A stretch of DNA of 64,000 nt from Candidatus Bathyarchaeota archaeon (GTDB lineage: Archaea; Thermoproteota; Bathyarchaeia; Bathyarchaeales; Bathycorpusculaceae): NCBI GenBank assembly GCA_963707955.1, contig OY970176.1:2112001-2176000 (forward strand). The letters run 5' to 3'. The notes under the pieces are model-generated. The model was not told the DNA's origin. It searched no databases and saw only the letters and a list, made by a program, of their open reading frames with translations. Positions within the stretch are counted from its first letter, which is position 1. The number at the start of each line of letters is the position of its first letter. A program made the translations under genes and the position numbers. Positions 1 to 64,000 of the stretch are shown here, piece after piece.

Positions 1-645
1 ACATTTGCAAATCAAACTGTAGACTTTGACTGGATAGCGACCAGAGGCACACACAACGTTACGATAGTTGTCAACGGTGCTCAATTAATCCCAGAATCTG
101 ATTACAGCAACAACCAGGCTCAAACAAGCATAACCGTACTTGCCGACGACGTGGCCATCGCAAACGTTACAAATGCTAAGAATGTTGTGGGCCAAGGATT
201 CTCATTCAACGTGAGTGTTACGGCGGCAAACGATGGAGATTTCACAGAAACCTTCAATGTCACGGCATACGTCAACGCAACCATCATAGCATCAGAAAAC
301 GTCAACTTACTAGCTGGCAACTCCACGACAGTCACCTTCGCATGGAACACTACTAGCTTTGTCTACGGCAACTACACCATAAGCGCTTACGCTTGGCCCG
401 TCCCAGGCGAAATAAACATGGCAAACAATAACATGACTGGTGGCACGGTCTACGTGGGCATCCCAGGAGACATAGCCGGCGACGGCAGAGTTGACATGGG
501 CGACATAGTCAGCCTATGCTTGGCTTTTGGTTCAACAGTGGGACAATCAAGGTGCGTTCCAAACTGTGACATAGACGGCAATGGCAGAGTCGACATGAGC
601 GACATAATCATCGCCCTACGCAACTTCGGACAACACTACCCATAA
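1..645 (+). CDS. 5'-truncated secreted surface protein: CARDB-like Ig domains plus C-terminal dockerin-like domain
   Basis: Frame 1 is open from base 1 (TFANQTVDFDWIATRGTHNVTIVVNG...IPESDYSNNQA, DVAIANVT...PVPGEINMANN, CARDB-like). It ends in a duplicated GDxxGDGRVDMxD EF-hand-like dockerin motif and NFGQHYP. Confidence 0.85.
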   Translation, partial: TFANQTVDFDWIATRGTHNVTIVVNGAQLIPESDYSNNQAQTSITVLADDVAIANVTNAKNVVGQGFSFNVSVTAANDGDFTETFNVTAYVNATIIASENVNLLAGNSTTVTFAWNTTSFVYGNYTISAYAWPVPGEINMANNNMTGGTVYVGIPGDIAGDGRVDMGDIVSLCLAFGSTVGQSRCVPNCDIDGNGRVDMSDIIIALRNFGQHYP

Positions 646-946
646 CCCCGTTTTAGCACGGGACGGAGGAGGATATTCGAGTGTTTAGCCGATGAGAACA
701 CAACTAGCCCCCTGCACCGAAGAAGCAACCGCTCTTCGCAGCTGCCTTTGCATTGAGCAGTCCTATGGAAAGTTGAGAAAACCGAGTATATAATATAGAA
801 TCGGTTGCCTTGGTTTCCATAGGACAGTCTATGCAGGCCGAGAGACGGTTAACCTGCCCTAACAGCATCAACAAATCCAACAGTATCTTTTCTACTGTTA
901 TGAATGCCTCTAGTAGAAGTTCCCTGAGTTGTGGCAGTTACGGACA

Positions 947-973
947 AGTTGTTGGAGTTGTTGGAAGTGTTGG
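947..973. repeat. Short tandem repeat, 9 bp x3 (AGTTGTTGG)
   Basis: agttgttgg-agttgttgg-aagtgttgg in an intergenic region. Confidence 0.5.
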
Positions 974-1075
974 ATGTTAGCCCTTCTGCAGCCCCAAAGA
1001 AGCCATTTTTGGAAGGCTTTCGCCCAGAACCCAGCGCGCGCTAATAGAGAAATGTTATAAGCCAATCGGTGAAGA

Positions 1076-1681
1076 TTGTCGCGTGGGATGTGTCATTTGA
1101 GGCCCAACTATTTAGGTATAATCGGAGGCATATTGGCTTTCATCAGCCTGGTGTTACCTTGGTGGGCTGTGAGCATTTCGAGTTCAGCCATGGGAAATAT
1201 TTTTTCTGATGAGGCGACTTTGTATCTATACCAAGCGAAGGTATCAATACTTGGAACATCAACGGCTGCTTCTAATCCTTGGTATGCTTCGACTGCTCTG
1301 GCATTTCTTGTCCTAAGCGGCTTGCTGGGTTTGACAGGCAGTGTTATTGCCAACGGTAGAAGGATAGTACTTGCACTTGGTGGGATACTTGCCTTGTTTT
1401 CTATTATTGTATTCGCTGCAGGATTGCAAAGCGATATTTCAAACGGGGCGGTGGGGGGTTACCCAACAGGAGCAAGTTTGTTCTCCAGCGGTTCCTACAG
1501 CCTCTTTGGAACAATCATTAATTATTCGGCATACTTGTCTTTCGGCTTCTGGCTGGCCTTGGTTGCCGCAATCTTAATGTTTGCCGCGCTAACGAGAAAA
1601 CCCGCTGAGGCAATACCACCTCCCCAACCTTCCCCTCCGCCACCAAGCGCGCGCTGTGGAAGTGTTTCTGTGATACTCTAA
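1076..1681 (+). CDS. Hypothetical 4-TM membrane protein with Pro-rich tail
   Basis: Hydrophobic helices, LPWW motif, 'SFGFWLALVAAIL', PPPQPSPPPP tail. TATA-like ttataa about 20 nt upstream. Confidence 0.7.
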   Translation: MSRGMCHLRPNYLGIIGGILAFISLVLPWWAVSISSSAMGNIFSDEATLYLYQAKVSILGTSTAASNPWYASTALAFLVLSGLLGLTGSVIANGRRIVLALGGILALFSIIVFAAGLQSDISNGAVGGYPTGASLFSSGSYSLFGTIINYSAYLSFGFWLALVAAILMFAALTRKPAEAIPPPQPSPPPPSARCGSVSVIL

Positions 1682-1743
1682 GGGGCATGGCAAAAAGCTG
1701 GTGCCTCTTCCGAAATGACAGACTTCGCGCGTGATCCTTTAGA

Positions 1744-2037
1744 TTAAGTAGGCGCTGTTGTGACGTCGTAGTCTTCGTCCACGATTGGCAGAGCTTGTTT
1801 GAGTTCTCTGAAATATTCGAGCACCGTTATGCCTCTTTGAGTTATTGAGTAGGCCGCTCTTTGTCTCCCTACGTTCCGCTTTTCAACTAGGTTCTGCTTC
1901 ATTAGAAAGTCTAAATACCCCTTCAACACGCAGCAGTTAACGTTGGTCTCATACACTATGTGCGTCAGCTTCAGCTGACCACTGCAGGACAGAACCTTAA
2001 GAATGTCCAAATACATCTCAAGCTTTGATCTTCTCAA
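1744..2037 (-). CDS. Winged helix-turn-helix transcriptional regulator (archaeal RRSKLE-type)
   Basis: MRRSKLEMYLDILKVL...LTHIVYETNVN...YLDFL...YSITQRG pattern. Confidence 0.85.
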   Translation of the reverse strand: MRRSKLEMYLDILKVLSCSGQLKLTHIVYETNVNCCVLKGYLDFLMKQNLVEKRNVGRQRAAYSITQRGITVLEYFRELKQALPIVDEDYDVTTAPT

Positions 2038-2758
2038 ACACTTGCCCTCTTTCCCTCATACCTTGCCATCCGGACTATAAGCATCTTACGTATCAAAAAT
2101 ACATCTCTACATTCAAGCTTGACAATCCCAAAGCAAAAAGCAACGTTAAGAAGAATCCCATGGCGCGCGCTTCCCAGTGTCATAATTGCCATAAACCCGA
2201 CTAGAGGATTCTTCTAGAACTATCTTCCATAAGCAATATGTGGCCATTAAACAAAGTCTTCAGTGAAAGGAGAAGGGAGAAAACAAAAGTAAGGAGAGGG
2301 AAGAAGCCAAGGGGAGAAAGGAGGAAGAATTTCATGCCCCTTCCCTCAACCTTATACATTGCCGTATACAGCTTTTTGCTTAAGTCTTTGTCGCTCAATT
2401 CTTCTTGTTCCTGTCGTTTCTCCTATCCAGAACTTTCTTTCAAAACTGACAAGTACGAGTTGCGCTGGCGGCGCGAGCCATAACATTGCTCCTTCGCCGA
2501 GCCATGTTAATGAGTCGGCCTTCCCGAGCTTTCCAGTCTAGGCTGCCGAGCTTGCCTTTCTAAGTTGTCAGCATGGGAGCCGCTGGAGAACCGATGGGGG
2601 GGTAGGCTAGTGGTGGTCCCAGAGCTGGGCATTTCTGGGCAGGATTCGGCCAAAGGGCGCGCGCCTTGTAACAAAGGAAATGGGCATCCTTTTTCGCTGG
2701 ATAACGAATATATAACGATGTTGACTCTAGGATTGCTTGAAGAGATCGGTGCTCAGCG

Positions 2759-3049
2759 TTGAAAGTCAAGGTTGAATACCTCGGACACATCAAAAACATG
2801 ACCGGCGACAAGAGACAGGAAGAGATTGAGATGAGAAACGACTCGTCAATCGCCGACCTGCTTGCGTTGCTGTCGAGAAAATATGGTGAGCCCTTCAAGA
2901 AAGCTGTCTACGAATCTGGCGGTGCAGACGTGAAATCAAACTTCATGGCCACTGTGAACGGGTACCTGCTCAACCAGCTGAAGGGTGTTGAAACGAAACT
3001 CAAAAACGGGGATCACGTTATCTTGATGCCTGTGGTCAGCGGCGGCTGA
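2759..3049 (+). CDS. MoaD/ThiS-family ubiquitin-like sulfur carrier (SAMP-like)
   Basis: 96 aa beta-grasp pattern, VNG...LKNGD, C-terminal SGG. Confidence 0.9.
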   Translation: MKVKVEYLGHIKNMTGDKRQEEIEMRNDSSIADLLALLSRKYGEPFKKAVYESGGADVKSNFMATVNGYLLNQLKGVETKLKNGDHVILMPVVSGG

Positions 3050-3112
3050 GAAGAGCAAAGCATTTTAGCCAAGAACCCGTAGTAAGAGATTCTTTCATAG
3101 TGGTGAACACCG

Positions 3113-4186
3113 TTGAAGAGAATCGATGCTCTTAAGGAACTAGCCTTTGAAAAGAAAGATTTTGACGCATTTCTTGTCGCAAGCGAGTCTAACCTGTTTT
3201 ATTTAACAGGAACCCCAGGTGCAGCATGCCTTCTGATTCCGAAGAAAGGGGAAAACACGATCTACGTGTACGGCGTCAACTTCGAGCAGACAAAAGCAGA
3301 AGCAAAAGGGTTCAAGGTTGAACTTCTCAAACGAGGAGAAAAACTCGGTGAGAAAATCGGCCCAGGTCTCAAGGCGCTGAATGTCAAGAAACTCGCGTCA
3401 GACCCGCTCAACTACGAACTCCACCGTCTCCTAGCAAGAGCCATTCGTGGACACGCAAAACTGAAAATGCAAGGAGACCTCATAAGCGGACTGCGTAAAG
3501 TAAAGGGCAAAGAGGAACTCGACCGCATGCGAAAGGCTGGAGAAATAACAGTGGCAGGCATGAAAGCCGCTTACGAAACAATAAGGCCTGACGTGACTGA
3601 GATCGAAGTCGCAGCCGAAATCGAGTACGCAATGCGGAAGAAAGGAGGCTACGGAACAGCGTTTGGCACGATCGTGGCTTCAGGCATTCGCTCTGCATAC
3701 CCTCACGGTGGCTGCGCTGAGAGAAAAATCCGCAAGGGCGACCTAGTAGTCGTTGACATCGGAGCGGTTTACGAGTATTACTGTTCCGACATGACAAGAA
3801 CTTTCGCCGCTGGCGAACCATCAGACAAGCAGAAGAAACTCTACGAGGTCGTGAAGACAGCCGAAAGAGAGGCTTATCAGGCAATAAGGGCCAAAGCACG
3901 AGGGAAAGACGTGGATCAAGCAGCCCGCAAGATAATAGAGGATGCAGGTTACGGCGAGTATTTCAATCACGGTTTAGGTCATGGAGTAGGGTTAGAAGTT
4001 CACGAAGGACCGGGTTTGTCTCCGATTAGCAAGGATAGACTAGCTGTTGGAAACGTAGTAACGGATGAACCAGGCATTTACATTCCGGGTTTCGGAGGCG
4101 TCCGAATCGAAGACAGCGTACTCGTGAAACAACGCGTGTCCGAAAAGTTCACTGATGGCTTCTACAGTCTGGAGACTGCAAGATAA
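3113..4186 (+). CDS. Xaa-Pro aminopeptidase/prolidase (M24B)
   Basis: Metal ligands: DIGA..Y.SDMTRT, HGLGHGVGLEVHE, EPGIY, GGVRIED. Confidence 0.95.
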   Translation: MKRIDALKELAFEKKDFDAFLVASESNLFYLTGTPGAACLLIPKKGENTIYVYGVNFEQTKAEAKGFKVELLKRGEKLGEKIGPGLKALNVKKLASDPLNYELHRLLARAIRGHAKLKMQGDLISGLRKVKGKEELDRMRKAGEITVAGMKAAYETIRPDVTEIEVAAEIEYAMRKKGGYGTAFGTIVASGIRSAYPHGGCAERKIRKGDLVVVDIGAVYEYYCSDMTRTFAAGEPSDKQKKLYEVVKTAEREAYQAIRAKARGKDVDQAARKIIEDAGYGEYFNHGLGHGVGLEVHEGPGLSPISKDRLAVGNVVTDEPGIYIPGFGGVRIEDSVLVKQRVSEKFTDGFYSLETAR

Positions 4187-4372
4187 GTCTACCAGGTTCC
4201 GTTAACTCTTAGGGGGCCTAAAGAAGTTTGTTAACCAGGGAGGCTTTTTTTGCATTGTTCTCGTTACTTTCGCATTGAACAGAATTACGAATAGAAGATA
4301 TTCCTTTCTTCACCAGAACGACGGACATCCAACTTGAAAGTTGTCCCCGAACCCAGTCTCAAGATTTCAAGC

Positions 4373-5173
4373 CTACGCAGGCTTCCTGCCCCAAGCACTG
4401 AACATAGTAGCTCCAAGATAATCGAATGCCCGATCCTTGAGTAACCGCTGAACAGTGTCATGCTGCTCCTACGTAAGCAATCCTGCCGCAATCATCGGTT
4501 TTGCTCCCATTAAGAGCGTTGCTGCGTCAAACTGCGCCAATGAGTCGCCTCCTCGACAAGCAAAGGTCAATCCTTCTTGAGTCACATCGACAAGTCCAAG
4601 CTGTTCTATAAGACTGCGCACTCGACGTCCCAAATATGCATCAACCACTTTCCTCTTCCGCAGAAAATCGACACTATCTCTCCAAGTTTTAGTGAAAATG
4701 GCGACAGAAGGGTTCGTGATGTCTGTGGACAACATAGAGCCATAATCCCATTCCTCAGCCATCAGCCAACCACCTGGGCGCACTGCGTCAGCCATTCTTT
4801 TCAACGCTTTTTCAGGTTCAGGAAGTTGCATGAGTAAGGTGCGGCAGTAAACCAAGTCGAATTGTCCTGTCTCTAGATCCTCTTTTGTGATGTCGTGTTG
4901 ACGTATTTCGATGTTGGGAGCGCTTAGCAGTCGAAGGAATCTCGTGTTAATCTCGGTGGCCACGATTCTTCCTCCTGGGCCTATACGTCTTGAGAGCCAT
5001 TGTGCCACTGAACCTGTACCTGCACCGACTTCGAGGCATTTCCAGCCTTCGGAAACACCTATCATTTCAAGATGACGTTTTGTCGAAGGGTCAAAGATTC
5101 TCTCTAATATTCTGAGGCGATTAAGCTCTACTTCATCTTTCTCGTCGGTTGCGATGTACCGATGTTCACTCAT
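4373..5173 (-). pseudogene. Class I SAM-dependent methyltransferase interrupted by an in-frame TAG at 4469-4471
   Basis: LEVGAGTG motif I, FDLVYCR, LKRM..AVRPGGWL. After the TAG the frame continues 31 aa (EQHDTVQRLLKDRAFDYLGATMFSAWGRKPA*), a typical ending for this family. Confidence 0.75.
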
Positions 5174-5691
5174 CTTAACTCCTTCTTACGTTTATTTTGA
5201 CGTATTTATGAATTTAGTGTCTTTGAGCTATCACTTCAAAGGTACAGAGAATCGATCGGTTCCAAAAACTCTGCGAGCAAAATGAACACCAATCGGTCAA
5301 TGATGATTCTCCATCGAGGCTTTCTTGATTGGAGACAACCAATTCTCAGGCGTTGAGTTACCACCGATTTTGGCTTGTTACGCAGGATCTTTCCATTCAA
5401 TGCAATGTGAGGTCCACAGAGATGATCGAAAACGTACCTGGCACTAGAACAGCTTCCACTGCATACCAGAAAAAGAGACGAGGCGATGTGGCACTACCTA
5501 AGACGGAACAGACACAACTTGTTATCCGCTTTGACCCAACTCAAAAGTCATAACTGACTCTACTTGGTAAAAACCTATTTGGTTAACATGGACAAACATT
5601 TATCCATGCAAGACCCGAAGAGTTAACAGAACCGTCTACCATAAACTATTTTTCGTCCCTTTCCTTCAGATAGTTTCAGGAGCACGATTCT

Positions 5692-6249
5692 ATGGATAGA
5701 AAAGCCGTAATAGTTCTTGACATGCTCAACGACTTCGTCACTGGAGACTTAAAGTGCGAGAGAGCGTTGCACATAATCCCAAACTTGAAAAAACTTATCG
5801 TGGCTGCCCGCAACCACGGAGTGCCAATCATCTACAGCAACGATGCGCATCTTCCTCTGGACGAGGAGGTCGTTGCAAGGTGGGGAAAACACGCCATAAA
5901 GGGCACTGCGGGAGCAGAAGTGATTCCCGCGCTGAGACCGACTAGGAAGGATTATGTCGTCGAAAAGAGAACGTACAGCGGTTTCCATGAGACAGGCTTA
6001 GACATGCTGTTGAGAGGCTTGTACCATGGAGAAGGCGTCAGGACCGTGATCCTCACAGGCTTGCACACGAACATATGTGTCAGACACACGGCCGCGGACG
6101 CTTTCTTCAGAGGATACAAGATCACAGTGGCAGAAGACGGAGTCGAAGCCTTCACCCAAGAAGACTATGAACAAGGACTCAAATATTTGAAAGACATCTA
6201 CAACGCGAAGATAATGACAGTTGAGCAGATAATAAGAGAGTTCGGTTAG
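5692..6249 (+). CDS. Isochorismatase/cysteine hydrolase family (nicotinamidase-like)
   Basis: VLDMLNDF, EKRTYSGF, GLHTNICVRHTAADA catalytic motifs. Confidence 0.93.
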   Translation: MDRKAVIVLDMLNDFVTGDLKCERALHIIPNLKKLIVAARNHGVPIIYSNDAHLPLDEEVVARWGKHAIKGTAGAEVIPALRPTRKDYVVEKRTYSGFHETGLDMLLRGLYHGEGVRTVILTGLHTNICVRHTAADAFFRGYKITVAEDGVEAFTQEDYEQGLKYLKDIYNAKIMTVEQIIREFG

Positions 6250-6428
6250 GATTACGCGGCTGTTTTCCCAGCGTGGCCCACACGCGTTTTTTCGTGGAAA
6301 AGAAGAAATTCAAACAAGAAATCGGGCAAGCCATGAGCGAAAGGCACTTTTTTTTGTCTTTTTTGGTAATAGAATTCAAAAAACAGGAAAAAATTTAAAA
6401 GCAACATATGCATGAAATACGGGAAGTG

Positions 6429-6507
6429 AATGAGGGAAATGGAAGAATTAATTTCTGCTCCCTTCTCTCCTTTCTCCCTATCGAAGTGACAGACCATTTC
6501 CCTCATT
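6429..6507. repeat. 14-bp perfect inverted repeat (AATGAGGGAAATGG / CCATTTCCCTCATT) with ~51-nt spacer
   Basis: Arms at 6429-6442 and 6494-6507; imperfect extension to gaagtg...cacttc. Confidence 0.55.
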
Positions 6508-6681
6508 TACACTTCTTTAGTACCATTCTGACCACTTATAGCTTATGGAACAATCTTCTAGTCGCACCAGAAATAATGAGACCCTGTTGACTCAAATGTT
6601 TCAGCTTGGGAATATGCCTTTTTAACTTAGCGCCCAAGATAATTCAGTGGCTCGCTCCGACAGTTTGGGTTGATGACATAC

Positions 6682-6801
6682 ATGGTCAGAAAGATCTTTT
6701 GCGATAGGTGTGGATGCGAATTAAAGCCCTGCGAACTCATTCAATTACTGGACCGGGATTTGTGCTCTATCTGCAGCAGAGAAGTTGTTAGAGCCAAGTG
6801 A
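6682..6801 (+). CDS. Small zinc-finger microprotein (39 aa), below the ORF-track cutoff
   Basis: MVRKIFCDRCGCELKPCELIQLLDRDLCSICSREVVRAK*: CxxC...DLCxxC. Confidence 0.6.
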   Translation: MVRKIFCDRCGCELKPCELIQLLDRDLCSICSREVVRAK

Positions 6802-7050
6802 GGAATTTCTCCAGCGGCGCAAACACGTAGGAACAGTTTTGTTACACATCATGCAACCTGCTGGCGAGCCAAAACCAGTAATTCAACATTTTTCAAATTG
6901 CGATGTTACAGGAACAATCTGTTCGTGACAAACTCGCAGTAAGACATGTGCGTGCGCCCAATCATATGCGGCGGGATATGATGTATGTTTTATTTTTTGA
7001 CGCAAAATGTTATATGTTGAGTCAAATATAAAACACCGCGGGGAAACGCT

Positions 7051-10000
7051 GTGGCTTCTGTTAGGCATCAGCGTGGTAAGGTTTTTGGAATCGCGCTGTG
7101 CGTCGTGTTGGCTTTGTCGGTTTATCCTGGAATTGTGGGCGTGGTGAGTGAACTGTTTGGGACAGGCTTTATCGAATCGATGAGGCTGTCAAGCCAATCT
7201 GGCTCAAAGAGTGATGGTCGGTTTGCGATGGGCGACACCATCAACGTTTCAGCCGCGGTTACGCGTGGCAACTTCTACCAGTTGAACGTGTACGACAACA
7301 ACGACCGCTTGGTGTTCGAGGAGGACGGGACGGTGAAAGACTCCGACGTCAACGCCGTCGTGCCTATCCTCCCGCCGTCTTTCAACGCCAGCCGAACGTA
7401 TAGCTTGGTACTCGACGAGGGCGTCGTCAACACCCCTCTTCTCGGCGTGGGCGCCTACGACTCTTCCTCCACGGCCTTCACAGTCGTCCAGGGCCTGACG
7501 AACCTGAACCTAACGTCAGACTACAACGCGGTCACCCACGAGCTTCGAGCTGTGGCCCTCCTCACCACCAACGATTCCGTGCCCGTCGTAAACGAAACGG
7601 TAAGCCTCTACATGCAACCCGACTTGGACGTAGCCCTAACCAGCAGGGGATGGATCTGCTTAGGCCAGGTCTTGACGGACGCGAACGGTACAGCGCTGTT
7701 TGACGTTGCCGTGAACGCGAAAGGCGGCGATTACGGGCTACAAGCAAGGTTTGCCGGAGACAACAACTTCGAATCGTCCACTTCCCAGAACGCCACTCGG
7801 TTCGTCGAAGTCTCGCCAGTGCCGTTCCTACACATAGTGGGCGTCACGAAGGTCGAAAACGCAGTCACCACGCTCCTGCAAGTCACCGACAGCTACGGTT
7901 TTCCGCTCGGAGGAAGACTCATCTCGTACGAAGACTTGACGTCGGGCGGGCAACCCGTCTACGCCATCAGCAACGGTGCCGGCTACGCCACCGTAACCTT
8001 CAACGTCAACGCTTCCCTAAGCCTCGTCAACTCGAGACTCACAGTGCTGACAGACCCGTACACTTCGGAGCTTCGGGCCCTTGCAACGCTGAACCTGACG
8101 GGGTCAAACCCGTCTTTTGAAGCTGCATCTGGCACGAGCGCATCTGAAGGGCTGTTAATAGGCGCAGCAGCCGAAGCGCCCGCTGGCAACGCTTCCGGCG
8201 TGGACAATCCCACCTCTTCCGCGAGTGCGGACTTGAGCCAGACGGCCGTGAAATCTGCCGCCGCCCCCGCCGACACCGGTCTCCCCGACATTATCGTAAG
8301 CTTGAACGAGAACCCAGCAACGGCTGACCTGCCCGAAACATTCACCGTTAAGTTCTCCTCATACACATACCTCGGCACTGGCGTTTGGTTTAACTTTTAC
8401 GAGAATGATTCCAGTCACCTCGGGTCAGCCGGAGCCACCGAACACACCTACCGTTTTCACAACGATAATGGGGGATGGACTTTCATATACCAGTACACGG
8501 GGAGTCTCGTGTGGGAACCGGACTATTACGGAGGATGCTGGCTCTTCGTGAACGCCACGGACTCTAGTGGGCAGGATTTATTTGCTCAAGGTTCCAGCGA
8601 CTCGTTCAACATAAATCCTGCGCCCGTCAACCTGGTCGTTTATTATCCTGAAACGTTTTGCGGCGACACGTTGGACCTGTCTGTTGCCCTTTCCAGGTCG
8701 AGTGTTTACGAGCAGGATGATTCTGGCTTCTTCGTGTGCACCACGCTGGCGCCGAATGTCCAGTGGGCGGGCAACACGTACATGCTGGACTGCGGAGACA
8801 ACTCAACGCTGATTGACGTTTACGTGAACGGCTCCGAAACCAGCTTCGTTCCTAACCCTCAGGGTTTCTGCACGGTTCAGACTGATCTGGGTCCGTTGGG
8901 AAACGGCGGGTGTCTGAACGTGACCGCATTCGTCAACGGCAACAGCCGCTTCGAAGCGGTCACCGTGAACGACATTTTCAACTTCACAGAGACCAACGTT
9001 TCCGACGTGCCCTCCGCTGGCAGCGGCAACTTCGACCTGAACTATTCCCTCAGCGTCTCCAACGGTGCCGAGACAACCTACTATGACACGCAAAACTCTA
9101 TTAACGCCACCGCCTCCCTGTTTGACTCCCCAGTCTACAACGCTTCAGCCACGGTCACCACCGCCACACTCCTAAGCCGCTCAGCCACCAACAGCACCGG
9201 ATGGGTACAGATCCCCGCTGGCTGCAACTACCTCCGCGTACAGTCCGCCTGCCTCCTTCAACCCTACATGGCATCGCCACTAGCAGACGTTGATCATGAC
9301 GGATGGGTTAGCCCTCCTGGTGATAGACACGATGTAATGGAGCATGAGAACTCGACTATTGGCGATTTACTGTATGATTGGCGTTATGACCTCAACGGCG
9401 ACGGTGTGATAAACGATACTGACGTTGCCATAGTAAATGCAAGCGTTGGCCATTGTCTGGCGTATTTGGTTTCTGGGAATTCCACGGGTAACTATACTGC
9501 TAATTATGATTTTAGTGGTGTGGAAGTTGATTTTAACACGGGCCAGAACGCGTTTTTGGACAGTCTTGGCTTCGCAAGTGTTCCTGCTGGCGCCGAGTGG
9601 CTTAACATGTCGATTGGAGGCGTTGTAGAATTCTTTGCTGCTAATCCGGCTCAGAACGTTTCCACCGACAACGTCGGCGTTGCCAGCGTAGGTTGGTGCC
9701 CAGACACTGTGGGATTGGACGTTGTTCAGGCCAAACTGCCCTCAACGTTCAACGTGACTGTATCGAACTCGGCCTCTCTGCCTAATTACGCGGAGATGAA
9801 CGCTTCCTTGAACGTTGCCAACTACTTCTACGTGCTGAAGAGACCTGTGGACGTCACTGTCGACCTGCAGCCCAACGTCACCTATCCTATGAGCGAGTCT
9901 GGGAACTTCACTGCGAACGAATTAGACCAAGTTACGGGGCAACCAGTTCCAAATTTGCCCTTTAACCTGACAGTGACAAGCGTGAACGGTTGCGTTAATG

Positions 10001-11941
10001 AGTCGGGTTATCTGCATTTTGACGAGTCTGGAAACTATGACTCCCTCTGGGATTTCTGGGCAGGGGGAGGCGGTGTTTACAACGTTGTTTACAACGTGAC
10101 TGTTTCGTGGACAGAAGGGGAGTATAACGCGGGAGGTGTGTGTAGCAGTCTTTTCGATTTCAGGTGGCCCACGAACATCACGTCGCAAGATGGCAACGTG
10201 ACAAGCGCCGAAGCAAACGTTAACGAGACTCTCAGTTTTGATCTCATCAACAGCAACAGTTCTTCCGGGCTGTCGGGGGAGCTTGTCTTCTTCGATGTTA
10301 ACGGCAGTTCATACAACGACGGCACGTGCACGCCCTTCAACAGTGTCTATAACGGCACAACCTTGCAGAACGGAACCGTTTCGTTCACGTGGCCAGTGCC
10401 CAGCGGCAACGGGACGTACGCTGTGACTGCCGTGTTCAACGGTAACACCGACTATTGCCCCTGCCAAGCCTGCATGGCCGTCACCGTCAAAGCGGTGCCC
10501 CTGGCAGTCTTGTTCAGCGTCACGCCAGACGAGTTTGAGTCAGGAACCACCGTGCTGCTGAATGCCACCATCATAGACCCCTCCGCAGATGCGCTCTTCA
10601 CAAATCAAAACGTGAACGTCAACTTCACCAGCGTGTACTCTAACGGCACCATCTCGCTTCTCGGCACGAACTGCACCAACTTGACGGGCATGGCCTTTTG
10701 GAGCCTGAACTATACCTACAACAATGGGACCGCTTGTGCCTACAAGGCTGACATAGTCCCAGACTACGCGAACGGCAGCCTCCATCAAGGCATCGCCAGC
10801 AGCCCCGTCCAGCTGACTGTGGCCAACCCCACCGTGCTCCTATTGAACGTTTCCCGCAACAGCTGTTCCACAAACCACATCATAGAAGGCTGGCTGATGT
10901 GCAACGGCACTGGCGTCAAGGACGAAACCGTGACCACCACCGTTAACGGCCAATCTTTCCAGAACACGACAGACAAGAACGGCTACTTCAACTTGACCCT
11001 CAACCTCCAACCAGAATGCCCCAACGGGCAAACCGCCTCCCAGAACGTCACCTACACGATAACAGCCAGCTTCGCAGGCGACCAGCCCACCAACGCCACT
11101 GCCTACGACAACACGCTGGACGGAGAACAGTACCCAGCGTGCACAACCGTACAGTACGGCTACGAACCCAGCAGCAACACCACTATGCTAACCGTCACCC
11201 CACAGTCCACGCAGGCTATGACAGCGACAGAGACGCCTAAGCAGATGGAGCAACAAGCTGAAAGTAACGGGTCGTTGAAGGTGTGGGTGGGACCTGGCAG
11301 TGGATGGTTAACCTGGTTTAAGACACACGTCATGGTTCACGTTGACTGGCTTAACCTGACAATAAGCGCGTGGGTGGGCTTTCCACTGGGAGCCGGAGTA
11401 GACGAGTGCAACGGACTCGAGAACGCTTTCATCGACGCTTACGAGGGCGTTCCGGACAGTGCGATAAGTGTCACCCAGAGCGCAGTGATAAACGGTATAG
11501 CTACGGCAGCAGCGGCTCTCTGTGACAGGATGGGTGGCAACCATAGCCACCATGGGACCAGAAGATCCATTGTACTGGGTTGCTCTAGGAATCTATGTTG
11601 GTGCCATGTCGGCCTCCTTTGGATTGATTTATGCATTGGCGGACAGGTCTCTTTCGAGGTCGATTCTTCTGGGAGTGGGAGGCGCGTTAATAGGCTTCGT
11701 GATAGGCATATATAGCGGGAATTTCATAGCTAACTGGTGGATATCTGCCTCCTTGTCATTGTCCACTGGATCCACGCTTCAGATCGCGGCTGCCAAAGCA
11801 ACCGTTAACTATTTCGGTTCCTTTGGCATCAAGCAGGTGGCCTATGTGCTAGGAGTCGCGTCTTGGTTCGACGTTGCATTCACCATCGCCACCGGAGCGC
11901 TCGGCGCAGTGGCATTTGGTATGGGTGAGTCAGAGGGCTAG
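7051..11941 (+). CDS. Giant secreted Ig-like repeat protein with internal dockerin-like motif and hydrophobic variable C-terminal tip (putative polymorphic effector); +1 frameshift at ~11521
   Basis: N-terminal hydrophobic signal; many NxT/S sequons; Ig-like repeats (A.FAGD, F.GNTDY); DVDHDGWV...YDLNGDGVINDTD. ORF 7051-11715 joins ORF 11522-11941 if one T is removed at ctc[t]gtg, giving a continuous Ala/Gly-rich hydrophobic tip. Confidence 0.8.
10290..11283 (+). repeat. Conserved 3' body of the giant gene (copy 1 of the repeated module)
   Basis: FDVNGS...YNGTT...DYCPCQ...FSVTPD.FE.GTTVLLNATIIDPS...QGIASSPVQLTV.NPTVLLLNVSR...TASFAGD.PTNATAYDN...ETP is repeated at ~12820-13809 and partly at 15274-15497. 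Confidence 0.9.
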
Positions 11942-11948
11942 CCGGATT

Positions 11949-12428
11949 ATGGACAGGAATCGTGGTGGAGGGCCTCCGCAAATCTACGGAATCATCTTCA
12001 TAATATTCGTTACAGTCATCAGTCTCTTGGGATCATGGCTTTCGCTGGTTGTGGTGAGGGATCTTGGGTTGAAAGAAGAGAAGGCCTTCCTTGCGTTTGC
12101 GTGGCGCGTGGTTTTCTTTAGTTTTCTATTCATCTTTTTCCCGATGTCGGTTGCCATAGAAATCATGTTTAGTCGATGGAAAAAGAGAAAGTTGCGTGTG
12201 CATAGCGTTCTCGCAGTCGCTCTATTGCTGTTCGTATACATGCTTGTCCTGTCTCTAATTGGGTTCATTTTTGAAGAAGTGTTTCCTAGTCTTTATTTCA
12301 CCAATGAACCTTTTCTCGGCCTGACTGGACTGGTGCTGGGCTTTATGGTGATGCTCCCCCTGTTGATCGTTGTGTTTACAGCTAGAGCCCGAAAAATCCA
12401 TGCTTACATTAGAAAAGCCTTCGAGTAA
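11949..12428 (+). CDS. Small 4-TM membrane protein, putative cognate immunity/partner of tip 1
   Basis: ATG 7 nt after the stop of tip 1; four hydrophobic helices with basic loops (RWKKRKLR); no recognisable family. Confidence 0.75.
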   Translation: MDRNRGGGPPQIYGIIFIIFVTVISLLGSWLSLVVVRDLGLKEEKAFLAFAWRVVFFSFLFIFFPMSVAIEIMFSRWKKRKLRVHSVLAVALLLFVYMLVLSLIGFIFEEVFPSLYFTNEPFLGLTGLVLGFMVMLPLLIVVFTARARKIHAYIRKAFE

Positions 12429-12562
12429 GAGGCATTATATAGCCGACGTAATTAGCTCGCACGGTTTCCTCATATCAGATCCACACGCCCTCTATTTACT
12501 ACGTGTGCGGGAAGAGAAGCGCGCGCTACAGAGAAAAGGGGATAGTACAAATTCACCCCAGT

Positions 12563-12589
12563 GGGTTTCAAGTCCCTGCGGGCCCGCCA
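12563..12589 (+). other. Isolated tRNA 3'-end fragment (att-like scar)
   Basis: GGG-T-TTCAAGT-CCCTG-CGGGCCC-G-CCA resembles a T-loop, T-stem, acceptor 3' strand and CCA, with no tRNA 5' half upstream. A hairpin follows at ~12594-12614. Confidence 0.55.
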
Positions 12590-12768
12590 CCCACGGAGCG
12601 CATTAGCGCCTCCGCGCTCGGTAATGCCCCTTTCTTTCTCCATTTTAAAGCTTGCTAGGCGTCTTAGAGCAAACCTTTAATTGGACTTTCGGAATCAAAA
12701 CGTGTCAAGTCCAACTAGCGCTTCATCTTACTCACAGGTTGCTCCATGGTTGTTGCTTTTATGATTAG

Positions 12769-14337
12769 CGCGCGCTCAACGGAATCAACTCTTCCTATGC
12801 GAATGAAGAGCCTATCTGCTTCGACGTCAACGGTAGCTACTTCGATGGCAGCACAGTCAACGTCTTTAACGCGGTCTACAACGGCACCACTGTACCACCA
12901 TTGCGCAAGGCCCAGTTGACTTGGTACGTGCCCTACGGCGAAGGAACGTACGATGTGACTGCTATGTTCAGCGGTGACAACTACGATTGCCCCTGCCAAA
13001 CCAGCATCGTCGCCAACGCCAGCGCGGTGCCCCTCAGAATCCTGTTCAGCGTCACCCCGGACAATTTTGAAAACGGAACCACCGTGCTGCTGAACGCCAC
13101 CATCATCGACCCCTCCACGGGAGCGCCCTTCACAAGCCAGAGTGTGAACGTCAACTTCTACAACGTGGACTCTAACGGCGTTCAGCAGAAACTAGGCACG
13201 AACTCCACCGCCGGCGGCATGGCCTTCTGGAGCACGACCTACACGAGCAACGGAACCGCATACGCCTACAAGGCCGACATAAACGCGGACTCCGTGAGCG
13301 GTGTCCTCCGTCAAGGCATCGCCAGCAGCCCCGTCCAGCTCACCGTAGGCAACCCAACCGTGCTCCTGCTGAACGTTTCCCGAGCCAACTCTTCCACAAA
13401 CCACACGATTGAGAGCCAACTGCTGAGCGATGGCACGGGCGTCTCGAACGAGACCGTGACCATCACCGTTAACGGCCAATCTTTTCAGAACAAGACAGAC
13501 CAGAACGGCTACTTCAACTTAACCATCGACCTCGAGCCCGAATGCCACAACGGCACTACCGCGTACCAGAACGTTACCTACACGATAACAGCCAGCTTCG
13601 CAGGCGACGTGCCCACCAACGCCACCGCCTACGACAACGCGCTCGACGGCACCAACTACACAGCATGCACAACCGTTCAGTACGTTTACGAGCCCAGCAC
13701 CAACAGCACAATACTGACCGTAACCCCACAATCAACATTGACGGCACTGCTGACCGAGACGCCTCAAGAGATGCAGAAACAAGCAGAGCAGAATGGGACG
13801 CTCAAGGTCAAAAACCAGTGGAGCTGGTGGTATCCATGGTACAGAGTCCATTATCAGTTTATCCCAAATGGTACTGTTGAATACGATTATGGCGTCAGTC
13901 CGCTACCTTTTGGAAATACGCTAGCGTACACCAAATATATGAATAATACCGTGGTCAACTTCGTGCTGAACGCCAACTTGGCCATACTTAGCGCGATTAC
14001 TCTCTCTGAATATCAAGGATACATCATCAGTATGCTTGGGCCCGCGGGATTTCTAGGTGCACTCATAATCTCTCTTACTACAAAGCTGGGCGCATTGGCC
14101 GCAAACTGGAACTCAGTCGGGGGACTTGAGAGCATTTTGGCTGGCAGCGCAGTTTCTATGGGAGTGGGCCTACTGAAAAATTTAGGATCAATCATCGAGA
14201 TAGTGAGCGAAACGATGGGCATGGCTGAAGTTGGTTTCGGAACCCTGTACTGCCTGCTCAGCGTGCCTATAAATATAGCATTTTGGATAGTTATCTTTGA
14301 CAGGCTCAGTCAATTGGGTGCTGGAGTGAGGTTCTGA
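12769..14337 (+). CDS. Orphan cassette 2: 5'-truncated copy of the giant-gene body with a different hydrophobic C-terminal tip
   Basis: Frame is open from just after TAG 12766-12768 (…INSSYANEEPICFDVNGSY…), with no signal peptide and homology starting upstream of the first start codon. High similarity to 10290-11283, diverging after ETPQEMQKQAEQNGTLKV. Confidence 0.8.
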   Translation, partial: RALNGINSSYANEEPICFDVNGSYFDGSTVNVFNAVYNGTTVPPLRKAQLTWYVPYGEGTYDVTAMFSGDNYDCPCQTSIVANASAVPLRILFSVTPDNFENGTTVLLNATIIDPSTGAPFTSQSVNVNFYNVDSNGVQQKLGTNSTAGGMAFWSTTYTSNGTAYAYKADINADSVSGVLRQGIASSPVQLTVGNPTVLLLNVSRANSSTNHTIESQLLSDGTGVSNETVTITVNGQSFQNKTDQNGYFNLTIDLEPECHNGTTAYQNVTYTITASFAGDVPTNATAYDNALDGTNYTACTTVQYVYEPSTNSTILTVTPQSTLTALLTETPQEMQKQAEQNGTLKVKNQWSWWYPWYRVHYQFIPNGTVEYDYGVSPLPFGNTLAYTKYMNNTVVNFVLNANLAILSAITLSEYQGYIISMLGPAGFLGALIISLTTKLGALAANWNSVGGLESILAGSAVSMGVGLLKNLGSIIEIVSETMGMAEVGFGTLYCLLSVPINIAFWIVIFDRLSQLGAGVRF

Positions 14338-14340
14338 GCG

Positions 14341-15111
14341 TTGGACAATTTGCATGCGAAAGGCTGGCATTGGACTAAACAAGTAGTCGGGTTGTTGCTT
14401 ATTGCAGCCGGAATACTTGTGTTCTATTTTGCCGCCGCGGTCATTGCTTCAACCAGCCTGACTGGTGCCCTTCTCTCTGCTTGGGTGGCTTCGGGGTTGA
14501 TTTGCGCAGGAAGTTTCCTTGTTATTCAGTTTGACATGCGTCGTTATTTACGATCGGTGCTTCTTGTCTTCGTCGTTCTGCTTGGGTGGACCATGGTTTT
14601 GCTGTTGCAGCTTCCGGGCAACTTTCAGATATTCATGTTCGCGTTTACAAGTTTCATTTTCGGCTTGTTCTTGTACTACTGGAAAAAGAAACCTGTAATT
14701 TCATGGAGATCGCCAAGCGTTCACAGACGCCTATTAGCCATTGCTGGAGCTGTTCTCCTTGTGCCCAGCTTCACACTATTCATTATGTTTGTAAGCATCG
14801 TGGATGACTTGGGCTTGTTTGTTGGTTGGCTTTCCATGTTGCCTGCAAGTTTAGGCCTCTTGGTAGGTTTTCAACTAGTTAGAGGAAAGAGGCTCAAAGA
14901 TGCGGTATTAGCTTGGCTTGTCTTGGATGCCATTATGCTGTACCCGTTCCTCGTTGTTTTGCCTACGGCATTCAGCATGCCGATAGCGTACCAGATCGTC
15001 GTGGAGGCTTTGATTATCGTCCTGACAGTGGTAGCGTTTGTGGTCGGGGTGCATAGCTATCGCAAAAGGTATAGCAGGCGTATGTTGAAGCAGGTAGCGC
15101 GCGCGTGGTAG
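14341..15111 (+). CDS. Multi-pass (~8 TM) membrane protein, putative immunity/partner of tip 2
   Basis: TTG start 3 nt after the cassette 2 stop; almost wholly hydrophobic with basic tail; not obviously similar to partner 1. Confidence 0.75.
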   Translation: MDNLHAKGWHWTKQVVGLLLIAAGILVFYFAAAVIASTSLTGALLSAWVASGLICAGSFLVIQFDMRRYLRSVLLVFVVLLGWTMVLLLQLPGNFQIFMFAFTSFIFGLFLYYWKKKPVISWRSPSVHRRLLAIAGAVLLVPSFTLFIMFVSIVDDLGLFVGWLSMLPASLGLLVGFQLVRGKRLKDAVLAWLVLDAIMLYPFLVVLPTAFSMPIAYQIVVEALIIVLTVVAFVVGVHSYRKRYSRRMLKQVARAW

Positions 15112-15263
15112 TGCGTCGTGTGTCGTGTGTGTTCGCCTTGGACTTGCCCGCTCTCTCTTAGGGTTAACGGCATTAAGGTAAGGTGGCTGAGACGAGCGTG
15201 GGCGGCTTGTGGGAAGGCGGCTTCAGTTTCATTCGACTTCCCAGCTATAGAAGACAACGCGAT

Positions 15264-15856
15264 AACGTAACAGTAACAGCCAGCTTCGCAGGCGATCACC
15301 CCACAAACGCCACCGCCTACGACAACACGCTAGACGGAGAACAGTACCCAGCGTGCACAACCGTCCAGTAGGGCTACGAACCCAGCAGCAACAGCACAAC
15401 GTTAACCGTGACTCCACAGTCTACTCAGGCGGCGATGCTCGCAGAGACGCCTCAACAGATTCAGCAGAACGCAACAAACAGCGGGTGGCTTAGTGTCTAC
15501 AGCCAGTGGAGCTGGTGGTACCCATGGTTCAGATTTCACTTTAAGTTTACTCCAGACGGCGCCTCGCATTTGACATAGGAATTTCCGCTTTGCCCTTAGG
15601 CAACGCAGTGAAAGTTGGGTCAGCCATGACAGGTGTAACTGGTTTGTTGTCGAAAGTGATGGTTTCCATTACCAGTGCAATAGCTTTGTTTGACAGGCTT
15701 GGGAATATTGTTGCTGTCGCTGGTCCTGAAGCATTTGCTGGTGCGCTTATGGTTTCATTTACGGCCAAGTTATCGGCATTAATCGCAAACTATAATTCGG
15801 CTGACGGGCTAATCAGTGCATTTTTTGGCACTGCTGCTCGGATTCTACGTTTATAG
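15264..15856 (+). pseudogene. Orphan cassette 3: degenerate body fragment plus tip paralogous to tip 2
   Basis: NVTVTASFAGDHPTNATAYDNTLDGEQYPACTTVQ*GYEPSSN...ETPQQIQQNATNSGWLSVYSQWSWWYPWFRFH. TAC>TAG at 15369-15371, -1 frameshift at ~15562, then AFDIGISALPLGN...GPEAFAGALMVSFTAKLSALIANYNS. Confidence 0.8.
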
Positions 15857-15899
15857 CAAGCACAGACGAGCTAAACTACGCAACGCGACATCAAGCTGA
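15828..15899 (+). pseudogene. Probable 3' remnant of a third membrane partner gene
   Basis: ALLLGFYVYSKHRRAKLRNATSS* is a last TM plus basic tail like the end of partner 2 (FVVGVHSYRKRYSRR), and begins where tip-2 homology stops. Confidence 0.45.
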
Positions 15900-16025
15900 T
15901 AGAGGAACACAGCAATCTATGAGCGCGCGCACGCCCAAAATAGGACAGAAACCTAGAGCCAATTGCTGACTGAGACGCAACCTGTAAAGGTCTCGGCTTT
16001 TAAGGGCACGCGCATTTGGGAAAGG

Positions 16026-16120
16026 TGGGCCCGGGGCGATTTGAACACCCGACCAACAGGTCTCTCAACGCATTGAGCATTTATGAGCCTGGCGCTCTAA
16101 CCTAGCTGAACTACGGGCCC
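16026..16120 (-). tRNA. tRNA with CAT anticodon (probably tRNA-Ile2, otherwise Met) with 20-nt intron at 16062-16081
   Basis: GGGCCCG acceptor, D-arm AGCTAGGTTA, CCAGG-CT-CAT-A, intron at 37/38, GGGTG-TTCAAAT-CGCCC, CGGGCCC-A. The GGGCCC acceptor fits archaeal Ile better than Met. Confidence 0.88.
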
Positions 16121-16230
16121 AGACCTTAGTTTGATCTCTTTAGTATGCTGTTTCAGAGTCAATTTAAACGTTTTCCGCATTTGGGCCGCTGTCATGAAAG
16201 CGCGTGTGCCCATTCAGAAACAGCTTGTAA

Positions 16231-17124
16231 TCATGAATGACTGCGGCCTTGAGTGCGTTCATAATGATACAGGTATTCTTGTGCGTAACCCGCGTACTTG
16301 CCAAAGTAGTGTCTTCCAAACAAATTCAGCTGCTTGTATCCTGACTCGCTGAGGGATTTTTGACGAGAGATGGTGTCCACAAACTCGCTCGGAAAACTAC
16401 TGGCATAATGCCTCAAAACCGCTCTTCTGATCCATACATCCACTGGAAAAGCATCGAGTTTCTCAAGAGAAAAAAGCAGGACACAGTCCGCCACCTTGGG
16501 GCCTACTCCAGGAAATCTGAGCAATTCCTCTTTTGCTTGGTCATAGGTTGCTTTTCTTAAGTGTTCTAGTTCATAGTCGTTTTTGAAGATTTCCTTGGAG
16601 GTTTCTGAAACGTACTTCGCTCTGTAGCCGAGTTCGCATTCTCTTAGATTCCTTGAAGTTGCCTTGGCCAGTTTCATCGGGGTCGGAAACGTGAAGAAAC
16701 TGTAACCATCAAGAACGACTTCTTTCCCGAATTTTCTGGAAAGACACAACAGCATCCTTTCTATCGCTGCAATATTTTTGTAGGTTGCGCAGATGTATGA
16801 GATGAGACATTCCCATGGGTCTTGCCGAAGAATGCGGAGACCCTTGAACTCTTCAATCGCTTTCCCTATGTGCTTGTCCTTGTTGATTTGAGAGAAAATC
16901 TCTGGCAGATTATCGTTCAACCCGAAATATCTTCTGACAAAGTCTTCACTTGCATTTTCAAACTCCAGCTTGTCTCCGCTCTGTCGAACTTTGAAAACAT
17001 TTTCTCCAACTGTACCGTACCACCAATCGTCCTTTTTTTTCCACCTAAACGTCTGTCCACAACACAAGGTGAAGTCCAAATCAAAAGGAACTGAAAGATC
17101 CAATTGAACCATATTCGATCTCAC
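16231..17124 (-). CDS. 8-oxoguanine DNA glycosylase (OGG1/AlkA-like HhH-GPD)
   Basis: TLCCGQTFRW, GLRILRQDPWECLISYI, LGYRAKY, PGVGPKVADCVLLF, FPVDVW, AGYAQEYLY. Confidence 0.92.
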   Translation of the reverse strand: MRSNMVQLDLSVPFDLDFTLCCGQTFRWKKKDDWWYGTVGENVFKVRQSGDKLEFENASEDFVRRYFGLNDNLPEIFSQINKDKHIGKAIEEFKGLRILRQDPWECLISYICATYKNIAAIERMLLCLSRKFGKEVVLDGYSFFTFPTPMKLAKATSRNLRECELGYRAKYVSETSKEIFKNDYELEHLRKATYDQAKEELLRFPGVGPKVADCVLLFSLEKLDAFPVDVWIRRAVLRHYASSFPSEFVDTISRQKSLSESGYKQLNLFGRHYFGKYAGYAQEYLYHYERTQGRSHS

Positions 17125-17193
17125 GTTAACCTTTCTTCAAAGTAGTTTTAAACCCTTATTATTCAAGACCGCAGGAAGCTGGCAACTTCCAGG

Positions 17194-19377
17194 TCAGCTG
17201 AGGATCTCGTCTACAAAAGCCTTCGGTTGAGGAACTTCCGCAGGCAAACCTCTTCCAACGCGGAGCTGTGTGACAACTTCAGCCTCAAGCTTTTGAGCCA
17301 TTTTCTCCCAATGGTCAAAAGTCAGCTGCCAAAAAACATGGCCGGAAGTTGCAGCACGCATTTCTGCAGGAAGGCCCAAAGTCTGTGCGACTGGCACGTA
17401 GCCCGTGATGATTGCTGACTGTCCTTTCTGCTGAGTGGCCTCTATTTTTCCGTGTCTGCGAGTTATTATCTTGGAGCACGTGCCAAGCCATTGCAGTGGA
17501 ACGGACACTTCGACTTTGTAAATCGGCTCCAAAAGTGCGGGGTTAGCCGTCAACAACGAACCCAGAATTGCGCGGCTTATTGCCCGCGTCACCTGACTTG
17601 GTTCTCGATTTTCAGGGTTTCCGTCAAGCTTCACGTCCATAAGCTTTACTTTCACGCCTCTCAAAGGATGTTCGCTAAGGGGCCCAGTTCTACATGCCCA
17701 ATAGAACCCTGACACAACATCGTTCTTCACCTCTTGAAGATGCTCAGCATGCTTAGTTGAATCTACCAGAACGTTGATGCGCTCGTCCACGGCCCAAATC
17801 TCTCCCTCTCCACTTTTTCCAAACTTGCTTTTACTGTATGTGAGGCTTTTTTCTAGGACTGTTATCGCTTTGCTTTCAAGCGGCTCTATCTTTATCCAGA
17901 ACTTGTTACGCTTGTTGGGGCTGTTCGTCATCACCAGTGCTCCACTCTTGAGAACAGTTTCTCTATACGCTGCAATCGGACTAGTTGCTTCAAGCTTGAC
18001 ATCACCAATGTACTTCTTCAAGAAGTTCATCGCGACCTCCAGGTGAAGTTCGCCCATCCCGCTAAGCAAGTGTTGACCCGTTTCAGTATCCAGCGTTGTA
18101 ATGAGGTTTGGGTCTTCAATCGAAAGTTTTTTCAGTCCCTCAAGAAGGCTTTCTAAGTCTTTAGGGTTCTTCGGTTCTATCGCTATCGTCATGACAGGCT
18201 CTGAAACATACTGGGCATTCCCAAACGGAATGCTCATGCTCTTGTGTTCAACATCGACAACCGTTTCCCCGGCCCTTGCCGATTCAAGCCCTGTCAAGGC
18301 AGCAATGTTGCCAGCCGAAATAAGGCTCACAGTTTCCCTGAAAGCGCTCATGTAGAGGGAAACTTGTTGCACGCAATGGACTTTGCCTGCGCCAACTAAG
18401 TAAACATCGTCGCCCTTTTTCACAGATCCTGAGAAGATCCGTCCAGTGGCAACCAAACCCTCGTTCTGAACCACCTGAGCCGCAGTTATGCCTATCACCG
18501 TTGGTCCTTGATCGTCGCAGTTTGCCATTGCCTGACCGATTTCTGACGTCAAACTGCCTTTCCAGATCTTCGGTACGCGGTATCGTTGGCTTTCCAGAGG
18601 GCTAGGCAGGTTCTTCACGACCATGTCAAGTATGGCTGTGTAGAGGGGAACAACTTTCGAGAGTTCCCGCCATGTTTCATGCTCATAAGCGTCCGCGATG
18701 TCGCGGTCACTGAATCTTATGCCCTTCTTCTCAGCTATTTCCAGAGTGAATCCCCACCTGTGAAGTGCTGAACCGAAGACAACACTCTGTTTTGAAGGGT
18801 CAACTTTCCATTTGGCGCTGAACCTTGGCTCGCCATAGATCTCGATGATGTTGTTGAAGTCGGTGATAATGCGGACAAATTTTTTCTGAATCGCATCGGG
18901 GGAAAGCTTGAGCTCCCTTATCAGACGGTCAACCTTGTTTATGAAGAGAACAGGTCTCACCCTCTCCTCGAGAGCTTGACGCGTGACAGTTTCTGTCTGA
19001 GCCATAACCTCTTCCACAGCGTCCACGACGACGATTGCCCCATCAACCGCGCGTAAAGCCCTGGTCACTTTACCAGTGAAGTCTACGTGCCCAGGAGTGT
19101 CGACCAGGTTTATCAGGTAAGGGGACCCGTCGACTTCGTGCAGGAATGATATGTTTGCTGTTTTAATCGTGATTCCGCGTTTTTGTTCTTCTTCTAAATA
19201 GTCGAGAACTCTTGCTGAACCCGTTACGCGTGATGGCAGAAGTCCCGCTTCGATCAGCAGCGAATCTGTCATCGTTGTCTTTCCATGGTCGATGTGGGCC
19301 ACTACGCAGACGTTGCGAATACGCTCTTTCTTGCCCATTAGCTTCAGCAATTCTGCCGTCTGTCGAAACTTTGGCAT
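17194..19377 (-). CDS. Elongation factor 2 paralog (aEF-2p) lacking the diphthamide motif
   Basis: AHIDHGKTT, RGITIK, DTPGHVDF, NKVD, GMGELHLE; domain IV HEDxxHRG replaced by DGNPENRE. Confidence 0.9.
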   Translation of the reverse strand: MPKFRQTAELLKLMGKKERIRNVCVVAHIDHGKTTMTDSLLIEAGLLPSRVTGSARVLDYLEEEQKRGITIKTANISFLHEVDGSPYLINLVDTPGHVDFTGKVTRALRAVDGAIVVVDAVEEVMAQTETVTRQALEERVRPVLFINKVDRLIRELKLSPDAIQKKFVRIITDFNNIIEIYGEPRFSAKWKVDPSKQSVVFGSALHRWGFTLEIAEKKGIRFSDRDIADAYEHETWRELSKVVPLYTAILDMVVKNLPSPLESQRYRVPKIWKGSLTSEIGQAMANCDDQGPTVIGITAAQVVQNEGLVATGRIFSGSVKKGDDVYLVGAGKVHCVQQVSLYMSAFRETVSLISAGNIAALTGLESARAGETVVDVEHKSMSIPFGNAQYVSEPVMTIAIEPKNPKDLESLLEGLKKLSIEDPNLITTLDTETGQHLLSGMGELHLEVAMNFLKKYIGDVKLEATSPIAAYRETVLKSGALVMTNSPNKRNKFWIKIEPLESKAITVLEKSLTYSKSKFGKSGEGEIWAVDERINVLVDSTKHAEHLQEVKNDVVSGFYWACRTGPLSEHPLRGVKVKLMDVKLDGNPENREPSQVTRAISRAILGSLLTANPALLEPIYKVEVSVPLQWLGTCSKIITRRHGKIEATQQKGQSAIITGYVPVAQTLGLPAEMRAATSGHVFWQLTFDHWEKMAQKLEAEVVTQLRVGRGLPAEVPQPKAFVDEILS

Positions 19378-19552
19378 GCCTCAGACCTTCTTCAAGGACC
19401 GTGTAATCTTCTGATGTCACAATTGTCATAACTTCGAGATTTGCTTTGTTATCTGGACACTTCTGGCATTACTAACCAGAGAAGATTTAGAAAGAGAAAG
19501 GGTTTAAGGCTGTTAGGAGTTTTCGATTTGGTTTGAACTGGCGTGATATGTC

Positions 19553-19942
19553 TTGAAAAGAACAATAGCCTTGGTGGCTCACGATAACAAGAAGACTGAT
19601 CTGGTTGAGTGGGTTGAATTCAACAAGGGCACACTATCGCTTCACAACCTCTACGCGACTGGGGGAACCGGAAAAAAGATTATGGAGAAAACGGGTCTAA
19701 ACGTTGCCCTGCTCAAGGATGGCTCTCAAGGAGGAGATATGGAGCTCGGCGCTTTGATAGCTAACAGGAAATTGGATTATTTGATCTTCTTCTGGGACCC
19801 TTTGGAATCTCTCCCCCACGACGTTGACGTCAAGGCCCTTCTCAGAATAGCCGTACTGTACAACATCCCCACTGCGTGCAACCGGGCGACAGCGGACCTG
19901 ATTATCTCGAGCCCCCTGTTTTCAAGAGAATACAAACCCTAG
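19553..19942 (+). CDS. mgsA: Methylglyoxal synthase
   Basis: IALVAHDNKK, YATGGTG, GGD, IFFWDPL...HDVDVKALLR, ACNRATAD. Confidence 0.95.
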   Translation: MKRTIALVAHDNKKTDLVEWVEFNKGTLSLHNLYATGGTGKKIMEKTGLNVALLKDGSQGGDMELGALIANRKLDYLIFFWDPLESLPHDVDVKALLRIAVLYNIPTACNRATADLIISSPLFSREYKP

Positions 19943-20123
19943 CCGCAACACTGCAAATTGCAAATTCTAGATAATACGCGCTCTGTTGAAGGTTAAATGA
20001 AAATCTCAAGCACGGCGAAATTGCAGATGAAAGAACTTTTATACCTCGTGTGTGCTTAAGTCCTACGGGCACAACCATGTGTCCAAGGGGCAGTTAGCGC
20101 GTGCGCGCTACCCCGAAGTATAA

Positions 20124-22682
20124 TTGAGAAAGGAGAAAGGAAAATTGAAAAAGGAAACTGCATCAGCAATAGTGATAACGCTGCTCATCGCAAGCATGCT
20201 CTTTTCGGCGACTAACTTCGTGAAAGGTCAGACGGACACGCCTGACCTAGAGGTCTCTCTGAGCTCTTTCAGCCCGTCCATAATTAACGGCACGTATAAC
20301 CATCTCACGAATGGAAGTTCGACGGTTCTAAACGCCACCGTAACCAACGTGGGCAATGCCAGCGCGTCTAGCGTAACCTTGCAGCTTCTGGTCAACGGCA
20401 CCGTGACTCTAACCGCTGTAACACCGACGTTGGATATCAACTGCACCTTCTGGGCTGCCTACTTCTGGAACCCGACGGATTATGTGCCACCTGTAACTGA
20501 CTACAACCTGACTGTTTATGCCCTGCCTGTGACTAACGAGACAAACAACAACATCACGAGGTGGATCCGAGTTTGTCCGAACCAACCTCCTACAGCGATC
20601 TTCAACATGACCTGGTCACCACCAAATCCGCCCTTGGGACCAGTCGAAAATCAGACCGTCACTTTCGACGCCTCCAACAGCTACAACCCGCCTTCGACAC
20701 CTTCTGACTGGAGTACCATCGTCAATTACACGTGGAATTTTGGAGACGGCCCCAGCGTGAACTACTCTTACCCCACTACGACTCACAAGTACACGAATTG
20801 GAGGAACTACACCGTAACCCTCACATTGGTTAACAATGAGAACCTAACCAGCTTGCCCGCATCGCAAAACATATCGGTCTACGCTCGTCCAATAGCCAAT
20901 TTCACAGTACTAGGCAAGCTCTATGTCAATAAAAACCTGACCTTTAATGCCTCAACGAGCATCGACCCCGACAACAACGCGACTTCCACAAAGGGCATTG
21001 CCAGCTACAACTGGGACTTCGGAGACGGCAACACAACAACAGGCTGGCCTAACGCGACCATACTTCACCCGTACAATGCAGAGGGTAACTACACCGTTAC
21101 TCTCAATGTCACCGACTTCGACGGCCTAGTCAGCGACGTAGTAAACGAGTCGGTGTATATCGGTTCAGGTCAACCCATCGCCTTCTTTACACCGCCTCAC
21201 TCACCGTGTTACGTTGGTGATAACTTGACCTTCGACGCCACAAACAGCCTTGATCTCGACAATCCCACTGGTCCCACACGCGGTATCGCCAACTACACCT
21301 GGAACTTCAACGATAGCACGCCTATAATCACCGTATACGTCCCCACCATCTTACACGCCTTTCAAAGCCCCGGAAACTACAATGTGAATCTGACCGTGAC
21401 CGACTCTGATCAGGGACTAACCAGCTGGACAAACGCTAATGTGAGTGTTTCCTACCAGGTCTTTTTAAACGCGACGGACAGTGTAACCGGAAGCCCGAAC
21501 ATCGCGCACAACCCTGGCGACTATTTTAATATCAGCATAACAGTCACAAACGTGACAGACCTATTTCAATATGAACTCAATTTGACATGGCCAGGCACCA
21601 AGTCATATCCTATATTTGACAGTGACCCAGTTGCTGTGAGTGGCGGTTTCTTGGCACAGAATGCCACTGAAGACTTCGTGCCCACACCTTCAAAATATCA
21701 AGGTTACGTTTACATAACAAGTACACGTCTTGGTACCTTGAATGGAGTGAACGGCAGCGGAACTCTGGCCATAATAACCCTTCACGTCAACGGTACCATG
21801 ACGGGAAACTGTACCTTCCAAATAGTTTCCTGCTTGCTACAGAATTCTACGTTTGCCAGCATTAATTGCACACTGGGAGACGGTCACTTCTTCACTACTA
21901 AACCAGTTGCAAACTTCACTTATTTGCCTCTTACACCCACGGTAAACACGGAAGTATACTTTAACGCGTCAAACAGTTACTGCCCAGACGGTGGAAATAT
22001 CACTTCCTACCAATGGGACTTTGGTGATGGCACGAGTGACACTGGACCCATTGTAAGCCACAATTACACTAGCTCAGAGCCATTCAACGTGAACCTAACC
22101 GTTACGGACAGCCAGTCACTTCTTACGTGGTCGATGAACAAAACGGTGGAGGTTAATCCAGGCCAAGTTTTCATCACCGACATTGAACCCGACGAGCTTT
22201 GGTTTAACAAAGCTTTGAATATGTTCCAGACTGCGGGGGCACTGCCCATGAACGTGACAGTGACGAACCCGGAAAATACTACTGTGACCTTCAACGTCAC
22301 CGTGTTCTTTGGCGGCCTTAACGTTACGGAGCAGCTTGTTACCGATCTTCCGCCTGGCGTATGGACCCTAAATCTAACCTGTTCCATAACGGGTATTAAC
22401 CCGGGCAACTACTCTATCCGCGCTCAACCGTCATGCACAAACGGAACCAATTCGTGGACCGGACCTATGTGCACTAATGGTACAGTCAGGGTTTGCTTGG
22501 CAAGCGACGTTAACGGCGATTATAAAGTTAACATGGGCGACGTAATGCTCATACTCGCGGCGTTCGGGTCGAAAGCTGGGATGCAAAAATATAATGCCAT
22601 CTGCGACCTGAACGGTGATGGTAAAGTTGACATGGGCGACATAGTCATCGCCTTAAGCAACTTCGGACACCACTACCCATAA
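20124..22682 (+). CDS. Secreted surface protein: CARDB + multiple PKD + cohesin-like + CARDB-like + C-terminal dockerin
   Basis: Signal peptide; four FDAS.S..P...I..Y.W.FGDG-type PKD repeats; cohesin-like FNISITVTNVTDLFQYEL...GSGTLAIITL; DVNGDYKVNMGD...DLNGDGKVDMGD...NFGHHYP. Confidence 0.88.
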   Translation: MRKEKGKLKKETASAIVITLLIASMLFSATNFVKGQTDTPDLEVSLSSFSPSIINGTYNHLTNGSSTVLNATVTNVGNASASSVTLQLLVNGTVTLTAVTPTLDINCTFWAAYFWNPTDYVPPVTDYNLTVYALPVTNETNNNITRWIRVCPNQPPTAIFNMTWSPPNPPLGPVENQTVTFDASNSYNPPSTPSDWSTIVNYTWNFGDGPSVNYSYPTTTHKYTNWRNYTVTLTLVNNENLTSLPASQNISVYARPIANFTVLGKLYVNKNLTFNASTSIDPDNNATSTKGIASYNWDFGDGNTTTGWPNATILHPYNAEGNYTVTLNVTDFDGLVSDVVNESVYIGSGQPIAFFTPPHSPCYVGDNLTFDATNSLDLDNPTGPTRGIANYTWNFNDSTPIITVYVPTILHAFQSPGNYNVNLTVTDSDQGLTSWTNANVSVSYQVFLNATDSVTGSPNIAHNPGDYFNISITVTNVTDLFQYELNLTWPGTKSYPIFDSDPVAVSGGFLAQNATEDFVPTPSKYQGYVYITSTRLGTLNGVNGSGTLAIITLHVNGTMTGNCTFQIVSCLLQNSTFASINCTLGDGHFFTTKPVANFTYLPLTPTVNTEVYFNASNSYCPDGGNITSYQWDFGDGTSDTGPIVSHNYTSSEPFNVNLTVTDSQSLLTWSMNKTVEVNPGQVFITDIEPDELWFNKALNMFQTAGALPMNVTVTNPENTTVTFNVTVFFGGLNVTEQLVTDLPPGVWTLNLTCSITGINPGNYSIRAQPSCTNGTNSWTGPMCTNGTVRVCLASDVNGDYKVNMGDVMLILAAFGSKAGMQKYNAICDLNGDGKVDMGDIVIALSNFGHHYP

Positions 22683-22793
22683 CCCCACCTTTTTTTGTCC
22701 TTAGAGTCTCGAAGCAGTGAAACCTCGCAAGGCTCCTGACAACACCGCTTCTTTGATTCGTTCTCGCATGATGGTCCATAATAGTCGCGGTCG

Positions 22794-23136
22794 CTATTGA
22801 AGTGCATCATAGGCGGCGGTGCCCTTGGCCGTACTCGTACCGTCACCCGTGTTTTTTTCCAGCTTTTTCATGAATGTCTCGTCCAAGTTGACTGAAGGGC
22901 ACGCCAATCGGCTAGCATCTAAAACATAGAATATCACGTAAATCAGTTCTTCGCCTATCTTCTCCTCGCTTTCTTCCAAGCGGCATTTGCTTCATGAAGT
23001 TCGATGAGGCCAAAAGCAACTTCTTCAGGATACCCTCAGGCTTATTGCAGAATCCCTTCTCCAGAACAAGCTTCGCTATTTTCTTCGTTTCCACTGCTCG
23101 CATGCCCGTTTCGAAGTCTGTGTAAGGCTTCCGCAC
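22794..23136 (-). pseudogene. Frameshifted MazG-like NTP pyrophosphohydrolase remnant
   Basis: Two overlapping ORFs: KKIAKLVLEKGF... and EEKIGEELIYVIFYVLD...NLDETFMKKLEKN, resembling the MazG EELxD motif but degenerate. Confidence 0.55.
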
Positions 23137-23230
23137 TTCACCTTCAACATCGACTCAAACCCTTATGAGATCTAGTCAGTCGAACCCGATTCGAAAATTA
23201 TAAAGTGAGAAAGTTCCATTACTTTGGCTT

Positions 23231-23977
23231 ATGCGCAAACTCAGAACCGTGGAGCCTGAGCGTGATGCTTTCGGCCAAGAACTCTGGGCCTGCTTCAAGG
23301 GTCAAGACATCTGCGAAATAATCGAGAGGGACGACGGCTACTTCTCCGCCCATCAAAGTCCCAAAGTCTACTTTTCAGAATATCCAGACTGGTCAATCAT
23401 CGAGCAGAAAGCGATGGCCGTCGTCAAGGGCAGAGTCTTAGACATAGGTTGCGGTGCTGGCAGACACGCCTTGTACCTGCAGCAAAAGGGTTTCAGCGTG
23501 GTTGGAGTCGACAGTTCTCGCCTCGCCGTCAAAGTGTGCAAACTGAGGGGGCTAAAGAAAGCCAGAGTAATGTCTCTTGAAAACCTGAGCTTCAAGCCCA
23601 ACACTTTTAGTACGATACTCATGCTCGGCGGCAACTTCGGCCTTATGGGCAACCCTAAGAAAACGCGAAGACTGCTAAAGAAGCTTCGAAGAATAACCAC
23701 CAAGAACGCCATTATCATAGCCGAAACCAGAGACCCCTACAACACGGATAACCCGCTACACCTGAAGTACCACAGGCTGAACAAGAGCAGGGGAAAACTG
23801 AGCGGACAGACAAGGATCAGAGTGAGGTTCGAAAAGACAGTCACCAAATGGATTGAATGGTTAATCGTTTCCAAAGAAGAAATGGAACAGCTCATCAACG
23901 GAACAGGATGGAAAATCAGTCGATTCATAGACTCCGAGAACTCGGGCTACGTAGCCATCTTAGAAAAAGCTACTTAA
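23231..23977 (+). CDS. Class I SAM-dependent methyltransferase
   Basis: DAFGQ..., IERDDGY, GRVLDIGCGAGRHALYLQ, FSTILMLGGNFG. Confidence 0.9.
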   Translation: MRKLRTVEPERDAFGQELWACFKGQDICEIIERDDGYFSAHQSPKVYFSEYPDWSIIEQKAMAVVKGRVLDIGCGAGRHALYLQQKGFSVVGVDSSRLAVKVCKLRGLKKARVMSLENLSFKPNTFSTILMLGGNFGLMGNPKKTRRLLKKLRRITTKNAIIIAETRDPYNTDNPLHLKYHRLNKSRGKLSGQTRIRVRFEKTVTKWIEWLIVSKEEMEQLINGTGWKISRFIDSENSGYVAILEKAT

Positions 23978-24001
23978 ACAGCAAAAGCTAGCTCGGATTT
24001 T

Positions 24002-24115
24002 TGGCGCCGGGAGTGGGACTTGAACCCGCGCGGCCCAAAAGGGCCACTGGCTCACTTGCTGGGAACAGGTTCCTTTGCCTCAAGGCCAGCGCATTAACCA
24101 CTCTGCCATCCCGGC
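24002..24115 (-). tRNA. tRNA-Ser(TGA) with 26-nt intron (24053-24078) and encoded CCA
   Basis: GCCGGGA acceptor, CTGGC-CT-TGA-G, intron, A-GCCAG, long variable arm GGCCC-TTTT-GGGCC, GGTTCAAGTCC, TCCCGGC-G-CCA. Confidence 0.92.
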
Positions 24116-24398
24116 ACTTCTAGTTAGTTACGATTGGTGTTTCTTAAAGCCTTTTGATGGGTGTCTCAATTTGTCAATCTCAATTGTTCTTGTCTTGGAA
24201 AGAAGTGTCTTCTCTGTTCCGAGGCGAGGGCATTTATCCATTTTCCCGTCCAGGTTTAACTAGTTGCATTGGTGTTTCTTAAAATCTCTTCATCGCCTTT
24301 ATGGAAAGTGGGCTTGGCTGTTCTTTGTGGATACAGCAGTTAGAACTACGATGAAAAACTTCTAGGGACTCCTTGAAATCTTGGTAAATTAGCACTGT

Positions 24399-24890
24399 CT
24401 AAGGGCTTTGCTCAAGTGAATGATAGAAGACGTATTCCTTTGACCCTTTCAAGTATCCTCCTTCTTTGAATCCATGTTTTCGAAATGCGGTCAGTGCTGC
24501 TGGATGATCAGCATAGAACACGAGGTCAGCATAGCCTTTGCTTCTCATGAAGGTTTCAAAGAAATCTAAGAAATCGTTCCCGTAACCCCTTCCCCTAAAC
24601 TTCTCAATCAACCACCATTCATGAAGCTCAACAAAGTCTTTCTTCCTACCAAGAAGTCTCTCCAATGCCTCTCTATCTTCCTTGTCTCTGAAAACACCTT
24701 TCCTGTGTTCTTCAGTGTTGCTTTCATGCCAGACTGCATGACCTACAATCTTGTCATTCTCTCTCCAAACAATGATCTGAGATTTGTCCTTAACTACTGC
24801 ATCCATCAGATGATCGAGGTTTCCATCATAGCCATTCCTACTCCAGTATTCCCTGAACTCCTCTTCATTGCAACCAACATCAAATCTCAA
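24399..24890 (-). CDS. GNAT-family N-acetyltransferase
   Basis: KIVGHAVW, FRGRGYG acetyl-CoA motif, AFRKHGF. Confidence 0.8.
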   Translation of the reverse strand: MRFDVGCNEEEFREYWSRNGYDGNLDHLMDAVVKDKSQIIVWRENDKIVGHAVWHESNTEEHRKGVFRDKEDREALERLLGRKKDFVELHEWWLIEKFRGRGYGNDFLDFFETFMRSKGYADLVFYADHPAALTAFRKHGFKEGGYLKGSKEYVFYHSLEQSP

Positions 24891-25381
24891 GGACTAGCCA
24901 TCTGCCTATGCCTTTGATTGTTGAGTTTCTGTTCTCTCTTCTTCATTTCATTGTAGAGATATTCAAACCCGTAACCAGTTCTTGGTTCATTGAATCTCTT
25001 CCTGCTACCTTCAAGTATTGGTTTTATTTTTTCCCATGTGGCTTCGACTTGTCCACGTGCAAAAGGTAGTAGGTCAATGTCTATGAGTCTCTTCTTTACA
25101 AGTCTTCCAGCCAACTCAAAGAACACAAATACTTCATTAATCTCAACAAATCCATATTTTTCTTTGTAATCATCATAGTCCAAGGTCTCTCTATCTCGGA
25201 CTTTCATCCATGCCTCCAGCCAATCCTTGCTACCTGCAGTCGAAAACAGTCTAACCAAAAGGTCTGACTGTCTCTCCTTGACCAGATGTCTAAGCTCTAA
25301 AACAGTCAGAACGACACCTACTAACACACCTATAGCTGCTACAATTGCTGAAATAGAGGGTATATCCAACATCTGAGTCAC
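24887..25381 (-). CDS. N-terminally anchored hypothetical protein (DUF4760-like)
   Basis: N-terminal TM (AIGVLVGVVLTVLELR), FFELAGRLVKKRLIDID, WEKIKP, FEYLYNEM. Confidence 0.7.
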   Translation of the reverse strand: MTQMLDIPSISAIVAAIGVLVGVVLTVLELRHLVKERQSDLLVRLFSTAGSKDWLEAWMKVRDRETLDYDDYKEKYGFVEINEVFVFFELAGRLVKKRLIDIDLLPFARGQVEATWEKIKPILEGSRKRFNEPRTGYGFEYLYNEMKKREQKLNNQRHRQMASP

Positions 25382-25500
25382 TCAAGAAATCAAATCTAGT
25401 GGAATTAGTATTAAAGACTACATCCTAAGCTATGAATAGAATATCAGACAGAAAAGGAGTTCAATCATAGCTTAGTATGTTAATAACAGACAGAATCTTT

Positions 25501-26034
25501 CTACTTCTTTTCAATTCTTGTCAGTATTTTTGGTTCTTTCCACTCTTCTCTGAGAATGCTATATAGGCAGGAATCTCTTAATTCTCCATAGTAGAAGGCA
25601 TTTTTCCGAACTACTCCTTCCTTTTTGAAACCTGCTTTTCCCAAGACCTTTTGTGAAACTTCATTTCTCACATCAGTATGGGCTTGGATACGTGCTATGT
25701 TCTTTGAAAGAAACAGGTAGTCAACCATTATCATTACAGTTTCAGAACAGTAGCCTTTCTTCCTTTCACTTGACAGTATAGCATAGCCTATCTCCTGTGC
25801 CTTTCCCACTGGTCTATGACTTATACTGCCGACTTTGCTGCCATCCTTCTTCTCTATGAAGAACCATCTCTCCTCAGGAGACAGGTTTTCATACATCTTC
25901 TGCAATTCTGCCTTCGAAATTTGCATAAGAGGATTGTACTCACCGAAATAGTCAAGTTTGTTTAGCCATTCAGCAGCTAATGAAAGGTCCTCCTTTTCAG
26001 CAATCCTCAGATTTACAGTCTTACCCTCAAGCAA
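25501..26034 (-). CDS. RimJ/RimL-type GNAT acetyltransferase
   Basis: LEGKTVNLR, EIGY, RKKGY, RIQAHTDVRN..SQKVL.KAGFKKEG, YSILREEW. Confidence 0.9.
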   Translation of the reverse strand: MLEGKTVNLRIAEKEDLSLAAEWLNKLDYFGEYNPLMQISKAELQKMYENLSPEERWFFIEKKDGSKVGSISHRPVGKAQEIGYAILSSERKKGYCSETVMIMVDYLFLSKNIARIQAHTDVRNEVSQKVLGKAGFKKEGVVRKNAFYYGELRDSCLYSILREEWKEPKILTRIEKK

Positions 26035-26297
26035 TCTGAATCATCACACGTTTCATTGAATGTTTCAGTTCTTATGGTTTGTGATTAACCACTCTAGGCT
26101 TAAATCAACTAAATCTTCAGTGGAAAACTTCTATGGAGTCCCTGAAATCTTCAGTCATTGGATGAAAAAAAGCCTAAGCATAGTTAATAATCTAACAGCT
26201 TTCTCATATCCCTCTTTCAGCCTGACTAGAGCCTTCTATATGACAAGGTATAAACACTTAAACATCCAATGATATTTATCGACTGCAGACGATAGTA

Positions 26298-26897
26298 ATG
26301 AAGTCATGGTTAGTTCGCCATGCATGGCAAATGGCGGCAGTTGTTATTTTAATCATCTATGTATTTTTCGTCATTAACTTTCTACCTATTCCTGGAGCAA
26401 TAACTGAGACCCCTGCCCTTCCGAATTATATGCCTTACTCTGGGCAATACATGACTTTGGAAGAGAATGTTAGTGATTCTCAGAATCTGACATATTTTGT
26501 TGCTGGAGACTTGGCGATTTTTTCATTCAACATAACTAACACAGCCAACCAACCCGCTACGTTTAATTACAATAGCTCAGCCACATATGTTAATTATTAT
26601 GGGCAACCTAGAAATTTCACCTTGAATCCTTATCAAAGTGAGAACTTCACAGAAGAATTTCCTCTTTCTGAAGGAAGCAATGGTTTTAGTTTTCAAATCA
26701 TTCAAACGATGGGAGATATAACGGGTCAGTATGATATTGGCCCCCAAATTCTTCAGGCTGTCAGCCCTTCATATGAACTTTCTTTTTTTGTAAGTCAAAC
26801 AACCCTCGTATTGACAATAATCCTTGGAATACCAGCAATAATTTATGGCGTTAAGGAATTCAGAGAATTAGGGAGAAAGAAACCGAGTAGTGAATGA
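26298..26897 (+). CDS. Hypothetical membrane protein with extracellular Ig-like domain
   Basis: N- and C-terminal TM helices around an NxT-rich beta domain. Confidence 0.7.
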   Translation: MKSWLVRHAWQMAAVVILIIYVFFVINFLPIPGAITETPALPNYMPYSGQYMTLEENVSDSQNLTYFVAGDLAIFSFNITNTANQPATFNYNSSATYVNYYGQPRNFTLNPYQSENFTEEFPLSEGSNGFSFQIIQTMGDITGQYDIGPQILQAVSPSYELSFFVSQTTLVLTIILGIPAIIYGVKEFRELGRKKPSSE

Positions 26898-26942
26898 AAA
26901 CTCTGTTTGTTTTCCCCCACACTCATTTTTGAACCCCTAGTT

Positions 26943-26975
26943 TGTCTTCTCTTGCTGTGCAGATTTAAGATTTCT
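26943..26975. repeat. Intergenic repeat, copy 1 (TGTCTTCTCTTG-CTGTGCAGATTTAAGATTTCT)
   Basis: 21-bp core identical at 27759-27779; ~24-bp near match at 29221-29244. Confidence 0.8.
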
Positions 26976-27102
26976 GTACGGTATGGCTTAGGTTGGAGAA
27001 TCTCCATCATTGTATTTGCTTCTAGAACAGTTTTTCACAAAGTCTATAATCAATAGAGACTACAACAAATAGCGTGTTCTAGAGGGGAAAGGAGGTGATA
27101 TT

Positions 27103-27696
27103 ATGATCAGAAAGGATGTTGTTATTGCAATCCTGGTTACTTTCTGTTTGACAGCAACGCTGTTCTTGGTGAAACCCATAGAAAGTCAGACTGCAGGGCA
27201 ATATGACCCTAACCTTGATGTCCTTCATCAAGGTGTAATTAACATGGGAGATATCGTGGCAGTATTAAGAGCTTTTGGCAGTTCAGGAGACCCAACAATG
27301 AATGTGAGTGTGACAAACTGGCCAACGACAATCCAGACAATACCTGCTACCAACAGCACAAGATATGTCTTTATTAACCCTACTTTCAATATTTCCACTC
27401 CTTATGAGGCCTTACCAGCAATAGACACAAAAGGATATAGGAAAATCTATTTCTACCTCACAGGCGGTCCTTCTAACTATATATGCAATCTCACAATTGG
27501 ATGGCGTACTCAAGGAGCATTCAATTCCAGCAGTCAAGATTGGTGGGGCCAGATTGAGCATTATGAGGATAGAGAAACTGGGATTTATGGAAGTGCTTGG
27601 AGAGAGTTTGACATCAAAGGAGAGACTATGATAATCATACTAGGAGACACTATGGGAACCCAATCGTATGAAGTAAGTTACTACATGACAGGGTAG
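27103..27696 (+). CDS. Secreted protein with N-terminal single dockerin-like motif
   Basis: Strong SD (ggaggtga); signal peptide; YDPNLDVLHQGVINMGDIVAVLRAFGSSG, matching the MGDIV...AFGS motif of the dockerins at 1-645 and 20124-22682. Confidence 0.75.
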   Translation: MIRKDVVIAILVTFCLTATLFLVKPIESQTAGQYDPNLDVLHQGVINMGDIVAVLRAFGSSGDPTMNVSVTNWPTTIQTIPATNSTRYVFINPTFNISTPYEALPAIDTKGYRKIYFYLTGGPSNYICNLTIGWRTQGAFNSSSQDWWGQIEHYEDRETGIYGSAWREFDIKGETMIIILGDTMGTQSYEVSYYMTG

Positions 27697-27758
27697 TAAC
27701 TTCATCCATTCTTCTTTTATCAACAAAGCAGAAGTCAAACTGCCAGAGAACATGAAAA

Positions 27759-27779
27759 CTGTGCAGATTTAAGATTTCT
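27759..27779. repeat. Intergenic repeat, copy 2 (CTGTGCAGATTTAAGATTTCT)
   Basis: Identical to 26955-26975; lies between convergent genes. Confidence 0.8.
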
Positions 27780-27804
27780 ATCTTGATTCTGTCAGAGCCT
27801 ATTC

Positions 27805-29175
27805 TCAATTCCAAATGGAAAAGCTTGTGAGAAAGTCATTTGATTCTGTAGTTAGATAAAGAGTATAGACTCCTTTGTCAAATTGAGCAAAGGCAGGGGA
27901 AAGGTCAAAATCTATCTGAAAGTTTTGTCCTGTTTGGCTCCACGTTCTGGCAGTTATGGTAATGCCTTCTGGTGATTTCCATCCTGAAGGGACAGCCATG
28001 GCAACGAAGGTTCCAGAGTCATAACTGCCGCTATAAGGAGCATTTGTCAATTGTTGGGTTGTCAGATTTCCGATTCTGTCGTAGTAGATTGCGACATTTG
28101 AAATTGATAACCCTGATTGCATGATGGTTCCCGCCATAATCATTTCGTTATCAGAACAGCTCAAATTTGACCATACAATGTAGTCGTCCTCGAAATCCTC
28201 AACCAAGTACAAGTTGTTGCTGTCATAGGCTATTCCAATGTTTACCTTATTGTGAAACGCATCAATGATGTTGTCTCTGTGTCCCCAATTCCACTGTGAG
28301 TCTTCCTCCATCATTTGCCATTCTAGGCTTTCTATGCCTTCTTTCACGTCAAACGAACCACTAGTGGACAGCCATGCGATGTTTTCGTCAACTGAACCGT
28401 TTCCTCCAGACAGCGTGTATCTCATATATGGTTTGTAGCCCTGAGTGTCATAATGGCTGAAATAATTGTTCTTAAGCATGTCGTCAGCATGTTGTTGAGC
28501 TGAATATACAGAGCTGAGACTCACATTCTGTGGATAATTCTCTCCAATTGGCAGAACCCACTCGTCTATCGTTCCGTTTGGATTAGTTACAAACCCATTT
28601 CTGTCAGAGTTAATTAGAAACAACGTATAGTTTACCAGTTCTTCATGACTGTAATTGCTTGGCGAATAATTGCTTGGAGAAAAAGGGTTATTTCGCAAGA
28701 AGTTCGGAAACGAAAACCACAAGAAAGCACCTATTATTACAACTGCTAGAATAAGACCGACCACTTTCCCAACTGGAAAACGTCTTCGTGTTTTTGGCTT
28801 TCCAGAAGATTCTATTTTGTCTCTAGGTTCTGTATCGCCATTCGGATATGCTTTAGCAGTTTCAGGTTCTATGTAGCCATAGGGAAATGCTTTGGATTGA
28901 ACATACTTATCTCCACATTCTTTGCACTGAAAAGTCATTGTGATAGCGTCATAACCTGTCATTTTGCTTGATTGAGAACCACAGTTTGGGCAGACCCCAA
29001 ATTGAAGAGTATTAGCATTTACAAGTTTTTTGTGTCGATACCAAAACTTCGAATCTTCTGGTAACTTATTGCATTCGTGGCTTTCTGGTAGCCTATGCTC
29101 ATCGCAGAAAACCTTGCCACAATAAGTGCAAGTGAAAGGAAGAACAACTTCCTTCCCACATTGTTCACATTTCAT
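27805..29175 (-). CDS. AN1-type zinc finger + zinc ribbon + TM + extracellular CAP/SCP domain protein
   Basis: CEQCG...PFTCTYCGKVFCDEHRLPESHEC (AN1); CPNCG..CKECG; TM; AQQHADDML...YFSH, ENIA, GHRDNII..VNIGIA (CAP). Confidence 0.85.
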   Translation of the reverse strand: MKCEQCGKEVVLPFTCTYCGKVFCDEHRLPESHECNKLPEDSKFWYRHKKLVNANTLQFGVCPNCGSQSSKMTGYDAITMTFQCKECGDKYVQSKAFPYGYIEPETAKAYPNGDTEPRDKIESSGKPKTRRRFPVGKVVGLILAVVIIGAFLWFSFPNFLRNNPFSPSNYSPSNYSHEELVNYTLFLINSDRNGFVTNPNGTIDEWVLPIGENYPQNVSLSSVYSAQQHADDMLKNNYFSHYDTQGYKPYMRYTLSGGNGSVDENIAWLSTSGSFDVKEGIESLEWQMMEEDSQWNWGHRDNIIDAFHNKVNIGIAYDSNNLYLVEDFEDDYIVWSNLSCSDNEMIMAGTIMQSGLSISNVAIYYDRIGNLTTQQLTNAPYSGSYDSGTFVAMAVPSGWKSPEGITITARTWSQTGQNFQIDFDLSPAFAQFDKGVYTLYLTTESNDFLTSFSIWN

Positions 29176-29220
29176 CGCTATCTAGTAAAACCTTAGATTC
29201 TCCTTAAATAATAGCCTTAT

Positions 29221-29250
29221 TGTCTTCTGTTGCTGTGCAGATTTGAGGCT
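29221..29250. repeat. Intergenic repeat, copy 3 (TGTCTTCTGTTGCTGTGCAGATTTGAGG)
   Basis: 23/24 match to 26943-26966. Confidence 0.75.
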
Positions 29251-29256
29251 CTCTTA

Positions 29257-29781
29257 TTAGCTTCTTTGACAGTTCTTTCTGTAATATGCCTTCTCAATAT
29301 CTCGTGTGAACACACCGCATTTCTTGGCTTCTTTCCTAAGAACCGTTAGAAGTTTTACATATTCATCAGTAGTGTAATCTGGTCTTTCCCCAAAAAGTTC
29401 TTGATAAATATGAAAATCAAACACACAATAATTTTCTGGGTCATAGAAAGCAAGTATCACGCTAGCAACTGCAACACCTATTCCTTTTTTGAAGCTACGC
29501 AAAAGTTCAATGCGTTCATAGTCGTGGTCTACATCTAAGTTGAAGACACGAGTAGACTTTTCTTTGAGGGCTTGTTCATTGATGCCCTTAATGAGTCTCA
29601 ATTCGTTTGCCCTTATTCTGCCGTCACAATCAAACTTCCACGGTATTATTTCTTCGAGTTGAGATTTCGTCAGAGTCTTTGTCGCTCTTAGTTGGTCACC
29701 TATCTCTTTTTCTTTCTCTATTTCACTTTTCCATTCTTTATTATGTTCATCACGCAACTTGATGATTTCCGAGCAATTCAT
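29257..29781 (-). CDS. Small HhH DNA-glycosylase-fold hypothetical protein
   Basis: L.EIIPWK, KGIGVAVASVILAFYDPENY.VFDFH, YVKLL..LR...RDIEKA. Confidence 0.6.
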   Translation of the reverse strand: MNCSEIIKLRDEHNKEWKSEIEKEKEIGDQLRATKTLTKSQLEEIIPWKFDCDGRIRANELRLIKGINEQALKEKSTRVFNLDVDHDYERIELLRSFKKGIGVAVASVILAFYDPENYCVFDFHIYQELFGERPDYTTDEYVKLLTVLRKEAKKCGVFTRDIEKAYYRKNCQRS

Positions 29782-29887
29782 CAGTTCATCTCACACTTAG
29801 TCTTATTAGAAAAATGTTTCTCACAGGCTTTTGTTGGTTGTTTTCCGTGTTTCTCTGTTCTGCACTTTCAACCTAACTCGAAACATA

Positions 29888-30328
29888 TCAAGGCTTCTGT
29901 CTTTCCATTTCAAGTTCTTTTTTGATTTCTTCTTTGAGTTTTTCTCTCTCTAGGGTTCTTTGATATCGTTTTCCTGCATAGTGTACGACGAGACCAAAAA
30001 GAAGAAGTAGCGCTGAAAAGAAGCCAGCAAAGAAAACCCCTATAATCATATAATTGAAACTTCCCCAATACCAAAGGAGATTGTTCATAACATGATTGTG
30101 AAAATCCAAATAATTAGTCCAAGCGAAATAGGCAGATAGAAGGACCACTAATGCAAGAATAATGGAAAGAAGTACCATTTGAGGAATGAATTTTCTATCG
30201 TTCGAGCGAGGAGCGGGAGGAGGAGGGATAGCCAAACTTTTAACCTCAATAAATCCTTTATCATTTTCTATAGTTTGTTTACCGCTTATAGCATTTCTGC
30301 AATTAAATGCATTGCATTCCTTCTTCAT
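29888..30328 (-). CDS. Hypothetical 2-TM membrane protein
   Basis: Pro-rich segment, two TMs, charged coiled tail; start uncertain. Confidence 0.55.
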   Translation of the reverse strand: MKKECNAFNCRNAISGKQTIENDKGFIEVKSLAIPPPPAPRSNDRKFIPQMVLLSIILALVVLLSAYFAWTNYLDFHNHVMNNLLWYWGSFNYMIIGVFFAGFFSALLLLFGLVVHYAGKRYQRTLEREKLKEEIKKELEMERQKP

Positions 30329-30596
30329 AGCTTCATGTTCTACACTTTCGACATATTCTTTATCATGTCTGATTGATCGATCTTCGATTTGTTATGTTAA
30401 GAATAAGCCTGATTTGAAGAATTGAGTGTCCAGGACACCTTTTTAGACTTAGGGAGATCTTGAAATGAAGCCTTTGATGCTGAAATTAGAAAAAGTGTCC
30501 AGGATTCCAATTGCACTGTGAAAGCCATTGACCCAATTGACCTAAAGAACATTGACCTAAAACTCTTAAATAACAGCTCCTCAAGTGAAAATACGA

Positions 30597-30674
30597 GGGC
30601 CGGTAGTCTAGCTCGGTTAGGACATCTGCTTGACGTGCAGAAGGTCGCCGGTTCGAGTCCGGTCCGGCCCACCA
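30597..30674 (+). tRNA. tRNA-Val(GAC) with encoded CCA
   Basis: GGGCCGG acceptor, TCTGC-TT-GAC-GT-GCAGA, GCCGG-TTCGAGT-CCGGT, CCGGCCC-A-CCA; TATA-like ttaaata at 30566-30572. Confidence 0.93.
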
Positions 30675-30682
30675 AAACATGA

Positions 30683-30790
30683 CCCAAGACGTTTCATCTG
30701 ATTTTGAACACGATTTGGCAACTGAAGAAACATGGATACGCTGAATCCACGTTGAAGGCTTATGATTCCCAAATTATCCGTCAACGCTAA
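30683..30790 (+). pseudogene. Remnant of tyrosine-integrase N-terminal (SAM-like) region next to the tRNA-Val 3' end
   Basis: PKTFHLILNTIWQLKKHGYAESTLKAYDSQIIRQR* resembles the L...GYS.xT+..Y helix of integrase N-domains; position matches tRNA-targeting integrases. Confidence 0.5.
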
Positions 30791-30894
30791 TTCTGGCTCG
30801 TTTAATAGGTATCCAAGCCTTTCTGCCAAGAACGATCTGGAGGTTGCAAGCTTAATTAACGACGTTTGCATGTCAGAATCTTGGGGCTAAGACT

Positions 30895-31815
30895 ATGCCT
30901 AGACTTGTGTTGGATGGGATTTTTGTGCCTCACGTGACACCTTTCAGGCTTGGAGGTCAACTCGACATCAACGCACTGCGGGAATGTGTGAGGTTTTGGC
31001 TGCAAAGCGGCGTCTCAGGATTAGTTCCTTGTGGAAGCAACGGCGAAGCTCCTTACCTTTCTCGGCAAGAAAGAAAAAAGGTCGTTGAAACCGTTCTCGA
31101 CGAGGCCAACGGAAAGGTTCCGGTAGTCGCGGGCACGGGTAGCATGAGCACGCAGGAAACTATCGCCTTAACCAAGGATGCGGCTGACTTAGGCGTGGAT
31201 GCTGCCCTAATAGTGACACCGTTCTATTTCAGACTCACAAACAGAGAAATTCATGAACACTACAGAACAGTCTGTCAAGCCGTGGACCTTCCGATTGTTG
31301 TTTACAACGTTCCAAAGTTCACAGGCTTTTCTCTGGAACCGGCTTCTATTCAGAAACTCTCGTCTGAAAATCAGAGCATAATGGGAGTGAAGGAAAGCAG
31401 CGGAAGCCTTGGCACGATAAGCGAGGTCATAAGATTGCTGGGTAACAGGCTTTCAGTCCTAGCTGGCACAGCCGACGTTGCGCTTCCGACACTTCTAGCT
31501 GGAGGCAGAGGCGCGGTTATAGCAGTTGCAAACGTGTTCCCAACATTGTGCAGTCGAATGTACGCGGCTTTCAAGAATGGCCAATACGAAGAGGCAAGCA
31601 GACTGCAAAACCGCATAACCTTTGCAAACGAGGTGCTTGTTAGAAGAGTTAACCAACTCTCAGCTATCAAAGAAGCGATGAGACTGAACGGAATGCCCGG
31701 CGGCTACCCTCGCAGACCAGCGTTACCGTTAAATGGAGAGGAAAAGAAAACTGTTGAAGCTTTGCTGAAGGAAATAGACGACCCTTCAAATGCACGCGGT
31801 CACCAAAACAGATAA
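30895..31815 (+). CDS. Dihydrodipicolinate synthase-family aldolase
   Basis: VTPF, GSNGE, VAGTG, VTPFY, VYNVP, GVKESSG. Confidence 0.92.
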   Translation: MPRLVLDGIFVPHVTPFRLGGQLDINALRECVRFWLQSGVSGLVPCGSNGEAPYLSRQERKKVVETVLDEANGKVPVVAGTGSMSTQETIALTKDAADLGVDAALIVTPFYFRLTNREIHEHYRTVCQAVDLPIVVYNVPKFTGFSLEPASIQKLSSENQSIMGVKESSGSLGTISEVIRLLGNRLSVLAGTADVALPTLLAGGRGAVIAVANVFPTLCSRMYAAFKNGQYEEASRLQNRITFANEVLVRRVNQLSAIKEAMRLNGMPGGYPRRPALPLNGEEKKTVEALLKEIDDPSNARGHQNR

Positions 31816-31861
31816 GAACTCGTGTATGAACCAACACTGCGTTAAACGGGTGTGAAAAGCT

Positions 31862-32056
31862 GTGCCTGCTGAAATCGTTGATGCCGAACGATTCGTCGCG
31901 ATAAGCGAGCGTGCACACTATTGTGCCGTCAAGAGACTGAAAGAGGTTGTGAAGCTGAAGCTTCGCACGCCGGGCAGGCTTTACACTTTGAAAGTTGAGC
32001 CACTGAAAGCTGAAGAGATAATCAAGAAGCTTCAATGCGAAATCCGCGAAGTATAG
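31862..32056 (+). CDS. rpl38e: Ribosomal protein eL38
   Basis: MP.EI.D...F, VKR...VKLKLRTPGRLYTLKV...AEEI. Confidence 0.88.
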   Translation: MPAEIVDAERFVAISERAHYCAVKRLKEVVKLKLRTPGRLYTLKVEPLKAEEIIKKLQCEIREV

Positions 32057-32424
32057 GGACATTTTGAAGAAATTCTCATGCGTTTTCTACTCCATTTCCC
32101 AAGATACGCTAATCCATCTGTGCTGTCCACCCAATCAAATCCGACTTTGGCCAGTCCTTCAGTTCATTCCTCGACTGTGCAGCTTTGTCACACAAAGTCA
32201 CGCGCAAATTAATACGTAGAGATAGGCTCTATGCACGCGTTGAATAGTAGATTAATCTATTTCGCCATATTGGAACCAACGTTTTCTTTTGGGTTTGGGG
32301 ATAAAACTTTATCCAACAACAACCAACAGGCTGGAAAGCAGGTCTACCTGTCTTGTTCCAGTCATGTCCAAGTCATTAACGTATATTAGGTAATGATGCA
32401 GTTCATGCAATACTGTTCGTTTCG

Positions 32425-32793
32425 TCAATCCTCTTTAGCGCCCGCGCTGGACCTTAGCGGGGATCCGCAGAAAGGACAAAAAGCAAACTCCCCTTCCGGC
32501 AAAGGCTTCGCGCAGTGCGGACATGGAATTGCACTTTTTGATGTCATTGATGCCAACTGTCCCACGAACCTCAGATATACACGCGCGTAATATAGATATA
32601 CGACAAAACCTATCGCGGCGATCACTATCCCGAGAATCCCTAGATTGAACCCGTTTGGAGCAAGCGAAATAGTTGAGAATCCCGCAACAGCCAATACAAC
32701 GCCAACAATGCAGATTAAGAAACCGCCTCTTTCGTTTCGTTTCGCTTCCCTCATCACTTCTTGAAGAAGAGCAATCTTCGCTGCTTCGGACAA
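32425..32793 (-). CDS. Membrane protein with C-terminal zinc ribbon
   Basis: Two TMs, then CPHCAK...FCPFCG; start uncertain (TTG 32793 or ATG 32853). Confidence 0.75.
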   Translation of the reverse strand: MSEAAKIALLQEVMREAKRNERGGFLICIVGVVLAVAGFSTISLAPNGFNLGILGIVIAAIGFVVYLYYARVYLRFVGQLASMTSKSAIPCPHCAKPLPEGEFAFCPFCGSPLRSSAGAKED

Positions 32794-32906
32794 CTTCAGA
32801 ACCTCCAGTGCCACTATAGCAAATTTGAAAATTAAGCGTTTCGCATAAGGCATGCTCTGCTGTGCACGCAGCCAAATCGCGCGCGCGCCAAAACTCCATG
32901 TCCTAA

Positions 32907-34334
32907 CTAAGAACCTGCTGCTAATCGTTTCCTAAGGTATTCGTCTATGGCCTTTGCCGCTTTCTTACCGGCGCCCATGGCACTTATCACGGTTGCTTCG
33001 CCCGTGACTATGTCGCCGCCAGCATAGACGCCTTCAAGGCTGGTCTTGCCATTTTCATCTGCCACTATTGTTCCCCATTTGGTGACTGCTAATCCTTCGG
33101 TTGTGCTCTGAACGATGGGGTTCGGCGTTCTTCCAACGGCAACTATCACCGTGTCAGTGTCCATGATGAACTCTGAACCTTTTACTGGAACTGGTCTTCT
33201 TCTGCCAGATTCGTCTGGGGGGCCGAGTTGCATGCAGATGCACTCCATGGATTTGACCCAGCCTTTCTCATCGCCGAAGAACCTAGTCGGGTTAGCTAAG
33301 AACTTGCACACTATGCCCTCTTCCTCAGCGTTCTCCACCTCCTCGTGCCTAGCGGGCATCTCTTCTCTTGAACGTCGATAGACAATGCACACTTCTTCGG
33401 CGCCGAGGCGCAGTGCAGAGCGCGCAGAGTCCATGGCCACGTTGCCTCCGCCGATGACAACGACGTGTTTTCCGATCCTTATCGGCGTATCATACTCTGG
33501 AAACGCGTAAGCCTTCATCAGGTTCACTCGAATCAAAAACTCATTAGCAGAGTAGATTCCGCCAAGGCCCTCTCCGGGCACGCCTAGAAAGGCAGGCAAA
33601 CCGGCGCCCGTACCTATGAAGACCGCTTCAAACCCCTTCTCCTTGAGAAGCTCTGGAATCGTGTAGACCCTGCCGACGAGGTATCCTAGGCGAAGCTCGA
33701 CACCCAATTTCTGAACGTAATCAGCTTCTGCCTGAACTATTCTTTTCGGCAATCGGAACTCGGGAATGCCATAGACAAGCACACCCCCTGGCAAGTGGAG
33801 CGCCTCAAAAACAACGACCTCGTGCCCAAGCTTTGCCAAGTCAGCGGCAGCGGTAAGCCCAGCCGGGCCAGCACCGACTACGGCGACTTTCTTGCCCGTT
33901 GCCCTCGTTTTCTCTGGAACTTTGACATTACCTGTTTCTCTTTCCCAATCTGCCAACCAACGTTCTAGCCTGCCGATGCTCACGGGTTCACCAACCTTCC
34001 CGAGGACACAGAATTTCTGACACTGGTCTTCCTGTGGGCACACGCGCCCGCAGACCGCTGGCAGACTGTTTTTTTCCTTGAGCTTCTTTGCAGCCTCTTC
34101 GCATTTTCCTTCTCTGAGTAGCCTGATGAAGTCTGGAATGTCTATTTCCACAGGGCAGCCTGCGACGCACTGCGGTTTTGCGCATTGCAGGCACCGATTC
34201 GCTTCAGCTCTGGCCTGCTCCTCCGTATAGCCCAGAGCAACCTCGTTGAAGTTTTTCCTACGAACTTCCGGCTTCTGCTTGGGCATCGGCTCGGCTTCTT
34301 TCTTCACTCTTAGTTTCGGTTTACTTTCCGCCAC
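32907..34334 (-). CDS. GltD/SudA/NfnB-like flavoprotein (glutamate synthase beta-like)
   Basis: EANRCLQC..PQCVAGCPV, CGRVCPQE.QC, GAGPAGL, YGIPEFRLPK, GGGNVAMD, AGGDIVTG. Confidence 0.93.
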   Translation of the reverse strand: MAESKPKLRVKKEAEPMPKQKPEVRRKNFNEVALGYTEEQARAEANRCLQCAKPQCVAGCPVEIDIPDFIRLLREGKCEEAAKKLKEKNSLPAVCGRVCPQEDQCQKFCVLGKVGEPVSIGRLERWLADWERETGNVKVPEKTRATGKKVAVVGAGPAGLTAAADLAKLGHEVVVFEALHLPGGVLVYGIPEFRLPKRIVQAEADYVQKLGVELRLGYLVGRVYTIPELLKEKGFEAVFIGTGAGLPAFLGVPGEGLGGIYSANEFLIRVNLMKAYAFPEYDTPIRIGKHVVVIGGGNVAMDSARSALRLGAEEVCIVYRRSREEMPARHEEVENAEEEGIVCKFLANPTRFFGDEKGWVKSMECICMQLGPPDESGRRRPVPVKGSEFIMDTDTVIVAVGRTPNPIVQSTTEGLAVTKWGTIVADENGKTSLEGVYAGGDIVTGEATVISAMGAGKKAAKAIDEYLRKRLAAGS

Positions 34335-35160
34335 ATGCGCAGTTTCCTTGCATTTCCCACACGCGTGAGCTTAGCCTCTCTTCTGGCAGGAACATCCTCT
34401 GCCTGTTTATCAGCTGGTCAAAATCAACCATGTGGCCGTCGAATTCTGGCCCGTCAAAGCATCCGAATTTCATTTTTCCGTTCACTGTAACGCGGCACAC
34501 TCCGCACATGCCCATCCCATCAATCATTATCGGCGACAAGGTTACAATCGTGGGCAGGCAGTGGGGTTTCGTCATTTCCGACACGTTTTTCATCATCACA
34601 ACAGGTCCCCAAGCCACACAGCGGTCAAACTTCTCCTTTTCAAGAACACGCTTGAGAAAATCGAAGCCCTTGAAGCCCTTTGAGCCATCATCGGTCGCAA
34701 CGTAAGACTTGACGCTGAGGCTCTTCATCTCTTCCTCATAAAAGAGTAGGTCCTTGATTCTCGCACCGACGACCGTGGTCACGCTGTTACTCGCTTCGCG
34801 AAGGGCTTGAACCAGCAACAGCATCGGTGCGACCATCACGCCTCCCGCGACGCAAAGAACGTTGCCGAACTTTCTTATTTCTGAGGGGTTCCCGAGCGGT
34901 CCGGTTATGCTCAGTATGCGGTCACCTGTTTTCAGGCATCCGAGCTGTTTTGTCGTTTTACCGACCTCGTTGAAAGCGATGTTAATCATTCCCTTCTTTG
35001 TGTTGTAGCCAGCTATGTTTAGCGGTATTCGTTCGCCTTTTTCATGTATCATGAGCATTATGAATTGTCCAGGGCGGGTCTTTTCAGCAATTTCTGGGGC
35101 GTGAACTTCGAAGAGCTTGATTTTCGGGGCAAGCTCTTTCTCTGATATGATTTCATACAT
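34321..35160 (-). CDS. SudB/NfnA-like FAD/NAD-binding [2Fe-2S] subunit
   Basis: PGQF, GERIPL, GPLGNP, MIDGMGMCGVCRV, CFDGPEFD. Confidence 0.93.
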   Translation of the reverse strand: MYEIISEKELAPKIKLFEVHAPEIAEKTRPGQFIMLMIHEKGERIPLNIAGYNTKKGMINIAFNEVGKTTKQLGCLKTGDRILSITGPLGNPSEIRKFGNVLCVAGGVMVAPMLLLVQALREASNSVTTVVGARIKDLLFYEEEMKSLSVKSYVATDDGSKGFKGFDFLKRVLEKEKFDRCVAWGPVVMMKNVSEMTKPHCLPTIVTLSPIMIDGMGMCGVCRVTVNGKMKFGCFDGPEFDGHMVDFDQLINRQRMFLPEERLSSRVWEMQGNCACGGK

Positions 35161-36373
35161 GGGCTTTTGCCTCTACCGCTTCTAACCTCAGAGGCGGCAT
35201 CGCAGCTATCTTCTCGTAGAACTCGTCGAGTTTCTTGTTGAATTCGCCGACGCATCGCGGAGAAGTAGTGAAAAGCTCAAAGCGTTCGAGCAGGCCCATC
35301 TTCTTTAAAGCGTCTTTTAAGACAGTGACGTTTCTTTCGGCAGTGTCCTTTCCTTCCTGAAGCTTGCAGTCTTCTGGTGGACACACGGCGGCGATTACTC
35401 CGTCGAAACCGTTCTGCAACGCGTTGATAACGTGGACCGGGTCGAGTGCTTTGAAGCAGGGAATCTCCATAGTTACCGTTTTTTTCTTGAATAGTTGGTT
35501 TTCAAGACCATCCAACGCTTGGAACTCTGACCATTGGCACGCAAAGACTAGGACCAGGGGCGTTATGCCCGCTTCTTTCAGCTTCTTGGCCGATTCTGTG
35601 TAGCGTTTCAGAACGTTTTCAAACTCGAAACCCTTGATTTCAATCGCCTCGTGGGGACAGACTAGAGCACATGCTCCACAGCCCGTGCAGTATTCCTCAA
35701 GTATCCTCGGTGTTGCGAATGGTTCTGCCTCTATTGCTTTGTAAGGGCAAATGAACACGCACTTGTCGCAACCAACACATTTTGTCGTGTCGTAAACCGC
35801 TTTCCTAGAGTGCCTAATGACTGTGAAGGCGTCCTTGGGCAAGCCGAGCTGTTCAAGAACCCCCTTGCCCAGGAGCAGCTTTCTGGTGCTTGTCTTGGTG
35901 CCCTCTTTGAAACGGCAGAAACTGTCCTCACACTGAATGGAAACTACTTTCTTTATGCCACTGTTCAAGACTTTAAATACGAACTCGGCGGGGATGCGTC
36001 CCGCACAGGGCAGGCGCAAAGGGATGTATTTTTTCGTTTTCAACCCTTGTTCTTTAAGGATTTCTTCAACCTCGCACGTTGCTGGCGAGTTTCCCCTGCA
36101 CATCAACACGAGCGTGTCGCTTCTGCATTTTTCCCTCATGTCCTTCACGTATTTGACGAGGCTGTCATAGTCATAGTAGACAATTTGTATCGCCATAACG
36201 GGACAGGCGCTGTAGCATATGCCGCAGACCTGACACTTTTGCAGGTCTATTTCCACCTTGCCCGTCTCCAAGTCTCGCTTTATGGCTTCGTAAGGACAGA
36301 CGGAATGGCAAATGGAACACTTGCTACAGTAGTCTTGGTTGATCGTTACGGCAGACACGCATTCTTCGCTCAT
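35153..36373 (-). CDS. Tandem [2x4Fe-4S ferredoxin + MvhD-like] x2 fusion protein
   Basis: Four CxxCxxCxxxCP motifs; two MvhD-like domains (RLPCAGRI...QCEDSFCRF; FACQWS...IPCFKAL...VCPPEDCKL). Confidence 0.85.
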   Translation of the reverse strand: MSEECVSAVTINQDYCSKCSICHSVCPYEAIKRDLETGKVEIDLQKCQVCGICYSACPVMAIQIVYYDYDSLVKYVKDMREKCRSDTLVLMCRGNSPATCEVEEILKEQGLKTKKYIPLRLPCAGRIPAEFVFKVLNSGIKKVVSIQCEDSFCRFKEGTKTSTRKLLLGKGVLEQLGLPKDAFTVIRHSRKAVYDTTKCVGCDKCVFICPYKAIEAEPFATPRILEEYCTGCGACALVCPHEAIEIKGFEFENVLKRYTESAKKLKEAGITPLVLVFACQWSEFQALDGLENQLFKKKTVTMEIPCFKALDPVHVINALQNGFDGVIAAVCPPEDCKLQEGKDTAERNVTVLKDALKKMGLLERFELFTTSPRCVGEFNKKLDEFYEKIAAMPPLRLEAVEAKAHV

Positions 36374-36485
36374 TTCAATGTTTCTCCAGCATTTGCCAGC
36401 GGTCCTTTACGGTGGAGCTGGGAATGAAAGACCCTAGAAAGTTTGGAAAGGAGTTCGGGGCGATATATTAGTTTTGGAGCATTCT

Positions 36486-37418
36486 TTACCTTTTGTAATA
36501 TGGTCTGCGGATGAAAGAATAAGCTTCAAGCGCGGCGGTTATGCCCTGTCCCACTGCTGTCCCAACCTGTTTAACAGGATGGTTTGTAACGTCACCTGCC
36601 GCATAAACCCCTTCAATGTTCGTGTGCTGCAACCCATCGATTATAATGTAGCCGTCTTCGTCAACTGATACACCCGCCTCTCCGGCCCGCTGACTGTTCG
36701 GGGCTTCACCGACTTGGACGAAGACACCGTCAACGGGCAACTCCTCGGTTTCACCGCTCTGCTTGTTGACCAGGCTGACTTTTTTGACCATTTTTTCGCC
36801 GATGATCTCCTTGACCTCAGTGTTCATGAAGACTTCAATGCTCTTGACGTTTTTCAGTCCCTGAACTAGGGCATCCTCAGCGCGGAAGGCATCCCTGCGA
36901 TGTGCAACCTTGACCCCGCAGCCGATATGAGCGAGATAAAGAGCCGTTATCAGGGCCGAGTTGCCGCCTCCTACGACTAAGACTGTTTTTCCCTTGAAGA
37001 ACGGGCCGTCACAGAGTCCACAGTAACTTACTCCTCTTCCTCGAAACTCTTTTTCACCTGGAATGCCGAGCTGGCGATAATAGCTTCCAGAAGCGATTAT
37101 CACCGCATTGGCTTCGTAACTCGCCTTTTCGGTCTCAACGGTCTTCTTTTCAGGGTTAAGGCTCAGTCTCACGACTCTTTCAAACTCGTTGATCTTCGCA
37201 CCTGAACTCTTGGCATGAGCTGCCATTCTCTGTGCAAGTTCGGTTCCGCTTATGCTTTGAAAGCCCGGGTAGTTCTCTACCCATGGAGCGTCTACAGTCG
37301 TGCCGCCGGCGATTTTCTCCTCCAGAATGAGAGTCTTAAGACCGCTTCTTGCCCCGTAGATCCCCGCTGACAAACCAGCAGCACCTGCACCGATGATTAT
37401 CAAATCATAGCTTTCCAT
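36486..37418 (-). CDS. trxB: Thioredoxin reductase
   Basis: GAGAAGL, ENYPG, GVSYCGLCDG, GGGNSA, HRRD, AAGDVT. Confidence 0.93.
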   Translation of the reverse strand: MESYDLIIIGAGAAGLSAGIYGARSGLKTLILEEKIAGGTTVDAPWVENYPGFQSISGTELAQRMAAHAKSSGAKINEFERVVRLSLNPEKKTVETEKASYEANAVIIASGSYYRQLGIPGEKEFRGRGVSYCGLCDGPFFKGKTVLVVGGGNSALITALYLAHIGCGVKVAHRRDAFRAEDALVQGLKNVKSIEVFMNTEVKEIIGEKMVKKVSLVNKQSGETEELPVDGVFVQVGEAPNSQRAGEAGVSVDEDGYIIIDGLQHTNIEGVYAAGDVTNHPVKQVGTAVGQGITAALEAYSFIRRPYYKR

Positions 37419-37789
37419 GCCGAAACCCCTCCAAGACAGGCTGATCTGCTTGTTGCATGTTTATGAAGCATTCGCATCCTTAGCGTGTGCCCGTTTCACT
37501 TGATCACTAACGTTTCTTCATGGATGCACGGCTGCCCTTTCCTCTAGTCTCTGAGCAGCAGCTTGATTCCTATTTTCCGCGGGCGTCATCGTTGCAGCGT
37601 TCAATTGAGAAGTGAGGTGTCTTGGAGAAACCCTTAGCATTCCATGTTTCGTGTCTTGCCTCGCCTAGCACGTCTGCCCGTTCGGTTTTTCATGTTTCTA
37701 ACAGTTAGAGTGGCGGAATCCTACAAATCAGGAGAGATAAAATGCTAAATAGTGGCTCGTAAAGGTAGACAAGACGGTAGAGGGTTGAC

Positions 37790-38023
37790 ATGAAGCTCAA
37801 TGCTTTTGTGTTGATAAACGTGAACTTGGGCTGTGAAAATGACGTGTTGAAAGCTCTGAAGAGCGTCCAAGGTTTTGATGAAGCCTTCGTTGTTCTGGGT
37901 GACTATGATATAGTTGCAAAATTCACCGGAAGAACGATGGACGAGCTTAACCAGAGCGTAACGCACATCAGAAAACTTCAGAATGTCAGGTCGACAGCGA
38001 CGATGATTACGCGTGAGCCCTGA
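37790..38023 (+). CDS. Stand-alone Lrp/AsnC ligand-binding (RAM) domain protein
   Basis: AFVLIN...V...GDYDIVAK...IRKL.NV.ST.TMI. Confidence 0.85.
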   Translation: MKLNAFVLINVNLGCENDVLKALKSVQGFDEAFVVLGDYDIVAKFTGRTMDELNQSVTHIRKLQNVRSTATMITREP

Positions 38024-38121
38024 TTTGCTCGCGTGGAGCAGACGGGTCGCACCTGGTTCAGTCTCGACGTAACTGATTGATTTTGAAAGTAGTCGTCACA
38101 GGAAGCGAAATAGACGCCTCG

Positions 38122-39264
38122 CTACAGGGCAAGTGTGAGAAGCTCTGCTATGTCCATGATCTGAATTTTGCCCTCGACGCCCGTAGTCTTTACGGCGTCT
38201 TCAAAGGTTAGTAGGCAGTAGGGACAGGCCACGGCTAGGATGTCTGCTCCAGCTTCAACGGCATCTTTCACGCGTGTTTCCGCTAAACGTTGGCCTGGAA
38301 TGTCAACCCACATTCTTCCACCTCCGCCCTCGCAGCAGACGCTTCTGGCTCTGGAACGGTCAAACTCCAGCAGTTTGACGCCTGGAACGCTCTCAATGAC
38401 TTTTCTCGGCTCGTCGTAGATGCCGTTTTGCTTGCCCAAGAAGCACGGGTCATGGTAAATGACCTTCTTGTCGACTTCTTTACAGAAGGTCAACTTCTTT
38501 TCGTCGATCAGCTTGGCGAGAAGTTGAGAGTGGTGAAGAGGTTCGAAGCTTGTCTGGTTGTATCTCTTCTTGAAAGCGTGATATCCGTGAGGACAGCTTG
38601 TTACAACTTGCTTCACGTTGTACTTGTTGAACGCTTTCATGTTCTCCTCAACTAGAAATTCGAAGAGCCCTTTCTCACCCATGCCATAAACTTCGCTTCC
38701 GCAGCAGTTCTCCTCGTCGCCGAGGATTCCAAAGTTCAGTTCTGCCTTTTCAAAGCATTTTGCGAGGCTTTTTGGCACGTTTTGGACGCGTGGATCGTAG
38801 GCTGATGTGCAGCCGACAAAGAAAAGGATTTCTGCACCCTGTGAGATGGGTTTGATGTTTAGTCCTTGCATCCATTCAGAGCGTTTGTTGCGCATTCTTC
38901 CCCAAGGGTTGCCGTTCTTGAATATGCTCTCTAAAGCGTCTCGAATCGTAGGAGCAATTTGACCCTCTTCAACCGCCATGCCGCGGATGTCGATCAAGAA
39001 CTCGTACGGGTTGAGTTCCTTGGGGCAGCGAACACCGCACGTGCTGCATGTTGTGCAGCTCCACAATTCATTCTGTGGGTGCTGGGTCAACTTGCCCAGC
39101 GTGGCGACTTCGCGCATGTACTTTCTGACGTTCAAGTTGGCCTTCTTCGCAACAGGACAGCTTCCTGTGCACGTTCCACACTGGATACATTCAAGAAGTT
39201 TATGTTTCTGAGTGAGCTCTTTAGCGTTCATGTCGTCCATCGCTTTTTGTTGAAACGGGAGCAT
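38122..39264 (-). CDS. HdrD/GlpC-like Fe-S oxidoreductase (2x4Fe-4S + two CCG domains)
   Basis: CIQCGTCTGSCP, CTTCSTCGVRCP, GNPWG, FVGC, ENCCG, YHDPCFLG, CCEGGGG, ACPYC; start may be 39240. Confidence 0.9.
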   Translation of the reverse strand: MLPFQQKAMDDMNAKELTQKHKLLECIQCGTCTGSCPVAKKANLNVRKYMREVATLGKLTQHPQNELWSCTTCSTCGVRCPKELNPYEFLIDIRGMAVEEGQIAPTIRDALESIFKNGNPWGRMRNKRSEWMQGLNIKPISQGAEILFFVGCTSAYDPRVQNVPKSLAKCFEKAELNFGILGDEENCCGSEVYGMGEKGLFEFLVEENMKAFNKYNVKQVVTSCPHGYHAFKKRYNQTSFEPLHHSQLLAKLIDEKKLTFCKEVDKKVIYHDPCFLGKQNGIYDEPRKVIESVPGVKLLEFDRSRARSVCCEGGGGRMWVDIPGQRLAETRVKDAVEAGADILAVACPYCLLTFEDAVKTTGVEGKIQIMDIAELLTLAL

Positions 39265-39330
39265 AAGGTTATTAAAGCGTTTTCCCGTGAATCATCTAAA
39301 ATCGTTCATGAACGAGGTAGATTTCCGCCG

Positions 39331-41698
39331 ATGGAGAAGAAATCGCCTAGAATCGGCATTTTCGTGTGTGAATGCGGCGGCAACATAGGCGACGTTGTAG
39401 ACGTAAAGTCTGTCGTTGACACTGTTAAGAGTTGGCCTGACGTTGCAGTGGCCAAGTATCAAAAGTATCTCTGCTCCAAGCCAGCTCAGGAACTGATACT
39501 TGACTCTGTGAAGAGGGAGAACTTGGACAGAGTTGTGGTTGCAAGTTGTACACCGAGGATGCATCTTGCAACTTTCCAAGCTGTCATGGAGAGGGCCGGA
39601 TTGAACCCGTTCATGCTCGAATTTGTGAACATCAGGGAACAGGACTCCTGGGTTCACGGTCCTCACCCTTCAGCCGAGGCCACGAGAAAAGCCATAAGCC
39701 TAATTAGAGGCGGCTACGAGCGAAGCCAGCAGCTTGAAGCGTTGAAGACTATCAGCGAGAAGGGTTCTAGGGAGATTCTCATCGTTGGCGGCGGCATAGC
39801 AGGCATTACAGACCGCTCTTGAGCTTGGTTATCTCGGCTACAAGGTTCATCTAGTCGAACGGAAGCCGAGCATCGGCGGCAACATGGCGAAGCTGACGAA
39901 GGTCTTCCCAACACTGGACTGTGCGCAGTGCATCTTGACGCCGAGGATGGCGGAAGTGGGCAGAAACCCCAACGTTGCCCTGTACACGTATTCTGAAGTG
40001 CAAGAGGTCAGCGGCCGCCCAGGAAACTATGATGTCAAGGTTTTCATGAAACCTCGAGGCGTGGACTTGCAGAAGTGCAGAAGCTGCGGTGTCTGCGCCA
40101 AGGTTTGTCCTGTTTCGTGTCCAGACGAGTTCAACGAAGGCCTCTCGCAGAGGAAATCAGCTTACATCGAGTTCCCACAGGCTGTGCCCTCAGCCTATAC
40201 CATTGACTTTGAAACATGCACAAAGTGTGGAAAGTGTGAGCAGCTTTGCCCAGCCAAGGCAATAAGCCTGACAGACAAAGGGTGCACGGTCGACTTGCAC
40301 GTGGGAGGCATCATCATGGCAACTGGCTACCAGCTGTATGATGCCAAGAAGCTTGAGACTTACGGTTACGGCAACTACAAAGATGTCATCACCATGATGG
40401 ATCTGGAAAGATTCGTGTCGGCAACAGGCCCGACGGGCGGCTACGTCAAGAGGGCAGACGGCAGCGATGTCAAGAAAATCGGCATAGTGCTCTGCGCGGG
40501 CTCCAGGGATAAGAAATACATCCCATACTGCAGTCGCATCTGCTGCATGTACGCGCTAAAACAGGCTTTCGTGCTGAAGAAAATGCTCGGAATCGATGTT
40601 ACCATTTACTACACAGACATCAGGGCCACAGGCAAGGGTTACGAAGACCTCTACTGGCGTGACGAAGAGGCAGGAGTCAGTTTCATACGAGGCAAAGTGG
40701 CAGAAGTCTACAAAGATAACAAGAGCGGCAAGCTCGTTGCAGTGGCGGAAGACACGATAACCGGCGAAACGACCGAGGAGCAGTTTGACATGATCGCGCT
40801 GGCAACGCCGATGGTTCCGCCAGCAGGACTGAAGGAACTGGCCGAAAAAATGAAGGTCTCAATCGGTGAGGACGGTTTCATCACGGAGAAGCATCCGAAG
40901 CTTGACCCAGTGGATTCGCTTGTAACCGGAATTTTTGCTTGCGGCTGCGCTCTAAGCCCGAAAGACGTCCGTGACACGGTCTCAGACGGTTTAGCCGCGT
41001 CTGCCAAAGCGGCCCTGTTCTTGAAGAGTGATTATGTCACGACTTCTCCTGAGAAAGCCTTCGTGATCTCTGACCTGTGCAATGGCTGCGGCGGCTGCGT
41101 GCCCATTTGTCCAGTGAAAGCGATCAGCATGCAGAACGGCAAGGCCAAGGTCGACGCGTTCCAGTGCACAGGTTGCGGTGCATGCATACCTGTTTGCCCG
41201 CAAGAAGCCATAGACTTCAAGAACGCCACTGCGAAGCAGATAATTGCCAGTCTCAGAGGAGTTTTGGAAGAAAAGCAGTCTGGCGAAGTCAGAGTGGTCG
41301 CTTTTGTCGACAAGAATGTTGGCTACACCGGTATGGACTTCCTTGGACTGGACCGTACAAGTTATCCAGAAAACGTCAGGATCATTCCAGTTCCAACAAC
41401 TGCCATACTAGGCTTGAAACACCTGCTTTATGCTTTCGCATACGGTGCTGACGGTGTTCTGGTCGTTGAAGGAACGCAGGAGATCGACGAGAAGTTCACA
41501 AAGAAAAGAATGATAGATCTCGGAAAAGAACTGGCAAAATACGGAGTCGAAAACATGCGAGTACGCTACAGCTACGTGCCGTTGCCAGTCTACAAGAAAG
41601 CTGCCGAACTGTTCAGCATGTTCACTGACAGGATTAAGAAGTTCGGTCCGCTGCCAGAGGAGAAGCGCATCGCCATAAGAGAGAAGTTGTCTGCCTAA
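39331..41698 (+). CDS. hdrA: Heterodisulfide reductase subunit A-like protein with C-terminal MvhD-like domain; +1 frameshift at ~39812
   Basis: CECGGNIG, VVVASCTP, NIREQDSWVH, GGGIAGIT[+A]AALEL, KVFPTLDCAQCILTP, YCSRICC, ferredoxin motifs, GADGVLV tail. Confidence 0.88.
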
Positions 41699-42651
41699 CT
41701 GTGCCGGTCTTCCATTTGTAAGCCAATTTCTGGTGCCTGCGCGGCGCAGACTTGCGCAGTTTCTCTTGCTTCGGCCATTCTGTAGAACAGCGCCAGCATA
41801 CTTGCGACAAGAGCGTTAGAATTGGTCCAGAGGGCCGCAGTTCTGCTTCTCTTCTTCCTCGCTCTGCCCTCGTCTTGGGATTTTTTACTATAAACAATAA
41901 GAAGTTCTTCTCTGTCTGAGATGATGAAACAGGGCAGTTTGCTTACATCGCCAACGCAACATGAATGGTTTGACCAACCGATCCGTTCACAGAAGAATCT
42001 GCTCTTCAACGAGTCTTCAGTCAGCAGATTGATGCTCACATCGTAAGAGCGCTGCTCGAGATTATCCATGAAATCGCTGCGGTACAGTTGAGCTAGGTAC
42101 TCTTCAGGAGCAAAAATCCGCAGTTCCGTCCGAGTTTTCCCAAGAAGATCGTTGGCTTTTAGAATTACTTGAGATTCGCCTTCGAGTATTTGGAACACTT
42201 CCTTTTTGCTTTTATCGTTTCTTGGCTTTGGCATCGACGACCAAAGCTGGATCAAGTCGGCCTTTTCCTTTTCAAGAAGTTTGAGCCTCGTTTTTTCAGT
42301 TTCCATCAGTCGTTCGATTGCTTTATCAAGAGGCACCGCTGTGAACCTCAACGGTTTTTCGAAAGTTGAGAGCACGATGCCTCTTTTTTCCAAGTCCCGA
42401 AGTGTTCTGTAGGCTTCGGTTCGATGAAGTGATATAGCTTCAGCAATTTCTGCAGCTTTCTTTTCGTCGGCCTTTGCAAGGTAAACGTATGCTCTTATTT
42501 CGTTCTGCGACAGCCCATATCTTGCCAAGGCGTTATGCATAATCTCCAGCTGCTTGTTAGGACCCTTCTCTCTACACACGATCCTCCAAGGGTCTGCCTT
42601 TTCATCATGCACTCTGATGAGGTCGCGCGGTTTCATCATCGATAATGCCAA
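41695..42651 (-). CDS. TrmB-family transcriptional regulator
   Basis: YGLSQNEIRAYVYL, AAEIA...HRTEAYRTL..LEKRG, F.AVP, FIISDREELL, ALWTNS. Confidence 0.88.
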   Translation of the reverse strand: MALSMMKPRDLIRVHDEKADPWRIVCREKGPNKQLEIMHNALARYGLSQNEIRAYVYLAKADEKKAAEIAEAISLHRTEAYRTLRDLEKRGIVLSTFEKPLRFTAVPLDKAIERLMETEKTRLKLLEKEKADLIQLWSSMPKPRNDKSKKEVFQILEGESQVILKANDLLGKTRTELRIFAPEEYLAQLYRSDFMDNLEQRSYDVSINLLTEDSLKSRFFCERIGWSNHSCCVGDVSKLPCFIISDREELLIVYSKKSQDEGRARKKRSRTAALWTNSNALVASMLALFYRMAEARETAQVCAAQAPEIGLQMEDRHS

Positions 42652-43031
42652 GTTTTCACTTTGCCGTTTTTGAACCGGTTACGAGTTCTGATATACAACA
42701 TACTTTACGCTTATGAATACTGAATCTGAATTGAAGGTTCAGATTGATGAGGGCCCAACATGACCTCTTGATTTGTTGAGTCTTTTTCTGTCTGAATGTA
42801 CATTAACTGTCTGTCACAATGTCTACGCGCGTGTGGTTAAGTCCATTTCCTGTGCATATCTGTGATTTTGCGGCGAAAAAAGGCGGGCGCCTTTCACCGT
42901 TAAGAATATGGAGGGATCTAGCATGAACTGGAAACTAGTTGTCTTGAGAATCTTGCCCTTCGTGTTTTTCATCTTTCCATGATGTCTTAAACACTAGCGA
43001 AAATGCACCATCATATGGGGAGGTGAACAGG

Positions 43032-43426
43032 ATGAGAAAAGCAAAAAACTGGCTTTATCTGTGCATGATAGTGATGTTTCTTCTGACGTTCCTATCAACC
43101 ACAGGTCTGTTCCTCGGCCAACAGTAGCTTGCAGTCGAGTACTGTCCACAATTCCGAGAAAACTGAAAGCTTGGTATGACTCCGAAGCTGTGAGATTCTT
43201 CTTCTTCAGGGAGGAGAATCCAGTTCACCGCGTTGCAGGAGCGATTGGCTTAGGGGAAGCGGTGGCATTGATTAGTGCTGTCGGCATAGGATCAATGGTT
43301 CTTGCGCGGTTTGGACTTGAGATCGTCGGCTACTACAACTTCGCGGGCGGAATACTGTTCTTGACTGCACTCGCCTTCGGCACGCTTGAACTGGCCCACT
43401 ACGTCTTTGATAGACCCGAATTTTAG
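43032..43426 (+). pseudogene. Degenerate small membrane-protein gene
   Basis: SD gaggtga then MRKAKNWLYLCMIVMFLLTFLSTTGLFLGQQ*; hydrophobic continuation in another frame (REENPVH...LELAHYVF). Confidence 0.4.
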
Positions 43427-43863
43427 TCTAATTCCCCCGTTTTTTCTAATTTTCGGGCCAAATTTTTTTTCGGCATCGTCATTATCCGTGTTGACCCGTC
43501 TCCTCTGGCAGCAGCCACGGACGGCAAAACACATGCGGAACCGTTCCATTTGTTACCAGAATTACACGTATAGTAAAAGGTGCGTGACGTGCATTTTGAA
43601 TTGTTGCAGCAGTAGCATACTAAAGTGGAATTTGGGACTGGGCTGCTCACGGTTCCGCATGTAGAGTAATCATAGTATTGTCCTGAACAATTCCCCACGA
43701 TTGAACATGGATTTGGCGCGTACGGGTCTTCACTCCGTTGGCGTGCTTCGACGCATTCAACAGCCCTTTCTGCAAGCTCATACGCCCTGATTAGGTCAAG
43801 ATGTCTCCTATGGTTTTCGATGAGGTTGAGGACGAGTTTCTGTACGCAGTCGCCGCAGGCCAA
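43423..43863 (-). CDS. Cys-rich hypothetical protein
   Basis: N-terminal CGDC plus helical segment, then a ~60-aa region with 9 Cys ending CNSGNKWNGSAC. Confidence 0.55.
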   Translation of the reverse strand: MACGDCVQKLVLNLIENHRRHLDLIRAYELAERAVECVEARQRSEDPYAPNPCSIVGNCSGQYYDYSTCGTVSSPVPNSTLVCYCCNNSKCTSRTFYYTCNSGNKWNGSACVLPSVAAARGDGSTRIMTMPKKNLARKLEKTGELD

Positions 43864-44108
43864 GGTTTATGGAACACTACTCCTGAGCATATTCAACGTC
43901 CACGAGCATGTTTGATTCGGCGCTTGCGCTGTAGCAGTCTATTTCTTTTGGCTGACGCCTTATGGCAAGTGTCCCGGTATCTGCTAGAGGATGAGAATAT
44001 GAGACCCCCGGACGTCTTTCTTTTTTTAAGGATGTAAGGAAGCACCTTTCGGAAAACGAACCGTTGAGGTTTCTCTTGTTCATAGAAAAAGTGCCAAAAC
44101 ACAGAGTC

Positions 44109-44279
44109 ATGGAAGACATCAACATCTTGTTTCTTGCATTCTTGCGTGTTGCATGTTTTGCTGTAGGACTAGCAGGTTTCGTCGTCTTGATACAGTACGC
44201 TTTCTTTGGATTTCTGTTATACTACGTTGGAGTACTTTTCGTTCTGCTTGAGTTGCAGCACTGCCTCTTCAACAGGTAA
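44109..44279 (+). CDS. Small 2-TM hypothetical protein
   Basis: MEDINILFLAFLRVACFAVGLAGFVVLIQYAFFGFLLYYVGVLFVLLEL... Confidence 0.4.
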   Translation: MEDINILFLAFLRVACFAVGLAGFVVLIQYAFFGFLLYYVGVLFVLLELQHCLFNR

Positions 44280-44364
44280 CTACGTTAGCTGATTGCGAAG
44301 CAGAAGAGTTGAAAAGTTCTTTTATACTGTGAGCGGTAGAATACTATCCAGTGAGGTATGCGAG

Positions 44365-44748
44365 TTGAAGACTGTGCAATGTCCTCTGTGCAGACTTGAT
44401 TTGAAAAAGGAGAAAATCTACTACGATGACAACTCATTCTTAGTCTTGAGAACCAAGAATTTGAAGGGACACAAGGAGAGAATTATGATAGTGTACAAGC
44501 AGCATGAACACACCATACCCTACAAGGCTTTTGAACGTGCTCTGGACCTGCTTTCTGACATAGGGAAGAAAGTCTTCAGCTATACTCCAAAGTTTGTGAT
44601 AATGGACACGACGTTTGCGACGATAAACGATCATTGGCACCTTGTCGGAACAGATCTCGACCCCAAGAGCAAGGATTTTGACCAGATTCTGGCGACCAAA
44701 TGGATCAAAGTTGTAGACAACACGGTGGAGAAAGAAAGCGAAGCCTAG
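44365..44748 (+). CDS. HIT-like hypothetical protein
   Basis: CPLC, IYYDD..F.V, +MIV.K.H, HWHLV; SD gaggt before TTG 44365. Confidence 0.65.
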   Translation: MKTVQCPLCRLDLKKEKIYYDDNSFLVLRTKNLKGHKERIMIVYKQHEHTIPYKAFERALDLLSDIGKKVFSYTPKFVIMDTTFATINDHWHLVGTDLDPKSKDFDQILATKWIKVVDNTVEKESEA

Positions 44749-44978
44749 CCTGTGAATTGCAAAGATTAAGGTTTAGTCTCCATAAAGCGCGCGAAAACGG
44801 CTTGCTCAGACTGTAAGGGCTAAAAGAACTGCGCGGGCATAATCTCTCCATTGGCCGGAGTTTCTTTCGGAACCATTCACGCCTAATGCCCGCTAAAGCC
44901 ATTAAAGCAAACTAATGTTCAAAGGCGAAGCTAAGCGCGATCCATGATTGCAAGGTATCCGAAGTGCGCTCTGTCAGG

Positions 44979-44991
44979 CAAAAGTTATATG
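44979..44991 (+). promoter_or_regulatory. BRE/TATA-like promoter for the ETF/beta-oxidation operon
   Basis: caaaagTTATATg ~47 nt before the etfB ATG. Confidence 0.5.
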
Positions 44992-45037
44992 AAAACGAGT
45001 GTGAAACAGACTCACCATCTAGGAGAGTCAAGTTGAC

Positions 45038-45826
45038 ATGGACATAATTGTATGCGCCAAACATGTTCCAGAGACAGCTGAAGCAGAATTGAAAATCGAC
45101 ACCACAGGAAAAAGCATAGACAAGACGGGCTTGGTCTTCGACATCAACGAGTGGGACGACTACGCACTGGAAGAAGCCGTGCGGATAAAGGAGAAACAGG
45201 GGGGAACGGTCACTGCGATAACACTAGGCGGCGACGACTCTGACAGTACGCTTCGAAAATGCATGGCTCGTGGAGCGGACAAGGCGATAAGGATGACCGA
45301 CCCGAAGTTCAACGGCTCCGACGGCTATGCGGTCGCGAGGATTCTGCACAGCGCAATAAAGAACCTGCATTACGACTTGATCCTGACTGGAATGCAGGCA
45401 GGTGATGACGGAAGCGCAACAGTTGGACCGATACTCGCAGAACTGCTCAATATCCCACACGCGACGATGGTGAAGAAAATCGAGATAGGCACAGGTGTGG
45501 CTAAAGTCAATCGTGAACTTGAAGGAGGCTTGGAAGAGCAGGTTGAAGTTAAACTACCCGCGCTTTTCTCCGTGCAGACGGGGATAAACGAACCCAGGTA
45601 TGTCTCGATAATGGGAATCCGAAAAGCCATGCAGAAAGAGATCAAGGTGATGGCGCTTGCCGACACGGGCTTAACTGAAAACGACGTTGGTCCAGCGGGT
45701 TCATGGACAACTATAGAAAGGATGTATGTTCCACTAGCGGCGAAACAGGCTGAGTTTCTGAAGGGAAGCCCAGAGGAAGTTGCAGCTAAGATTGCTGAGA
45801 TCCTCAAGGCAAGGGGGTTAATTTAA
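45038..45826 (+). CDS. etfB: Electron transfer flavoprotein beta subunit
   Basis: IIVCAKHVPE, INEWD.YALEEA, GADKAI, G.QAGD, NEPRY. Confidence 0.95.
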   Translation: MDIIVCAKHVPETAEAELKIDTTGKSIDKTGLVFDINEWDDYALEEAVRIKEKQGGTVTAITLGGDDSDSTLRKCMARGADKAIRMTDPKFNGSDGYAVARILHSAIKNLHYDLILTGMQAGDDGSATVGPILAELLNIPHATMVKKIEIGTGVAKVNRELEGGLEEQVEVKLPALFSVQTGINEPRYVSIMGIRKAMQKEIKVMALADTGLTENDVGPAGSWTTIERMYVPLAAKQAEFLKGSPEEVAAKIAEILKARGLI

Positions 45827-45827
45827 C

Positions 45828-46823
45828 ATGACAGAGATCTTCGTTTTAGCCGAGCACAGACAGGGACAGATAAGAGACATAACCTTCGAAATGCTCACAA
45901 AAGCCAGAGAACTCTCAGAAAAGACTGGTGCAGAGCTCAACGCCGTTCTGCTGGGAAAAACCGTAAAGGAACACGTCAAAAGTCTGGCAGAATACGCAAA
46001 GAACGTGTTGCTCATTGAAGATTCCAAACTTGAGAACTTCAACTCCGAAGCTTACAGGAAAATCCTCACAACCCTGATCACCGCGCATAAGCCATTACTG
46101 TTGCTAATGGGACACACCTCATATGGCGTCGAACTAGCTCCAAGATTAGCGGCCGGCTTGAACCTACCCCTGGCCACAGACTGCATAGACATAGCTTTTG
46201 AAGGCGGAGGGTTCATGATCACTAGACAGATGTACGGTGGCAAGGTGAACGTCCAGGCCAACATCCGCAAAGCCGAAACTTACATTGCGACCATCCGTCA
46301 GGCAACCTTTACCCCTCAGAAACCGATGCCTCCTGCAAATGGACGAATAACGGAAATTCCCTCAACGCTCACGGAAGAAATACGAGAAAAACGGTTCCTA
46401 CAATACGTTTTGCCGCCTCCAGGCGGAGTTGACATCACAGCTGCAGACAAACTGGTCGGCATCGGCAGGGGAATAAAGGATGCGGCCAACTTGCCAATAA
46501 TGGAAGAGCTTGCAAAAACCCTGGGTGCGGTGCTCTCGTGCTCTCGTCCAATCGTGGACAAAGGTTGGCTACCTACCGGCCGCCAAGTCGGCACGTCTGG
46601 AAAAACTGTGAAGCCCAAGCTCTACATCGCCGTAGGCATAAGCGGCGCCTTCCAACATGTTCTAGGGATGAAAAGCTCAGACCTCATCATAGCCATAAAC
46701 AAGGACCCCAAAGCACCCATCTTCAGCTTCTCGGACTACGGCGTTGTCGACGACCTTTTCAAAGTGGTACCTGCATTGAAAAGCAAAGTATATGAGCTTC
46801 AAACGAAGAAAAAAGGCTCCTAA
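45828..46823 (+). CDS. etfA: Electron transfer flavoprotein alpha subunit
   Basis: GIGRG, SRPIVD, QVGTSGKTVKPKLYIAVGISGAFQH, AINKD. Confidence 0.95.
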   Translation: MTEIFVLAEHRQGQIRDITFEMLTKARELSEKTGAELNAVLLGKTVKEHVKSLAEYAKNVLLIEDSKLENFNSEAYRKILTTLITAHKPLLLLMGHTSYGVELAPRLAAGLNLPLATDCIDIAFEGGGFMITRQMYGGKVNVQANIRKAETYIATIRQATFTPQKPMPPANGRITEIPSTLTEEIREKRFLQYVLPPPGGVDITAADKLVGIGRGIKDAANLPIMEELAKTLGAVLSCSRPIVDKGWLPTGRQVGTSGKTVKPKLYIAVGISGAFQHVLGMKSSDLIIAINKDPKAPIFSFSDYGVVDDLFKVVPALKSKVYELQTKKKGS

Positions 46824-46840
46824 ACGGGAGAAAGAGGATT

Positions 46841-47996
46841 ATGGACTTCAGATTGAACGATGAGCAAAAGGAAATTGTGAAGGCTGTCCGAGAATTCTGT
46901 GCGAAGGAGTTCACTCCGGAACTTGCATTGGAGTTGGACCAGAAAGAAGAGTTCCCAATGGCCCTCTATAAGAAGGCTGCGCAGTCTCGGTTTCACTAGC
47001 ATGCGAATACCCCAAGAATATTGTGGACAGGGGTACGGAGTTTTCGAAGATTGCCTCGTGGTTGAGGAGATGTGCCGTGCAGATCCAGGCCTCGGAGTCG
47101 CTGTCTCGCTTGGAAACCTAATGATCCCGGACGTGCTGCTGAAACACGGGAATGAAGAGCAAAAGAAGAAATACATTACGCCCTTGGCAACAGGTGAACA
47201 CATAGCTGCAGCAGCCTTCACAGAACCCGAACATGGCAGTGACATTACACGCATGGATTCAACAGCTATGAAGACAGGCAGCGAGTGGACAATAAACGGT
47301 GCGAAGGAGTTCATAACAAACGCCACAACAGCAGACACTTTCATAATACTGTGCCAGTCAGATCCCAACGTACAACCGTCGCACAGAGGACAAAGCCTAT
47401 TCCTTGCGGAAAAAGGGATGTGTGGCTTGGAGGCAACGAAGCTGCACGGCAAGATGGGCATCAAACCATGCGTCACCGGTTCGCTTTCCATGGCTGAGTT
47501 AAAGGTTCCAGAAGCTAACGTCGTAGGAGAACTGTGCAAGGGCTTCTACTACACTCTTGAACTTTTCGACGGAACCAGAATCACCGTTGCCGCTCAAGCA
47601 GTCGGCATGGCGCAAGGTGCTTTCGAACGGGCCCTAACTTACGCGAAAACGAGGAAACAGTTCGGTCAACCAATAATAAATTTCCAAGGAATAGGCTTCA
47701 AGCTTGCAGAGATGGCGATGAAAATAGAGTCAGCGCGGCTGATGATGTACAAGGCAGCTTGGCTCTACGACAAAGAGAAACCGAACGCTGTAGCAACCTC
47801 AATGGCCAAAGCGTTTGCAAGCAGGGCCGCCATGGAAGTCACAGACGACGCGATCCAGATCTTCGGAGGCTACGGCTACCTAGCCGACTATCACGTCGAA
47901 CGCTATCACAGATGTGCCAAGATAACCGAGATCTACGAAGGAACGAGTGAAATGCAGAAGTACACGATAACGAACTATTTGATGAAACAGCAGTAG
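46841..47996 (+). CDS. Acyl-CoA dehydrogenase; +1 frameshift at ~46985
   Basis: MDFRLNDEQKEIVKAVREFC...KAAQ[+T]LGFTSM; TEPEHGSD, NGAKEFITN, RKQFG, IFGGYGY, IYEGTSE. Confidence 0.9.
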
Positions 47997-48097
47997 CAAA
48001 CTCACGTTCTTTTTGTTCTTTTTCTAAACATGGATCACACATTCAAAAGTTTTATTACCCTTCTTCGAGCAATTCATTAAACGTTGGGAGGACCATT

Positions 48098-49288
48098 TTG
48101 GCAGCTGAGAAACTGAAGAAAATGGCAATTATAGGCTCGGGAGCAATGGGCCACGGCATCGCCGAAATGCTTGCAATGACAGGATACGAGGTGACAATGG
48201 TAGACGTAAGCGACGACCTTCTCCAGAAAGGAAAAGAAAAAATCAAGTGGAGCTTGGACAAATTCGTTGAGAAAAAAAGAATAAGACGAGAAGACATCGA
48301 CGCTGCACTGGCAAGAATAAAAACGACGACCAGTTATGAACAAGCCGCTAAGGACATAGACCTAGCCATCGAAGCAGTACCAGAAAAAATGGAACTCAAG
48401 AGGAAAGTCTTTGCCACATTGGACTCAACAGCACCTGCGCATGCAATACTCGCCTCCAACACATCAACGCTGAGCATAACAGAAATGGGCAAGGCAACGA
48501 AGCGCCCGGACAAAGTCGCAGGAATGCACTTCTTTAATCCACCAATGATGATGACACTGATCGAAGTCATCAAAGGAGAAAACACGAGCCAAGAAACGAT
48601 TACCACGCTTTCCGAACTCGCAAAGAAACTCGGAAAAACTCCTATAGTGGTAAGAAAGGACGTGCGAGGCTTCATAGTGAACCGTGTGCTCGGAGCCGTG
48701 TTCAACGAGGCGTTCTGGGCCTACAAGCGGGGAGAAGCGACCAAGGAAGGAATAGACTCTTCGGTCAAGTATACGGGCGGTTTTCCAATGGGGTGGTTTG
48801 AACTGGCAGACTTTGTCGGTCTAGACATAGCCTATGAAGTCGGCAACATTCTGTACGAGGCCTACGGCGAACGCTTCAAGCCATGCTCAGAAGTCGTCGA
48901 CCCCCTCATAAAGGAAAAGAAGTTCGGCCAGAAAACGGGTGTAGGATTCTATGACTGGACGAAGGGCCGACCGGGAATACCCTTCAACCTGTTGGACGAG
49001 TATGACGTGGAAAGGTCCTGGGCAGTTGCTGCAAACGAGGCCGCATGGATCATTCACGATGATGCTGCCAACCCAGAAGACATTGACGCTGGAATGAAAC
49101 TGGGCACGTTCTGGCCTTCAGGTCCATGTGAATACGCAGACCGTATTGGTCTAGACACAGTTGTCAACAAGCTTAAAGAGCTTCATGGCAAGTACAACAT
49201 GGAAATGTACAAGCCGTGTCCACTTCTTGAAGAGTACGTGGGCAAAGGCTGGACTGGGAAGAAAGTTGGAAGGGGGTTCTACAAATGA
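48098..49288 (+). CDS. 3-hydroxyacyl-CoA dehydrogenase (duplicated C-terminal domain)
   Basis: GSGAMGHGIA, EAVPE, ASNTS, GMHFFNP, GFIVNR, D.VGLD. Confidence 0.95.
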   Translation: MAAEKLKKMAIIGSGAMGHGIAEMLAMTGYEVTMVDVSDDLLQKGKEKIKWSLDKFVEKKRIRREDIDAALARIKTTTSYEQAAKDIDLAIEAVPEKMELKRKVFATLDSTAPAHAILASNTSTLSITEMGKATKRPDKVAGMHFFNPPMMMTLIEVIKGENTSQETITTLSELAKKLGKTPIVVRKDVRGFIVNRVLGAVFNEAFWAYKRGEATKEGIDSSVKYTGGFPMGWFELADFVGLDIAYEVGNILYEAYGERFKPCSEVVDPLIKEKKFGQKTGVGFYDWTKGRPGIPFNLLDEYDVERSWAVAANEAAWIIHDDAANPEDIDAGMKLGTFWPSGPCEYADRIGLDTVVNKLKELHGKYNMEMYKPCPLLEEYVGKGWTGKKVGRGFYK

Positions 49289-50439
49289 AGTTTGATTTGA
49301 CAGAAGAACAGTTGCACATCAAAAACGCAGTACGAGAGTTCTGCCAGAAAGAATTCAAACCGGAATTAGCGTTGGAACTCGACAAGAAAGAAGAGTTCCC
49401 AATGGAACTGTACAAGCAAGCAGCCAAACTGGGTTTTACGAGCATGATGTTCCCAGAAGAATACGGTGGACAAGGCTTCGGACTACTTGAAACCTGCATA
49501 GCAATTGAGGAAATGTGCCGCGGAGACTCATCGCTTGGCGTTGCCATCTCAAGCGGAAACTTCGGCAGCGAACTCGTCATGACTCACGGAAGCAAAGAGC
49601 AGAAGGAAAAGTATCTGCCTCCGATATGCAGAGGCGACTTCATGTCTGCAGCGGCGTTCACCGAACCGAACGTCAGCGGAAGCGACATAAACCACATGGA
49701 AACCACAGCCACCAAGTATGGAAACGAATGGTGGATAAACGGACCGAAAACCTTCATCACAAACGCCACGGTTGCAGATTTCATAGTCGTTCTTACACAA
49801 ACAGACACTAAGATCAGGCCTACACACCGTGGCGAAACACTGTTTGTTGTTGACAAGGGAACACCCGGCCTTGAAGCCACGAAACTGCATAACAAGATGG
49901 GAATCAGAGCATCCATAACCGGGGAGCTAAACTTCAGCAACGTCAAAGTGACAGACTGGAACATAATAGGAGAACTGAACAAGGGATTCTACTATTCCAT
50001 GGAGTTCTTCGACAAGACCAGAGTGGGCGTTGCTGCACAAGCCGTTGGCATGGCGCAGGGAGCATGGGAAATCGCCTTCAAGTACGCTAAACAGCGAGAA
50101 GCTTTCGGTATGCCCATAATGCAGCACGAGGCAATAGGAGTCACCTTAGCAGAAATGGCAACAAAGATCGAAGCTGCAAGGTTACTCACCTACAAGGCTG
50201 CAGTTTCGGTTGACGAAGGAAAACTAGATGCTATGGCAACGGCTATGGCCAAGTACTACGCAAGCCACGTTGCAATGGAAGCTACGGACTCCGCAATTCA
50301 AACCTTGGGAGGCTATGGATACTTCGGTGAATACCGCGTTGAAAAATACCACAGAGACGCAAAAATAACTGAAATTTACGAGGGCACAAGCGAGATCCAA
50401 AAGCTGCAAGTACTCAAGTATCTTCTGAGCAAGTATTAG
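49285..50439 (+). CDS. Acyl-CoA dehydrogenase (paralog of 46841-47996)
   Basis: TEPNVSGSD, NGPKTFITN, REAFG, LGGYGY, IYEGTSEIQ. Confidence 0.95.
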   Translation: MKFDLTEEQLHIKNAVREFCQKEFKPELALELDKKEEFPMELYKQAAKLGFTSMMFPEEYGGQGFGLLETCIAIEEMCRGDSSLGVAISSGNFGSELVMTHGSKEQKEKYLPPICRGDFMSAAAFTEPNVSGSDINHMETTATKYGNEWWINGPKTFITNATVADFIVVLTQTDTKIRPTHRGETLFVVDKGTPGLEATKLHNKMGIRASITGELNFSNVKVTDWNIIGELNKGFYYSMEFFDKTRVGVAAQAVGMAQGAWEIAFKYAKQREAFGMPIMQHEAIGVTLAEMATKIEAARLLTYKAAVSVDEGKLDAMATAMAKYYASHVAMEATDSAIQTLGGYGYFGEYRVEKYHRDAKITEIYEGTSEIQKLQVLKYLLSKY

Positions 50440-50489
50440 AGGGTTAAGTGAAAAAATCATATATGCAAATGAAACAAACAAGGAAATAG

Positions 50490-51285
50490 GTGAAAAGTGT
50501 GAGCAAAGCATACGAGACCCTCAAAATAGAAAGAGAAGAAAGCACACTGTGGATCATACTGAACAGACCTCAACGCCTCAACGCCTTCAACGCTGTCATG
50601 ATCGAAGAGCTCTTGGACATGCTCAACACGGCAGAAAGCGATCCAAGCATCAAATGCGTCGTGATAACGGGCGAAGGCGACCGCGCCTTCAGCGCGGGCG
50701 CAGACTTAACCATGATGAAAGGAACTCCTGTCTACGCCGAAGAAGCTGCGAGGAAAGGGCAGAAGACTTTTGGAAAGGTTGAAGAAATGTCCAAACCAGT
50801 CATCGCTGCTATAAACGGTTACGCTCTTGGCGGTGGCCTCGAACTTGCAATGGCGTGCGACCTCAGGATAGCGGCCGAACATGCCGAGCTTGGAAATACA
50901 GAGATCAGGTCTGGGCTTGATCCCCGGATGGGGTGGAACGCAGAGACTCGTCAGGATAGTGGGTCTAGCGAGGGCTAAAGAAATGGTGATGCTTGGAAAC
51001 AGGATCAAAGCCGATGAAGCACTGAGAATAGGTCTAGTGCACAAGGTTGTCCACTACGAGAAGCTTAAAGACGAGGTCAGGGCAACAGCTAAGGAGCTTG
51101 CTGAAAGACCCCCGATAGCCATGAAATATGTGAAGCACGCAATGAACTTTGGAACGCAAGTGCCTCTGGAAGCTGGGTTGCGACTGGAAGCAGCACTGTT
51201 CGCCTTGTCATCCTCAACCGAAGATCTCAAAGAAGGCGTAGAAGCTTTCTTCTCCAAACGAAAGGCCGAGTTCAAAGGCAAATAG
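50490..51285 (+). CDS. Enoyl-CoA hydratase; +1 frameshift at ~50910
   Basis: LNRP..LNA, AFSAGADL, NGYALGGGLELAMACD, TEIR[+T]LGLIPGWGGTQRL, F.GK. Confidence 0.9.
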
Positions 51286-51345
51286 CTTAAACATCCTTTT
51301 TCTTTCACTTTTGTGCATCGAGTTAGCAAGAAGGGTGTGTTTGGA

Positions 51346-52515
51346 ATGAAAAATGTGGCTGTCATAGGAATTGGCAACTCAAAGTTTGGAGCAAGAAACG
51401 ATGTGACCATTTCCGAGCTTGCTTTTGAAGCTGTAAGGCCGTCTCTAGAAGACGCAGGCTTAGGTGCAATTGACATTCAGTTTGTCGCTCTTGGGTCTGT
51501 TGGGGCAGGAGCTTGGTATGAAGAGCTGCTTCCAGCAGTGGTTGTTTCAGAATACTGTGGGATGACAAAGGCAGGGCTCGTGCGATGTGAAGCAGCATGT
51601 GCAAGCGGCAGCGCAGCTTTCTTCACGGCATATTCAGCCATTGCCAGTGGCCAGGCAGATATAGCGGTGGCGATGGGCGTCGAGAAGATGAGGGAAATCG
51701 ACTCCGCAACGGCCATGGAATGGATAGGTCGAGCAGGCTACTATCTCTGGGAGTTCCATAACTTCGGAGTAACCTTCCCAGCGTACTATGCATTGTATGC
51801 AAACGCCCACATGGCCAAGTACGGAACAACCGAAGAAGACTTGGCGCTTGTAGCCGTGAAAAACCACAAATACGGTTCTATGAACCCGATTGCCCACCTT
51901 CAAAACAAGATCACAGTTGACGACGTTCTAAACTCAATGGTCATCGCTTCACCCTTAAAGCTCTTCGACTGTTGCCCCTTGACGGATGGGGCGGCAGCGC
52001 TTGTTCTTGCGTCTGAAGAAAAAGTCAAAGAATTGAAAGTTGACACGCCAATATGGGTCGCCGGAATCGGCTATTCTTCAGGAACCGCAAACCTTAGCAA
52101 ACGATCAAACTTCGTCGGTTTGGAAGCAAGCGTACTAGCTTCACAAAGAGCTTACAAAGCCGCAGGCATAACACCAACCCAGGTTGACTTCGCAGATGTG
52201 CACGACTGTTTCACCATTGCAGAAATAATGGCATATGAGGACATTGGATTCTGTGCAAAAGGCGAAGGAGTAAAGCTTTTGCGAGACGGACAGACTGAAA
52301 TCGGCGGAAAAATCCCTGTGAACATGGACGGCGGGCTGAAATCTAAAGGTCATCCCATCGGCACAACAGGTTGCTCAATGATGTACGAGCTTACAAAACA
52401 GTTGAGAGGAGAAGCTGAAAAAGGCAGGCAGGTGCCGCTGAAAAACAACATCGGCCTTGCACACAACGTAGGCGGAACCGGACACTACTGCTACGTGACT
52501 ATCCTGCGGAGGTGA
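51346..52515 (+). CDS. Thiolase (archaeal SCP2-type acetyl-CoA acyltransferase)
   Basis: EAACASG, GVEKM, DCCPLTDGAAA, VHDCF, GHPIGTTG, HNVGG. Confidence 0.93.
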   Translation: MKNVAVIGIGNSKFGARNDVTISELAFEAVRPSLEDAGLGAIDIQFVALGSVGAGAWYEELLPAVVVSEYCGMTKAGLVRCEAACASGSAAFFTAYSAIASGQADIAVAMGVEKMREIDSATAMEWIGRAGYYLWEFHNFGVTFPAYYALYANAHMAKYGTTEEDLALVAVKNHKYGSMNPIAHLQNKITVDDVLNSMVIASPLKLFDCCPLTDGAAALVLASEEKVKELKVDTPIWVAGIGYSSGTANLSKRSNFVGLEASVLASQRAYKAAGITPTQVDFADVHDCFTIAEIMAYEDIGFCAKGEGVKLLRDGQTEIGGKIPVNMDGGLKSKGHPIGTTGCSMMYELTKQLRGEAEKGRQVPLKNNIGLAHNVGGTGHYCYVTILRR

Positions 52516-52958
52516 ACAGAATGTCCTCGATGCCATCGATAAAATCAAGGGAAATAAAGATTGTTCATGAGATACCGATAAGCAAGAATCTGAAGTTTTA
52601 CGAGGGCCTAAGAGAGGGAAAAGTCTACGCGACCAGATGCAAAAACTGCAGAAAAATCTATTTCCCGCCAAACGTCGACTGCGCTGAATGCTTATCTACG
52701 GGTCTAGAGTGGGTTGAGCTTAGCAACGAAGCAGAAATTGAAACATTCACATATGTAGTGGTAAGACCGACCACTTTCCAGCAAAACAAGCCGTACACCG
52801 TCGCTATCGGAAGGTTGAAGGAAGGTGTGAAAGTGCTTGCGTGGCTAACAGGATTCAAGCTTTCAGAAGTAAAAGTTGGCATGAGAGCAAAACTAGCGGC
52901 CAAAGTCACAACCGAAGGAAACGTAACCTACGAGTTTGTGCCTCTTCAACCGAGATAA
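52512..52958 (+). CDS. DUF35-type Zn-ribbon/OB-fold thiolase partner
   Basis: RCKNC...FPP..DCAEC, ETFTYV, PYTVA, VGM. Confidence 0.9.
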   Translation: MNRMSSMPSIKSREIKIVHEIPISKNLKFYEGLREGKVYATRCKNCRKIYFPPNVDCAECLSTGLEWVELSNEAEIETFTYVVVRPTTFQQNKPYTVAIGRLKEGVKVLAWLTGFKLSEVKVGMRAKLAAKVTTEGNVTYEFVPLQPR

Positions 52959-53782
52959 CCGTTGCACTTGAGACTTCCAGCTTCCACGTTTCTTATCCAC
53001 TCCAATGTCTTGGCTACCAATTCATCCTCTTTACCTTCATAACCGTGATTCGCCCCTTTTATCACTAAGAGCGCCTTAGGATCCTGCGCACATGAATAAA
53101 CCTCTTGAGCCTCATCTAAGCCGTGAATGTTGTCCGCATCGCCAATGACAATCAGCACAGGCAAATTCTTCAGCTTCTGAATCACCTCACACTCATCTAG
53201 TTTCATGAGTTTTCCACGGACATCTCTCAAACGCAGATCTATTCCGAAAACTTCCATCTTAAATACTCGTGAAACGTTGAAAACTCGGTCAAGCTGAGAG
53301 AAGAGAAGAAACGCGTAAAGACCCCCTCTGCCTCTTGTGCGTCTTATGAACTTCTTAACATTGTAATCGTGGTTCTTGGGCGGAGACCACAATGCGAGTC
53401 CCTTGATTCGCGCATCGTTCTGAACAGCGTAGAGCGACACTGCCGCGCCCAAGCTGTGCCCAACGACAAAGATGCTGTTAGGTAAAACTTCTTTTTTCGA
53501 GGCTAGATAACTCAAAGCGCATTTCACGTCCTGCTGCTCTCCCAAACCGTAATCAAACTGCCCAGTGCTCTTCCCGACTCCGCGAAAATCGAAATTCAGA
53601 GATACAAACCCAGCTTGACAAGCAGCCTCAGCTAAGCGAGTGTAGATGCCGAGGCCGTGATAGCCTCGCGCATCCATGAAGTGGCAAACAAGCACGGCAG
53701 GAGCTGGAACAATGTCAGGAATGTGCAATTGAGCGTATAGCCTCGCGTTTTGACACAATATTGATACTTGCTCGGTCTGCAC
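52946..53782 (-). CDS. Alpha/beta hydrolase
   Basis: FDFRGVGKS, GHSLGA nucleophile elbow, GDAD, GANH. Confidence 0.9.
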   Translation of the reverse strand: MQTEQVSILCQNARLYAQLHIPDIVPAPAVLVCHFMDARGYHGLGIYTRLAEAACQAGFVSLNFDFRGVGKSTGQFDYGLGEQQDVKCALSYLASKKEVLPNSIFVVGHSLGAAVSLYAVQNDARIKGLALWSPPKNHDYNVKKFIRRTRGRGGLYAFLLFSQLDRVFNVSRVFKMEVFGIDLRLRDVRGKLMKLDECEVIQKLKNLPVLIVIGDADNIHGLDEAQEVYSCAQDPKALLVIKGANHGYEGKEDELVAKTLEWIRNVEAGSLKCNGYLG

Positions 53783-54190
53783 ACACTTTCCTTCCGCAGG
53801 ATTGTCTCTGTGAGCTTAGATATTTCACGCACTTTCCCTTTTTTCCTTTTCCATGTTTATCCTTGCGCACGGCTTGAGCGATCTTGAGCACTCGCGGTGA
53901 AGGGTGTTCAGCTCAAACCCCTGTATCATCGGGGAGTGTACCTAGGCAAAACGGCAAATGTCTCATTGTGCAGGCCGTACGCTTGGCTCAGTTTAAGCTC
54001 ATTGTGGGTTAGTCTTGCCACATTCGTGCTAAGATTAATTGTTAAGGTCTATTCTTACTTTAGATAACATGGATAACCCAACCATCCCGTCAGTCTCCTC
54101 TTCAGAAATGAAGGCCATGGGAAAAGGTGTAATAGTGATAAGCCAGTCGTGGAAAATATTATTACTTCCTAACGTAGCCAATATGTAAGG

Positions 54191-55933
54191 GTGGGGCTAG
54201 TTATGTCCGCAAAGAAAAAGAAGGAAAGAGAAAAGCCAATCAGAGAAGAACCGGCTGAGAAGCCATGGTTCAAGTTTTGGCCTGAGGGAGTTCGGAAGCA
54301 CATAGATTTTCCCGAGATTCCGCTTCACGGCCTGCTTGCCGAGACAGCCGGAAAATTCCCCGAGCACACAGCCATAGTTTATTTCAACAAGACCATGACT
54401 TACCGAGATCTCAAACAATTTTCAGACAGGTTTGCGACCGCGCTGGACGGTTTAGGCGTGAAGAAGGGCGACAAGGTTGCCATTTTCTTGCCGAACATAC
54501 CTCAATTCATCATCTCCTATTACGGCATCTCAGAAATCGGGGCTATCGAGACCGCCATAAGCCCGTTATACAAAGAGCGAGAAGTGGAACATCAGCTGAA
54601 CGATTCTGAAGCAGAAACAGTAGTAGTCCTAGATGCACTCTACCCAATGTTAGAAAAAGGTTTGGCAAGCACCAAGGTCAAAAGAGTGATTGTAACAAGT
54701 TTCAAAGAGTACATGCCTGCGGGCACAGCTTTTCTGGGGTCGCTACTAAAGAAGATTCCTTCACACAGGGTTGAACGTGGACCTAATATTTACTTCTTCC
54801 AGGAATTGTTGAGCAAGTATGATGCAAACCCGCCGAAGGTCGACATCAACCCGAAGGAGGACCTCGCAGTCCTTCAATACACCGGCGGAACCACTGGTAT
54901 CCCGAAGGGAGCAATGCTAACTCACATGAACCTTGTGTCGAACGCGCTGTGCTGTGTCGAGTGGCTTAGGGGAACAAGGGGCGAGGACACCTACTTGGTC
55001 GTCGTGCCATTGTTTCACATCTATGGAATGACAACTAGCATGAACACTCCAATCTGTATGGCGGGAAGAATGGTCTTGCTTCCAGGCCATGATGCAACAA
55101 GCACGTTCCAAGCAATCCAACGGCACAAGGTTACAGTCTTCTGTGGAGCACCAACGATGTACTCAATGCTTCTTGCTCATCCAGACTGCAAGAAGTATGA
55201 TTTGGGGTCAATACGGTTCTGCATTTCAGGCTCGGCTCCGCTTCCCCCTGAGGTCCAGAAGAATTGGATGGAAGCGACAGGTGGCGTTCTCGTTGAAGGC
55301 TACGGACTGACAGAATCCTCGCCAGTCACGCATTGCAACCCACTAGATAAATCAATGAAAACCGTAAAAGTAGGTTCAATAGGCTTGCCATGGCCGGATA
55401 CGGAGGCGAAGGTGATGGACATAGAAACGGGAGAAAAAGAGCTTAGTCCAAGCGAAACTGGGGAACTGGTGGTTAAGGGTCCGCAGGTCATGAAGGGTTA
55501 CTGGAAAATGCCTGAAGAAACTGCTGCCGTCCTTCGAAACGGATGGCTCTACACAGGCGACGTAGGAAATGTGGATGAAGATGGCTACTTCTACATAACC
55601 GATCGCAAGAAGGCCCTGATCAAGTACAAGGGCTACAGCGTCTACCCAAGAGAGGTTGAAGACGTAATCTATGAGCATCCTGCAGTGAAACTCTGCGCAG
55701 TCGTAGGCAAACCAGACCCTGTTGCTGGCGAGATCCCGAAAGCCTTCGTCGTGCTGAAAGAGGGAAAAACTGCAACAGCAGAAGAGATCAAGGAGTTCGT
55801 CAACAGCAAAGTGGCATCATACAAGGCTGTCAGAGAGGTTGAATTCAGAACCGAGCTGCCAATGACCCTCGTTGGCAAAGTGCTTAGAAGGGTACTTCAA
55901 GAAGAGGAAAAGAAGAAACTTGAGAAAACCTGA
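54191..55933 (+). CDS. Long-chain fatty acid-CoA ligase
   Basis: QYTGGTTGIPKG, PLFHIYG, EGYGLTE, LYTGD, GKVLRR. Confidence 0.95.
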   Translation: MGLVMSAKKKKEREKPIREEPAEKPWFKFWPEGVRKHIDFPEIPLHGLLAETAGKFPEHTAIVYFNKTMTYRDLKQFSDRFATALDGLGVKKGDKVAIFLPNIPQFIISYYGISEIGAIETAISPLYKEREVEHQLNDSEAETVVVLDALYPMLEKGLASTKVKRVIVTSFKEYMPAGTAFLGSLLKKIPSHRVERGPNIYFFQELLSKYDANPPKVDINPKEDLAVLQYTGGTTGIPKGAMLTHMNLVSNALCCVEWLRGTRGEDTYLVVVPLFHIYGMTTSMNTPICMAGRMVLLPGHDATSTFQAIQRHKVTVFCGAPTMYSMLLAHPDCKKYDLGSIRFCISGSAPLPPEVQKNWMEATGGVLVEGYGLTESSPVTHCNPLDKSMKTVKVGSIGLPWPDTEAKVMDIETGEKELSPSETGELVVKGPQVMKGYWKMPEETAAVLRNGWLYTGDVGNVDEDGYFYITDRKKALIKYKGYSVYPREVEDVIYEHPAVKLCAVVGKPDPVAGEIPKAFVVLKEGKTATAEEIKEFVNSKVASYKAVREVEFRTELPMTLVGKVLRRVLQEEEKKKLEKT

Positions 55934-55956
55934 AAGCCCGTGCTAGCTCAGCTCTG

Positions 55957-57486
55957 CTATACTGGCTCATTGATTTTCTTTCCTGTTTTCTTTGTCCATT
56001 CAGCGATGGGCACTGCAAATTGTTTCTCCACTTCAGGTCTGTGAATGCTGTTGTACGTGCAGAAGCACCGTATTTTCCCGTCAGGAGTTACATAGTGGAT
56101 CCCGCATTTCTGGACGCGGTCCAGGTCAATGTTCCACACGTCTTGAAAATGCATTATTCCGATCATGACGATGCGCCGCATCAATTCTCCCAATGCCTTG
56201 TAACTTCCTTTCGTCACAACATTCCTGATCAAACCTCTGACAAAGTCAGATCTGGCCATGGGTAGCAACTTGACCATCTTCATCTTAGCCATCGTCTTCT
56301 TGCCCTTAGCTCCAGAATAGTAAACATCCCAGAACACGTCGGCAAACTTGTCAACATCCACGTAATGCATGATAGGCTTGTAAGAGCCGTCCTTGTCCAC
56401 GACCAAGAATGTTGCCGCTCCGCACATAGGATGCATCGTAAACTCTGGATAAGGCCTGTTTTTCACTTGGCCCATTCCCTTGGAGATTGGGACAGGCCAG
56501 TTCACCGGTCTCCAATCAAAACGACCTACTTCACCTTTCGTCTGCTTCTCAATCTCGTTAATGGTGTCAGGAATCGTTATCCTCATCTTTCGCATTTCCT
56601 CTTTCCTAGCCTTTCCTGCCATCGAAACAGGCTGAATGTTGACGCACCTGACAACATCATGGTTCTTGACGGCGAAATCGATGATCTCGCCAATGTCCTT
56701 GTCGTTCACGCCTTTCGCATAAGTAACAACCAGGACAATAGAGTGTAACCCGATTTTCCGGGCGTTCTCTAGGACCTTCAGCTTTATCGGAATCATGTCA
56801 CCTCTAGCCCGAGTTTTCTTGTAAATGTCCTCCCTTAACCCGTCAAACTGAAGGTACAGCGTACTCAACCCGGCGTCGAGCAACTTCTTGAAATAGTCAA
56901 CGTCTTCTGCGATGCGGATACCGTTTGTGTTGACTTCAACGTGATCTATTCCGGCCTTCTGAGCCTCCCGAATCAAGTCGGGCAAATCATTCCTCAAAGT
57001 TGGCTCCCCGCCGCTGAACTGCAGAGCGTTACACGCCCAAGGGCTGTTGGCTCTAAGCAGCTTGATCATGTCCACGATCTGGTCGTACGAAGGCTCATAA
57101 ACGTAGTTTGTCACCCCAACATAGGCAAAACAGACCGGGCAAGCCATGTTGCACCTGTTCGTTACGTCTATGATGCCCAAGATCGTTGGCGTTTTGTGCT
57201 GAGGGCAGATTCCGCAGTCAAACGGGCATCCTTTGGCTGTCTTGGTGTGCGGGTTTTCCAGGCCGCCACCCCAGTACCGCGCGTTGTACCAATTGTCATA
57301 AAAATACTTGAACAGTTCAGCGTCTCCCCAGTAAACGTCCTCAAACTTTCCATGCTCAGGGCAGGTCTTCTCGAGGTAGATGACTCCGCCTTCCTCGTAA
57401 ATCCTCATTGAAATCCTCTGGAGACACTCTGGACACAAGTTTGTTGAGATAGTCTCAAACTTCTCAGATCCCTGAGTGTTCATCAT
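55957..57486 (-). CDS. tes: Radical SAM tetraether lipid synthase-like (Tes/GDGT-MAS)
   Basis: Rubredoxin-like CPEC...CPEH; CPFDCGICPQH; CNMACPVC radical SAM motif; HPMCG; FQDVWN.D..R..KC.IHY.TPDG...FC.YN. Confidence 0.85.
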   Translation of the reverse strand: MMNTQGSEKFETISTNLCPECLQRISMRIYEEGGVIYLEKTCPEHGKFEDVYWGDAELFKYFYDNWYNARYWGGGLENPHTKTAKGCPFDCGICPQHKTPTILGIIDVTNRCNMACPVCFAYVGVTNYVYEPSYDQIVDMIKLLRANSPWACNALQFSGGEPTLRNDLPDLIREAQKAGIDHVEVNTNGIRIAEDVDYFKKLLDAGLSTLYLQFDGLREDIYKKTRARGDMIPIKLKVLENARKIGLHSIVLVVTYAKGVNDKDIGEIIDFAVKNHDVVRCVNIQPVSMAGKARKEEMRKMRITIPDTINEIEKQTKGEVGRFDWRPVNWPVPISKGMGQVKNRPYPEFTMHPMCGAATFLVVDKDGSYKPIMHYVDVDKFADVFWDVYYSGAKGKKTMAKMKMVKLLPMARSDFVRGLIRNVVTKGSYKALGELMRRIVMIGIMHFQDVWNIDLDRVQKCGIHYVTPDGKIRCFCTYNSIHRPEVEKQFAVPIAEWTKKTGKKINEPV

Positions 57487-57581
57487 GTGATCTCTCCTTC
57501 AAATTTCGACTAGTACGTAAGCATGCAAGCCGTTTATAAAGCATGAAGTGAGCGATTACACACCTAGTGAGAGCCAGCGAA

Positions 57582-58833
57582 CTAGGAAAGAGTCTGAGAT
57601 GAACCACCAGTCTGCGAGGAGCTATTCTTGGGCTCTCCCAGCATCAAATAAAAGGGCAAAGACGCAACAAACAGTAACGCTGCGACCCCACACGACACTA
57701 TCGCGTCAGAATTGGTGGAATTCCAGACATAACTTCCAGCGCTAGGTCCGATTGTCAAACCGACTCCGTTGAGCGTCTGAGTCAATCCCGAGGCACTTGC
57801 CCGTCTATGCTCTGGAACTAGATCCATGAGCCATGCTGAAATCGCAGGTGAGCTAATGTTTCCAACGGCGCTTATTCCTCCCATTATCAAGGAAAAGTCC
57901 AGAAGTGATGTGCTGAAACCCAAGAGCACGGCCAAAGGGGCACCCAAAAAACTGAACAACACGAGAGGTTTTCTTCCAAACTTGTCGGCAAGTTTCCCGC
58001 CTGGGAGTTGGACAAGCCCCGTAACAAGGCTGGATGACAACGACAAGACTAGACCGTACTCTGCAGGAGCAGCCTCAAGCTTGAACAGAAGCATGCCATT
58101 CAACACTGGATTGATGAAACCATTCAACAGACCATTCAGAAGATTTGTTATGCTGAAGATGAAGATCACACGTCTAAAAGGTAAGCTCAGTTTTGAGCTG
58201 GCTTTTTCCACTTCTCCGCCGTTTTTCTCAATTTTCTGCCTCTCGACTTTTTTTCCTTTCAGAAATGAGGCCAAGAACAAACCGATGATGCTTACGAGCA
58301 CTGCAACGATGAAGGGCGTCTGCAACTTCACAAACTGGGCTGTGAATCCAGCCAGCAATGGCCCAGCTATTCCAGCCGACACCCATGAAAGGTTGAACAC
58401 GCCATACGCCATCCCTCTAGATGACTGTTCACTGCAGTCAGCAACTAAGGCCGAAATGGCCGGACTGGAGAATCCAGCTGCAAAAAATTCGACAAAGTTG
58501 GCGGCGAACAGAAAGTACAGGTTCGGAGCAATAACAAACATTCCGCATCCAGCGGCCAGAACTCCGAAGGACATGATCACATGTTCTTTTGCCCAATGAA
58601 TCTGCTGCAAAGCCTCCGACAAAATATCCCACAGTGGTCGCCGCAAATCCAAGCGAAAGCATTATGCCCAAAGCTTCCATGGTTGCCGTTTCAAAACCTC
58701 CCACGAACAATTTCGTCAAATAGGCCCTCGGTGTAGGAATCAAATTGGTAGAAAAAGTGAACAGAAAGTTCACAGTCCATAAAATCAGAAAAACCCGAGA
58801 CCTATAGTCAAAACCGCCGTTCAAATCATGCAA
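57582..58833 (-). CDS. MFS transporter; +1 frameshift at ~58581
   Basis: GGFAADSLGKRT[+T]VIMS and GKLADKFGRKP MFS motif A in both halves; 12-TM pattern. Confidence 0.85.
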
Positions 58834-59036
58834 GCTCCTTGGATATTTCCATTGCTTCTGTTTGCCTAAAGACGAAGCACTGACTGTTTTTCATTTCTAA
58901 GCCTTCGCTTTGCAATGAACGAATATAATCCTAAAAAAGGAAACTCACCCGGCGTAATCACAACTTGTTATTGAAGTTGTCTTGTCAAAATGTATATGAA
59001 CGGTAGTCTCGCAATAGACTGAAGAGATGTGCCATA

Positions 59037-61316
59037 GTGCGGCTGAGGGTTAAAGTTACAGGCATCGTTCAAGGCGTAGGTTTCCGCCCCTTCATCTACC
59101 GAACAGCAGTTCATCACGGCCTCACCGGATACGTTAGAAACCGAGGTGACGCTGGCGTAGAAATATTCCTAGAAGGCAAAGAACAGGACATCAACGACTT
59201 CTTAACAAATCTGAACGTGAAGAAGCCACCTCTCGCCCAAATCCATGAAATCGTAACAACGAAAATCGAAGGCAACAACGAATACCTGGGATTTACAGTC
59301 AAGAAAAGCTCTAACGAAACTGAACTTTCGGGTTCAGTCATACCGCCTGACGTAGCAATCTGTGACGACTGCCTGGGAGAGCTTCGAAACCCCGAAGACC
59401 CAAGATTCGATTACTTCTTTATCACGTGCACCAACTGCGGTCCAAGGTTCACGATAATCGAAAAACTGCCGTACGATCGAGAGAACACAACGATGCGCGA
59501 GTTTCCTATGTGCGGCTTTTGCCTGAAAGAATACAATGACCCGCTGAACAGGAGGTTTCACGCCCAAACCATAGCGTGTCCCGAATGCGGACCTAGAGCC
59601 TACCTAACGACACGGAACGGTAAATTCGTTGAACACAAGGACCCAGTCCGCGAAGCAGGCAGACTCTTGTCTGAGGGCAACGTCCTGGCAATCAAAGGTT
59701 ATGGTGGCTTCCACGTTGCAGCGTCGACAACCGAAGACAAACCCTTGGCCAGGCTTAGAGTGGTAAAGCATAGAAGTCAAAAACCCTTCGCCATAATGGC
59801 GAGAAGCTTAGACGCAATAAAAACCTTTGCCGAAGTAAGCAAGAAAGAAGCCGAACTCCTAACATCGTACTCCCGTCCAATAGTGCTTCTCAACAAGAAA
59901 AATGATTTCCATCTTTCTGACATGGTTGCTCCTGGACTGCACAACGTCGGCGTGATGCTGCCCTACACGGGCCTTCACTACATGCTTTTCGATAACGTGA
60001 AAGATTTTGCGTTCGTGATGACAAGCGCGAACCCACCTAACCAACCTATGATCAAAGACAATGAAGAAGCCCTGAAAGGTCTATGCGGCACAGTCGACTA
60101 TTTCCTGTTTCACAACCGACAGATAGCCCACAGATGCGACGACTCAGTACTGCGTACCCACGGTCAAAACACTGTTTTCATAAGACGCTCAAGAGGCTAC
60201 GCCCCAGTTCCCTTAATGCTAAAAGAAAAAGCAAAGCACTGCGTGCTGGCGTTGGGCGGAGAACTGAGCAACACCGCATGCGTGCTCAACGGGAACAAAG
60301 CTTTCATTTCACAACACATAGGCGATGTGGAAAACGTGGAAACAAGACACTTCCTAGAGACAGCGGCCGAACATTTGATCCGCCTCACGAACAGCAAAGT
60401 CGATACTGTTGCCTGTGACTTGCACCCAAAGTTCACGACGACTACCCTTGCTCACGGATTAGCTGCGGAAAAGGGTTGGAGGCTGCTTCAGGTTCAGCAT
60501 CACCACTCTCACATCGCCGCATTGATGGTTGAACGCAACGTAGAGGAAATGGTGGGCGTATGCTGTGACGGATACGGATACGGTTCCGACGGCGAAGCAT
60601 GGGGAGGCGAGATCCTGCTGTGCACCAAAGAAGCCCCAGGGTTCAAACGTCTAGCCCACCTTGAAAAACAACCCCTAATCGGAGGAGACTTAGCCACTCA
60701 TTACCCGCTGAGAGTTGCTGCAGGAATACTCCATGGCAAAGCGCATATTGAAGATTGGCTCCTACAGCGCAAGCAGCACTTCCCACACGGAGAAAAGGAA
60801 ATAGAAATAATCCTTCAACAACTCAAGAATCGAAAAGGTATAATCGAAACCACGAGCTGTGGCCGAGTGCTAGATGCTGTCTCAGCCGTCCTCGGCATAT
60901 GCCACGAGCGCACTTATGAAGCAGAACCGTCCATGAAACTTGAGTCCGCTGCAATGAAAGGGAAAGACGTGTTAAACCTGAACCCAATAATTGAAGGCGA
61001 CACCCTGAACACGACACAAATTCTTGAGGAGATATTCGAAAACATAAGAAAACATTCCAGACGAGATTTGGCTTACTCCACACACGCCTACATAGCGAAA
61101 GGCTTGGCCGCGCTCGCTATAAAACAGGCAGACGAGAACGACGTGAAAACTATAGGTTTTTCAGGGGGAGTCGCATGCAACCAGATATTGACGAGGGCGA
61201 TGCGAAAACAAGTCGAAGATGCACACTTGCTTTTTCTTGTACATGAAATCGTTCCTCCAGGCGACGGGGGCCTGTCTTTCGGTCAAGCCGCTGTATCTAG
61301 CTTTTTTCAACCATGA
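59037..61316 (+). CDS. hypF: Carbamoyltransferase HypF
   Basis: GIVQGVGFRPF, CTNCGPRF, RRFHAQ..ACP.CGP, QHHHSH, SGGV, GDGGLSFGQ. Confidence 0.96.
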   Translation: MRLRVKVTGIVQGVGFRPFIYRTAVHHGLTGYVRNRGDAGVEIFLEGKEQDINDFLTNLNVKKPPLAQIHEIVTTKIEGNNEYLGFTVKKSSNETELSGSVIPPDVAICDDCLGELRNPEDPRFDYFFITCTNCGPRFTIIEKLPYDRENTTMREFPMCGFCLKEYNDPLNRRFHAQTIACPECGPRAYLTTRNGKFVEHKDPVREAGRLLSEGNVLAIKGYGGFHVAASTTEDKPLARLRVVKHRSQKPFAIMARSLDAIKTFAEVSKKEAELLTSYSRPIVLLNKKNDFHLSDMVAPGLHNVGVMLPYTGLHYMLFDNVKDFAFVMTSANPPNQPMIKDNEEALKGLCGTVDYFLFHNRQIAHRCDDSVLRTHGQNTVFIRRSRGYAPVPLMLKEKAKHCVLALGGELSNTACVLNGNKAFISQHIGDVENVETRHFLETAAEHLIRLTNSKVDTVACDLHPKFTTTTLAHGLAAEKGWRLLQVQHHHSHIAALMVERNVEEMVGVCCDGYGYGSDGEAWGGEILLCTKEAPGFKRLAHLEKQPLIGGDLATHYPLRVAAGILHGKAHIEDWLLQRKQHFPHGEKEIEIILQQLKNRKGIIETTSCGRVLDAVSAVLGICHERTYEAEPSMKLESAAMKGKDVLNLNPIIEGDTLNTTQILEEIFENIRKHSRRDLAYSTHAYIAKGLAALAIKQADENDVKTIGFSGGVACNQILTRAMRKQVEDAHLLFLVHEIVPPGDGGLSFGQAAVSSFFQP

Positions 61317-61555
61317 ACCACAACCGATGGCGCATAGACAGAACCGAAGATCGCGAACAACTACACCCAGACTCGCGTGTACCTTGGAAGGTTTCCGCAT
61401 TGGCAATCACGTCAGTAACGTTGACCCTCTTTGTGGGAACGATTTTCACCTCACAAAGAATAGACTTAAAGGTAGAAAATCCTTCTCCAATGTCACTAAC
61501 TTTATCAGCCTGCTTCTTCCAACATCCATTGGAACAAAAGTCTGAGAATCAAGAT

Positions 61556-61792
61556 ATGTGTTTGGCCATACCAGCTAAGGTTGTAAGCCGCAAAGAAGAC
61601 AAAGCCGAAGTTGACTTTGGTGAAGGAGTTCTGAGGGAAGTCAACGTTACCCTGGTAGAAGCAAAAGTAGGTGACTACGTTTTGGTACATGCTGGCTATG
61701 CAATTCAGGTTTTGGATGAGAAAGAGGCTTTGGAGACACTGCGCCTGTGGAATGAGATTCTTGGAGCCGAAGCCGCGACTGGGCGACGATGA
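61556..61792 (+). CDS. hypC: Hydrogenase maturation chaperone HypC
   Basis: MCLAIPAKV, GDYVLVHAGYA; true start is the MC at 61556. Confidence 0.95.
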   Translation: MCLAIPAKVVSRKEDKAEVDFGEGVLREVNVTLVEAKVGDYVLVHAGYAIQVLDEKEALETLRLWNEILGAEAATGRR

Positions 61793-61811
61793 GAAGCAAG
61801 TTGGAAAGACA

Positions 61812-62891
61812 ATGGCTCAAAAGTCAAGATTCAGGGATCCAGAACTTGCGAAACTAGTTTCAGAAAAGATAAGTGAAATCGCGCCAAAAAAAGACGTAGT
61901 CAAAATCTGCCACGTCTGCGGTACACATGAGTGGACAATTACTCACTACGGACTGCGGAGTCTCCTACCCAAAAACGTGGAAGTCATAGCTGGTCCAGGC
62001 TGTCCGGTTTGCATCGTTCCAGCTTCAGAGATAGATGAAGCAATCCAGCTGGCCTTGAAAGGAATAGTTATCGCATGCTTCGGTGACCTTTTCCGTGTTC
62101 CAGGCTCAAACATGTCGCTTCTGGATGCCAAAGCGAGAGGTGCAGACGTTCGAGTGGTTTACGGCGTCGGCGACGCAGTGCAGATGGCTAGAAACGAGCC
62201 TGACAAGGAGTTTGTGTTTTTTGCCGTAGGTTTTGAAACCACGTCCCCATCCACAGCGGTCGAAATAGCTGGAAAACCCCTGAAAAACATCAGCTTCTTG
62301 ATTTCTCACCGCACAATCCCGCCGGCCATGAAATTACTGGTCGAAATGAAAGACCTGAGCCTGAACGGTTTCATCGCCCCAGGCCACGTCAGCACGATAA
62401 TCGGACTGAAACCTTACGAGATTTTCCCAGAAGACTATGCTATGCCTGTTGTGGTTGCTGGGTTTGAACCCTTAGACCTCATGTTTGGAGTGTACATGGT
62501 GCTAAAACAGTTGGACGAAGGCAAGCCGAAGCTGGAAAACGAGTACCTGCGGGCTGTGAACAGAGAAGGAAACGTAAGAGCGCAGGAAGCAATGCGCAAG
62601 GTTTTCTCCATAGTGGACGGCGCATGGCGGGGACTCGGCACAATTCCCCTTTCTAAGTATACACTCAAAAACGAATATTCGAAGTATGACGCGCACCTGA
62701 AGTATGGCGTGCGCGTGGAGAAGGGCGTTGACGTGCAGCACGGCTGCAGATGCCACCTCGTCGTGATCGGAAAGATAAAGCCGACTGAATGTCCACTGTT
62801 CATGAAGGCTTGCACTCCTCAAAGACCCGTGGGCGCCTGCATGGTTAGCGTCGAGGGAACGTGCAGGATATGGGCGAGAGCAGAACACTGA
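61812..62891 (+). CDS. hypD: Hydrogenase formation protein HypD
   Basis: VCGTHE, GPGCPVC, GFETT, PGHVS, GACMVS.EG.C. Confidence 0.96.
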   Translation: MAQKSRFRDPELAKLVSEKISEIAPKKDVVKICHVCGTHEWTITHYGLRSLLPKNVEVIAGPGCPVCIVPASEIDEAIQLALKGIVIACFGDLFRVPGSNMSLLDAKARGADVRVVYGVGDAVQMARNEPDKEFVFFAVGFETTSPSTAVEIAGKPLKNISFLISHRTIPPAMKLLVEMKDLSLNGFIAPGHVSTIIGLKPYEIFPEDYAMPVVVAGFEPLDLMFGVYMVLKQLDEGKPKLENEYLRAVNREGNVRAQEAMRKVFSIVDGAWRGLGTIPLSKYTLKNEYSKYDAHLKYGVRVEKGVDVQHGCRCHLVVIGKIKPTECPLFMKACTPQRPVGACMVSVEGTCRIWARAEH

Positions 62892-63112
62892 TCTCCCAGC
62901 GCGCGCGCTGATAGGAGCTGTCTTGACAATTGTCTTAGTCGGTTTCATACTCCTCTGGGTTGCCATGATACTGCTGGCGGTTGCATTCTTCTCGATCAGA
63001 ACTCAGACCTGCGTAGCCACCTCCACCCCCACCGACTCAAACCCAACGCTAAACAACCTATTGACCTATCTTTTCCCCATTTTTAAAACGCGACTTATGT
63101 ATACGTTTCACA

Positions 63113-64000
63113 CTAACATATTCTGGGGACAGGGTCTCCCACAGGGCGGGGTATGATTCTCTTGCCTCCGACTGCTGTCTGCATTGCCACGCCTTTTATG
63201 TCGGCGACGACGCTGCCAATTATCTCAGCGTCTTTTCCTTCCTCAGTTTCCTTCAACAAATGCAGGATCTCCAGGGCTTTTTCCTTCACAGCACCAATGA
63301 TCATCTTTCCCTCGTTCCCAACCTCGAGCGGGTCCAACCCCAACATTTCACAGGCCACTTTCACATCTTCTCTGATGGGAACTTTGTCTTCGTCAACAAG
63401 GATGCCGACATGCGATTTTTCGCTAAATTCGTTGAGCGCGTCGGCCAAACCTCCTCTGGTCGGGTCTTTCATCGCCACCACTCCGCCCACGTCCTTGAGC
63501 ATACGCTGGACCAAGCGGTTCAGTGGCTTAACATCAGACCTTATCCCGCTGCCGAAGCTCAAGCCTTCTTGAGCAGACAACACAGCCAAGCCATGGTCTC
63601 CGATTGTTCCTGACAAGATTATCTTATTGCCAGCAGCAAGGTTTCCGTCAAGAACCCAACGGGACTTGAAACCATTCCTAAACTGTTTCACAACCCTCAG
63701 GTTCTCGTCCAGCGCCGCGGTTCTTCGACCGATCCCCGAAGTGCTTATGACACAGCCCCCCAAGCTTCCCTTCTCAACAACCTTTGTGTCACCTGTAACG
63801 ATGCTCACTCCAGCCTCCATGCACGCCTGCCGCATGCTGATCAAGATTCTTTCAAAATCAGCTATAGCCAATCCTTCTTCCAAGATGAAACCACAAGCCA
63901 ACGCAAACGGTTCACCGCCCAGCATCGCAATGTCGTTGACTGTGCCACATACTGACAAACGTCCGATGTCGCCTCCGGGAAAGAATATCGGCTTCACAGC
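63113..64000 (-). CDS. hypE: Hydrogenase expression protein HypE (5' end outside the window)
   Basis: GGDIG.L..CGTVND, GDTKVV, DPTRGGL, NEGK, C-terminal PRIC. Confidence 0.95.
   Translation of the reverse strand, partial: AVKPIFFPGGDIGRLSVCGTVNDIAMLGGEPFALACGFILEEGLAIADFERILISMRQACMEAGVSIVTGDTKVVEKGSLGGCVISTSGIGRRTAALDENLRVVKQFRNGFKSRWVLDGNLAAGNKIILSGTIGDHGLAVLSAQEGLSFGSGIRSDVKPLNRLVQRMLKDVGGVVAMKDPTRGGLADALNEFSEKSHVGILVDEDKVPIREDVKVACEMLGLDPLEVGNEGKMIIGAVKEKALEILHLLKETEEGKDAEIIGSVVADIKGVAMQTAVGGKRIIPRPVGDPVPRIC

Follow-up and report, generated by a model that had tools for sequence, protein, structure and literature searches.

Analysis of a 64,000-nucleotide stretch of a Bathyarchaeota contig (the window) revealed a locus that putatively encodes a polymorphic, contact-dependent, membrane-acting effector together with cognate membrane immunity proteins, a reading that the comparative analysis leaves evenly poised between acceptance and rejection. 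Observed directly were the anatomy of the locus (Table 1), the linkage between variable carrier ends (tips) and their partner genes, the arrays of cassettes, the nature of the locus as an island and breakpoints of recombination. The module is concrete and recurrent, with a new carrier, a new end domain of about 190 aa and at least nine partner families.

Table 1. Positions of the locus features in the window.
Feature	Position	Strand	Details
A1, full-length carrier	7051..11941	+	ORFs 7051-11715 and 11522-11941; 75% identity to the intact paralogue B1 across 1456 aa
N-terminal hydrophobic signal or anchor of A1, residues 9-37	7075..7161	+	Kyte-Doolittle window 2.48
Dockerin type I-like module in the A1 body	9385..9516	+	PF00404, 19.4-21.9 bits; cut-off 22.9
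Shared body end (homology arm)	10383..11250	+	Direct repeat families D1-D3
Junction and tip type 1	11221..11938	+	A1 translation; hydrophobic helical end with a GxxxGxxxGxxxG run
P1, partner of tip type 1	11949..12428	+	159 aa, 4 TM; directly after A1
Remnant from far upstream of a full-length gene	12613..12766	+	Directly 5' of A2
A2, start-less orphan cassette	12769..14337	+	522-aa open frame; about 350 aa of body end, junction, tip type 2
P2, partner of tip type 2	14341..15111	+	256 aa, about 8 TM; 3 nt after A2
A3, decayed third cassette	~15177..15856	+	Profile matches in three ORF pieces; body end and type-2-like tip

The carrier gene A1 starts with a GTG codon and comprises 1629 codons if a spurious base at position 11520 is omitted. 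In the window as given, the gene is 4891 nt long, which is no multiple of 3, and it is split between frame 1 (7051-11715) and frame 2 (11522-11941). The original prediction of a full-length secreted gene thus holds for the long, secreted-type ORF and, in the window as given, fails for the single reading frame. The extra base is missing from the contigs of three sequencing runs (depth 35.1/35.1 for X1, 4.31/4.31 for X2 and 7.43/7.43 for X3; all four runs used stem from one study and X1 is possibly the source sample itself), so that the frame break is ascribed to an assembly indel and the real A1 is taken to be intact. A further indel lies at 12560. These errors (at least one in the window) would speak for an artefact in which the second and third copies, A2 and A3, are collapsed or duplicated reads of a single gene, the case that had been named in advance as refuting the model. 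We consider such an artefact very improbable, and a misassembly of the locus layout is unlikely: contigs of independent short-read assemblies span 11121-13474, 13579-15335 and 15335-16000 and cross the unique junctions with zero mismatches, the copies diverge by 20-25% in their bodies and completely in their tips, and the same layout is repeated on dozens of unrelated contigs.

A1 encodes, in this order, the N-terminal signal or anchor, a body of Ig-like repeats (with weak Big_3_5 and MG4 matches in Pfam), a junction and tip type 1. The tips of A1 and B1 have no BLAST match to each other. Of 13 full-length relatives, 12 have a hydrophobic N-terminus like that of A1, the putative export signal; among 47 short cassettes, one does. 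As had been proposed, RHS/YD, haemagglutinin and Hint domains are absent from A1 (Pfam, E<=0.1). The same domains were missing from seven relatives (E<=0.01), TPS, PAAR, LXG, MafB-N and VENN-type motifs were detected neither in A1 (Pfam, E<=0.1) nor in these relatives, and Pfam yielded no match to a CdiB-type outer-membrane transporter or a haemagglutinin-repeat filament in A1 or its relatives. While the dockerin type I-like module of A1 scores just below the Pfam cut-off, its counterpart in B1 reaches 25.3 bits (PF00404) and those of the relatives P0003, P0048 and P0016 also exceed the threshold, with scores of 24.8-37.9 bits among relatives. The same genome contains two cohesin ORFs and 15 dockerin matches above cut-off. 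A1 may resemble cohesin-dockerin surface proteins in being attached by cohesin-dockerin docking, but it differs from them in that the carrier has no enzyme module.

The homology arm of A1 recurs in A2, in A3 and in the second locus, which carries B1 and lies 1.9 Mb distant in the same genome. The first ~1 kb of the A2 frame repeats the arm with 79-81% nucleotide identity (64-74% identity of the body to A1 and B1 at the protein level) and the end differs, tip 2 beginning at about 13819. The earliest start codon of the frame is the TTG at 12901. Directly 5' of A2, the remnant sequence listed in Table 1 shows 88% identity to G000:C1:222145-222298, a region that precedes the start of B1 by 141-294 nt. 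A2 has kept DNA from upstream of what was once a full gene, so that this cassette, if not others, derives from a duplicate by deletion. A3 is disrupted by one in-frame TAG and one frame change. The original prediction of a start-less body copy with a different tip is thus borne out, as is that of a decayed third copy; the accompanying remnant of a third partner 3' of A3 could not be recovered by tblastn with 16 partner proteins (nothing below E 0.3). Analysis of the arm in 60-nt windows yielded 70-92% identity, and at the body-tip junction the values fall from 75-100% to approximately 40%, at 11245-11275 in A1 and at about 13848 in A2. Across 13248-13600, A2 is 93-100% identical to the distant paralogue B1, which points to gene conversion.

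All tips match one profile, whose conserved columns could be identified, and judged by their sequences they represent, in divergent forms, a single new domain of ~190 aa that consists of a conserved junction and a hydrophobic helix bundle. The tips are not unrelated ends: they form one homologous family, and tip 3 shares its type with tip 2 (35% identity). The junction contains one helix and a four-stranded sheet that bears the residues P-W-x-R-x-H ... D-x-G. It is followed by a bundle of approximately 130 aa with four to five hydrophobic helices (AF2 model of the A2 tip, pLDDT 80); the helices are long, the loops are very short and the hydrophobicity is moderate (mean Kyte-Doolittle 0.95-1.43). 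Glycine zippers are enriched in only some tips, with a count of 9 for tip type 1 versus 3.4 in shuffled sequences. A search of 1.84 billion representatives gave 68 matches to the family, and in 39 of the 40 matches that reach the query end (hand count) the match ends at most 6 residues from the protein C-terminus. The C-terminal ends in this locus are ...GESEG and ...GAGVRF. Tip type 1 is related (E 9e-5) to the tip of cassette G236c3, which is followed by a P1-like partner. Searches of 30 family members against Pfam gave nothing consistent and no colicin-type ten-helix pore domain, NCBIfam contained no relative of the domain, a PDB profile search and Foldseek (E<=0.001) returned no match and the VIA fold search yielded generic helix bundles only (Z<=8). 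Neither the sequence searches nor the fold searches linked the tips to any known toxin.

The mutual homology of the tips, unlike the unrelated toxin folds of most CDI/Rhs ends, is a point against an effector, and so are the lack of a match to known toxins, the restriction of glycine zippers to some tips and the observation that the tip helices could equally serve as a membrane anchor in the producer. An anchor or assembly module would comprise a tip acting as the polytopic C-terminal anchor of a surface adhesin in the membrane of the producer itself, a partner acting as co-anchor or insertion helper and downstream copies that are decaying by-products of tandem duplication and gene conversion and have no role in conflict. 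We regard this alternative as unlikely. The four long hydrophobic helices with their very short loops do resemble an integral membrane domain, tip conservation between genera equals that of the body (39% identity for the tip and 36% for the whole match between A2 and G059), and the derivation of A2 by deletion of a duplicate as well as the decay of A3 fit by-products. The dockerin module, however, offers another means of attachment, and decay alone leaves several further observations on partner genes and cassettes unexplained.

The first of these is an intact partner gene. An adjacent ORF of at least 90 aa with at least 3 TM was found beside 101 of 106 whole tips in Bathyarchaeia genomes and metagenome contigs (tips with at least 400 nt of contig downstream), at a spacing of -82 to +24 nt and mostly of -4 to +3 nt. 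In the window, the ATG of P1 lies 7 nt after the A1 stop codon (11939-11941) and P2 follows A2, where a 4-TM and an ~8-TM gene had been noted. Both halves of P2 match a 149-aa partner behind a type-2 tip in G059, and P2 looks like a duplicated 4-TM unit; across tip types the partners range from 3 to 8 TM. The 79 non-redundant pairs fall into nine partner families, of which that of P2 is the largest (27 pairs). The family of P1 accounts for eight pairs, and its relatives occur after type-1 tips and as orphans. The anticipated pattern, in which there are many types of tip and each goes with a single family of partners, was recovered: of the 273 pairs related by partner, 269 are related by tip as well, the best partner relative ranks within the top three tip relatives in 67 of 78 cases and the contingency table of partner families and tip clusters is near block-diagonal (ARI 0.64-0.76). 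The tip-partner Mantel r is 0.78 and was equalled in none of 2000 permutations, although all of these linkage statistics overstate specificity because co-inherited linked genes also diverge in a correlated fashion.

Contigs with a gene of at least 1000 aa contain further tip ORFs downstream in 15 of 18 non-duplicates. The full-length genes come first and are followed by mixed-family cassette arrays, in which as many as five or six cassettes with open frames, belonging to different families, stand together. Partner-like ORFs that do not adjoin a tip make up 20 of 111; orphan partner genes are found in G236 and G029, including a solitary one on G029 C12, and the intact ones sit in unrelated contexts. 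Signal-less cassettes 3' of full genes and the existence of orphan partners agree with the polymorphic-toxin-like layout of the original prediction. Decay of anchor genes alone accounts neither for such open mixed arrays and intact orphans nor for the sharp identity breakpoints at the junction. A second alternative is non-lethal self or kin recognition, or selective adhesion, in which tip and partner would be a matching ligand-receptor pair at the membrane and the cassettes would switch identity, so that cells with the same allele would recognise each other, adhere or exchange material. Co-varying tip and partner types, cassette arrays and an accessory island fit this explanation equally well, one homologous tip family on a conserved scaffold is expected of a specificity-varying receptor rather than of assorted toxins, and the authors of the VARTIG study offered the same alternative for the Thermococcales module (PMC8416519). 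Recognition is nevertheless judged improbable, since tip-less orphan partners and multi-partner arrays better fit protection against many foreign tips and since the variable part is hydrophobic and helical rather than an exposed binding domain.

In the effector reading, the N-terminal signal would export A1, which would form a long rod of Ig-like repeats, probably held at the cell surface via the dockerin-like module, and would present, after the conserved junction, a tip of four to five hydrophobic helices. A few bases behind each divergent tip type comes a membrane protein with 3 to 8 TM whose type is particular to that tip, and the signal-less downstream cassettes (arm, other tip and partner) may swap the expressed tip by recombination in the arm. 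Upon cell contact, the tip might enter the membrane of a neighbour and cause damage by depolarisation or a pore, and a neighbour that makes the cognate partner would be spared, as the partner would neutralise the tip inside the membrane. We infer the steps of export, display on the surface, delivery, toxicity and immunity. Somewhat more tentative is the proposal of a contact-dependent inhibition system of the Bathyarchaeia's own, with a dockerin-displayed Ig-rod, a new family of helical tips that breach membranes, cognate multi-TM immunity and a silent cassette library from which a lineage would switch both weapon and shield by recombination. To our knowledge, little has been described in archaea of either contact-dependent antagonism or self/non-self discrimination, and archaeal polymorphic toxin systems are predictions. 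Bathyarchaeia are uncultured and among the most abundant sediment archaea. If contact-dependent inhibition is true, this would be the first such archaea-specific delivery family, setting strain-level social boundaries in sediment communities; should the system prove non-toxic, a membrane pair whose members diversify together and draw on a library of recombination cassettes would still be new to archaea as a means of identity or variation. Approximately 80 natural tip-partner pairs are ready for the comparison of cognate and non-cognate combinations.

The bacterial CdiA-CT/CdiI, Rhs and MafB loci consist of a carrier with a variable C-terminal end, an adjacent cognate gene and orphan modules. 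The locus described here is similar in its large exported carrier with conserved body and variable C-terminal end, the small cognate gene directly 3', start-less cassettes with a common homology arm, orphan partners and variable islands. It differs in having no TPS/haemagglutinin, RHS/YD, PAAR, LXG or Hint elements and a novel family-specific junction motif; the archaeal host rules out an outer-membrane transporter, and the variable ends are one hydrophobic family of putative toxicity instead of assorted enzymes. Pore-forming colicins are countered by immunity proteins with 3-4 TM. In Staphylococcus aureus, TspA/TsaI is described in two reports as a membrane-depolarising polymorphic toxin with a polytopic membrane immunity protein (10.1101/443630, PMC9484751). 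The present locus is like these systems in that a helical, hydrophobic C-terminus goes with a multi-TM partner, partner genes that are not identical occur in strings and tandem paralogues recombine. It is unlike them in its carrier and export route, and no sequence or fold match of the tips to a colicin-type or any other solved toxin domain was found.

A further archaeal locus for comparison is VARTIG of Thermococcales, which encodes a large Ig-domain protein with a signal and with a C-terminal region made hypervariable by recombination, and smaller downstream homologues that align to the C-terminal part of the large protein (PMC8416519). Its authors likened VARTIG to polymorphic toxin systems, left the function unknown and reported no counterpart outside Thermococcales (PMC8416519). 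An archaeal locus, a signal-bearing Ig protein, a variable C-terminus and shorter downstream homologues are thus common to both. In VARTIG, the variability lies in an Ig domain, and proteins commonly end in a DNNxxxGG motif (PMC8416519), whereas here the Ig body is conserved and the variable part is a helix bundle with a cognate multi-TM partner. Both of these VARTIG hallmarks, the Ig domain with its hypervariable sequence at the C-terminus and the DNNxxxGG motif, are absent from A1 and A2. The literature search found no description of this locus type, and an earlier listing in survey tables is possible.

The relatives of the organism are Bathyarchaeia, and in a set of 401 genomes from the class the tip profile was detected in 9. 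The type B partner family was detected in four and the type 1 family in three of these 401 genomes, all of which have tips too; with both families restricted to tip-bearing genomes, there is no sign of immunity-only genomes, a further point against the effector reading. In this genome, the locus forms a 9-kb GC-rich island (GC 0.53-0.57 versus 0.43-0.46 in the flanks), and a genome of the same genus has 681 nt in place of these 9.0 kb. The genes neighbouring the locus are isochorismatase-like and AGOG-like.

The locus is a polymorphic C-terminal cassette system in which the carrier, end domain, partner families and host lineage are all new, and whose function may be read by analogy with known systems. 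Its carrier gene A1 had originally been predicted as a single gene at 7051-11941. In the sequence as given, this interval (4891 nt) is not one frame, and the ORF listing of the window separates a long frame starting with GTG (7051-11715, 1554 aa) from a second frame (11522-11941). Contigs of four public sequencing runs from a single study (X1 to X4, of which X1 may be the source sample) were placed on 10200-16000. The base at 11520 is missing from all contigs covering the site (depth 35.1/35.1 in X1, 4.31/4.31 in X2 and 7.43/7.43 in X3; X4 provides no cover at this position), which identifies the frameshift as an assembly indel, and the true A1 is intact with 1629 codons. The contigs also span 11121-13474, 13579-15335 and 15335-16000 with 0 mismatches. 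Since the junctions are bridged in this way, a collapse does not account for the tandem arrangement, and a mis-assembly of the second and third copies, named at the outset as a possible objection, was not found. In the start-less cassette A2, the final ~1 kb of the A1 body recurs at 79-81% nucleotide identity, after which the two sequences diverge. A remnant of a third partner, which had been placed at the end of the decayed copy A3, could not be detected behind A3 by tblastn with 16 partner proteins (best E 0.3). The earlier observation holds for the most part, the exceptions being one assembly error and this unsupported detail. A loose end of X4 at 11204 was rejected as an alternative allele, as it reads like the paralogous locus; X4 has coverage gaps over tip 1 and P1. 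The assembly and the short-read contigs of the same study differ by a second single-base indel at 12560, and similar false frameshifts may affect other long genes of the genome.

Features of the window locus (window positions) and of the paralogous second locus (positions on the contig of the source genome)
Feature	Position	Description
A1 N-terminal hydrophobic stretch	residues 9-37	
P1, partner of A1	ATG 11949	159 aa, 4 transmembrane (TM) segments; 7 nt past the A1 stop (11939-11941)
A2, open frame	12769-14337	522 aa; earliest possible start TTG 12901
P2, partner of A2		256 aa, ~8 TM segments; starts 3 nt past A2
A3, third copy	~15177-15856	split into three frame pieces
B1, carrier of second locus	222439-227223	intact gene, 1594 aa
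PB, second locus		membrane-protein gene
Body-end fragment, second locus	228749-229366	two TAG codons

The association of tips (C-terminal domains of ~190 aa) with adjoining multi-TM partners was surveyed in the loci of relatives and in 67 metagenome contigs, in which all stop-to-stop ORFs were compared with the tip profile. A match was obtained for 180 ORFs; 112 comprised a whole tip with a closed 3' end, and 106 of these were followed by at least 400 nt of contig. Tabulating tips and downstream genes in relatives had been proposed with the original prediction, and the outcome agrees with it: 101 of the 106 whole tips adjoin an ORF of at least 90 aa with at least three hydrophobic segments, and partner families track tip clusters. 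The five tips without a scored partner are those of B1 (whose partner has only 2 TM segments by the threshold), one with a frameshifted partner, a 684-aa ORF that may be a tip-partner fusion like the relative's protein P0006, and two unexplained cases. P0006 (673 aa) and positions 4397-6449 of locus L079 are each one continuous ORF joining a type-2 tip directly to an 8-TM partner of P2 type, and represent either natural fusions or frameshift errors of metagenome contigs.

After identical and at least 90% identical pairs had been dropped, 79 tip-partner pairs remained, whose partners form nine BLAST families (E<1e-6; sizes 27, 21, 11, 8, 3, 3, 3, 2 and 1); P2 belongs to the largest and P1 to the one with 8 members. 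Profile-profile comparison of partner families, based on shallow alignments, gave probabilities of 5% and 1%, with no relationship detectable at that depth. Among 273 pairs with related partners, 269 also had related tips, and in 67 of the 78 cases the closest partner relative ranked among the three closest tip relatives. The tip and partner bit-score matrices were correlated (Mantel r 0.78, reached in 0 of 2000 permutations), and nine tip clusters set against the nine partner families gave a near block-diagonal table (ARI 0.64-0.76 over 7-12 clusters). These concordance figures overstate independence because adjacent, co-inherited genes diverge together. The stronger point is modularity: the same tip-partner type is found on different bodies in other genera, and a single genome combines bodies that are 75-100% alike with differing types of tip and partner.

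Cassettes follow the full-length genes. Twelve loci, recognised by eye through their identical ORF sizes, were left out as duplicates. Of the 18 contigs with a gene of at least 1000 aa that remained, 15 carried more tip ORFs downstream on the same strand, and two of the three exceptions stop at a contig edge. No contig surveyed showed a cassette ahead of a 5'-closed gene of at least 1000 aa; in locus L083, a 5'-open tip precedes a tip ORF of 741 aa. The arrays comprise up to five or six cassettes with mixed partner families, at least five standing in a row in genome G236. A strongly hydrophobic start segment is present in 12 of 13 5'-closed full genes, and a start with a hydrophobic segment was seen in just one of 47 short cassettes, a case that resembles an internal strand. 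Twenty of 111 partner-like ORFs do not lie beside a tip end, some being situated at contig edges and several forming partner-partner tandems. Orphan partners occur within arrays in both G029 and G236, and in G029 a PB-like gene also stands by itself in unrelated surroundings. The source genome contains a lone degraded P1-like fragment (G000:C1:1006608-1006934) with one TGA inside and no tip nearby.

A search of 1.84 billion representatives with tip 2 (185 aa) yielded only 68 proteins at E<=0.001, and in 39 of the 40 hits reaching the query end the match ended at most 6 residues from the protein C-terminus (hand count). An alignment of 30 sequences, among them the B-type tips from the paralogous locus, reveals divergent members of one domain family rather than unrelated domains, with P59, W60, R62, H64, D76, G78, G127, W150, L219 and G220 near-invariant. 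Tip 3 is of the tip 2 type (35% identity), and tip 1 clusters with a cassette tip from another genus. AlphaFold2 modelled this alignment (mean pLDDT 80) as a helix (35-45), four strands (48-90) and five helices (92-218), four of which span 18-30 residues. In the family as a whole, these four helices have a mean Kyte-Doolittle value of 0.95-1.43 and 1.3-3.6 charged residues each; they are hydrophobic, yet are not clearly obligate transmembrane segments. A tip that anchors the carrier in the producer membrane, with the partner as a helper and the copies as by-products of duplication, is for us an unlikely alternative. A glycine zipper was rejected as a family-wide mark, its enrichment being confined to tip 1 and a few others.

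Pfam searches of all 30 members gave no consistent family match. PADLOC returned nothing and NCBIfam sub-threshold matches only, comprising the Ca_tandemer adhesin repeat (18.7-20.9 bits against a cut-off of 50) and one far-sub-threshold permease. PDB sequences gave 0 matches for A1 and 0 for the tip profile, a Foldseek search of the PDB with the tip model none at E<=0.001, and the ESM Atlas low recognition with unnamed clusters only. In the wide VIA alignment, only generic helical bundles were recovered (best Z 8.0); a pyocin S5 row, in which model residues 126-222 align with chain residues 206-309, scored Z 6.4 among dozens of unrelated rows. That the Pfam, PDB, Foldseek and VIA searches provided no link to any known toxin counts against a toxin reading.

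All the defining architecture of a polymorphic toxin locus is present, except a known trafficking domain, and the polymorphic-toxin interpretation made originally is upheld in this respect by variable ends, adjoining partners, downstream cassettes and orphan partners; toxicity itself would follow by analogy. Like several membrane-depolarising polymorphic toxins, the locus combines a hydrophobic helical end with a multi-TM partner predicted to be cognate. Given this likeness and the architecture, a reading of tips as effectors and partners as immunity proteins is placed first, with about an even chance of being correct. Pore-forming colicins, whose immunity proteins have 3-4 TM segments, and the EC93 CdiA-CT/CdiI pair also resemble this combination of tip and partner. 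In S. aureus, the TspA/TsaI system reportedly carries strings of immunity genes that are not identical, and its tandem paralogues recombine (10.1101/443630, PMC9484751). Three further observations count against toxins: all tips belong to a single homologous family, they are conserved between genera to the same degree as the body, and the type-B and type-1 partner families were found solely in genomes that also have tips (4/401 and 3/401). Tip and partner might instead be a non-lethal recognition pair, to which we assign the same low probability as to the anchor alternative, and the effector/immunity reading is retained as the leading one.

The closest archaeal precedent is VARTIG of Thermococcales, in which a large Ig protein ends in a hypervariable Ig domain that recombines, and smaller homologues follow downstream; its authors drew a comparison to polymorphic toxin systems and reported no counterpart in other archaea (PMC8416519). 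The variable part of VARTIG is a C-terminal Ig domain, whereas in the present locus the Ig body is conserved and a helix bundle varies together with a membrane partner, so the locus is not a VARTIG member. For predicted polymorphic toxin systems in archaea, PMC8416519 cites a 2019 survey in mBio. No prior description of the present family came up in full-text searches of the literature; it may have been listed in that survey or in supplementary tables.

The source genome is one 2.35-Mb contig, on which the paralogous locus lies 1.9 Mb from the window locus. A1 and B1 share 75% identity over 1456 aa, and their ends give no BLAST match. In 60-nt windows, A1 and A2 are 70-92% identical, and identity drops sharply to ~40% at 11245-11275 in A1 and ~13848 in A2. 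Over 13248-13600, A2 is much closer to the distant B1 (up to 93-100%; ~226000 on G000:C1) than to its neighbour A1. Such a pattern is the picture that recombination breakpoints at the body-end junction and gene conversion between the two loci would leave, and the high A2-B1 identity, far above the A1 match, indicates that this conversion was recent. The 154 nt preceding A2 (12613-12766) are 88% identical to sequence lying 141-294 nt ahead of the B1 start, which marks A2 as a once full-length gene now missing its promoter-proximal part together with ~3.3 kb of coding sequence.

Pfam searches of A1 yielded weak Ig-like matches (Big_3_5, MG4) and a dockerin just below the cut-off. Dockerin_1 lies above the cut-off in the relatives' proteins P0003, P0048 and P0016 and in B1 (25.3 bits); several relatives have Big_1 and some a CBM96 insert. 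RHS/YD, haemagglutinin, PAAR, LXG and Hint domains were found in neither A1 nor its relatives by Pfam. With 2 cohesin ORFs and 15 dockerin matches above the cut-off in its own genome, display of the carrier on a cohesin scaffold can reasonably be inferred. Further dockerin type I modules lie at window 463-609 and 22503-22646 in large ORFs, one a 1522-aa frame truncated by the beginning of the window and the other an 852-aa ORF (20124-22682). Together with the cohesin ORFs, the dockerin matches of the genome suggest a cohesin-dockerin surface display system in the source archaeon.

The locus is an accessory island. The carrier parts have a GC content of 0.53-0.57 and the flanks one of 0.43-0.46. 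A genome of the same genus (G001) keeps the flanks at ~92% identity (window 5634-6944 and 15969-19505) with only 681 nt in place of the 9.0 kb; an ORF within these 681 nt looks flavodoxin-like on inspection of its translation. No tRNA or integration site was found in window 1-30000. The A2 query matched in 5 of 60 relatives. The tip profile matched 9 of 401 genomes of the class, including the source genome, all within two families of one order (f1 6/103, f6 2/11), and the six named loci obtained from the species collection with an 8-row alignment all derive from Bathyarchaeia or Bathyarchaeota MAGs. Beside the island, window 4194-5634 with a methyltransferase-like ORF (4469-5173) is missing from the otherwise syntenic G001, forming a second small indel. 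Window 25001-31000 has a GC content of 0.37-0.41 against ~0.48 elsewhere and may be another foreign island. About 60 nt at window 12528-12590 have 85% identical copies at G000:C1:1000198-1000258 and 1271593-1271653; the contigs at 12544-12587 show surplus depth and loose ends, and this may be a small dispersed repeat.
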